A stretch of 39,512 nt of DNA, taken from positions 1-39,512 of the forward strand of contig JANYAF010000246.1 of the NCBI GenBank assembly GCA_025355175.1, in the 5' to 3' direction. How positions within the stretch are numbered: the first letter of the stretch is position 1; the number at the start of each line of letters is the position of its first letter. The position numbers and the translations under genes are program-made. Shown in pieces: positions 1 through 39,512 of the stretch. The stretch is from Deltaproteobacteria bacterium. Its GTDB lineage: Bacteria > Desulfobacterota > Syntrophia > Syntrophales > Smithellaceae. Under the pieces are notes generated by a model. It had not been told where the DNA came from. It did no database searches and saw nothing but the letters and a program-made list of their open reading frames with translations.

Positions 1-1152
1 AGTTTAAGTAAACGTCGCGAATGGGTGCTCCAGTCGGAAATCCGGAACATGTCCATAGAATGTGACCGCGTCGGGGGAATAAATCTTTCCCAGGGCGTCT
101 GTGATACAGAGGTTCCTCTCGTTGTCCGGCAGGGGGCGCAGGAGGCGATGGATCAGGGGGTTAACACCTACACCCGCTATGACGGACTGGAGGAACTACG
201 GAAAGCGATCGCGGATAAACAGAAAAGATTTACCGGTATGGAAGTCGATCCCGAAGGGGAGATCATCGTCAGTTCCGGGGCTACAGGGGCACTTTATTGC
301 ACCTGCCTCGCTCTTCTGAATCCCGGAGATGAAGTAATCGTATTTGAGCCTTTTTACGGTTATCATATCAGCACTCTTGTCGCCACGGGGGCTTTACCTG
401 TTTATGTTCCCCTGGAACTTCCGGACTGGTCATTTACCAGGGCTTCCCTGGAAAAGGCTTTAACGCCAAAAACCAGGGCCGTCATTGTCAATACGCCGGC
501 TAATCCCTCGGGCAAGGTATTCAGCAAAGAAGAGCTGCAGATCATTGCCGATTTTGCCGGCAGCCAAGACCTGTTTGTCTTCACCGATGAGATTTATGAG
601 CATTTCCTATATGATGAATGTCGCCATCTCCCGTTGGCGCTCTTGCCGGGAATGAGGGAGAGAACCATCACCATTTCGGGTCTTTCGAAAACTTTCAGCA
701 TCACCGGCTGGCGGATCGGCTATGTCCTTTGCGACGCCCGTTGGTCTCAAACCATCGGTCATTTCAATGACCTGGTCTATGTCTGCGCCCCGGCGCCACT
801 ACAGATGGGTGTAGCGAGAGGGCTCAGGGAGTTGGGCGAGGATTATTATGAAGGACTGGCCCGGCAATATCGGGTTAAACGGGATATGATCTGTGGCGCC
901 CTTTCCGAAGCGGGCATGGCCCCCTTTATTCCCCAGGGCGCCTACTACGTGCTGGCCGATGTTTCCCGTCTTCCGGGAGAAAACAGCAAAGATAAGGCCA
1001 TGTATTTGCTGCGCAATACGGGTGTTGCCTCAGTACCCGGCAGCGCTTTTTATCATGATGAGGCGGGAGAATCCCTGGTCCGTTTCTGTTTTGCCAAAGA
1101 TGACCCCATTCTTGAGGATGCCTGTAAAAAGCTGAAAAAGTTGCGAATTTGA
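1..1152 (+). CDS. PLP-dependent aminotransferase class I/II (probably 5'-truncated)
   Basis: Motifs INLSQG, NTPANPSGKVF, DEIYE and SKTFSITGWRIG (PLP lysine). The frame is open from base 1 (SLSKRREWVLQ), so the true start is probably upstream of the window. Confidence 0.9.
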   Translation, partial: SLSKRREWVLQSEIRNMSIECDRVGGINLSQGVCDTEVPLVVRQGAQEAMDQGVNTYTRYDGLEELRKAIADKQKRFTGMEVDPEGEIIVSSGATGALYCTCLALLNPGDEVIVFEPFYGYHISTLVATGALPVYVPLELPDWSFTRASLEKALTPKTRAVIVNTPANPSGKVFSKEELQIIADFAGSQDLFVFTDEIYEHFLYDECRHLPLALLPGMRERTITISGLSKTFSITGWRIGYVLCDARWSQTIGHFNDLVYVCAPAPLQMGVARGLRELGEDYYEGLARQYRVKRDMICGALSEAGMAPFIPQGAYYVLADVSRLPGENSKDKAMYLLRNTGVASVPGSAFYHDEAGESLVRFCFAKDDPILEDACKKLKKLRI

Positions 1153-1159
1153 TCATTCC

Positions 1160-3028
1160 ATGAAGAAACTTATCCATAACATACATTTCTATTATATGCT
1201 CATTATCGACTCGGTTTTGGTGGCTGCTGCCTATATTGGCGCCTATCTGCTCCGTTATGAGATGCAATTGCCCGCCTTTGAATGGCAACGAATTATTCAT
1301 ATCTTGCCATATCTTCTAGTCTTGAAGCTCACATGTTTTCTCCTGTTTGGTCTCTACCGAGGCATGTGGCGATATACAAGTTTGGAAGATCTGAAAAGGG
1401 TTGTCAAGGCGACAGTTGTCTCGTCCCTGACCCTGGTCTTGGCCGTCCTGTATATCTACCATTTTCAGGGATATTCCCGCGCTGCTTTCATCATCGACTG
1501 GTTATTGACCATTCTTTTCGTGGGCGGTGTCCGTATTGGCGTACGCCTATTCCTGACCAACAACATTGACTCTTTCTGGATGCTGGCAAAGAAGGGGCCG
1601 ATGGATAAGCGAATGCTGATCATCGGCGCCGGCGCCGCCGGAGAAAAGGCGATTCGGGAAATTATTGAAAATCCCGTGCTAAAGTTAAAGCCCGTTGGCT
1701 TTCTGGACGACGATCCGCAGAAACAGGGGAAGGCCATTCATGGAGTCCTCATTTTGGGATCGGTGGACGAAATCGGACAGCTACGCGAGGCATTTGACGA
1801 GATTCTCATTGCGATTCCCACCGCCAAAGGCGAGCAGATGCGCCGGATCGTGAAATTATGTGAAGAAACAGGCAAACGCTTCCGGACGATGCCCAGCATC
1901 GGGGAACTCATTGACGGTAAGGTGTCGGTAAAGGCCCTGCGGGAAGTCCGTATCGAGGATATTTTGGGCCGGGAAGAGGTCCATCTGGAGAAGGAATTAC
2001 TACGTAGGTTATATAATAACAAACGTATCCTGATTACCGGGGCGGGCGGTTCGATTGGCAGCGAGCTGGTCAGGCAGGTCTGCCAGTATCATCCGGGGGT
2101 GCTGGGGCTGCTGGATTTCAGTGAATTCAACCTGTTCCAGATTGATATGATGTGTCGTCAGCATTTTCCGGATCTTCAGATAAAAACTTATCTGACGGAT
2201 ATTCGCGACCTGCGGGCGGTTAAGCAGACCGTTCGCGATTTCAATCCCGAGGTAATTTTTCATGCCGCTGCCTATAAGCATGTGCCCCTCCAGGAAATCC
2301 ACCCTCGGGAAACGGTTTACAACAATGTTGTCGGAACCCGCAATCTGGCCCTGACGGCAACGGAATCAGGGGTGGAGCGCTTTGTGCTTGTATCGACAGA
2401 TAAGGCGGTGCGACCAACCAACGTCATGGGGGCGGCAAAAAGGGTTGCCGAGTTGATCCTTGCTGCATTGAATGACCAGTCGCAGACCCGCTTTGTTTCA
2501 GTGCGTTTCGGAAATGTCCTGGGAAGTTCCGGTTCGGTTATACCGATATTTCAGCAACAGATCAGCCAAGGCAAACCGGTGACGGTGACCCATCCGGAGG
2601 TGACCCGCTATTTTATGAGTATTCCCGAAGCAGCCCAGTTGATATTGCAGGCCGGGGCCATGGGCCAGGGTGGTGAAGTTTTCATCCTGGATATGGGTAA
2701 ACCCGTGAAGATCGCAGATATGGCCAGGGACGTAATACGCCTCCACGGCTTTGAGCCGGATAGGGATATCCCCATAGAATACATTGGCTTGCGCCCCGGT
2801 GAGAAGCTTTACGAAGAACTGATTACCGTCGGCGAGGGCATCATGCCGACCTCGCACCAAAAAATCAAGGTCATTCAGGGGAACCACGGCGATATTAAAA
2901 TCCTTAGGACCCAGATCGATGAATTGATTGCTGTAGCCGATACCTACGATGCAGAAGCCATTAAGCGAGAACTACGTAAGATTGTGCCTGAATTTAATCC
3001 CACCAGCAATACTATTGAAGAAGAGTAA
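1160..3028 (+). CDS. pglF: Membrane-bound UDP-GlcNAc 4,6-dehydratase, PglF/CapD/WbpM family
   Basis: N-terminal TM helices with GLYRGMWRY; IIGAGAAG domain; ITGAGGSIGSEL, HAAAYKHVP, STDKAVRPTNVMGAAK, VRFGNVLGSSGSV and GLRPGEKLYEEL. Confidence 0.92.
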   Translation: MKKLIHNIHFYYMLIIDSVLVAAAYIGAYLLRYEMQLPAFEWQRIIHILPYLLVLKLTCFLLFGLYRGMWRYTSLEDLKRVVKATVVSSLTLVLAVLYIYHFQGYSRAAFIIDWLLTILFVGGVRIGVRLFLTNNIDSFWMLAKKGPMDKRMLIIGAGAAGEKAIREIIENPVLKLKPVGFLDDDPQKQGKAIHGVLILGSVDEIGQLREAFDEILIAIPTAKGEQMRRIVKLCEETGKRFRTMPSIGELIDGKVSVKALREVRIEDILGREEVHLEKELLRRLYNNKRILITGAGGSIGSELVRQVCQYHPGVLGLLDFSEFNLFQIDMMCRQHFPDLQIKTYLTDIRDLRAVKQTVRDFNPEVIFHAAAYKHVPLQEIHPRETVYNNVVGTRNLALTATESGVERFVLVSTDKAVRPTNVMGAAKRVAELILAALNDQSQTRFVSVRFGNVLGSSGSVIPIFQQQISQGKPVTVTHPEVTRYFMSIPEAAQLILQAGAMGQGGEVFILDMGKPVKIADMARDVIRLHGFEPDRDIPIEYIGLRPGEKLYEELITVGEGIMPTSHQKIKVIQGNHGDIKILRTQIDELIAVADTYDAEAIKRELRKIVPEFNPTSNTIEEE

Positions 3029-3043
3029 AAGAGGGGATACACC

Positions 3044-3874
3044 ATGAACGCAAAGTTGGAGTACGAAATAAACTCAGAAGAAGAAATCAATCTTTACGAT
3101 TATTGGAAAGTTTTTGTAAAAAGGAAAAAGATTTTTTTGGGCATATTTCTTATTCCATTTGTGACCGTAACTATCATCAGTTTGAGCCTGCCTCGTTATT
3201 ACAGAGGTGAAGGTGAAATAAGCTATCCTGCATCACTTACATCACCTGCATCACCTGTGTTAGCTGCATCACCTGCCGCAAATATCGTTAAACTTATTGG
3301 CGTTATTGATGAAGCCCGAAAAGTTAAAATATTTACAAAAAATTCGGATGCAATTAAAAACGTGTCGGTATCACTTACCAAGGGATCCGCCGATAAGGTA
3401 ACCATACTTGTTGACGCTAAAACAGCCGATATTATTCCACAGGCTTTTAAAGGCATGGTTGATTATATAAGTAATATGCCGGAATTAAATGAAGAGAATG
3501 CAAAAATAAAAGAAGAAAACAATTTTAAAATGAAGCATCTTATAGAAGCCAAGAAGGAGAATCTTATTTTTTTGGGCCAGATAACAGATATGATGAAGAA
3601 AAGACAAATATCGTTAATTAGTGTTAATCCAGCTGACTTAATTAAGAAGGATGCCGATCTATATTTAGAAATTATGAACCTCCAGAAGATAGGAGCGAAC
3701 TTTGGATTACTTGGCCCACTCAGTATTAGCGTGCAACCTTCAAATTTACAAATAAAGCAGAGGATCGTCATTACCGGTCTTCTAAGCCTTTTCACCGGCA
3801 TATTGGCTGTTTTTTTTCTTGAATATATTGATCGGATTAAAGTGCGCGAGAATAATCAAAGGAGGCTACCATGA
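3044..3874 (+). CDS. wzz: Wzz-like chain-length determinant (polysaccharide co-polymerase)
   Basis: N-terminal EEEINLYDYWKVF followed by a TM helix, a periplasmic helical region and a C-terminal TM (GLLSLFTGILAVFFLEY). RBS GAGGGG upstream. Confidence 0.8.
   Translation: MNAKLEYEINSEEEINLYDYWKVFVKRKKIFLGIFLIPFVTVTIISLSLPRYYRGEGEISYPASLTSPASPVLAASPAANIVKLIGVIDEARKVKIFTKNSDAIKNVSVSLTKGSADKVTILVDAKTADIIPQAFKGMVDYISNMPELNEENAKIKEENNFKMKHLIEAKKENLIFLGQITDMMKKRQISLISVNPADLIKKDADLYLEIMNLQKIGANFGLLGPLSISVQPSNLQIKQRIVITGLLSLFTGILAVFFLEYIDRIKVRENNQRRLP
3227..3280 (+). repeat. Six imperfect in-frame 9-bp tandem units inside wzz
   Basis: CCTGCATCA CTTACATCA CCTGCATCA CCTGTGTTA GCTGCATCA CCTGCCGCA, encoding PAS-LTS-PAS-PVL-AAS-PAA. 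Confidence 0.8.
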
Positions 3875-4653
3875 CTCAAACGTATGAAAAAGGAAAATTG
3901 TACGATCTCCCTATCATCGATCTGAAAGCTGATCCAAACCAGCCGAGGAAGTCCATGGATCTTCAGGCGCTGGAGGATCTGGCTGCATCGGTCAAGCTGA
4001 AAGGTATTATTCAACCGATCCTGTTCAGGGTCACTGATGAGAACACTTACCTGATCATTGTTGCCGGTGAACGCCGTCATAAGGCTGCCCAAATGGCCGG
4101 TCTCCTGACCATTCCCGGCATCTGTGTGGAGGGCAACGCGGTGGAAATCGCCTTGGTAGAGAATCTACAAAGGCAGGACATCACCTGCATTGAAGAGGCG
4201 GAAGCCTTGAAAAGGCTCATGGATGAGGAGAAATACACTCAGGAACAGTTAGCGGCGGTCATCGGCAAGCCCCGCGCTACCATTACCGAAACCCTTTCCC
4301 TGGCGAACCTGCCTCAGGAGATTCGGAACGAATGCCGCGGCGACCGACAAATGAGTAAAAAGAGGCTTGTTGAGATTTCGCGGAAGAAACAGCAACGCGC
4401 CATGACCACGGCCTACGAAAAGTACAGAGAAGAACTGCAGAAGGAGAATGAAGGCGGCACTAAGAGGAGAGAGAAACTGACTGCGTCCGCCATCTTTTGC
4501 CAATCCCTCGACAAGTCCCGGGAGAGAGTGGAGAAGACCGACGTCTCCGAATGGTCCGACGACGACATCATGGCCGCCAATGATTCCATAAACAGGCTCA
4601 GGGAAGCCCTCGACAACTTCACCAACCCCCCGAGGGAGGGCAACCTGGAATAA
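3871..4653 (+). CDS. parB: ParB/RepB/Spo0J-family CTPase with HTH; no adjacent parA
   Basis: PNQPRK, GIIQPI, VAGERRHKA, ALVENLQR and the HTH YTQEQLAAVIGKPRATITETLSL. RBS AAGGAGG; ATGA overlap with the wzz stop. Confidence 0.9.
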   Translation: MTQTYEKGKLYDLPIIDLKADPNQPRKSMDLQALEDLAASVKLKGIIQPILFRVTDENTYLIIVAGERRHKAAQMAGLLTIPGICVEGNAVEIALVENLQRQDITCIEEAEALKRLMDEEKYTQEQLAAVIGKPRATITETLSLANLPQEIRNECRGDRQMSKKRLVEISRKKQQRAMTTAYEKYREELQKENEGGTKRREKLTASAIFCQSLDKSRERVEKTDVSEWSDDDIMAANDSINRLREALDNFTNPPREGNLE

Positions 4654-4663
4654 TGGAAAATGG

Positions 4664-4689
4664 GGGGAAAGATTTGAAATATGTTCCCC
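4664..4689. terminator. Imperfect hairpin just after parB, possible terminator or pause site
   Basis: GGGGAA (4664-4669) pairs with TTCCCC (4684-4689). It is flanked by A runs and has no U-tract on the + strand. Confidence 0.25.
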
Positions 4690-4696
4690 AAAAGTC

Positions 4697-4713
4697 CCTA
4701 TGACCATAGGTCA
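4697..4713. promoter_or_regulatory. Interlocked palindromes, candidate operator
   Basis: CCTATG-AC-CATAGG (4697-4710) overlaps TGACC-ATA-GGTCA (4701-4713), 4 bp upstream of a candidate -35 box. Confidence 0.35.
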
Positions 4714-4717
4714 CAAA

Positions 4718-4747
4718 TTGACTCATTAAATTTTCATGTTCTACCAT
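4718..4747 (+). promoter_or_regulatory. Candidate sigma70-type promoter
   Basis: TTGACT (4718-4723), 18-bp spacer, TACCAT (4742-4747), in the 528-bp intergenic gap. Confidence 0.35.
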
Positions 4748-5181
4748 AAAAAGGCAATAAAAACAGCAGCTTGCATAACGCTGCTTAGCAACAATTCTCG
4801 AATATATCCATTTGCGATCCAGAACAAAGAAAATAAGCACATTTTTTCTGTACATTTTGCCGAATAAGTACAATAATAAAGAAGATATCCCAACCTCCCA
4901 AGGCGAACGGATAAAATAAACATAAACGATCACGGGGCAAGGAAGAAACTGGTGGATAAAGAATTAAAGCAAATCAAGAAACAAACAATTGAGAATACTA
5001 GCCCAACCTCTTGCTAAGAATCAATATGGTGAATATCTCCTTAACCTCTTGGGAGAAAAAAGATGGATAAGCTGACCGGAGAATAATTTAAAATAAAATG
5101 TGTCATACATATATAAGAAAATATTTTGTTTTTACAGATGATAAATTTCCTATCCCAGCAAACTGATCATAGCGGATCACC

Positions 5182-7236
5182 ATGTTGTCTTTAATATTTT
5201 TCTCCAGTATATATTGGCTCAATTTTGCCATTCTCATCGGATATCAATGTATTGATTTCCTTTCCGTCTTGTATTTTTTTGCTTTTCTTGTCTTTTTTGT
5301 GTTTCCGATAGGGAACTGCTTTTATAAATTATTGTTTCGTAAGGCTTTGGTGCTGGAGAGATCATTTCAGGCTGTCATTCAGATGATGCTGGCGATACCT
5401 GTTATCGCGGCCGTTAATTTTTTTCTAGGCATCACTTATGCTTCGAACTTGGGGATGCTCCTGCTCTCCTATGCTTATATTCTATACTCCCATAGGGCGA
5501 ATTTGTCGGCGCATGCACCAATCATGAAGATGGCATCAGGTTGGCGTACGATCAGCAGCCGCGGTGAGCAGAGCTACTTGCTTTTTGTGCTGGCACTGAC
5601 TGCGCTATCGACCCTGGTTTCCGTAACCAGCTTCAGAATCTATAACTTTTACCCGGATCATATCAGTATTTTCGGCCATCCATCCGATGGATCAAGTTAT
5701 TACGCGATAATATCGGCACTTACTAAACATACCGGAAGTTTTATCTATGGTTTTGGAAGCACTCTGTATGCCGGAGATAATATGATGGCATACAGGTTTC
5801 TCTTCGAGATCTTCGAAAGTGTCTTTGTGAAATTTTCCGGAGTGGATATTGTATTGTTCCAAAGTGTGATTATTGCGCAAAGCCTGATGCTGCTTTTGTT
5901 TTGTATTGCTTTTCTGCCTTGCCTGAAATCGAATGCCCCGAAAAATTATTATCTGAGGAATTCATGGAATTTAATTTTTTCGGGACTAATCATCGTGGCC
6001 ATTTTTGCCTATTTTCGTCAGATTTCGTTACTGACATACAGTATAGCCGCTTTTCACTCCTTCATGGCTTGGATGTTCATTCTGGCGGCCGTAAAGATAT
6101 TGTTGTCTCTGGAAAAATTGCGCAACGGCGAAATCAATGCCGATTTTCACACAAGGACGGCATTGGTATTTGCATTATTTTTGACGGGGTTCATCATCCA
6201 CATTGTTTATACATTCATCTTATTCATATCGTTTCTCCTATATCTTATCTATCAGCGGTTTAATGATCGGCAAAAGAAGTATGTTGTCGCTATATGGTCT
6301 GGCAGCATTTTAATTTCCATCTTATTATTCGCGAGCGTTTTCAAAAATTGTCCGCTCGTTTTGGGCGATGGAAGCGTCTCTATCTATAACTTTGGCGCCA
6401 ATGTCGCAGATATTCAGCGTTACTTTAATGACCTGACTTTGCTGAAGCCGATTTATGCTGGTGCTTCCGCCTTCATTTTCTCTAATACCGCGGCGTCAAA
6501 CATTGTGGGAAGCTTCTATGCATTGTTTTGCTTTACGGGTTACTTCTTTATAATCCCTGTTTATTATTTCTTTTTTGCCAAAAGCAGATTCAAGTTTTTC
6601 TTTGCCAATATTCTGCTTGGAATTTATGTCGTCGTGCTGCTTATTAATTATCAGATAACGGTTCGGCCAAGCTTTCTTGCCATGTACATGCCCAACGTAA
6701 CCATGCTAGTAATAGCCTTCATGACCATGGAAACATTGCTGGTGACAAAATTTATTCGATTTCCGAAAGCTCCTGTCCTGCTGAAAATCAGTTTAATTGC
6801 GATGCTTACCGCCGCTGTTTTAATCTCTAATACCGTTGCGTTTGCAACGTCAAAAATGAAACTGGACATACCAAAGAAACTTTACGATGTAATGTTATAT
6901 GTTAAGAAAGATACGCCGCAGAATTCCGTTATATTGCATAATCTGAAAAGCTCAGATTACTATGCGTATTTTTCCGGCTTTGCCTATAGAAATGTTGTTT
7001 TGGAAAGAGGCGCATATGCTTATGTTTTTATCGACAACGAAAAAGAAGTCAGGACTGATATAGGTCAATTTTGTAATGACCCGGACATCTCCCGGCGGCT
7101 TAATATTTTAAACAAGTACTCGGTTACCCATGTGTTATCTTCCCCCGATTGTTCTTTTGTGTTACCGCAGGATAAGTTTCGGCCTGTATTCTCCAACAAC
7201 GAATACGTACTTTACCAATACTTAAAGCCACGATAA
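5182..7236 (+). CDS. Large polytopic membrane protein, GT-C-fold-like, with an STT3/AglB-core-like C-terminal domain
   Basis: Many hydrophobic segments and an acidic loop (HPSDGSSYY). The soluble C-terminus reads YVKKDTPQNSVIL..SDYYAYFSGFAYRNVVLE..ILNKYSVTHVL..VFSNNEYVLY. Confidence 0.65.
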   Translation: MLSLIFFSSIYWLNFAILIGYQCIDFLSVLYFFAFLVFFVFPIGNCFYKLLFRKALVLERSFQAVIQMMLAIPVIAAVNFFLGITYASNLGMLLLSYAYILYSHRANLSAHAPIMKMASGWRTISSRGEQSYLLFVLALTALSTLVSVTSFRIYNFYPDHISIFGHPSDGSSYYAIISALTKHTGSFIYGFGSTLYAGDNMMAYRFLFEIFESVFVKFSGVDIVLFQSVIIAQSLMLLLFCIAFLPCLKSNAPKNYYLRNSWNLIFSGLIIVAIFAYFRQISLLTYSIAAFHSFMAWMFILAAVKILLSLEKLRNGEINADFHTRTALVFALFLTGFIIHIVYTFILFISFLLYLIYQRFNDRQKKYVVAIWSGSILISILLFASVFKNCPLVLGDGSVSIYNFGANVADIQRYFNDLTLLKPIYAGASAFIFSNTAASNIVGSFYALFCFTGYFFIIPVYYFFFAKSRFKFFFANILLGIYVVVLLINYQITVRPSFLAMYMPNVTMLVIAFMTMETLLVTKFIRFPKAPVLLKISLIAMLTAAVLISNTVAFATSKMKLDIPKKLYDVMLYVKKDTPQNSVILHNLKSSDYYAYFSGFAYRNVVLERGAYAYVFIDNEKEVRTDIGQFCNDPDISRRLNILNKYSVTHVLSSPDCSFVLPQDKFRPVFSNNEYVLYQYLKPR

Positions 7237-7270
7237 ACGGAGACCTTTGCAAGGGCGATTTGGGCAGGAG

Positions 7271-7292
7271 GTGGTTTTAGACCACAATTTTT
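7271..7292 (+). terminator. Weak intrinsic terminator candidate
   Basis: GTGGT-TTTAG-ACCAC followed by AA and TTTTT, 35 bp after the stop codon. Confidence 0.3.
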
Positions 7293-7407
7293 GAGAGCTA
7301 TGGTGATGGCAGCCTCACGCAGGCTGAGCCCAGAGAATCATCATCATGAGTAAATGACGAACCGAGTCGTGCAAGGGCATCAATAAAGAAAAGGGAGCAG
7401 GAACGTA

Positions 7408-8313
7408 ATGAATGATCGAGGTATTTCATATATTGTGCCCGCGTATAATGAAGAATCAAGCATCATCACTACTCTGCAAAGGCTTGCTGGGATATTGTCG
7501 GAATTGGAAATGCCCTGTGAAATAATACTGGTGAATGATGGTTCCAGAGATAGAACAAAGGAACTTGCGGGACAATTTTCTCAGGTCAAGGTTGTTAATC
7601 ATCCCATTAATATCGGCTACGGCAATGCGCTGAAGTCCGGTATAAAAAGCGCGAAATATGAGTGGATTGGCATCGTCGATGCCGACGGCAGTTATCCAAT
7701 AGAAGACATTCCTCGGTTAGTGAAGGAAATGCAGGACGGTTTTGATATGGTTATTGGTTCGCGAATCAATACCGGTCAAATGGATAAACCGGTGAAAAAA
7801 CTCTTCCGGTGGATTTATAGGATGATGCTGAAGCTTGTTGTTAAAGACACCATAGAAGATGCCAACAGCGGTTTTCGCCTCTTTAAGCGGGATATGGCCT
7901 TGACGTTGCTTCCCTTTTTGTGCGGTACCTTTTCCTTCACAACCAGCCTGACCATCCTGGCCATGGGGAATTCTAATTTTGTCAAACATATTCCAATCCA
8001 ATATCATCCCAGAGAAGGGCAAAGTAAAGTCAATCATTTTCGCGATACGATTCGAACGATACAATACATCGTGCAGGGTATAACCTTTTTCAATCCGATT
8101 AAATTTTTCATGATGCTGGCGCTCGGCATGATTGTATTTGTCTGTATACCGGCGATGTTTCTTGCACTTTTCCGGATGCACACGCTATCTTTGTATTACA
8201 TAATTTTCGGAACAACGGTAACACTTTTGATCGCTTTGGGCATTCTCTGTGACATTGTTCGCATATCCTTAATGAAAGTTGCTGAAAAAGCTTCTACGTC
8301 TGACAGCCTATGA
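7408..8313 (+). CDS. GT2 glycosyltransferase, DPM1/GtrB-like polyprenyl-phosphate glycosyltransferase
   Basis: IVPAYNEE, VNDGSRD, NIGYGNALKSG, VDADG (DxD), DANSGFRLF and PREGQSK, with two C-terminal TM helices. Confidence 0.85.
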   Translation: MNDRGISYIVPAYNEESSIITTLQRLAGILSELEMPCEIILVNDGSRDRTKELAGQFSQVKVVNHPINIGYGNALKSGIKSAKYEWIGIVDADGSYPIEDIPRLVKEMQDGFDMVIGSRINTGQMDKPVKKLFRWIYRMMLKLVVKDTIEDANSGFRLFKRDMALTLLPFLCGTFSFTTSLTILAMGNSNFVKHIPIQYHPREGQSKVNHFRDTIRTIQYIVQGITFFNPIKFFMMLALGMIVFVCIPAMFLALFRMHTLSLYYIIFGTTVTLLIALGILCDIVRISLMKVAEKASTSDSL

Positions 8314-9194
8314 TTGATAAATGCCCTATTTGCGACACTGATCGCTTGCCGGAGGAAACCTTTCCCCTGCCAGGATATGCCATATTTACGTGCGGATCAT
8401 GTCGGACGCGATTTGTCCGGCCGCTCGTGGATAACGGAGAAGTTTATAACAATAACTTTATCAATACAAAAAAACCGTATCTGGATACGGTGTCCCTGAA
8501 TAAAAAAGCCTATAAGGAACTAAGCCCTTACTTTAACGTCATGGGCAAGCGAATACTCGATATCGGCTGCGGCACCGGGAGTTTCCTAAACAGCGTCAAA
8601 GAACAAAACGACGTTCTGGGCATAGAGATCAGCGAATCGTATAGCGCCTACCTTACAGCCAACAGCATACCCCACATGATCGGGAATCTGGAAGACAGCC
8701 TGAAGAAAATTCCCGACGGTTATTTCGATCTCATCACCTTATGGGATGTACTGGAGCATTTGCCTGATCCGTACAAGGTAACGGGAATGGTCAAGAACAA
8801 ATTGTCTCCCTCGGGCTTGCTGATCATTTGGACCAATAATTACGATGATTGCATTTCCTTTTTTGCAGAGACCGTCTACAAAATATCATTTGGTAAAATG
8901 AACTCGCTGCTGATGGCCAGCTTTAACCGGCGGGGAGGCCATAATTACAACTTTGTCGCCGGATCGCTGGAGGATCTTTATCGCCGCAATGAGCTCGAAA
9001 TCGTCAAATCCCTTGTAACGGATACAGCCAGTGGAAAATTAACGAACAGCCTCCCTTTCCGGGTCATTCTGGAGTTGTTCTACACTGCGAATAAATTGCT
9101 TGGGAAAGGCAAAATAATCTGCCACGTGTTAAAAAAAATGAATCCGGACAGCTGTTCAGCGCCCGCGGAACCGGAAGAAAAGAATAGTATCTAA
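8310..9194 (+). CDS. Class I SAM-dependent methyltransferase with N-terminal Zn-binding cysteines
   Basis: CPIC..CGSC, ILDIGCGTG and FDLITLWDVLEHL. ATGA overlap with the GT2 gene. Confidence 0.85.
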   Translation: MIDKCPICDTDRLPEETFPLPGYAIFTCGSCRTRFVRPLVDNGEVYNNNFINTKKPYLDTVSLNKKAYKELSPYFNVMGKRILDIGCGTGSFLNSVKEQNDVLGIEISESYSAYLTANSIPHMIGNLEDSLKKIPDGYFDLITLWDVLEHLPDPYKVTGMVKNKLSPSGLLIIWTNNYDDCISFFAETVYKISFGKMNSLLMASFNRRGGHNYNFVAGSLEDLYRRNELEIVKSLVTDTASGKLTNSLPFRVILELFYTANKLLGKGKIICHVLKKMNPDSCSAPAEPEEKNSI

Positions 9195-9197
9195 AAA

Positions 9198-10736
9198 TTG
9201 CCGATCGCTGCTAAAACGAAAAAAAGAATACTGATGGTTTACCCCCAAATGGGGATGTCGGGTAATTTGGTTCAGCATATGCCGCTAAGCCTTCTTTACG
9301 CGTCAGTCGACTCCATTAAGGCCGGATTGGCCATTGATATTGTGGATGTTCGGCTTCATCCCGGGAATTGGGAGGATATCATCTCAGGCAAAGTAACGCC
9401 CGATACCGTCCTTATCGGTGTAAGCGTTATCACGGGAACGCCGATAAAAAATGCTCTGGAAATTACCCACTGGGCTAAAAATAAATATCCTCATATCGGC
9501 ATTGTCTGGGGAGGGCCGCACGCTACATTCAACGGCCGCGAGATAATGGATGATCCGAGTATTGATTTCGCCGTCAGCGGTTATGGCTCGCTTACACTAT
9601 CTCTTCTGGCCAGAAATCTGATTAACGAACCGGGAGCGCCTGAGCTTTCGGAAATCAAGGGGTTGTTTTACAGAGAAGAAGGCGTTGTTCGGGAGAATTT
9701 GCCGGAAGCAAAATTCGAGATGTTCGATTACCGGGACATTCCCTATCATCTTATCGAAAAAGATATGGATCTCTACGGACAATTAGATAATGGGGAAAGG
9801 ATATTTTCCATTTACAGCGCTATGGGTTGCCCGTACAATTGTGCATTTTGTTCTTCTCCCGCGCAATATAAAAACATTAAAAGAAAATATGAGCCTATTC
9901 CCGCTGCAGAAGTTGTTGATCACATAGCGTATGTTCACAATGTGTATCGAGCTTCCTATATCTACTTCATTGATGACGACTCATTTGTCGATATCAGGCA
10001 CGTGGAAAATATTATCGATGAAATCCGCCAAAGAGGCCTTTCCGTCCACCTTGGGTTTCGGGGAGCACGGATCAATGAAATCAAGAAAATGAGTGACGAA
10101 TATCTGGGCAAATTGGCTCAGGCCGGGACGAATATTTTTCATATCGGCGCCGAATCAGGTTCACAGGCAATTTTAGATAGGATTAACAAGAATTGCACGG
10201 TCGAAGATATCACTGAAGTCAATAGGAAAATGGCGCGTCATCCGGAAATTACCGCCGCTTATAACTGGATTGTCGGCCTGCCCGAAGAAACACCGCATGA
10301 TCTCGAACTGACCCGGAAATTGATTTTAAGGATACTCCGGGATAACCCGAAGGCCATTATTTTTATCCCGAATAAATATCGGCCGCTGCCCGGAACGGCG
10401 CTATATGATATTGCTCTTAAACACGGTTACACGAAACCCAGACGGATAGAGGATTGGATCGAGATCGAGGCCGAAAGTGACTACTGCCCTCCGTGGTATT
10501 CAAAAAAGACGGCAAAGATTATTCACATGATGCAGATCGCGTCATTTTTTATAGATGATAAAATTAATAAAGTTGATATCGGCAATACATTCCGGTTCAA
10601 GGTGGCTCGGTTGGCGGCCTTTCTGTATGGCCCTATTGCGAAAATACGCTTCAAGTACGGTATAACCGCTCTGCTCATTGAATATAAAATATTTTATTGG
10701 GCCTCCGGTGTTTTTGCAAAACAGGAAAATAAGTAG
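9198..10736 (+). CDS. B12-binding-domain radical SAM protein (class B methyltransferase-like)
   Basis: Cobalamin-binding domain (PLSLLY, IGVSVITG, VWGGPHAT), GCPYNCAFC (CxxxCxxC), FIDDDSF, IGAESGS and PLPGTALY. TTG start. Confidence 0.88.
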   Translation: MPIAAKTKKRILMVYPQMGMSGNLVQHMPLSLLYASVDSIKAGLAIDIVDVRLHPGNWEDIISGKVTPDTVLIGVSVITGTPIKNALEITHWAKNKYPHIGIVWGGPHATFNGREIMDDPSIDFAVSGYGSLTLSLLARNLINEPGAPELSEIKGLFYREEGVVRENLPEAKFEMFDYRDIPYHLIEKDMDLYGQLDNGERIFSIYSAMGCPYNCAFCSSPAQYKNIKRKYEPIPAAEVVDHIAYVHNVYRASYIYFIDDDSFVDIRHVENIIDEIRQRGLSVHLGFRGARINEIKKMSDEYLGKLAQAGTNIFHIGAESGSQAILDRINKNCTVEDITEVNRKMARHPEITAAYNWIVGLPEETPHDLELTRKLILRILRDNPKAIIFIPNKYRPLPGTALYDIALKHGYTKPRRIEDWIEIEAESDYCPPWYSKKTAKIIHMMQIASFFIDDKINKVDIGNTFRFKVARLAAFLYGPIAKIRFKYGITALLIEYKIFYWASGVFAKQENK

Positions 10737-10985
10737 GCAAGGGGGGCACGGTCGTTTAGTACACCACCCGGCAAAATCATTTCCACGGTCATAAATAACG
10801 AGTTTTTCCTCATTTTTCCAAGAAGTTCGAAGGACGATAAAACCAACTCGGCATCATTAACAGGCGATAAATAATCATCCGGTAAAGAGCGAGCATTTTT
10901 TATCCCTTTCCGTGGTCATACTTAGAATGATTAGGATGAGCGGCACATTGAGGCGGCGTTAGCGACATTGGGCTGACGAGAGGTC

Positions 10986-12893
10986 ATGGCAAAAAAGGAT
11001 AATCAAATAATTAAAGCATTTGCGTGCGCCTATTTCTTAAGTACCATCATCATTGGGGGGATACTGTTTTCCGTTTATTCCTTTTCTGTAACAATATTTA
11101 TATTTTTTGCTTTGATTTTGGTTTTCATCGTTGCAGCCGGGCTGCTGGGAACGATTCCTGTGGTCGGTAAGCGCTTTCGCGCTGCGGCAATTCTTCTTCC
11201 CATAGCTTCAATTCTCCTATTGTCGATTTATGTAAATGCTCCTTTTTATCAGATATATAAATTTATGTTTCTCATTTGCTTTTATTGGGCGTTGGGGTTC
11301 TTCCCGGCAGTTCAATGGACTGATAATTCTACGTCAATGGTGTTAACTGCGGGGTTGGCATTATTAATCGGATATTTGCTCTTCAATGTAATAACCGCTG
11401 TCATGGTTATATGTTGCGGAGTGGCTATGGGATCCTTTGTTTCTGCTGCTGTCGCGTTCATCGCCATTATTTTCTGGTTCGTTCTGACCGGTAGAAAACG
11501 AGGGCTTATCACGCATTTCCTAAATAGAAATAAACCTCAAATGGAAGACAGACAGCTTCTGGCTGTGATTCTTCTGGCCTTGCTGGCTAATGCGCTTTTC
11601 CTGAATTATCAGTACCCGCACTGGCATAGAGAATCTTATTTCGAATTTGTAAAGATATTGTTTTACGGCGGTGTTTTCGATATCGGAAACCTGCCCGGGA
11701 ATATGGCCGCGAATGCCCACATGATATCTTTATTTGTTCCACCAGTCTGGGCAACGTTGCTTGGTTTGGATATTGCCACCGCCACTTATTTTGAATTGCT
11801 GGTAGGCCATTTAGGTCTGTATATGGCGGTTTATATATTTTCCATGATGCTATTTAAAAGACATTCATACGCACTTGGTTCATTGATATTCATTGCTTTT
11901 CTCGGCGAGCTCCATCTCTATGCTTACGGTTTCTCCCATCTTTTTCACAACGGGAATCTGGCCGATTTCTTCCCCCTGAATATGGAAACATGGCGATCAT
12001 TCCTTGTTTTTTTACGATCACGATTGATGCCGCTTTTTCATCCGTGGGCGCTGACAGCATACATTGATATCGCGAAGAGCTATGCCGCGTTATTGCTTTG
12101 TATTTATCTGGTCTGCCGGCGAAACAAGGACTGGTCGGCCCTTATTTACGCCGGATTTGTTATGATTATAATTATGGGCTGCGGTGAAGAGTATTTATTA
12201 TTTACGTTTCTGGTGTTTATATCGATCTATTTATTAGCTTATTTCCGGTATGCTAATAATTTGCGCATCACTGCAGGATTATTTATTGGTCTGCTGATCG
12301 GATTTCCTTTGTACTTCTATTTATCCGTCAGCAAAGGTGCCCTGAATATGCTCAATCAGGGATCGATTTTTATTAAAACATTTAATGAAGCTGGTATATA
12401 CCTTTTCGAAGCCGGGAAGCTATCATTCAACTGGCCCAGTATTCGGTATTTACTCCTCGATTTTGCTTATCCGGTTATCTTCATTATCCTCTTTATTATT
12501 CAACGCTATATGGTGTCCAAAAACGAAATTAAAGGAGAAAACAATGGTCGTTTAATATTTGCACTATCAATGACTTTTATCTTAATGATATTTATTCCGC
12601 TATTTCTGGGTTCGACAGGGATGATCAATTGGAATCTCAATCGTTTTATGGCCCCACTAATATTCTGGATCTATATTTTAGCCGGAGCCAGTTTTGTTTA
12701 TTTGTTTTCCCATCGCTTAGCAGTAAAGACCACAGTTATTGTTCTACTGCTGCTGATTGGTATCTTTCCCACATTACGTTTGGCTTATTCTTCCCTGGTG
12801 TTCGAACCTGTCCGCATTGTAGACGGCGTGGAAACCGTTCTCGGACTGGACAAGCATCATTTATCGGCGGATCAACTAATAAGAATTAAATAG
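10986..12893 (+). CDS. Second large polytopic membrane protein, possibly GT-C-like
   Basis: 635 aa, hydrophobic almost throughout, with polar loops (YQYPHWHRESYFEFV; GCGEEY; NWNLNRF). RBS GAGAGG. The function is inferred from topology and context. Confidence 0.55.
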   Translation: MAKKDNQIIKAFACAYFLSTIIIGGILFSVYSFSVTIFIFFALILVFIVAAGLLGTIPVVGKRFRAAAILLPIASILLLSIYVNAPFYQIYKFMFLICFYWALGFFPAVQWTDNSTSMVLTAGLALLIGYLLFNVITAVMVICCGVAMGSFVSAAVAFIAIIFWFVLTGRKRGLITHFLNRNKPQMEDRQLLAVILLALLANALFLNYQYPHWHRESYFEFVKILFYGGVFDIGNLPGNMAANAHMISLFVPPVWATLLGLDIATATYFELLVGHLGLYMAVYIFSMMLFKRHSYALGSLIFIAFLGELHLYAYGFSHLFHNGNLADFFPLNMETWRSFLVFLRSRLMPLFHPWALTAYIDIAKSYAALLLCIYLVCRRNKDWSALIYAGFVMIIIMGCGEEYLLFTFLVFISIYLLAYFRYANNLRITAGLFIGLLIGFPLYFYLSVSKGALNMLNQGSIFIKTFNEAGIYLFEAGKLSFNWPSIRYLLLDFAYPVIFIILFIIQRYMVSKNEIKGENNGRLIFALSMTFILMIFIPLFLGSTGMINWNLNRFMAPLIFWIYILAGASFVYLFSHRLAVKTTVIVLLLLIGIFPTLRLAYSSLVFEPVRIVDGVETVLGLDKHHLSADQLIRIK

Positions 12894-12907
12894 AGAACTG
12901 ATTCATT

Positions 12908-14797
12908 ATGTGTGGAATTACGGGAATATTTTCTTACCGCGACGGACAAAAGACCTGGCCCGTTCCGGAGCTCGAACGAATGCTCGACCGTCTGTCGCAC
13001 CGCGGCCCCGACGACAAAGGGATGTATGTGGCCGACGGACTTTTTCTGGGACATACCCGTCTGGCGGTGATCGATTTGTCGCCGACGGGGCATCAGCCAA
13101 TGATCACCGCCGACGGCCGGTACATTATCAGTTATAACGGTGAAATTTATAACTTCCGGCAGATCCGCGATGAACTCGAGCAGAAAGATTATCGATTCCA
13201 TTCGCAATCGGACACCGAAGTATTGCTGTACGCCTGGCAGGAGTGGCAGGAAGCGTGTTTAGATAAACTTGATGGAATATTTGCCTTTGCCCTTTACGAC
13301 AGTAAAGAAAAAGAACTTTTTCTTGTTCGCGACCACCTGGGAATTAAGCCGCTATTCTATATGTTACAACGCGGTCAAATATTTTTCGCTTCTGAACTGA
13401 TGGCTTTGTTTGGTCCGCTGAATGCCTGCCCGGAAATGGACACGGAAGACCTTGATTCCTATTTTACCTTTAACTATCTTCCTGCGCCGCGGACAGGTTT
13501 GAAAAAAGTCTGCCAGCTTCCACCCGGAAGCTTTTTATCGGTGAGCAGGCATGGTGAAACGCTTAAGCGTTACTGGCGGCCGGTTTATCAAACAGATCTG
13601 CCGTCGCGATCATCCGGGCAGACCGAACGCTTTCAGGCCTTGCTTTCATCATCGGTGAAATCGCAATTGGTATCGGACGCCCCGCTCGGTCTTTTTCTTT
13701 CAGGGGGATTGGATTCCTATGCCGTGGCGCTTTCCGCGGTCGAGGCCGGCCGTCATCCGGAGGCCTTCACCCTGGGCTTTGACGAAAAGAACTTCAGCGA
13801 GGTGCCCGAAGCCCGGCAGTATGCCCGGCACCTGGGCATCCCCAACGAGTCCACCAATTTCATTTGGAGCGAAGAAGAGATTTATGCGGCACTGGAGGCC
13901 ATGAACGAGCTGTTGGCCGACGCTTCCTGTTTTCCGCTGTTTCAGTTGTCCAGGTACGCCCGGAAGAGGGTTACCGTTGTCCTCGCCGGCGACGGCGGGG
14001 ATGAACTCCTGGCCGGATACGACACCTACAGAGCCGGAGAAATTACCCCCTTGATCAGAGGGATACCCCGCACTCTGCGAGGGTACTTGCGGGCCTTTGC
14101 CCGGTATCTTCCCTCGGATAATCGCCGTTATGGCATCAGAATGGTTACAGAGCGCCTTCTCGATGCGGCCGAAGAGGGGGCAGGTAGAGACCATGCCTCA
14201 TTCCGTCGCATTTTTCCCCCGGGGATGAAGAAACGTTTATATCATCCTGATTTCTTCCGGGAGTCGGTAAAATTTGATCCCGTGGGCGAATATGCGAATC
14301 TCATGAAAGAAGTTCCGGTGGAGAGGTCCTATTTGACGGCACGCCAGCATGCCGATTTGACGTTTCATTTGCCAAGTATTTTAGCCAAAGTCGACAGAAT
14401 GAGCATGGCCAACGGCCTGGAAGTAAGAGTGCCTCTTTTAAGCCGGCAGATGGTGGAATTTTGTATAAATATTCCTGATGACGCCAAAAGGACGGGTTAT
14501 AAAGGTAAACAGGTATTGCGGGAGGCGATTGCGCGGAAAGCACCCGGGAAAAGCTTGTCGCGTCCCAAAGCGGGATTCTTACCGCCCGTTGACCAGTGGT
14601 TCAGAGGAACCGGACCGATGAATGCCGTGTTTGCCGATCATCTTCAGCGGGCGAAGTCGTCTGTTGATTATCTGAACTGGGAAGAGGTCGGCCAGATCTG
14701 GGAGGAGCATCGAAAACACAAAATTGAAGCGGGATTCGTTCTTCTGGGAATTCTGCAGTTCATGAATTGGAGCCGGCAGTGCAGAGTCAGAGCGTAG
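12908..14797 (+). CDS. asnB: Asparagine synthase (glutamine-hydrolysing) family amidotransferase, probably glycan-modifying
   Basis: N-terminal MCGI (Ntn cysteine), HRGPD, YNGEIYNF, LSGGLDS, GDGGDELLAGY and KVDRMSMANGLEVRVP. Confidence 0.92.
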   Translation: MCGITGIFSYRDGQKTWPVPELERMLDRLSHRGPDDKGMYVADGLFLGHTRLAVIDLSPTGHQPMITADGRYIISYNGEIYNFRQIRDELEQKDYRFHSQSDTEVLLYAWQEWQEACLDKLDGIFAFALYDSKEKELFLVRDHLGIKPLFYMLQRGQIFFASELMALFGPLNACPEMDTEDLDSYFTFNYLPAPRTGLKKVCQLPPGSFLSVSRHGETLKRYWRPVYQTDLPSRSSGQTERFQALLSSSVKSQLVSDAPLGLFLSGGLDSYAVALSAVEAGRHPEAFTLGFDEKNFSEVPEARQYARHLGIPNESTNFIWSEEEIYAALEAMNELLADASCFPLFQLSRYARKRVTVVLAGDGGDELLAGYDTYRAGEITPLIRGIPRTLRGYLRAFARYLPSDNRRYGIRMVTERLLDAAEEGAGRDHASFRRIFPPGMKKRLYHPDFFRESVKFDPVGEYANLMKEVPVERSYLTARQHADLTFHLPSILAKVDRMSMANGLEVRVPLLSRQMVEFCINIPDDAKRTGYKGKQVLREAIARKAPGKSLSRPKAGFLPPVDQWFRGTGPMNAVFADHLQRAKSSVDYLNWEEVGQIWEEHRKHKIEAGFVLLGILQFMNWSRQCRVRA

Positions 14798-15507
14798 ATA
14801 GCAGTTCCTTCTATGACGCGCAATGGAAGGAATGGGGTGACATGATAAAGTATTCGCCGGCGCCGCGATTTCGGAGAACAAGAATCATCTCCTGGTTGAG
14901 CAAACTACCGGTTAGCTCGCTGCTGGATGTCGGTTGTGGCAATGGAGAGTTTCTTCTGCAGGCACACAAGGCCCTGCCCGGAGTACAATTTACCGGCGCC
15001 GATGTTGCGGCGGAGCTTATTTCCTCAAACCGGTTACGGATGCCGATGTTCAATTTCGAAACTTTGGATATCGGACGGAATATCTTGCCGGTCCGGTATG
15101 ATGCGGTGACCTGCATGGAGGTCGTTGAGCACTGTACGGACTATCAGGAGGTCATTGTCAGGCTGGCCGAGATGACCAGACGCTGGCTTTTCCTCACGGT
15201 GCCCTGCGGCCCCCTTTTCGAGATTGACCGCCGCGTTGGGCATGTCAAGCACTTCCGCGCCGAAGAGATGCGCGAGGCGCTGTCCCGGGCAGGAATGAAA
15301 ACGGTAAAAATGCAGCGCTGGGGATTTCCTTTTTTCAATCTCTACAAACATGCGATCAATCTTTCACCGGAGCGGATGTGCGAGTCTTTTCTTTCATCCA
15401 GAGGCTATTCCCGGCAGCAAAAGGTTCTTGCCAGCGCAACTTATCTTTCCTTCCAATTGTCTCTGCCGTATGGAGGGTATCAGCTGTTCGCCCTGGCCAC
15501 CCGCTGA
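14779..15507 (+). CDS. Class I SAM-dependent methyltransferase
   Basis: LLDVGCGNG, YDAVTCMEVVEH, FLTVP and DRRVGHVKHF. GTG at 14779 follows GGAG; TTG at 14767 is an alternative start. Confidence 0.85.
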   Translation: MQSQSVDSSSFYDAQWKEWGDMIKYSPAPRFRRTRIISWLSKLPVSSLLDVGCGNGEFLLQAHKALPGVQFTGADVAAELISSNRLRMPMFNFETLDIGRNILPVRYDAVTCMEVVEHCTDYQEVIVRLAEMTRRWLFLTVPCGPLFEIDRRVGHVKHFRAEEMREALSRAGMKTVKMQRWGFPFFNLYKHAINLSPERMCESFLSSRGYSRQQKVLASATYLSFQLSLPYGGYQLFALATR

Positions 15508-15555
15508 ATGGATGTATGAATAATCTTTGATCAAAGGGGTTGCAAGTATTGAAAA

Positions 15556-16554
15556 ATGAATAAACTACTTATTACCGGCGCCGACGGTTTTATAGGTTCT
15601 CATCTCACGGAGGCATTGATTACGCGCGGTTATAATGTCCGTGCCTTTGTCCTGTATAACTCATTTAATTCCTGGGGATGGTTGGATCATTCGGATCCGG
15701 AAATAAAAAAGAATATTGAAATCTTTGCGGGGGACGTGCGGGATCCTCATGGCGTCAGACAGGCGATGAAAGGGTGTGATGTTGTTTTCCATCTGGCTGC
15801 GCTGATATCTATCCCATACTCGTACCATTCGCCTGACACCTACATCGATACGAACGTAAAAGGCACACTGAATATCATACAGGCGGCGCGGGATCTGGGT
15901 ATATCGAGAGTTATTCACACCTCTACAAGTGAGGTTTATGGCACAGCCCGTTTTGTTCCCATTACGGAAGAGCATCCTTTGCAAGGCCAATCTCCCTATT
16001 CCGCAAGTAAAATTGGGGCTGACCATATTGCCATGTCTTTTTATCATGCCTTCAATACTCCCGTCAGTATTGTCCGTCCGTTTAATACCTACGGGCCGAG
16101 GCAATCCGCGAGGGCCATTATTCCTACGATTATCACGCAGATTGCCAGCGGTCGAAGAACAATAAAACTGGGATCTCTGAGCCCGACCCGTGATTTCAAT
16201 TATGTGGCAGACACCGTTAACGGTTTTATTGCCGTGTCAGAATCGGATCAGGCATTGGGGGAAGTGATTAATATAGGAAGCAATTATGAAATTTCTATAG
16301 CTGATACAGTCAAGCTCATTGCCGATATCATGAATGTACATATAGAGATTGAATGCGATTCACAACGGATCAGACCGGAAAAAAGTGAAGTGGAGCGATT
16401 GTGGGCAGATAACAGCAAGGCCCGGAAAGTGACCGGATGGATACCTGCTTGTGAGGGAATCGACGGCTTAAGACGAGGCTTGAAAGAAACAGTGGCATGG
16501 TTTATTAATTCGGATAACTTGAAACAGTATAAACCGGGAGAATACAATATTTAA
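15556..16554 (+). CDS. legB: NAD-dependent NDP-GlcNAc 4,6-dehydratase, LegB-type
   Basis: ITGADGFIGSHL, YNSFNSWGWLD, HLAALISIPYSY, QGQSPYSASK and RPEKSEVERL; first gene of the leg-type run. Confidence 0.88.
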   Translation: MNKLLITGADGFIGSHLTEALITRGYNVRAFVLYNSFNSWGWLDHSDPEIKKNIEIFAGDVRDPHGVRQAMKGCDVVFHLAALISIPYSYHSPDTYIDTNVKGTLNIIQAARDLGISRVIHTSTSEVYGTARFVPITEEHPLQGQSPYSASKIGADHIAMSFYHAFNTPVSIVRPFNTYGPRQSARAIIPTIITQIASGRRTIKLGSLSPTRDFNYVADTVNGFIAVSESDQALGEVINIGSNYEISIADTVKLIADIMNVHIEIECDSQRIRPEKSEVERLWADNSKARKVTGWIPACEGIDGLRRGLKETVAWFINSDNLKQYKPGEYNI

Positions 16555-17738
16555 TGGGAAACCTGGATATTGAGGGAATCATTAATGCCCTCAGAACCAT
16601 TACTAGCGGGCATCAGGGACCGGTTTCTCTCCACGAGCCAACCTTGCGTGGCAATGAATGGGCTTATGTAAAGGATTGTCTCGATTCGACATGGGTTTCC
16701 TACGTGGGCCAATATGTGGACAGGTTCGAATCCATGCTGGCCGAATTTACAGGTGTCAAAAAAGCGGTAGCCGTTGTTAATGGTACCACCGCACTGCATA
16801 TTGCCCTGAAATTGGCCGGAGTTGAACCGGGCGATGAGGTTTTTGTGCCGGCATTGACATTTGTTGCAACGGCCAATGCCGTGGCCTATTGCGGAGCAGT
16901 CCCTCATTTCGTGGATTCTGAAGAGAGAACCCTTGGACTTGATCCCCATAAACTGAGAGACTATCTGAAAAGTATTGCTCGGATTGACGTGGGCGGCTGT
17001 ACGAATAAATTTTCCGGAAGGCGGATAAAGGCCGTTATTCCGATGCACGCTTTCGGGCACCCTGTCGATCTTGATTCCCTTGCTGAAGTTTGCAAGGAAT
17101 ACAAAATAGAAATGATTGAAGATGCGGCAGAGTCTCTTGGTTCATACTATAAGGGTAAGCATACGGGGAATTGGGGAAAATTGTCTGTCCTGAGTTTTAA
17201 TGGAAACAAAACGATCACCACGGGCGGTGGCGGAGCGATCATGACCAATGATGAGCATCTGGGTAAAATGGCCAAGCACCTGACCTCAACTGCCAAGATT
17301 CCCCATCGGTGGGAATATCGCCACGACTATATCGGATACAACTACCGTCTTCCCAACATCAATGCCGCAGTGGGTTGTGCCCAGATGGAGCAGCTTCCTG
17401 AATTCCTGGTTCGGAAAAGGCATCTTGCAGAGCGTTATTGCGATACCTTCAAGAAAATACAAGGTGTCCGCTTTTTTAAAGAACCTTCTTTTGCCAGCAG
17501 TAATTATTGGTTGAATGTTCTCCTTTTAGATGAGGCTTCCTACAAAAAACGGGATGAGGTACTTGAGGCGACAAATGATCAGGGTTTCAAAACCCGTCCG
17601 GCATGGGATCTCCTGAATACATTGCCAATGTTTCAGGATTGTTCTGCCATGGATCTTTCCTGTGCGGAAAATTTGGTAAAGCGCATCGTTAATATCCCCA
17701 GCAGCTCGTTTTTAGGAAAGGCTAATGCACAAACGTAA
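16554..17738 (+). CDS. legC: LegC-family PLP aminotransferase (DegT superfamily)
   Basis: SLHEP, CLDSTWVS, EDAAESLGS, SFNGNKTITTGGGG and GYNYRLPNINAA. TAATG overlap with legB. Confidence 0.9.
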   Translation: MGNLDIEGIINALRTITSGHQGPVSLHEPTLRGNEWAYVKDCLDSTWVSYVGQYVDRFESMLAEFTGVKKAVAVVNGTTALHIALKLAGVEPGDEVFVPALTFVATANAVAYCGAVPHFVDSEERTLGLDPHKLRDYLKSIARIDVGGCTNKFSGRRIKAVIPMHAFGHPVDLDSLAEVCKEYKIEMIEDAAESLGSYYKGKHTGNWGKLSVLSFNGNKTITTGGGGAIMTNDEHLGKMAKHLTSTAKIPHRWEYRHDYIGYNYRLPNINAAVGCAQMEQLPEFLVRKRHLAERYCDTFKKIQGVRFFKEPSFASSNYWLNVLLLDEASYKKRDEVLEATNDQGFKTRPAWDLLNTLPMFQDCSAMDLSCAENLVKRIVNIPSSSFLGKANAQT

Positions 17739-18894
17739 GATTTGCGTTGTAACAGGAACAAGAGCTGAATACGGCTTGCTGTATTGGCTCATGAAAGAGA
17801 TCCAGGATGATCCGGATCTGGAGATACAGATTGCCGTCACAGGTATGCATCTTTCCCCCGAATTTGGTTTGACTTACAAAAAGATTGAGGATGATGGCTT
17901 CCATCTCGATGAAAGAGTCGAAATGCTTCTCTCCAGTGATACCTCCGTTGGAATTGCCAAATCCGTAGGCTTGGGCGTCATCGGATTTGCCGATGCCCTT
18001 GCTCGTTTGAATCCGGATATCATGGTCGTTCTTGGTGATCGATACGAGATATTCGCTGCCGTCCAGGCAGCCATGACTGCAAAAATTCCCATCGCCCACA
18101 TTCATGGTGGAGAATCGACGGTGGGGGCCATGGATGAAGCTATGCGACATGCCATCACGAAGATGTCCCATTTTCATTTTACGGCAGCGGAAGTTTATCG
18201 CAGGAGGGTTATCCAGTTGGGTGAAATGCCGGAGCGGGTACTGAATTATGGTGCTCCCGGTCTCGACAATCTGAACAGGACAGATCTCCTTGATAAAGAT
18301 GCTTTCGAAAAGGCCATTGGTTTTCATCTTGGGGATTTATCATTTTTGATAACATACCATCCCGTGACGTTAAGCCCTGAAAGTCCGGCACAAGCTTTAA
18401 GTGAATTACTAAAAGCCATTGATCAATTTTCTAATGCAAAGGTTATTTTCACAAAAGCGAATGCAGATACATCGGGACGAATCATCAATCAGAGAATCGA
18501 TGAGTACGTTGGAATGAATCCATTACGTGCCAAAGTATTTACATCCATGGGACGGATGCTCTACCTGAGCGCTGTCAAGCATGTGGATATTGTTATAGGA
18601 AATTCATCAAGCGGACTTCTCGAAGTGCCCGTCTTCAAAAAACCGACAGTGAATATGGGAGATCGTCAGCAAGGCCGATTAAGGGCTGACTCTGTAATCG
18701 ATTGCATGGAAAATGAACGAGAGATTGTTGAGGCCATCAAAAAAGGATTGTCTGATGATTTCAAAAGCATTCTGGGAAAAACCGTGTCTCCCTACGGACA
18801 CGGTAATGCATCTTTAAAGATTAAGGAATATTTAAAGAATGTGTCTCTCCAAAACGTTCTAATGAAGCAATTTCATGACATTCGTTATGATTGA
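17725..18894 (+). CDS. neuC: Hydrolysing NDP-N,N'-diacetylbacillosamine 2-epimerase (NeuC/LegG)
   Basis: VVTGTRAEYGLL, TGMHLSPEFG, LGDRYE, HIHGGE, GNSSSG and GDRQQGR. Confidence 0.92.
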   Translation: MHKRKICVVTGTRAEYGLLYWLMKEIQDDPDLEIQIAVTGMHLSPEFGLTYKKIEDDGFHLDERVEMLLSSDTSVGIAKSVGLGVIGFADALARLNPDIMVVLGDRYEIFAAVQAAMTAKIPIAHIHGGESTVGAMDEAMRHAITKMSHFHFTAAEVYRRRVIQLGEMPERVLNYGAPGLDNLNRTDLLDKDAFEKAIGFHLGDLSFLITYHPVTLSPESPAQALSELLKAIDQFSNAKVIFTKANADTSGRIINQRIDEYVGMNPLRAKVFTSMGRMLYLSAVKHVDIVIGNSSSGLLEVPVFKKPTVNMGDRQQGRLRADSVIDCMENEREIVEAIKKGLSDDFKSILGKTVSPYGHGNASLKIKEYLKNVSLQNVLMKQFHDIRYD

Positions 18895-19987
18895 CGATCA
18901 GAATAATTTTAATAAATCAGTCTATATAATCGCCGAGGCCGGCGTAAATCATAACGGCAGCCTTGAAATGGCAAAAAGGCTGATCGATGTTGCGGCTGCA
19001 GCCGGTGCCGATGCCGTGAAATTCCAGACCTTCAAGGCGGAAAAGGTCATCAGCAGATATGCACCCAAGGCCGAATATCAGAAAAAAGCGACTACCGAAA
19101 CGGAATCCCAATTAGAGATGGTCAAAAAACTGGAATTGGATGAGAATGCCCATCGTCTCCTGATCGAACATTGCCAAGCCAGAAATATCCAATTTCTATC
19201 CACACCGTTCGATTTTGACAGCATTGATCTCCTCGCCAACAAACTGGATCTTCCCCGTCTTAAAATCCCCTCCGGAGAAATCACCAGCGGGCCATACCTG
19301 CTGCACATCGCCAGGACGGGAAAACCGATCATCCTCTCGACGGGCATGAGCACCCTCGATGAAATTGAGACTGCCCTCGGCGTATTGGCGTTCGGATATT
19401 TGTTAATCAAGAAAAGGCCTTCTCCGGAAGAATTCCATGATGCTTATTGCTCTCAGGCCGGACGCAAAATCATAGAGGAAAAGGTAACTCTCCTCCATTG
19501 CACTACGGAATACCCTGCTCCGTTTGATGAAGTCAACCTGCGAGCAATGGCCACCATGCGCAACGCCGTCGGCCTGCCCGTCGGTCTATCCGATCACACA
19601 CCCGGCATCGCTGTGCCCATTGCCGCCGTCGCCATGGGTGCTGCTGTCATCGAAAAGCATTTTACTCTGGACAAAAATATGCCTGGACCGGATCACAAGG
19701 CATCCCTGGAACCTGATGAGCTTAAGGATATGGTCACGGCCATAAGGCAAGTGGAAAACGCCTTTGGGATCGGGCAGAAAGTGCCGTCGCCATCAGAATT
19801 GAAAAATAGAGACATCGCCCGTAAAAGTCTGGTTGCCTCCAAACCTATTTGCAAGGGGGATGTTTTCACGCAAGAAAACCTTACGATGAAAAGACCTGGA
19901 ACCGGTATTTCTCCCATGCATTATTGGGATCTGTTAGAAAAAATATCTGACAAAGATTATTCTGAAGACGAATTGATCAAAAGATGA
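18887..19987 (+). CDS. neuB: Nonulosonic acid synthase (NeuB/LegI) with C-terminal SAF domain
   Basis: IIAEAGVNHNG, ADAVKFQTF, KIPSGEIT, LHCTTEYP, SDHT, EKHFTLD, GPDHKASLEP and KRPGTGISP. ATG at 18875 is an alternative start. Confidence 0.93.
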   Translation: MIDDQNNFNKSVYIIAEAGVNHNGSLEMAKRLIDVAAAAGADAVKFQTFKAEKVISRYAPKAEYQKKATTETESQLEMVKKLELDENAHRLLIEHCQARNIQFLSTPFDFDSIDLLANKLDLPRLKIPSGEITSGPYLLHIARTGKPIILSTGMSTLDEIETALGVLAFGYLLIKKRPSPEEFHDAYCSQAGRKIIEEKVTLLHCTTEYPAPFDEVNLRAMATMRNAVGLPVGLSDHTPGIAVPIAAVAMGAAVIEKHFTLDKNMPGPDHKASLEPDELKDMVTAIRQVENAFGIGQKVPSPSELKNRDIARKSLVASKPICKGDVFTQENLTMKRPGTGISPMHYWDLLEKISDKDYSEDELIKR

Positions 19988-20622
19988 CACTCCCTGTAAT
20001 AATTATAGGCGCTGGGGGGCATGCCAAAGTCCTTATTTATTCTCTCAACGCCTTGCGGCATGAGATCATCGGGATTTTTCACCCGGGTACAACGCTAATC
20101 GGTCGATCCATCGCTGGGATCCGCGTTATTGGAAACGATGACAAGCTATTGGAATACGCACCTGATTCGATTGAACTTGTCAATGGCATCGGCTCCATAT
20201 CATCGACGGAAAAACGCAAAAACATCTTCATGAAATTTAAAAATAACGGTTATTCGTTCGCAACGGTAGTTCATCCTTCGGCAATAGTAATGAGCGATGT
20301 TCAGTTAGGCGAAGGCGTTCAAATCATGGCAGGCGCGATAATCCAACCGGGTTGCCGCATTGGCGATAATGTCATAATTAATACCGGAGCTATTTTGGAT
20401 CACGACTGTATAATCGGAGCGCATACGCATATTGCGCCGGGAGCTGTTCTTTCCGGCGATGTTTATGTCGGAGTGGCGAGCCATGTTGGAACCTCCGCCG
20501 TTGTCATTCAGGGGATAAAAATCGGCGAAAATGCCGTCATCGGCGCAGGAGCTGTTGTTATTAAAAATATCCCTGCCGGCAGCAAGGCGGTGGGTGTTCC
20601 CGCGAGGAATATAAAAAAATAA
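19984..20622 (+). CDS. neuD: NeuD/PglD/LegH-type hexapeptide-repeat sugar N-acetyltransferase
   Basis: IIGAGGHAK, VVHPSA, INTGAILDHDC, left-handed beta-helix repeats and GVPAR. Confidence 0.88.
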   Translation: MTLPVIIIGAGGHAKVLIYSLNALRHEIIGIFHPGTTLIGRSIAGIRVIGNDDKLLEYAPDSIELVNGIGSISSTEKRKNIFMKFKNNGYSFATVVHPSAIVMSDVQLGEGVQIMAGAIIQPGCRIGDNVIINTGAILDHDCIIGAHTHIAPGAVLSGDVYVGVASHVGTSAVVIQGIKIGENAVIGAGAVVIKNIPAGSKAVGVPARNIKK

Positions 20623-20623
20623 C

Positions 20624-21691
20624 ATGAAAGACTGGGAAAAAACTCTTATAAATCCCTCGCAATCTATTGTAGAGGCTATGCGTATTATTGATCGGAGCGC
20701 TCTGCAGATTGCCTTAGTGGTGGATGAGCAGACGAAGCTTTTAGGGGTTGTAACGGATGGCGATATCAGGCGCGGCATTCTAAACGGTGTGCAACTTGAT
20801 CAGCCTGTGACAAAGATCATGGCCGGCAAATTCACATCCGCTCAAGAAACGTCATCCAAGGAAGAGATCATTGCTTTGATGAAGGGAAAGGGATTAAATC
20901 AGCTTCCTCTCCTGGATGAAGAGGGACATGTCGTTAACCTGAAAGTATTGGTCGATTTGATCAATGTTCCCAAAACCGATAATGAAGTTGTCTTAATGGC
21001 CGGCGGCCTCGGCAACAGGTTAAAGCCACTGACTAACGATTGTCCGAAACCGATGTTGACTTTAAACGATAAGCCTATTTTAGAAATCATTTTAGAAAAT
21101 CTTATTCAACAAGGATTTAAGAAATTTTATGTATCGGTTAATTACAAAGCCGAAATGATCGAGAAGTATTTCGGTAAGGGAACGAAATGGGATGTAAAGA
21201 TCAGCTACCTTAAAGAAAAAAAGACTATGGGAACGGCAGGAGCTTTGGGATTATTGCCCAAGCGCCCGCGAGAACCTTTAATTGTCATGAACGCCGATTT
21301 ATTGACGAAGATTAATTGCAGACAGCTGCTGGACTTTCATAATACACACAAGGCGTTGGCAACGATGTGTGTGCGGGATTACCGTTTCCAGGTTCCCTTT
21401 GGAGTTGTCAATATCGATCAGTATCGGTTATGCGGCATAGATGAAAAGCCTACCCATCATTTCTTTGTTAATGCCGGTATTTATGTCCTTTCCCCGGATG
21501 CATTAGGATTCATTCCCAAAGGAAAAGCATATGATATGACGGAACTTTTTCAAGATCTGATTAAGTTCGACCATGAAGCAATCGCCTTTCCGGTTCGGGA
21601 ATATTGGTTGGATATCGGACGGTTCGATGACTATGAAAAAGCGAATTCGGAATATCAGAGAGTCTTTGAAAGGAATAATCCAAAGTTATGA
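20624..21691 (+). CDS. ptmE: CBS-domain nucleotidyltransferase (PtmE/LgaF-type guanylyltransferase)
   Basis: N-terminal CBS pair (GVVTDGDIRRG), MAGGLGNRLKPLT, PKPM, GTAGAL and EYWLDIGR. Confidence 0.85.
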   Translation: MKDWEKTLINPSQSIVEAMRIIDRSALQIALVVDEQTKLLGVVTDGDIRRGILNGVQLDQPVTKIMAGKFTSAQETSSKEEIIALMKGKGLNQLPLLDEEGHVVNLKVLVDLINVPKTDNEVVLMAGGLGNRLKPLTNDCPKPMLTLNDKPILEIILENLIQQGFKKFYVSVNYKAEMIEKYFGKGTKWDVKISYLKEKKTMGTAGALGLLPKRPREPLIVMNADLLTKINCRQLLDFHNTHKALATMCVRDYRFQVPFGVVNIDQYRLCGIDEKPTHHFFVNAGIYVLSPDALGFIPKGKAYDMTELFQDLIKFDHEAIAFPVREYWLDIGRFDDYEKANSEYQRVFERNNPKL

Positions 21692-23082
21692 AGATCGCCC
21701 TAATCCAACTCCCTCATTTTTACGGTGAAAACAGCCGCCCACCCGCCAATTATCCAATCGGTTTAGGCTATATTTCATCGGTTTTGTCCATGAACGGCAT
21801 TGAACATGAGGGGATCAATCTTTGGGAACAGGAAATGACAGTTGATCAGGCGATAAGCGCATTTGACTATTCCAAGTATGACGTCTTCGGGATCAGCGCC
21901 TATTCAACGCAATACAAATATCTCAAGGAATTTTCGCTGAGACTGAAATCCCGGTATCCGGACATTCCTATTGTCTGTGGCGGTCCGGGGCCGACATTCA
22001 GTTCAAAGATTATTCTGGGAAAAACGAGCGTTGATATCTGTGTGATCAGCGAAGGCGAAGAAACGTTCATCGATCTCTTAAGAAATATGGATGACCTTCG
22101 TTGCGTGGCCGGCATATCCTACAAAGAGAAGGGCGAGATCATTTGCACGCCGCGGCGGCCATACATCAAGGATCTGGATTCAATACCGTTCCCCAATCGT
22201 GCATTGTTCGATTTCCATGCGACCATCAAAAATAAAATGGCCGTTTTCCAGCAGAACGGGAAAGAGCGGCATATAACCGCGGATATCATTGCCGGACGGG
22301 GCTGTCCCTATCAATGCACCTTCTGCTCCAAAACTTTTTCGGGCATACGACTGCGTTCCGTTGGCCGCATCGCCGAAGAAGCCGAAAAACTCAAGGAGGA
22401 ATTTGGCATCAATCATCTTCAATTCAACGATGAACTTGTGCTGGTAAACAAGAAGCGCACGCTTGACCTCTGTGCCCGGCTGAAGGACCTTCAACTGGAA
22501 TGGATGTGCCAGGGCAGAATCGACCAGGTGGATGGGGAAATCTTGCGCGTGATGAAGGATTCCGGATGTGTTGCCGTGGGATACGGCGTGGAATCCGTTT
22601 CACAATCCATCCTGGACGCGATGAAAAAGAAGATCAAGGCGGAAAATATTATTCCCGTGATCAAGCTGACGCGGGAGATAGGCATCAATCCCATCATTCA
22701 ATATATGTACGGGTATCCGGGAGAAACGGATGAAACGATCGAAAGGACCTTTCAGTTCTTCAAGGAGCTCGACATCCCCTTTATCGGGCAAACGACCACG
22801 CCGATCCCCGGCTCGAAATTATACGAAGATTGCGTGGCGGGCGGCATTATTAAGGATGAGGAGACCTACTTGCTGAACCTCGATTCTGGATACAATCTGG
22901 CTGCAGGCAGCATAAATCTCACCAATTTTACGGACCGGGAACTGGCGCAAAAGCAAAGAAAACTGCAAATCAGGATTACCCATCAATATCTGAAAAAACG
23001 TCCTTTGCAATACGCATCCTTTGTTTCGGGAATATTGGCCAGGAAGGCAAACAGGTTCATAAAAAAGGCATTTGCTTCATGA
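21688..23082 (+). CDS. B12-binding-domain radical SAM protein embedded in the leg pathway
   Basis: PIGLGYI, FGISAYS, CGGPGPT, SEGEETF, GRGCPYQCTFC, GYGVES and PIPGSKLY. ATGA overlaps at both ends. Confidence 0.9.
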   Translation: MKIALIQLPHFYGENSRPPANYPIGLGYISSVLSMNGIEHEGINLWEQEMTVDQAISAFDYSKYDVFGISAYSTQYKYLKEFSLRLKSRYPDIPIVCGGPGPTFSSKIILGKTSVDICVISEGEETFIDLLRNMDDLRCVAGISYKEKGEIICTPRRPYIKDLDSIPFPNRALFDFHATIKNKMAVFQQNGKERHITADIIAGRGCPYQCTFCSKTFSGIRLRSVGRIAEEAEKLKEEFGINHLQFNDELVLVNKKRTLDLCARLKDLQLEWMCQGRIDQVDGEILRVMKDSGCVAVGYGVESVSQSILDAMKKKIKAENIIPVIKLTREIGINPIIQYMYGYPGETDETIERTFQFFKELDIPFIGQTTTPIPGSKLYEDCVAGGIIKDEETYLLNLDSGYNLAAGSINLTNFTDRELAQKQRKLQIRITHQYLKKRPLQYASFVSGILARKANRFIKKAFAS

Positions 23083-23990
23083 AAGCTCTGGTCATTGGTT
23101 ATGGCTCGATTGGGCGACGTCATATTCAGTTGCTCAATGAACTTGGTTGTGAAACTGCCCTGATCAGCACGCGCCGGATTGATTATTCACCTCTTTATTC
23201 AGACATTAAGAATGGATTGGAAAAACATCAGCCCGACTATGTCGTTATTGCCAATTCAACCGATGAGCATTATCGAACCTTTGTGAAGCTGGCCGATCTC
23301 GGATACAAAGGCATTGTGCTGATAGAAAAGCCACTGTTTCACCGCTTCGGGGAAGCGGCGTCCGGTGAAGATATGCAGACGTATGTGGCCTACAATCTTC
23401 GCTTTCACCCCATCGTCTCGCAATTGAAATCTTTTCTGGACAAAGAGAAAATAATTTCTGTCCTGGCTTATGTCGGTCAGTATCTTCCTGACTGGCGTCA
23501 GGAAAGAGATTATCGCCTGTCCTATTCCGCCCGGAAGGAAAGAGGGGGAGGCGTGCTGCGCGATTTGAGTCACGAACTGGATTATCTCGTCTGGATACTG
23601 GGAGGCTGGGAAAGACTGGTCGCCCAGGGTGGACATTACAGTCCCCTGGATATCAACAGCGAAGATACGGTTGCCCTTATGATGGAAACCCCGCGTTGTC
23701 CGATTGTCAGCGTGCAACTAAATTATTTGGACCGTACCACAAGAAGATTCGTGGTTGTTAATACGGCAAAACACACGATTGAGGCCGATTTAATCAGGGG
23801 AACAATAACCATAGACCGCGACGCGGAAAAATGTAATTTGGAAAAGGATGTATCGTACCGTCAAATGCACAAAACGATTTTAGAAGGCGGCAACAACGCT
23901 TTGTGTACTTTTAAGGAAGGCCTCGAAGTTCTGCGGATGATTGAAGCTGCGGAACTTTCCATAGAGCAAAAGAAATGGATCGAGAGATGA
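23079..23990 (+). CDS. ptmF: Gfo/Idh/MocA oxidoreductase (PtmF/ElaA-like)
   Basis: IGYGSIGRRH, LIEKP, AYNLRFHP, GQYLPDWR and GGGVLRDLSHELD; conserved position before the CMP synthetase. Confidence 0.75.
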   Translation: MKALVIGYGSIGRRHIQLLNELGCETALISTRRIDYSPLYSDIKNGLEKHQPDYVVIANSTDEHYRTFVKLADLGYKGIVLIEKPLFHRFGEAASGEDMQTYVAYNLRFHPIVSQLKSFLDKEKIISVLAYVGQYLPDWRQERDYRLSYSARKERGGGVLRDLSHELDYLVWILGGWERLVAQGGHYSPLDINSEDTVALMMETPRCPIVSVQLNYLDRTTRRFVVVNTAKHTIEADLIRGTITIDRDAEKCNLEKDVSYRQMHKTILEGGNNALCTFKEGLEVLRMIEAAELSIEQKKWIER

Positions 23991-24709
23991 AGCGATTATG
24001 TACAATCTGCGCCCGTGGGGGTTCGGAAGGGGTCAAGGGGAAGAATATCCGGCCATTGCTGGGCAAACCGCTGATCGTATACAGTATTGAACAGGCTCGA
24101 CAAACCGGGCTTTTTGCGGCCATCGCCGTCGACAGTGATTCCGAGGAAATACTTTCCGTGGCCGCCGGCGCGGGGGTGGATTATCTGATCCGACGTCCGG
24201 CGGAGCTGGCCACGCGCACTGCTCCCAAATTACCCGTCATCCGTCATTGTGTCGAGGCGGTGGAAAAGCTTGCCGGCGACCGTTATGAGACGATTGTGGA
24301 TCTGGATGCCACGTCCCCGCTGCGCAATGTCGAGGACATCATCCGGGTTGTGGAACTGCTGGAAAGCCGACAGGTATCCAATGTCATCACCGGCACGCCA
24401 GCGCGACGTTCCCCGTATTTCAATCTTGTAGAACTGAATGAAGGCGGCGTTGTCCGGCTTTCCAAATCTCTTCCCGTGTCGGTCACAAGAAGGCAGGATT
24501 CCCCCATGTGCTATGACATGAATGCATCAATCTATGCATGGAAACGCGATGTTTTATTGAGCAGTTCTAGCATCTTTAATGCTGATACTTTATTATATGT
24601 GATGCCGGAAGAACGTTCGATTGATGTGGATAGTGAAATAGATTTTGGTTTTGTTGAGTATATAATGAAAAAAAATAGTCGGAATCAAATTATTCCTGAT
24701 GAAAAGTAA
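23987..24709 (+). CDS. neuA: CMP-nonulosonate synthetase (NeuA/LegF/PtmB)
   Basis: ICARGGSEGVKGKN, RPAELA, DLDATSPLR, RRQD and ERSIDVD. ATGA overlap with the upstream gene. Confidence 0.9.
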   Translation: MKRLCTICARGGSEGVKGKNIRPLLGKPLIVYSIEQARQTGLFAAIAVDSDSEEILSVAAGAGVDYLIRRPAELATRTAPKLPVIRHCVEAVEKLAGDRYETIVDLDATSPLRNVEDIIRVVELLESRQVSNVITGTPARRSPYFNLVELNEGGVVRLSKSLPVSVTRRQDSPMCYDMNASIYAWKRDVLLSSSSIFNADTLLYVMPEERSIDVDSEIDFGFVEYIMKKNSRNQIIPDEK

Positions 24710-25292
24710 TTCATTTATAGCCGAAATTTTTGCCAGGATTTCTTTTTGGAAAAAGACGGATAGAATAGGACCTGATATTCCGTGGACTCATTGGTTGCTG
24801 CATTTTAAATCTACCATGCTGCGGTTGTGCAAAAGGAAGTTTAAAAACTTTGACGATACTGCAGAGTTCAGGCCGGGTGCATACGCTGTTTGCTGCTCCA
24901 AGATCAGTCTGGGGCACAGAGTTGTCATCCGTCCAGGTTGTATGCTTTTTGCCGATCCGCGAAATAATGGGGCAGGTATCACCATTGAAGATGATGTTGT
25001 GCTGGGATCCGGAGTGCATTTCTATTGCGGTAATCATAACTATCTTAATCCGGAAATTCCGATTATCGACCAGGGGCATGCGGCCTCGAAGCCTATTTTA
25101 TTAAAAAAAGGATGCTGGATTGGAGCCCGGTGTATCATTTTGTCGGGAGTTGTGGTTGGTGAAAATTCAGTGGTTGGAGCCGGGAGCGTGGTTGTTAAAA
25201 GCCTACCTGCCAGAGTGTTGGCTGTGGGAAATCCAGCCAGAATTATCAGGAAAATTGACGAAGCGGGTATCGAAAGAAATGCTGAAGAATAA
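24699..25292 (+). CDS. Hexapeptide-repeat acyltransferase (putative sugar O-acetyltransferase)
   Basis: NHNY..PIIDQG, CWIGARCIILSGVVVGENSVVGAGSVV and GNPARII. Confidence 0.82.
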   Translation: MKSNSFIAEIFARISFWKKTDRIGPDIPWTHWLLHFKSTMLRLCKRKFKNFDDTAEFRPGAYAVCCSKISLGHRVVIRPGCMLFADPRNNGAGITIEDDVVLGSGVHFYCGNHNYLNPEIPIIDQGHAASKPILLKKGCWIGARCIILSGVVVGENSVVGAGSVVVKSLPARVLAVGNPARIIRKIDEAGIERNAEE

Positions 25293-26049
25293 AGTTGTGG
25301 TCATAACCGGAGGAGCAGGTCTGCTGGGCCGCGCCTTTGTGCGTACTGTCGCCGGACACGGCGGGATCGCCGTTATTGCCGATCTCAACGCGGCAGCAGG
25401 GAATCAGTTTCTGCAAGAGTTGAAAAGCGAGAATCCTGAAATAAACGCTGACTGCTACGCGGTAGATATAACATCGAAAACTTCCCTGGAATCACTGATC
25501 ACCTGTCTGCATGAGAAATACGGCCGCATTAATGCTGTAGTCAACAATGCTTATCCGCGGACTAAGAACTACGGTCGTAAGTTTGAGGATGTATCCTACG
25601 ACGACTTCACTCAAAATGTGTCGATGCATCTGGGCGGTTATTTTCTGACATCCCAGCAATTTTCGCTGTATTTCAAAAAGCATGGATGCGGCGTGATCAT
25701 CAATATGGCCTCCGTATATGGTGTCGTTGCGCCGCGTTTTTCCGTTTATGAAGGCACTGCCATGACGATGCCGGTTGAATATGCCGCTATTAAATCAGCC
25801 ATTATTCATCTGACGAAGTATATGGCGCAATATTTCAAGGGGACGAATATCCGGGTAAATTGCATAAGTCCCGGCGGGATTTTAGACGGGCAACCTCAGC
25901 AGTTTCTTTCCCGCTATGGAAGCATGGCCGCATCCAAAGGCATGCTCGATCCCGAAGATTTGCAGGGCACCCTCTTGTTTCTTTTGAGTGATTGGTCCAA
26001 GTTTATCAACGGACAAAATATAGTTGTTGATGATGGCTGGACATTGTGA
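25279..26049 (+). CDS. ptmA: SDR oxidoreductase, PtmA/ElaC-like
   Basis: TGGAGLLG, VNNAYPR, MTMPVEYAAIK (YxxxK), SPGGI and GQNIVVDDGW. Start moved to ATG 25279. Confidence 0.85.
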   Translation: MLKNKVVVITGGAGLLGRAFVRTVAGHGGIAVIADLNAAAGNQFLQELKSENPEINADCYAVDITSKTSLESLITCLHEKYGRINAVVNNAYPRTKNYGRKFEDVSYDDFTQNVSMHLGGYFLTSQQFSLYFKKHGCGVIINMASVYGVVAPRFSVYEGTAMTMPVEYAAIKSAIIHLTKYMAQYFKGTNIRVNCISPGGILDGQPQQFLSRYGSMAASKGMLDPEDLQGTLLFLLSDWSKFINGQNIVVDDGWTL

Positions 26050-26062
26050 GGTGACAAGGCCG

Positions 26063-27606
26063 ATGCCTAATACAGAAACATCACTGAAGAAGCGCTACTT
26101 GTTTAAACTGATGACTAATTTTGTCGGCCTTGGCATTGGTCTTGTTACGCAGGCCATTGTGCCGCGGGTGCTGGGGCCTTCATCTTATGGAAATTTCTCA
26201 TTTCTGACAAACTTCTTCCTGCAACTTAACGGTTTTCTTAACCTGGATTCAGCGACAGCTTTTTATACGAAACTATCCCAACGGCAACAGGATAAAGGAT
26301 TGATAAGCTTTTATTTTTATCTGACACTGTTGTCCGGCTTGGTAATGGGGATATTGACTATAGCTATTTATCTTCTGGGGTTTGATCATCTTGTCTGGCC
26401 CCAGCAGAAAACTCTATTTGTTGTTCTGGCGGCTATATGGGCGTTCCTGCAGGTTTATAGTGTTACGTTAGTCCAGGTGGCAGACGCTTATGGACTGACA
26501 ACTAAATCAGAAGTAGTAACCATGGTTCAGAAAATCATCGGATTAGTAATTATAGTTTTTCTGTTCTTTGGCAATATGCTGAGCTTGCTTAGTTATTTCG
26601 TTTTTCAACTTTTTATGTTTCTAATAATTATTAATTCCCTTTATGTATTGATCCGGAAATATAAAGGGGATATTTTCAGCCACTGGCGTTTGAACGGGGG
26701 ACAGTTAAGGTCATATATAAAAGAATTTACCTCCTTCTGTTTGCCTTTAATAATTTTTTCTTTTTTTGCTATTCTAGCGCAGATGCTGGATCGTTGGTTA
26801 CTGCAAAAATTCTCCGGTAGTGTGCAGCAAGGATTCTATGCATTGGCTTATCAGACGGGTACTGTCTGCTCCCTTTTTCTTTCTGCAATGATCCCACTAA
26901 TCATGAGAGAGTATGCCATCTTATTTGCAAAAGTTGATTTGGAAAGGATGCGTCAGCTCTTTACAAAGTATAACAAGATGCTCTGCGCAATTGCTGCATT
27001 TTTTGGATGTTTTCTAGCAGCGGAGGCAAAGAATGTCATGCTGATTTTCGGGGGGCAGGCTTACACCGGGGCTATTATACCCATTACGATCATGTGCTTT
27101 TTCCCGATTCAGCAAAGCTATGGTCAGATGAATGCGGCTTTTTTTTTGCCACTGCGCGAACCAAAACCTATAGCCGCATAGGACTTGGTTTGTTTATTAT
27201 TGGGTTGCCTTTGTCTTTTTTCATTATCGGACCAAGGACTTATGGCGCTTTGGGAGCCGGTGCGACCGGCTTGGCCGTCAAAACGCTATTGATGACTTTT
27301 CTCAGCGTCAATATTCAGCTATGGTTTAATACTAAATTCCTCCGTTTATCTTTCTGGGAATTTATCTGGCATCAGGCCGTCGTTATCATTCTTTTTATCT
27401 CAGTGTCTTCTGGATGCTCCTATATGGTCTCATCATTTTTAGGCAAGGCTCATTTTCTTTGGCAATTCTTTATATCAGGCGTCTTTTATTCGGTTATCAT
27501 TCTGAGTCTGGTTTGGATTTTCCCTTGGATAGCTGCTCTGCGAAAAGATGAAATTACGGAGCTTCTAACTCAAGCAAGAAATAAGTGGCAACATAAATTC
27601 TTTTGA
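26063..27606 (+). pseudogene. wzx: Wzx flippase split by a frameshift at a T9 tract (phase variation or sequencing error)
   Basis: The first part has VPRVLGPSSYG and DRWLLQKFSGSVQQGFYALA; a second frame carries the remaining TMs (LGAGATGLAVK). One extra T at 27139-27147 fuses them into a 514-aa protein. Confidence 0.8.
27139..27147 (+). repeat. T9 homopolymer at the wzx frameshift junction
   Basis: GCGGC-TTTTTTTTT-GCCACT. Confidence 0.85.
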
Positions 27607-27782
27607 GATTTGAGATAATCTGGAGTTATCCGCCAGTTGGCGAAGGTTGATTCTAAGGATCTGTCTTTCGGCATGTAGTCACAATGGCAACGGCCCTTGC
27701 CCGATCAGTAATGCCACATTATCACCTGTAAGGGATTCATGTTTCGGTAGCCATCAAAGTACAGAACAAAAGAGACTCTATT

Positions 27783-28928
27783 ATGAAGAAAATTATTTTT
27801 GTATCATTCATTCGCTTGACCCCTAAGGTGTTACACGACTGGTATATTGATTATATGATTGCCCAAGGTGTAATAGTCGAGTACTGGGATATTGTCGCTC
27901 TGGTGCGGGAAGAATATAATGAGGTTGGAGAACTGGATACAGATTATCTTAGTGTTTTCCGGACATTTAGCGCCGTTGAGGAAAAGTTGCAGCTTTGCGA
28001 AAACAGAGATGCTTTTTATGTGATGTTGATTAATTATGCCGGACGTTTTGCCAGAATATTTCGACTGCTATCAAAGTATAATTGTCGAATGATATTTATT
28101 GCATCGGGAACTATGCCGGTTAAATCTGTTTCTATCTGGGGAAAAGTGTTTCGCCGGTTATCTAATCCTTTGGGCTTAGTGGACATACTATTGGACAAGG
28201 CAAAAGCAATTGCCTATAGAAGATTAAAGCTTGTTAAGCCATTCCATATTATTTTTGCTGCGGGGCAGGTAGAAATGACCAATAACCAGTATGCAGAGAA
28301 GGTGATACCGATCAATTATATTGATTATAATGATTACATCAATGCTAAGGCTAAAGGAGATAGAGTTGTAAAAAGACATTATGCGGTGTTTCTTGATATT
28401 AATCTCCCTTTCCAGTCTGATCTGAAAATCTGCAATATGCCGGCAGTCAATTCCGGCAGCTATTACCGATCACTTAATCGGTTTTTTGATTTACTGGAAT
28501 TGGAATATGACGTCAAGACTGTCATTTCCGCACATCCAAAATCTGATTATAGTATGGAAACATTTCAAGGGCGGGAGATTTATCGCGGCCGCACGGCTGA
28601 GATAGTAAAAGATGCTGAATTTGTTATTTCTCACACAAGCTTATCGTTTGGTTATGCCGTGCTTAATTTCAAGCCATTAATTTTTATATATACGGATGAA
28701 ATGAAGTTTTTATATAGCAGTAATTTGATCCGACAACTGAATGATTTTGCAAGTTTTCTCGATGCAGCACTCTACAACGTAGATGAAATAACACACGGCC
28801 GGCAAATTATTATGAAGGATGTTAACCTTGAAAACTATGAAAAATATAAATATAGTTTCCTGACCACCCCAGTGGCTGAATGTTCGACAACGCAGGAAAT
28901 AATATGGCGTGAGATGAGTAAATTATAA
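27783..28928 (+). CDS. Putative nonulosonate (sialyltransferase-like) glycosyltransferase
   Basis: Soluble protein with AVFLD, VISAHP (HP motif) and VISHTS motifs like bacterial GT-B sialyltransferases; first gene after wzx. Confidence 0.6.
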   Translation: MKKIIFVSFIRLTPKVLHDWYIDYMIAQGVIVEYWDIVALVREEYNEVGELDTDYLSVFRTFSAVEEKLQLCENRDAFYVMLINYAGRFARIFRLLSKYNCRMIFIASGTMPVKSVSIWGKVFRRLSNPLGLVDILLDKAKAIAYRRLKLVKPFHIIFAAGQVEMTNNQYAEKVIPINYIDYNDYINAKAKGDRVVKRHYAVFLDINLPFQSDLKICNMPAVNSGSYYRSLNRFFDLLELEYDVKTVISAHPKSDYSMETFQGREIYRGRTAEIVKDAEFVISHTSLSFGYAVLNFKPLIFIYTDEMKFLYSSNLIRQLNDFASFLDAALYNVDEITHGRQIIMKDVNLENYEKYKYSFLTTPVAECSTTQEIIWREMSKL

Positions 28929-28962
28929 TTTCCCCCAAAATGGAGAGGAGGAGTAATCAAGT

Positions 28963-29811
28963 ATGATCAGAAGATTAAAAAATTATCTACTGGATATGCG
29001 TGATCGTCAGCGAATATGCATTTCTTTATGCAAAGGAACACCAATGATGCAAGCGAGAACCATCAATTTGAAGCAACCGGCGACTTGGGAGTTTTCGGCA
29101 TTCAGTCAAAATGGGGAAGATGGGATTCTTGATGTTTTACGCCAACAACTTGCTAGTGAAAACCGTTATTTTATTGAGATTGGTTCGGCAGACGGAATTG
29201 ACAATAATTCTGCTTGGCTTGTAGTGGCTGAGAAATATAATGGCATTATGATTGATGGGGATCCTCGACTCGTTGAACGAATGAAAAGGATGATAGCTGG
29301 TTATAGCATTGGTGTAGAGTGCTACAATATTTTTGTTACAGTTGATAGCGTGCGTGATTTGAAATCAATGGCGCTTCATCTTGATCCCGACGTCTTTTGT
29401 CTTGATACTGATGGGAACGATTATTATATTGCGAAAGCTATATTGGACACCGGGTTTCGCCCTAAAATATTTGTCGTTGAATACAACTCTGTCTTTGGCC
29501 CGACGCGAAGTATGACCATTCAGTATAAGGAAGATTTTGTGCATACAACCGCGCATCCTACCCATCTTTACTATGGTGTGTCAATATCGGGATGGCGAAA
29601 ATTCTTTAGGGGAAACGGCTATCATTTTGTCACAGTAGACCGGAATGGCGTTAATGGATTCTTTGTGGATCCGGCCTGCTTCGATAAGGATTTTCTGTCA
29701 GGGATCGAACCGCTGGAATTCGCTGAAAATCAATATCAGTATAAAAAATTCAGGAAGTCGAGTGAAAAGCAATTTCAGCTTATTGCTGATCAAAGCTTTG
29801 TTCCTATTTGA
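28963..29811 (+). CDS. FkbM-like putative methyltransferase
   Basis: FSQNGEDGI, FIEIGSADG, LDTDGNDY and VVEYN. RBS GAGGAG. Confidence 0.65.
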   Translation: MIRRLKNYLLDMRDRQRICISLCKGTPMMQARTINLKQPATWEFSAFSQNGEDGILDVLRQQLASENRYFIEIGSADGIDNNSAWLVVAEKYNGIMIDGDPRLVERMKRMIAGYSIGVECYNIFVTVDSVRDLKSMALHLDPDVFCLDTDGNDYYIAKAILDTGFRPKIFVVEYNSVFGPTRSMTIQYKEDFVHTTAHPTHLYYGVSISGWRKFFRGNGYHFVTVDRNGVNGFFVDPACFDKDFLSGIEPLEFAENQYQYKKFRKSSEKQFQLIADQSFVPI

Positions 29812-29851
29812 ACACTGCAACTACCTCAATATGGGGTAATGGAGAGGTTGA

Positions 29852-30295
29852 ATGTACTCTATGATAGAAAATATTAGTCATAATGATAAACTGCTTGCCA
29901 TGATCGTTCGGTCGCAATTCCAAAAGGACGGCATTGAATTTTTTACTCCTGATGATTTTTCGCAACAGTTAGCTTACATGAAACGTCGAGAAGGATATGT
30001 CATACCGCCTCATGTCCACAATTTAGTGCCACGAAACATTCATCTTACTCAGGAAGTACTTTTTATCAGAAAGGGTAAAATCCGGATTGATTTTTATAGT
30101 GAACAACAGAAATATTTGGAAAGTCGCATCCTGAAGTCTGGTGATGTCATTTTGCTGGCACATGGGGGCCATGGATTTGAGATGCTGGAGGAAAGTGAGA
30201 TAATCGAAGTTAAGCAAGGACCTTATGCAGGGGATCAGGATAAGACCCGCTTTGATGGTGCGAACAGCAGGGATGAAATAAAAATCAAGGAGTAG
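29852..30295 (+). CDS. Cupin-fold protein of the type found beside perosamine synthase
   Basis: IPPHVH..TQEVL..G and GHGFEML..EVKQGPY match metal-binding cupin motifs. Confidence 0.75.
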   Translation: MYSMIENISHNDKLLAMIVRSQFQKDGIEFFTPDDFSQQLAYMKRREGYVIPPHVHNLVPRNIHLTQEVLFIRKGKIRIDFYSEQQKYLESRILKSGDVILLAHGGHGFEMLEESEIIEVKQGPYAGDQDKTRFDGANSRDEIKIKE

Positions 30296-30297
30296 AT

Positions 30298-31422
30298 ATG
30301 TCAGCATTTATAATGGTCAATGAACCGTTATTGGACGGCAACGAGAAGAAGTATCTTGCTGAATGCATTGATACCGGCTGGATATCGTCTGAAGGACCAT
30401 TTGTTGGGAGATTCGAAGAGAAATTCGCTTCCCGAATCGGGCGCAAATTCGCAGTAACTGTGTGCAATGGTTCCGCTGCATTGGATATGGCGGTATGTGC
30501 ATTGGGGATAGGTCACGGGGACGAGGTTATTATGCCGACATTTACAATAATTTCATGTGCCGCGGCTATTGTCCGAGCGGGAGCTAAACCTGTTCTTGTT
30601 GACTCTGATCCCTGCACTTGGAATATGAATATAAATCAGATCGAGGATAAAATTACCCCTCAAACCAAAGCCATCATGGTTGTGCACATTTATGGATTAC
30701 CGGTAGACATGGAGCCAGTTCTGGCACTAGCAGAAAAATATGGCATAATGGTTATTGAAGATTCGGCAGAGGCGCATGGACTGGCTTATAAAGGGCAACC
30801 TTGCGGGAGTTTCGGTAACATCAGTACCTTTAGTTTTTATGCCAATAAGCATATTACTACAGGTGAAGGGGGGATGGTTGTTACGGATGATGAAAAGCTG
30901 GCGGAACGATGCCGCAGCCTGAAAAATCTATGCTTTCAGCCCCAAAAACGTTTTGTGCATGAAGAACTCGGCTGGAATTTTCGTATGACTAATTTGCAGG
31001 CGGCCATTGGACTGGCGCAGATGGAAAATTTAGAAGACCATATCACCCGTAAACACCAGATCGGGCGCCGCTATTCCGAACTATTAAAAGACATCCCGGG
31101 GTTACAATTACCATTAGCGAAAACTGGTTATGCAGAAAATATCTATTGGGTGTATGGCTTGGTGTTGAGGGATGATCTGCCGTTGGATGCCGCTGATTTC
31201 ATGGCCCGCCTATCCGAAAAAAGAATTGGAACAAGGCCTTTTTTCTGGCCTATGCATGAACAGCCGGTTTTTAAAAAGATGGGTTTTTTTCGAGGCGAGA
31301 GTTATCCTGTCGCGGAACGTATCGCACGGAGAGGCTGTTATCTTCCCAGTGGAATGGCGTTGACGAATGAGCAGATAGAGGTAGTGGTATCATGTATTAA
31401 AGGGATTGTCGAGGTGATGTGA
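30298..31422 (+). CDS. per: DegT-family aminotransferase, GDP-perosamine synthase-like
   Basis: CIDTGWISSEG, VHIYG, EDSAEAHG, SFYANKHITTGEGG and GWNFRMTNLQAAIG. Confidence 0.8.
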   Translation: MSAFIMVNEPLLDGNEKKYLAECIDTGWISSEGPFVGRFEEKFASRIGRKFAVTVCNGSAALDMAVCALGIGHGDEVIMPTFTIISCAAAIVRAGAKPVLVDSDPCTWNMNINQIEDKITPQTKAIMVVHIYGLPVDMEPVLALAEKYGIMVIEDSAEAHGLAYKGQPCGSFGNISTFSFYANKHITTGEGGMVVTDDEKLAERCRSLKNLCFQPQKRFVHEELGWNFRMTNLQAAIGLAQMENLEDHITRKHQIGRRYSELLKDIPGLQLPLAKTGYAENIYWVYGLVLRDDLPLDAADFMARLSEKRIGTRPFFWPMHEQPVFKKMGFFRGESYPVAERIARRGCYLPSGMALTNEQIEVVVSCIKGIVEVM

Positions 31423-32204
31423 TGAGCGTTTTTGGAACATATTCACAATATTACGATTTGCTCTATCGGGATAAGGATTATGATGGTGAAGTGCAATTTG
31501 TCACGGAGCTGATCCAGAAACATTTTCTCAATGCACATAACCTTTTGGAACTGGGATGTGGCACCGGCATTCATACGGAGAAACTTGCCGGAAAAGGTTA
31601 CAGCGTGCACGGCGTTGATCTAAGTCCGGAGATGTTAAAATGCGCTGAAAAGCGACGAAAAAATCTCCCGAAGACTGTGGCCGCAAAGCTCTCTTTTGCT
31701 TGTGAAGATATTTGTCAATTTCGTCATAGCGGTAACGACATTGACACTTTTGACGTCGTGCTATCGTTATTTCATGTTATTAGTTATCAAATAACCAATG
31801 ACAATCTATTGGCGGTGTTCAAAACAGCCAAAGCACATTTAAAACATAATGGTTTGTTCATTTTCGACTGTTGGTATGGACCTGCTACCTTGACAGATCC
31901 TCCTTCCATCAGGATCAAAAGGGTGGAAGATGAGAGAGTCAGTATTGTAAGGATAGCTGAACCTGTAATACATCCTAACAAAAACTATGTAGATGTCCAT
32001 TACACAGTTTTTGTCAGAGATAAACGCAGTGGCAAAGTTGCAGAAATGAAAGAAACACACAGGATGCGGTATTTGTTTAAGCCGGAAATCGATTATTTGT
32101 TATCATTATCTGGATTAACTTTGATAGATGATATGGAGTGGCTAAGCGGCAAGGAATTGGACTTCAATACTTGGAGTGGCTGCTTTTTGGCAAAAAACAT
32201 ATAA
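31422..32204 (+). CDS. Class I SAM methyltransferase resembling TylM1/DesVI-type NDP-aminosugar N-methyltransferases
   Basis: YYDLLYRDKDYDGE, LLELGCGTG, GVDLSPEML and ETHRMRY. TGATG overlap with per. Confidence 0.8.
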   Translation: MSVFGTYSQYYDLLYRDKDYDGEVQFVTELIQKHFLNAHNLLELGCGTGIHTEKLAGKGYSVHGVDLSPEMLKCAEKRRKNLPKTVAAKLSFACEDICQFRHSGNDIDTFDVVLSLFHVISYQITNDNLLAVFKTAKAHLKHNGLFIFDCWYGPATLTDPPSIRIKRVEDERVSIVRIAEPVIHPNKNYVDVHYTVFVRDKRSGKVAEMKETHRMRYLFKPEIDYLLSLSGLTLIDDMEWLSGKELDFNTWSGCFLAKNI

Positions 32205-32218
32205 TTTGCTTCCTTATT

Positions 32219-32247
32219 TTGTCATTAATTATGGTATTCATTAAAAT
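32219..32247 (+). promoter_or_regulatory. Candidate internal sigma70 promoter
   Basis: TTGTCA (32219-32224), 17-bp spacer, TAAAAT (32242-32247), ending 33 bp before ATG 32281. Confidence 0.5.
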
Positions 32248-32280
32248 GGGTAATGAATTTCTTCGGAGCATATTTTTAAA

Positions 32281-33471
32281 ATGAAAGTTGCAGTGATCTT
32301 TGATCATGACATGTATAATGGTGGTGGTTACCAGGCTATTATGTCAGTAATCATTATGTTGCAAGAAAAGGCTTGTGGACAGCATGATTTTATCTTTTTT
32401 ACTATCTATCCTGAAAATCATAGAGTGCTCGGCGAACTGGGGATAAAAGTTCATCTCCTTAAACGAAACGCGATTGATGCATTTTGCGTATATTTGAGAC
32501 ATGACAGACTATTATATAGTATCTGGAAAAAAATATTTGGTCAAATTAACACTCGATTTGAAAAGATGATGTGCCGGCACAAGGTAGATCTAATATATTT
32601 CCCCTCACCATCCGAGCTTGCGCTGCATACAAATTGCCACAATTATATATATACCCTCTGGGATCAGTGCCACAGAGATCATCCCGAGTTTCCTGAAATC
32701 CACAACGAATTTAATGAAAGGGAATATATTTATAATGACGTATTGAGAAGATCAGTAGCCGTAATCACAGAATCAGAATTAAGCAGAGAAAATGCCATGC
32801 GCAGGTATGGTCTTGATGCGGAAAGGGTTATTGCAATTCCTCTCTTACTGTCGAAACAAGCGAGCTCTTTATCTGACAATACCATAGATATTATTAAAAA
32901 ATATGAGATAGGCCGGGATTTCATTTTTTACCCTGCCCAGTTCTGGTCTCATAAGAATCATATCTACATACTCAAAGGTATTAAGTTTTTAAAGGATCAA
33001 TATGATGTTGTCGTATATGCGCTTTTTGCGGGATCAGATAAAGGCAATCAAAACCATGTAAGGGAGATAGCCATTGAGTTGGGCATTGATGATCAAGTCC
33101 GATTCCTGGGGTTTGTAGACGCAAGCGAAATTCCTGCATTATATCGCAATGCCCTTGCTTTGGTTATGCCTACCTACTTTGGCAACAGCAATCTTCCTCC
33201 ATTGGAAGCATTTGCGATGGATTGTCCTGTGTTGTATTCTGACATGCTGGGGATGCGTGAACAAACAGGTGATGCCGTATTGTACTTAGACCTCAAAGAT
33301 CCGCAGACTCTTTCCGAACTCATATACAGGTTGATTAATGAAAATGGGTTGCGTGAAGAACTGATCAGTAAAGGGAAACAGAAGTTGAAAGATTTTTCTG
33401 AAGACATTCTCTGGGATCATCTCAAAAAGATATTTGATGATTACGAAATTAAGATGAACTGTTGGAAATAA
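32281..33471 (+). CDS. GT4 (GT-B) glycosyltransferase
   Basis: FYPAQFWSHKNH, RFLGFV and PTYFGNSNLPPLEAF. Confidence 0.85.
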   Translation: MKVAVIFDHDMYNGGGYQAIMSVIIMLQEKACGQHDFIFFTIYPENHRVLGELGIKVHLLKRNAIDAFCVYLRHDRLLYSIWKKIFGQINTRFEKMMCRHKVDLIYFPSPSELALHTNCHNYIYTLWDQCHRDHPEFPEIHNEFNEREYIYNDVLRRSVAVITESELSRENAMRRYGLDAERVIAIPLLLSKQASSLSDNTIDIIKKYEIGRDFIFYPAQFWSHKNHIYILKGIKFLKDQYDVVVYALFAGSDKGNQNHVREIAIELGIDDQVRFLGFVDASEIPALYRNALALVMPTYFGNSNLPPLEAFAMDCPVLYSDMLGMREQTGDAVLYLDLKDPQTLSELIYRLINENGLREELISKGKQKLKDFSEDILWDHLKKIFDDYEIKMNCWK

Positions 33472-33502
33472 ATTCTGCTTGCAGATGATTGAGGGGTATA
33501 TT

Positions 33503-34423
33503 TTGTCAAATATAAGAAAAGTTAATAGGGTGCTGGTAACCGGAGGAACTGGGCTGCTTGGTGCTGCCATTCAACACTTAGCTCCCAAGGATATAAAAGG
33601 ATTCTCCATTTATTTTCCCGAATGTTCTTTCCCCCTGCAGCTTCCTTATCCTATTCGTGTCGCCGATCTGACAGACCGGATACAGATGAAAACTATATTT
33701 GAATGGGCTCAGCCTGATGTTGTTATTCATACCGCTGCGATTGGCAGTGTTGATTATGCCGAAAAGAATCGCGAACAGACACGGCGAGTCAACGTAGGCG
33801 GTACCATGGTTATTACTGAGTTGTGTCAAAATTATAAATCCAGATTGATTTACATTTCCTCTAATGCCGTCTTCGATGGCCGTACTCCTTTTTATTCCGA
33901 AACCGATCCGGTTAACCCGATCAATTATTATGGCCAGCTCAAGGTTGAGGCTGAAAATATTGTTCAACATAGCGGCATATCGCAGGCCATTGTCCGTCCC
34001 ATCCTGATGTACGGCTGGCCATATCCCGGTGAGCGGGATAACCCAGTAGTATGGTGGATTCGATCACTGAAAGAAGGCAAGCCTATAAAGGTTGTAGACA
34101 ATGTGTTTAACAAACCTCTTGCGGCATGGTCGTGCGCAGAAGTTGTTTGGGCAGTAATTCAACAAAACAGGACCGGCATTTACCATGCGGCCGGACGTGA
34201 TCATATTTCCCTTTACCAGTTTGCCTTGGCTGTAGCGGAAGTCTTTAATTTGAATAAAGGTTTGATTACGCCTGTTCCTGATTCCTTTTTCCCGGAGATA
34301 GCGCCCCGTCCCAGAGACACTTCTTTTGATACGACCAAGATGGAGATGGAACTGGGTGTGAAAAGTATTGGTATCAGAGATGGATTGATTCGTATGAAAA
34401 ATGAGTGTCCAGACACGTTATGA
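33503..34423 (+). CDS. RmlD-like NDP-4-keto-sugar reductase (extended SDR)
   Basis: TGGTGLLG, HTAA, YISSNAVFDG, PINYYGQLK and APRPRDT. TTG 33503 follows GAGGGG; 33479 and 33485 are alternative starts. Confidence 0.8.
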   Translation: MSNIRKVNRVLVTGGTGLLGAAIQHLAPKDIKGFSIYFPECSFPLQLPYPIRVADLTDRIQMKTIFEWAQPDVVIHTAAIGSVDYAEKNREQTRRVNVGGTMVITELCQNYKSRLIYISSNAVFDGRTPFYSETDPVNPINYYGQLKVEAENIVQHSGISQAIVRPILMYGWPYPGERDNPVVWWIRSLKEGKPIKVVDNVFNKPLAAWSCAEVVWAVIQQNRTGIYHAAGRDHISLYQFALAVAEVFNLNKGLITPVPDSFFPEIAPRPRDTSFDTTKMEMELGVKSIGIRDGLIRMKNECPDTL

Positions 34424-35457
34424 AGTTATTTATCGTTGGTCCCCGCTGGTTCGGAGAATGGACTGAAGGTGTAGAACGTGCTGCTGCTGCATGCGGTTGT
34501 GAAACGAAGATATTCTATTATTTGACGGATTCCATCGGTGGTCTGAGGGGTGCGGCCAAACGGCGGTTGCATCCTGAAATCCGGAAAATGCTTAGTATCC
34601 CAGCCCAGCGATGGAGGGAAGCAAAAGGTATTTTCATGAATCGACGCTTGATTAGAGAAGTGCGCTCCTTTCAGCCCGATCTGGTCTTAATTCTCAAAGG
34701 CGAAACTATTTATGAGGAGAGTCTCAGTGCTCTGCGCAAGCTGAAAATACCTCTTATCTCCTGGTGGGTTGACGACCCTTTCGGTTATTCTGACCTGATG
34801 AATCGATTCCGTCTTTTTGATATGCTTTACATGTTTGATCGGGAATGCATCACCGTTCTCGAGGCGAAAGGAATCAAACATATAACTTACCTGCCGTGCG
34901 GTTGTGATCAAACAACATATTCTCCACAGCCGCTCAATGCTGCCGATTATCCGGAGTTGAGTTGTTCAATAGGCTTTGTCGCCGTGTATTACCCGTCGCG
35001 GGCTGCTTTATTGGGACAAATGAAAGGGCTTGATGTAGGTTTATGGGGCAGCGGGTGGGAAGCTGCACCGGAACTTCAGCAATTGCCTCTTGGGTCCTGG
35101 CGAGGTCTGCATATTTCTACGGCTAATGCCGCCAAAATCTATAACTTGGCCAGGATTTGTCCGAATGCACATCATCCGCAGACGCGCTTCGGCGGATTAA
35201 ACACACGCACGTTTGAAATACCAGCTGCAGGTGGCTTCGAATTAATAGACAATGTTCCGGGATTGGAAGAACATTTCGATGTGGGAAGGGAAATCGTGGT
35301 CTATTCATCCCCGGAGCACTTCCGGGAACTTGCTGAATATTATCTGGTTCATCCGGAGGAACGCAAAGCAATCATCGAGCTAAGCCATGCCCGGGTTCTG
35401 CGGGACCATACTTATGAACGCAGGCTAAAAACTATTTTTAAAACTTTGGGCCTGTAG
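34420..35457 (+). CDS. CgeB-like glycosyltransferase (Glyco_trans_1_2)
   Basis: WWVDDP, LWGSGW, NTRTFEIPAAGGF and RDHTYERR. ATGA overlap with the upstream gene. Confidence 0.82.
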   Translation: MKLFIVGPRWFGEWTEGVERAAAACGCETKIFYYLTDSIGGLRGAAKRRLHPEIRKMLSIPAQRWREAKGIFMNRRLIREVRSFQPDLVLILKGETIYEESLSALRKLKIPLISWWVDDPFGYSDLMNRFRLFDMLYMFDRECITVLEAKGIKHITYLPCGCDQTTYSPQPLNAADYPELSCSIGFVAVYYPSRAALLGQMKGLDVGLWGSGWEAAPELQQLPLGSWRGLHISTANAAKIYNLARICPNAHHPQTRFGGLNTRTFEIPAAGGFELIDNVPGLEEHFDVGREIVVYSSPEHFRELAEYYLVHPEERKAIIELSHARVLRDHTYERRLKTIFKTLGL

Positions 35458-35506
35458 CATAAAAAAACAGTAAATAAACGATTACCTTCCTTTCTGGAAA
35501 TCATAA

Positions 35507-36988
35507 ATGCCTCTCAGACGTACAACAACAAAAAAAGGTTATGATTTAAACAGCATCTTAACGCTTATAAGTTCTCTGATATGCTTAATTGGCGTCGGCC
35601 TTTTCTATGTTGCAGGGGGAAATAAGTATATTAATGGGTATACAATCATATTGTTATTGGTGCTAGGTATGCAAAATTTCCTGATGTTGCAATATGAAAA
35701 GAAGAACAGAGATCCATTTATAATACTTTTAGTGATTGTTACCTCGGCCTTTTACATGCTGAGAGTAGTTACCCTCCTATATGATCCCTGGTCGGTAGCA
35801 TTTAATGCAGGTTCATATAGCCCGTATGATCTCAATGAGTTACTTATATTTATATCTTTTTCCAATGCCGCAATCTTTCTCGGCCTCAGCCTAGTTGCCG
35901 GAAAGATCATTTACAAAAAAGAAGATGTAGACAAATATCAGGTAAATCCTTGTAATGTTATAACAATATTATTGATGGCAATATGTGTATCTTTTTTCAT
36001 GGCGTACTCCGAGAGTTTTCTCGGCAGGCTGGCAGGATATATCACCACTACTGTTTTCAATGTATTACTGATTCTGTTATGTTCATTTATTTACATTGCG
36101 TTGAATTATAAAAAGATATCAAAGACCACATTTACCGTAATAATAGCATTATTTGCTGTTTTTATTATATCATTTATGGTGCGCGGTAGTCGAGCAGGAG
36201 TGTTTTTAATAGCCTATCTCGCATTGATTGGATTTTTATCAGTGAAAGGCAGCATCACATTAAGCAAGCGATTTATGCTGATTATTCCAATCATTGCGTT
36301 TCTTGCGGCCCTTGTATTTATTTCAGCATCCTATATCCGAGACGTTAATGGCACGGAAAGGCGGTATGTTTCTTCCAAAGAATTTGCCATGTTGAAAGAG
36401 GTGGATATTTGGGGATCACAGGATATGAGTGTGCATTTCCGTCGAATATTTGATCGGGTAGGTTTTCTGGATTATGCAATGGTCGTGATAAAAAATCATG
36501 AAAAATACGCTGAAATAATCAATTTCACATATTATTTTAAAAGTATCATAGACAATGTCTTAACGCCCGGCTTTACTGTTTTTGGTGTACCGAGAGTATC
36601 ACATGCCATGAGTTATGTCGCGCGAGGCGAACCTCTGCCAACTCTGGAAGATATTCAGGCTGCATATCAAGCAGACATGCCCACGCTATATGGAGAATAT
36701 TATACTTTGTTTTTTGGTTACCCTGCCTTGATCATCTTTTTTGCTTTTTCATTTCTATTCAAAAAAATCTATCTGGCCATCAGAAGTAAAGATTCATTCT
36801 CTTTTTACTTATACAGGGCATTGATCCTCTATGTGTTTTACTTGTGGCTGAATAGTTTCGGTATCGATTGGATGTTGTTTGACCTAGTTGGTGTTATTAT
36901 AACCGTCTATTTATTCAAAAGATTCTATAAAATGAGAAGAGGAAAATTAATGCCTGTTTGTGATGTCGCAGAACCAGTCAAGGGATAA
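35507..36988 (+). CDS. wzy: Putative Wzy O-antigen polymerase
   Basis: About 11-12 hydrophobic segments, a GSRAG motif, a large late periplasmic loop and PTLYGEYY..FG; AT-rich; wzx and wzz are in the same locus. Confidence 0.7.
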   Translation: MPLRRTTTKKGYDLNSILTLISSLICLIGVGLFYVAGGNKYINGYTIILLLVLGMQNFLMLQYEKKNRDPFIILLVIVTSAFYMLRVVTLLYDPWSVAFNAGSYSPYDLNELLIFISFSNAAIFLGLSLVAGKIIYKKEDVDKYQVNPCNVITILLMAICVSFFMAYSESFLGRLAGYITTTVFNVLLILLCSFIYIALNYKKISKTTFTVIIALFAVFIISFMVRGSRAGVFLIAYLALIGFLSVKGSITLSKRFMLIIPIIAFLAALVFISASYIRDVNGTERRYVSSKEFAMLKEVDIWGSQDMSVHFRRIFDRVGFLDYAMVVIKNHEKYAEIINFTYYFKSIIDNVLTPGFTVFGVPRVSHAMSYVARGEPLPTLEDIQAAYQADMPTLYGEYYTLFFGYPALIIFFAFSFLFKKIYLAIRSKDSFSFYLYRALILYVFYLWLNSFGIDWMLFDLVGVIITVYLFKRFYKMRRGKLMPVCDVAEPVKG

Positions 36989-36993
36989 TAAAG

Positions 36994-37923
36994 ATGGCCA
37001 AGGGTATTGTCGCAATTACAGGCGGGTCCGGAATGATTGGCCGGGAGATAAAGCAAAAATTGTTACAGGAAGGATATGCCGTAAGGATACTGACCAGAAA
37101 TAAATTGTTTCGTGATGATAGGGTGCAAGTTTACTATGGGAATCTTGAGAATATTGATATTTTAAAAGTTTTTTTAAAAAACGTAAATTACCTTTTTCAC
37201 TGTGCTGCAGAGTTGCATAATGAATCAAAAATGTGGGATGTCAATGTATCAGGCACTGAAATTATATTAAATTTAATCCCTCAAACCAATATCACCTATT
37301 TCTGTTATTTGAGCAGTGCTGGTGTTGTTGGCAGAACTTCTATAAAATATGTCAAAGAGAATACGCCCTGTAATCCTCGAAATATCTATGAACGCAGTAA
37401 ATGGGCTGCTGAACAGATTGTGCAGCAAGGCATTCCAAACTGTCAGGTCGTCATTCTAAGACCGACAAATGTCATTACCGATGAAGAACCAGGTGCATTG
37501 AATCTCCCCATGCGGTCGTCATGCTTGGATTACCTAAAGGTGTTTCTACAGGGTGGCGAATGTGCTCACATTGTTCATGCTATGGATGTTGCGGATGCTG
37601 CCATACACCTTATTTCTCATTCCGCGGGTGGGCCAGAATGCTTTTTTGTCTCATATGATGATGAACCGTTAAATATGTATGCAGACATTTGGTCACTTTA
37701 TAAAGCACATGAGAAAAATCATTCTTTTAAAGTGGTACGACCAGCTTTGCATCTTCCAGCAATTATCCCTTATTTATTACGTGTTCTATGGCGCGGTGGA
37801 GGTAATAAAGGTAATGTCCGTTATTCATCAAAAAAACTGTTATCTTCAGGATTTGACTTTCCAATGGGGTTGCATGGGACAATAAAAAGAATAGCCTCTT
37901 TGAAGATTGAAGAAAATTTATGA
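36994..37923 (+). CDS. NAD-dependent epimerase/dehydratase
   Basis: ITGGSGMIG, FHCAAE, LSSAGV, YERSK (YxxxK) and LRPTNV. Confidence 0.85.
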   Translation: MAKGIVAITGGSGMIGREIKQKLLQEGYAVRILTRNKLFRDDRVQVYYGNLENIDILKVFLKNVNYLFHCAAELHNESKMWDVNVSGTEIILNLIPQTNITYFCYLSSAGVVGRTSIKYVKENTPCNPRNIYERSKWAAEQIVQQGIPNCQVVILRPTNVITDEEPGALNLPMRSSCLDYLKVFLQGGECAHIVHAMDVADAAIHLISHSAGGPECFFVSYDDEPLNMYADIWSLYKAHEKNHSFKVVRPALHLPAIIPYLLRVLWRGGGNKGNVRYSSKKLLSSGFDFPMGLHGTIKRIASLKIEENL

Positions 37924-39053
37924 AAGTTTTGAATATCAATGTGTCACTTGACCCTCTAACCGGCGGTGGTGGAACCGAAAGAACTGTCCAAATGAGTCGT
38001 TTTTTGTCTGGTCATGCGCAGAGTTGCACGATTCTTACACTTGATATCGGATTAACCTGTGAACGAATTGAAGAAATGGCTGGAGTGAAGGTGATCGCTT
38101 TGCCTTGTTTGATTGAGCGATTTTATCTTCCCAGATTCTCTTATTCGGCTATTCAAAAAATCGTTGGCAACAGTGATATTATCCATCTGATGGGTCATTG
38201 GACGTTTCTAAATGCACTTGTTTACTATTTTGTGCGTCAACAAAAAAAGCCTTATGTGGTGTGCCCCGCGGGATCTCTTTCGATCTTTGGCCGTTCTAGG
38301 TTACTAAAACACGTATACAATACTGTGGTTGGAAATGCCTTGATACGTGGAGCTAACCGATGCATAGCAGTCACTGAATTAGAAAGAGAAATTTTCTCCA
38401 CCTGTGGAGTGAGACCGGAACGAATATCGATTATTCCCAATGGGGTGGACATTGCGTCAGTACCAGCCCAATTGGATGGTGCGCGCGCGCATCTGGGACT
38501 ACCCGAACGCCCTTTTATCCTTTTTTTGGGACGGTTGAATTCGATCAAAGGACCTGACCTATTGCTGGATGCTTATGCTCAACTTAAAGATCCGCCCTAT
38601 GATTTGGTATTCGTGGGTCCAGATGGAGGGCTCTTGAATACTTTACGGGAACAATGTGTTCAATCTGATCTGGCCGATCGAGTTCATTTCGCCGGGGCGT
38701 TGCATGGAAACGATAAATATCAGGCGTATTATGCCGCATCTGCGCTTGTAATACCCTCCCGTAAAGAAGCAATGTCGATAGTTGTGTTGGAAGCTGGAGC
38801 AACCGGTACGCCCGTATTATTGACCAGTGAGTGTGGTTTCGATGAAGTGGAAGAATATGGTGGTGGATTTGTAGTTCCTCCGACTGTCGATGGTCTAAAG
38901 GGTGGTTTGGAAAGATTGGTACGAAGAGAAAATGAACTTGATAAAATGGGCAATGCACTTAAAAAACACGTGGTCGAGCATTACTCATGGGAATCAATTG
39001 CCAAGATTTACGAAAGGCTGTATGCGGAGATTCTTGAAGAACATCATGGCTAA
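37920..39053 (+). CDS. GT4 (GT-B) glycosyltransferase
   Basis: GGGTER, IIPNGVD, FLGRLNSIKGPD and PSRKEAMSIVVLEA (Ex7E). Confidence 0.88.
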   Translation: MKVLNINVSLDPLTGGGGTERTVQMSRFLSGHAQSCTILTLDIGLTCERIEEMAGVKVIALPCLIERFYLPRFSYSAIQKIVGNSDIIHLMGHWTFLNALVYYFVRQQKKPYVVCPAGSLSIFGRSRLLKHVYNTVVGNALIRGANRCIAVTELEREIFSTCGVRPERISIIPNGVDIASVPAQLDGARAHLGLPERPFILFLGRLNSIKGPDLLLDAYAQLKDPPYDLVFVGPDGGLLNTLREQCVQSDLADRVHFAGALHGNDKYQAYYAASALVIPSRKEAMSIVVLEAGATGTPVLLTSECGFDEVEEYGGGFVVPPTVDGLKGGLERLVRRENELDKMGNALKKHVVEHYSWESIAKIYERLYAEILEEHHG

Positions 39054-39129
39054 TCAAGCTGGTTATAGGCGCATTCTGTGTCCACGAGCTGAAAATTGAG
39101 CATATTTGAATAATTAGGGGAAAACAAAC

Positions 39130-39512
39130 ATGTTTGAGCACAAGGTGTTATTAATAACCGGCGGGACCGGCACCTTTGGAAATGCTGTGTTAAGGCGATT
39201 TCTTAATACCGAAATCTCTGAGATTCGTATTTTTTCCCGCGATGAAAAAAAACAAGATGAGATGCGCAATGCCCTAAAAAGTACCAAGGTCAAATTCTAC
39301 CTTGGAAATGTGAGAGATTATGACAGCATTCTTCTTGCTATGCAAAATGTAGATTTAGTTTTTAATGCTGCAGCACTAAAGCAAGTTCCGTCTTGTGAAT
39401 TCTTTCCTGTAGAAGCCGTTCGCACTAATGCACTAGGCGCCGAAAAAGTAATGAATGCAGCCTTGGCCTGCAGTGTCCAGAACATGATTGTCCTGAGTAC
39501 CGATAAAGCCGT
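39130..39512 (+). CDS. fnlA: UDP-GlcNAc 4,6-dehydratase/epimerase FnlA/WbjB/CapE (3'-truncated; missing from the ORF track)
   Basis: Manual translation: MFEHKVLLITGGTGTFGNAVLRRFL..FSRDEKKQDEMR..AAALKQVPSCEFFPVEAVRTN..LSTDKA; open to the window end. Confidence 0.88.
   Translation, partial: MFEHKVLLITGGTGTFGNAVLRRFLNTEISEIRIFSRDEKKQDEMRNALKSTKVKFYLGNVRDYDSILLAMQNVDLVFNAAALKQVPSCEFFPVEAVRTNALGAEKVMNAALACSVQNMIVLSTDKA

Follow-up and report, generated by a model that had tools for sequence, protein, structure and literature searches.

Legionaminic acid (Leg) and pseudaminic acid (Pse) are bacterial counterparts of sialic acid that shape the recognition of flagella, capsules and O-antigens by phages, immune systems and lectins. 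To our knowledge, the described decorations of these nonulosonic acids (NulO) are all N-acyl, N-methyl, amidino or O-linked and are installed by two-electron enzymes. The CMP-Leg pathway of Campylobacter jejuni, which we take to comprise LegB, C, H, G, I and F together with PtmE, PtmF and PtmA and to be the cassette behind the models TIGR04180 and TIGR04181, offers one point of comparison for the operon described here. The other is provided by the class B (B12-binding) radical SAM enzymes, most of which, where characterised, are C- or P-methyltransferases. Those acting on sugars or nucleotide-linked substrates include GenK and GenD1 (gentamicin) and Fom3 (fosfomycin), whose substrate is cytidylylated 2-hydroxyethylphosphonate. 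HpnJ, BchE, OxsB and AprD4 are not methylases: HpnJ takes part in hopanoid cyclitol-ether biosynthesis, with a proposed rearrangement of an aminosugar moiety, BchE in bacteriochlorophyll biosynthesis, and AprD4 is a sugar diol-dehydratase reported to be cobalamin-independent. In the literature, we found no report tying radical SAM enzymes or B12 to legionaminic, pseudaminic or nonulosonic acids.

All the functions of the C. jejuni pathway are present in one operon of the window (the whole stretch of DNA analysed, 39,512 nucleotides), with LegB and LegC passing their equivalog cut-offs. In contrast with the C. jejuni pathway, this operon adds a class B radical SAM gene and a hexapeptide acetyltransferase. 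From sequence, predicted structure and gene neighbourhoods, we propose with a probability of roughly one half that the former encodes a dedicated tailoring enzyme of the surrounding Leg pathway, for which cobalamin-dependent C-methylation would be the most likely reaction.

A radical SAM gene inside a complete Leg operon

The operon is composed of the following genes (bit scores are given with the cut-offs of the respective models):

15556..16554, + strand: legB, NAD-dependent 4,6-dehydratase (TIGR04180, 545.8 bits, cut-off 475)
16554..17738, + strand: legC, aminotransferase (TIGR04181, 546 bits, cut-off 420)
17725..18894, + strand: legG/neuC-type hydrolysing 2-epimerase (TIGR03568, 477.9 bits, cut-off 235.9)
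18875..19987, + strand: legI/neuB-type nonulosonate synthase (TIGR03569, 514.6 bits, cut-off 399.65; Pfam NeuB and SAF)
19984..20622, + strand: legH/neuD-type N-acetyltransferase (TIGR03570, 239.4 bits, cut-off 160.8)
20624..21691, + strand: ptmE-like sugar-1-phosphate nucleotidyltransferase (N-terminal CBS and NTP_transferase)
21688..23082, + strand: class B (B12-binding) radical SAM enzyme (464 aa; B12-binding and Radical_SAM domains)
23079..23990, + strand: ptmF-like GFO/IDH/MocA oxidoreductase (Pfam; start overlapping the radical SAM stop)
23975..24709, + strand: legF-like CMP-nonulosonate synthetase (CTP_transf_3, 76.8 bits; PseF model 123.3, below the cut-off of 205.7)
24699..25292, + strand: hexapeptide-repeat, probably O-, acetyltransferase (Hexapep; WcaF and maltose O-acetyltransferase-like models below cut-offs)
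25279..26049, + strand: ptmA-like short-chain dehydrogenase (NF006619, 360 bits, cut-off 255)
26024..27181, + strand: Wzx-type flippase (Polysacc_synt)

All these genes (15556-27181) lie on the same strand, and adjacent ones are separated by no more than 1 nt or overlap by up to 26 nt. The LegB, LegC, NeuC-, NeuB- and NeuD-type proteins score above their cut-offs and, together with the nucleotidyltransferase and the CMP-synthetase-like gene, identify the operon as a Leg cluster, inside which the radical SAM gene is located. The ptmE-like and ptmF-like labels were assigned from domain architecture and context, as curated equivalogs for these two proteins do not exist. The ptmA-like protein scores 257.6 bits with the PtmA model NF050062 (cut-off 350); its start was taken at the ATG in 25279 rather than at the listed TTG in 25120, and both NF006619 and NF050062 match from residue 54 of the longer ORF. 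The Wzx-type flippase marks the locus as one for a surface polysaccharide, and genes for an AsnS-like amidotransferase and a methyltransferase are found just upstream of the operon. The hexapeptide acetyltransferase is the second gene that falls outside the canonical leg set.

The first-pass annotation had described an intact B12-binding/CxxxCxxC gene between ptmE-like and ptmF-like genes with ATGA overlaps at both ends, and this description is borne out by direct reading of the sequence and by Pfam. The ORF contains no internal stop, and with the preceding ORF ending at 21691 and the following one beginning at 23079, each junction is a 4-nt ATGA overlap. We take the radical SAM gene to be co-transcribed, and probably translationally coupled, with ptmE, ptmF and legF. 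Its base composition (GC 0.48, GC3 0.58) provides no clear signal of recent insertion relative to the other leg-operon genes (GC 0.42-0.50, GC3 0.42-0.53).

The completeness of the operon bears on whether the enzyme might replace a canonical pathway step by a radical route, with no added modification. We regard this as highly improbable, given that the window operon encodes LegB, C, H, G, I and F-like as well as PtmE/F/A-like proteins, that a second locus (L139) is equally complete, with all canonical Leg functions beside the enzyme, and that, from general knowledge of the pathway, the canonical Leg steps need no radical chemistry. The absence of a recognisable PseH from some Pse-type loci that carry the enzyme (L123, L122) is what such a replacement would explain.

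Enzyme class and candidate chemistry

The ORF 21688..23082 has the architecture and the fold of a class B radical SAM enzyme. Pfam detects a B12-binding domain (PF02310, residues 22-130, 54.3 bits, cut-off 32.1) followed by a Radical_SAM domain (PF04055, residues 200-357, 78.4 bits, cut-off 29.5), and the latter contains the CxxxCxxC motif (C206-P-Y-Q-C210-T-F-C213), invariant across 56 aligned family members. In the AlphaFold2 (AF2) model of the 464-aa protein (mean pLDDT 91.9), strands and helices alternate over residues 2-132, forming an N-terminal Rossmann-type domain. Foldseek matches this model to MgmA (9ccb), OxsB, CysS (9n1b), TsrM (6wte) and TokK (7kdx) with E values of 1e-21 to 1e-17 and TM-scores of 0.62-0.72; MgmA, CysS, TokK and TsrM are thus solved relatives of the same fold. 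AprD4 (6fd2), the radical SAM 1,2-diol dehydratase of apramycin biosynthesis, shares the top TM-score (0.72) with CysS and, in the profile-to-sequence comparison, ranks first among solved structures (E 1.9e-29), over the core only. Sequence identity to all listed PDB matches is 14-21%.

Curated families place the protein less precisely. None of the 25 NCBIfam matches listed for the radical SAM protein reaches its equivalog cut-off, the best score being that of ApyD (163.9 bits, cut-off 750), followed by HpnJ (161.4, cut-off 577.6) and BchE (136, cut-off 481.35), and then by a mixture of P- and C-methyltransferase families and AprD4 (NF033070, 107.6 bits, cut-off 500, aligned over residues 158-392 only). 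The equivalogs whose cut-offs were missed include the PhpK and Sden_1168 P-methylases, the MgmA-type TIGR04014, BzaD, HpnR and KedN5. The query resembles enzymes such as GenK, GenD1 and Fom3 in its N-terminal B12-binding Rossmann-type domain, its radical SAM barrel with CxxxCxxC and its sugar-pathway setting, and it shares with Fom3 a genetic link to a cytidylyltransferase; it differs from them in its NulO pathway and in falling below every curated family cut-off. HpnJ and BchE align over the whole length, but their scores are far below the cut-offs and the window has no hopanoid or chlorophyll context. In the ESM Atlas, the matches were generic B12/radical SAM clusters only, from Omnitrophota, Thermodesulfobacteriota and Acidobacteriota.

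As a class B enzyme, the 464-aa protein would be expected to bind cobalamin and may transfer a methyl group via methylcobalamin. The fold by itself is also compatible with the absence of cobalamin, as in AprD4, and we consider as a rather unlikely alternative that the enzyme tailors the NulO by non-methylating radical chemistry. This could be the dehydration or deoxygenation of a vicinal diol or amino-alcohol, AprD4-like, with a neighbouring oxidoreductase reducing the resulting ketone, an epimerisation leading to a stereoisomer of Leg, for example 8-epi- or 4-epi-Leg, or a carbon-skeleton rearrangement of the kind carried out by OxsB or suggested for HpnJ. AprD4, an enzyme with an aminosugar substrate, ranks in the top two by both sequence and fold, and the non-methylases HpnJ and BchE are among the best NCBIfam matches of the query and of clade members. 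Nevertheless, the AprD4 model fits only the core and at a low score, whereas the N-terminal domain of the query is above the Pfam B12-binding threshold and is also covered by the BchE, PhpK, HpnR and MgmA-type matches. The GFO/IDH/MocA oxidoreductase gene directly downstream likewise has two sides: such a gene also adjoins the enzyme in two Pse-type loci (L122, L127), despite being outside the canonical Pse pathway, but ptmF-like genes are canonical in Leg clusters that have no such enzyme, so that adjacency here says little. Methylation is favoured by the fact that C- or P-methyltransferases make up most of the characterised class B enzymes, which also counts against this alternative.

Distribution and gene neighbourhoods of the family

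The orthologue family contains at least 120 metagenomic proteins among the matches listed, with 42-85% identity to the query. The 56 members that we aligned span the same identity range, measure about 450-490 aa each and share 46 invariant columns. Close to home the gene is rare: none of the 46 other genomes of the genus, the 40 relatives searched and the 399 genomes of the phylum sample contained an orthologue, and one was found in a single genome out of the 337 others of the order (locus L143, 42% identity), the class-level search covering the same 338 genomes as the order-level one. At E <= 1e-40, the PtmF-like gene was absent as well from the 40 relatives searched, which suggests that this segment, probably along with the entire leg cluster, is confined to this genome. 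A single-protein search of genome contigs retrieved four distant paralogues (28-33% identity), three of them with no NulO gene nearby. The metagenome search, made in 1 of 64 parts of the set with two generic radical SAM motifs, mostly returned paralogues (best identity 40% among the matches listed), and its loci served as a context control and not as a source of orthologues.

Recurrence in leg/neu clusters had been set beforehand as a test of the first-pass annotation. Of the four family-clade loci with readable flanks, three lie in Leg- or Pse-type clusters, while the fourth is a 3.8-kb contig that carries no information on context. In L015 (40% identity), the gene lies between those for a LegC-like aminotransferase and a sugar dehydratase, with NeuB, NeuD, LegF-like, PtmA-like and PtmF-like genes at most 6 kb away. 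The order in L143 is NeuC-like, deacetylase, PtmE-like, LegF-like, radical SAM, an unannotated ORF and LegC-like, and in L120 a PseI/PseG/PseF-like cluster surrounds the radical SAM gene. The family-level context is based on these four loci and, indirectly, on three contigs, out of the at least 120 orthologues listed: the three closest radical SAM orthologues and the three closest PtmF homologues have equal longest-contig sizes (96905, 43392 and 69445), a weak key. A fourth coincidence of size (5802) was not counted, as the sources differ. The long contigs of the PtmF homologues with 69% and 63% identity (218132 and 57137) have no counterpart of equal size among those of the 120 radical SAM proteins listed, which hints, with the same weak key of longest-contig size, that close Leg clusters without the radical SAM enzyme can exist.

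The association extends to a wider clade including the query, recovered with a support of 99 in FastTree (211 rows) and an SH-aLRT value of 98 in IQ-TREE (80 rows). We considered a radical SAM gene to be NulO-linked when a NeuB- or LegF-like/CMP-NulO-synthetase-like gene was present within 10 kb. Among the in-clade Omnitrophota genes, 16 of 22 are NulO-linked and the other six have no NulO gene within this distance; since five of the linked Omnitrophota genomes contain only one to five NeuB-family matches each in 1.6-4.1 Mb, the linkage expected by chance is a few per cent. The metagenome loci had been selected from generic motifs and query similarity, whatever their context; among their rows with flanks of at least 8 kb, linkage was found for none of the 64 out-of-clade class B rows and for three of the five in-clade ones. 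Over all locus rows, the counts are 22 of 36 inside the clade (L143 included) and 6 of 120 outside, and each of these six is in a locus that also contains an in-clade gene. Within the clade, one subclade of four rows (L008, L010, L029_8307 and L034_1) has no linked member; the paralogues L008 and L010 come from the genus of the window itself, and their wider flanks contain, respectively, only a weak NeuB-like match (L146, 28% identity, ~6 kb away) and no NeuB- or LegF-like match (L147). The residues specific to the whole clade are only two, F174 and N410, compared with about 25 specific to the query family, so the clade may hold several reactions or substrates.

Homologue neighbourhoods are therefore strongly enriched, across unrelated lineages, in Leg/Pse-type NulO clusters, a positive answer to the question of recurrence. 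The more detailed view of the gene as inserted between ptmE and ptmF applies to the window operon; in relatives, the gene is found elsewhere in the cluster, at varying positions, most commonly next to a CMP-NulO synthetase or a DegT-type aminotransferase. The claim that ptmE-ptmF-legF-ptmA are normally contiguous finds a match in one locus (L139). The gap-free same-strand operon and the recurrence of relatives in such clusters indicate more than a chance association. A role in NulO biosynthesis or tailoring, as predicted from gene context, is well supported, and we think it very probable that the enzyme acts somewhere in the NulO pathway.

It would be quite improbable, by comparison, that the target is another component of the surface glycan, for example its lipid carrier, the polymer itself or some other sugar, and that the enzyme is merely housed in NulO operons. 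The window is indeed a large polysaccharide locus of mixed content, in which three class I methyltransferases and another class B radical SAM enzyme are also encoded, Omnitrophota glycan loci contain many class B paralogues, and the six linked genes outside the clade are near NeuB simply by sharing a locus. Against this, the gene forms part of the leg operon and overlaps each of its two neighbours by 4 nt, clade members directly adjoin the gene for the pathway aminotransferase or for the CMP-NulO synthetase in many loci that otherwise differ in their glycan genes, and in metagenome loci the linkage is specific to the clade.

Proposed reaction and its meaning

If the enzyme is a C-methylase of the Leg pathway, its [4Fe-4S] cluster and SAM would generate a 5'-deoxyadenosyl radical able to abstract a hydrogen from Leg, CMP-Leg or the GDP-linked 2,4-diamino-2,4,6-trideoxyhexose precursor, and methylcobalamin would deliver a methyl group to that carbon. 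Candidate target carbons are the C9/C6 methyl, C3, a carbinol carbon and the N-acetyl methyl. This would yield a C-methylated sugar (+14 Da) whose backbone or side-chain carbons number ten and which would then be built into the surface polysaccharide. The first-pass annotation had proposed C-methylation or rearrangement of the nonulosonate, its precursor or its N-acyl group; the enrichment of neighbourhoods upholds the NulO role, whereas we infer the chemistry and the target atom. For C-methylation taken alone as the reaction, our confidence is slightly short of even. Tailoring of Leg is directly testable, since both the substrates (Leg5Ac7Ac, CMP-Leg and GDP-linked precursors) and the read-outs (DMB-LC-MS and the 5'-dA/SAH ratio) are established.

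More tentatively, this family might represent the first cobalamin/radical SAM step for sialic-acid-like sugars, methylating an unactivated carbon of Leg or of its nucleotide-linked precursor, with sister families doing likewise on Pse, to yield "homo-nonulosonic" acids that are branched or have ten carbons. For Magnetospirillum gryphiswaldense and Methanococcus, PMC8157484 describes "potential 10 C" ulosonic acids from mass spectrometry only, and with no known route.

If our proposal is correct, the carbon skeleton of Leg and Pse, or an unactivated carbon of their side groups, would be edited by a B12 radical SAM enzyme. Natural nonulosonic acids would thereby gain a new class, and cobalamin radical SAM enzymes a new type of substrate. 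Such editing could also supply a biosynthetic origin for the ulosonic acids that PMC8157484 reports in those two organisms, and would point to a so far hidden variety of surface sugars among anaerobes and uncultured phyla.

Operon organization and the surface-polysaccharide locus

The region 15556-27181 is a complete legionaminic acid (Leg) operon plus two extra genes, embedded in a larger surface-polysaccharide locus. All its genes lie on the + strand and are joined by gaps of at most 1 nt or overlaps of up to 26 nt.

Genes of region 15556-27181, in order (all + strand)
1. LegB (TIGR04180, 545.8 bits vs 475)
2. LegC (TIGR04181, 546 bits vs 420)
3. NeuC-type hydrolysing epimerase (TIGR03568)
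4. NeuB-type synthase (TIGR03569)
5. NeuD-type acetyltransferase (TIGR03570)
6. ptmE-like (CBS and NTP_transferase domains)
7. 21688..23082, radical SAM enzyme (focal enzyme)
8. ptmF-like (GFO/IDH/MocA oxidoreductase)
9. legF-like cytidylyltransferase (CTP_transf_3)
10. 24699-25292, hexapeptide-repeat acetyltransferase (WcaF / maltose O-acetyltransferase-like matches, below cut-offs)
11. PtmA-like short-chain dehydrogenase
12. Wzx-type flippase

The first-pass annotation had described gene 7 as an intact B12-binding/CxxxCxxC gene set between ptmE-like and ptmF-like genes with ATGA at both ends, and the ORF analysis, Pfam and the sequence itself all agree with that description. The ORF encodes 464 aa without interruption; since the preceding ORF stops at 21691 and the next begins at 23079, ATGA overlaps occur at both ends. 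The protein carries a B12-binding domain (residues 22-130, 54.3 bits vs a Pfam cut-off of 32.1) and a Radical_SAM domain (residues 200-357, 78.4 bits vs 29.5) with the cluster motif C206-x3-C210-x2-C213. The acetyltransferase located between the legF-like and ptmA-like genes is the second non-canonical gene of the operon, possibly an O-acetylase of the sugar.

Besides its glycosyltransferases, the wider locus encodes three class I methyltransferases and an AsnS-like amidotransferase. A second B12-binding radical SAM gene (9198-10736, +, 512 aa) also belongs to it, preceded by genes for a GT2 glycosyltransferase and a class I methyltransferase (7408-9194). This second enzyme falls outside the nonulosonic acid (NulO)-linked clade in both trees described below; its sister there, L140_686 (37-41% identity), is encoded ~300 bp 5' of an AsnS-like gene. 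Immediately 5' of legB, 12908-15507 (+) encodes an AsnS-like glutamine amidotransferase together with a class I methyltransferase; their GC content is 0.53-0.54 vs 0.445 for the window, so they may have arrived separately, as a tailoring pair. The locus also contains a ParB-like gene (ParB_N, HTH_ParB) with a family-less AT-rich ORF (3044-4653, +, GC 0.36). Five + strand ORFs of 282-684 aa (at 5182-7236, 10986-12893, 27783-29811 and 35507-36988) had no Pfam match at E <= 1e-5 and could encode nonulosonate polymerases, ligases or novel transferases.

A class B radical SAM family, rare among relatives

Since sequence and predicted fold agree, the focal protein is assigned to the cobalamin-binding (class B) radical SAM enzymes and, judging from its profile scores, lies outside all named NCBIfam families. 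No NCBIfam model reached its cut-off: the top matches were ApyD (163.9 bits vs 750), HpnJ (161.4 vs 577.6) and BchE (136 vs 481.35), followed, also below cut-offs, by P-methyltransferase families, AprD4, and MgmA-type and RiPP C-methyltransferase models. The solved structures of AprD4, MgmA (9ccb), CysS, OxsB, TsrM and TokK were matched by the family profile and were also the best Foldseek matches (TM-score 0.62-0.72, 16-21% identity) of an AlphaFold2 model built from 56 aligned family members (mean pLDDT 91.9), among which 46 columns are invariant.

At least 120 family members, at 42-85% identity, were recovered from 5.8 billion clustered proteins; nearly all are 440-498 aa long, apart from a few truncated entries. 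They derive almost throughout from metagenomes, the few labelled ones coming from Deltaproteobacteria, Elusimicrobiota and Omnitrophota MAGs. Close relatives contribute little: 40 of them contained no orthologue (top match, a paralogue at 33% identity), none of 399 other genomes sampled across the phylum gave a match at E <= 1e-90, and among 338 genomes of the order, including 46 others of the same genus, the sole other orthologue was found in one genome, G1049 (42% identity, E 7e-105). The same 40 relatives had no ptmF-like gene at E <= 1e-40, so the ptmF-bearing part of the operon is an accessory trait of this genome, as the whole leg cluster probably is. The three closest orthologues (74-82% identity) and the three closest PtmF homologues (71-75%) lie on contigs of matching lengths, which fits co-inheritance.

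Recurrence in nonulosonate gene clusters

Homologue loci were scored by tblastn with the Leg proteins of the window, and called NulO-linked when a NeuB-like or LegF-like (CMP-synthetase) gene occurred within 10 kb of the radical SAM gene. The search for recurrence proposed in the first-pass annotation proved positive in metagenomes, Omnitrophota and G1049. Among 79 metagenome loci listed from generic radical SAM motifs and ranked by similarity to the query alone, six contained NulO genes (L015, L017, L018, L024, L025 and L047), five of them within the eleven most query-similar among those listed. Matches at E <= 1e-65 (32-40% identity) occurred in 24 of 401 Omnitrophota genomes, and 16 of these 24 loci, fetched with ~9.3 kb per side, had a NeuB-like gene nearby. 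Five of the 16 genomes have only 1-5 NeuB-family matches per 1.6-4.1 Mb, so that chance proximity would amount to a few per cent in them. The G1049 locus (L143) reads NeuC-like, PIG-L deacetylase, PtmE-like, LegF-like, radical SAM, unannotated ORF, LegC-like.

A FastTree phylogeny was built from 211 class B proteins: 56 from the family, 154 from the fetched loci, plus the second enzyme of the window. It placed all family members in one 91-row clade (support 99). NulO linkage was found for 21 of its 35 locus proteins vs 6 of 120 rows outside, and each of these six is an additional radical SAM gene in a locus retrieved because of an in-clade one; the counts are descriptive rather than a statistical test, because the rows are related sequences. 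Inside the clade, 16 of 22 Omnitrophota rows were linked; among the listed metagenome rows whose flanks totalled at least 8 kb, the proportions were 3/5 inside and 0/64 outside. IQ-TREE (80 rows) recovered the same clade (SH-aLRT 98), with the query family nested in it (24 rows, support 100); of the family loci, L015, L143 and L120 are linked and L016, a 3.8-kb contig, is uninformative. The unlinked in-clade rows comprise L119, L121, L126, L128 and L141; the short loci L006, L007, L016 and L019; L127, where PtmF-like and DegT genes adjoin and the sequence stops 2.3 kb beyond; and a four-row subclade (L008, L010, L029_8307 and L034_1; 0/4 by the 10-kb rule). Wider flanks of this subclade showed no NeuB- or LegF-like match for L010 (L147), and no clear NulO cluster for L008 (L146), with a weak NeuB-like match (28% identity) ~6 kb off. 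These data show an association of the family and its clade with NulO clusters in no fewer than three lineage sets, namely the order of the window, Omnitrophota and various metagenome contigs.

NCBIfam annotation of representative loci revealed clade members in both Leg-type and pseudaminic acid (Pse)-type clusters. Leg-type examples are the window operon, L132, L134, L143, L015 (CBS-fused LegC-like protein, for which the LegC model scores best at 399.4 bits vs 420, and a NeuB-type synthase) and L139 (LegB, LegC, LegH, LegI, LegG, radical SAM, then a WbuZ/HisH/WbuX amidotransferase set, PtmE, PtmF, LegF, PtmA); Pse-type ones are L122, L120, L017 and L123 (PseB, second radical SAM, PseC, radical SAM, PseF, PseG, formyltransferase-like, PIG-L deacetylase, PseI). 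PIG-L deacetylases, present in L123 and L143, are absent from the window operon. The place of the radical SAM gene differs between loci, and the position between ptmE and ptmF emphasized in the first-pass annotation holds for this operon but not for relatives, where the gene lies elsewhere, mostly beside a CMP-NulO synthetase (directly so in L017, L018, L047, L118, L123, L124, L125, L133, L136 and L143) or a DegT-type aminotransferase, the commonest immediate neighbours. Given both cluster types and this shifting position, the association is with 5,7-diamino NulO pathways generally.

Several loci have further peculiarities. In L139, the N-acetyl-sugar amidotransferase set (10663-13370) directly 3' of the radical SAM gene in a complete Leg cluster predicts acetamidino-Leg for this Omnitrophota genome. 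Fusions in NulO clusters join RmlD-like and PseC (724 aa, L122 4159-6333), CTP_transf_3 and class III aminotransferase (619 aa, L127 6407-8266), and CBS (KpsF-like) and LegC-like domains (473 aa, L015 6520-7941). Arrays of class B radical SAM ORFs occur in L092 (seven; metagenome, 18 kb) and L135 (four, three in tandem; Omnitrophota), with no NeuB- or LegF-like gene near any member.

Putative function in nonulosonate tailoring

The focal enzyme would tailor Leg or its nucleotide-linked precursor. C-methylation is the favoured reaction, as a leading guess, because most class B enzymes characterised so far are methyltransferases, the N-terminal domain scores above the cut-off for B12 binding, and all pathway steps are present even without this enzyme, implying an addition rather than the replacement of a step. 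The top matches also include the non-methylases HpnJ, BchE, AprD4 and OxsB, which precludes a firm methylation call. Clade-specific residues number only two for the whole clade vs about 25 for the query family, so subclades may differ in reaction. Repeated cytidylyltransferase adjacency suggests a CMP-activated sugar as candidate substrate, reminiscent of Fom3, which acts on a cytidylylated substrate.

Full-text literature searches turned up no link between radical SAM/B12 enzymes and legionaminic, pseudaminic, nonulosonic or sialic acid, nor any with flagellin glycosylation chemistry. According to PMC6321876, phase-variable loci of Campylobacter fetus include MoaA/NifB/PqqE-type radical SAM genes in a run with methyltransferase, formyltransferase and dehydrogenase genes; they are uncharacterised and, unlike the focal enzyme, not class B. 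Methylated Pse derivatives have been predicted in Clostridium via ordinary methyltransferases, in an account whose passages on methylated Pse mention neither radical nor cobalamin enzymes (PMC13317340). In Magnetospirillum gryphiswaldense and Methanococcus, mass spectrometry has given evidence for rare "potential 10 C" ulosonic acids with no enzyme assigned, and the authors consider promiscuous synthases or aldolases as their origin (PMC8157484); a C-methylating pathway enzyme would yield the same mass. The most apt description of the focal enzyme is a new class B radical SAM family devoted to Leg/Pse-type pathways; the pathway and the enzyme superfamily are each known, their combination previously undescribed.
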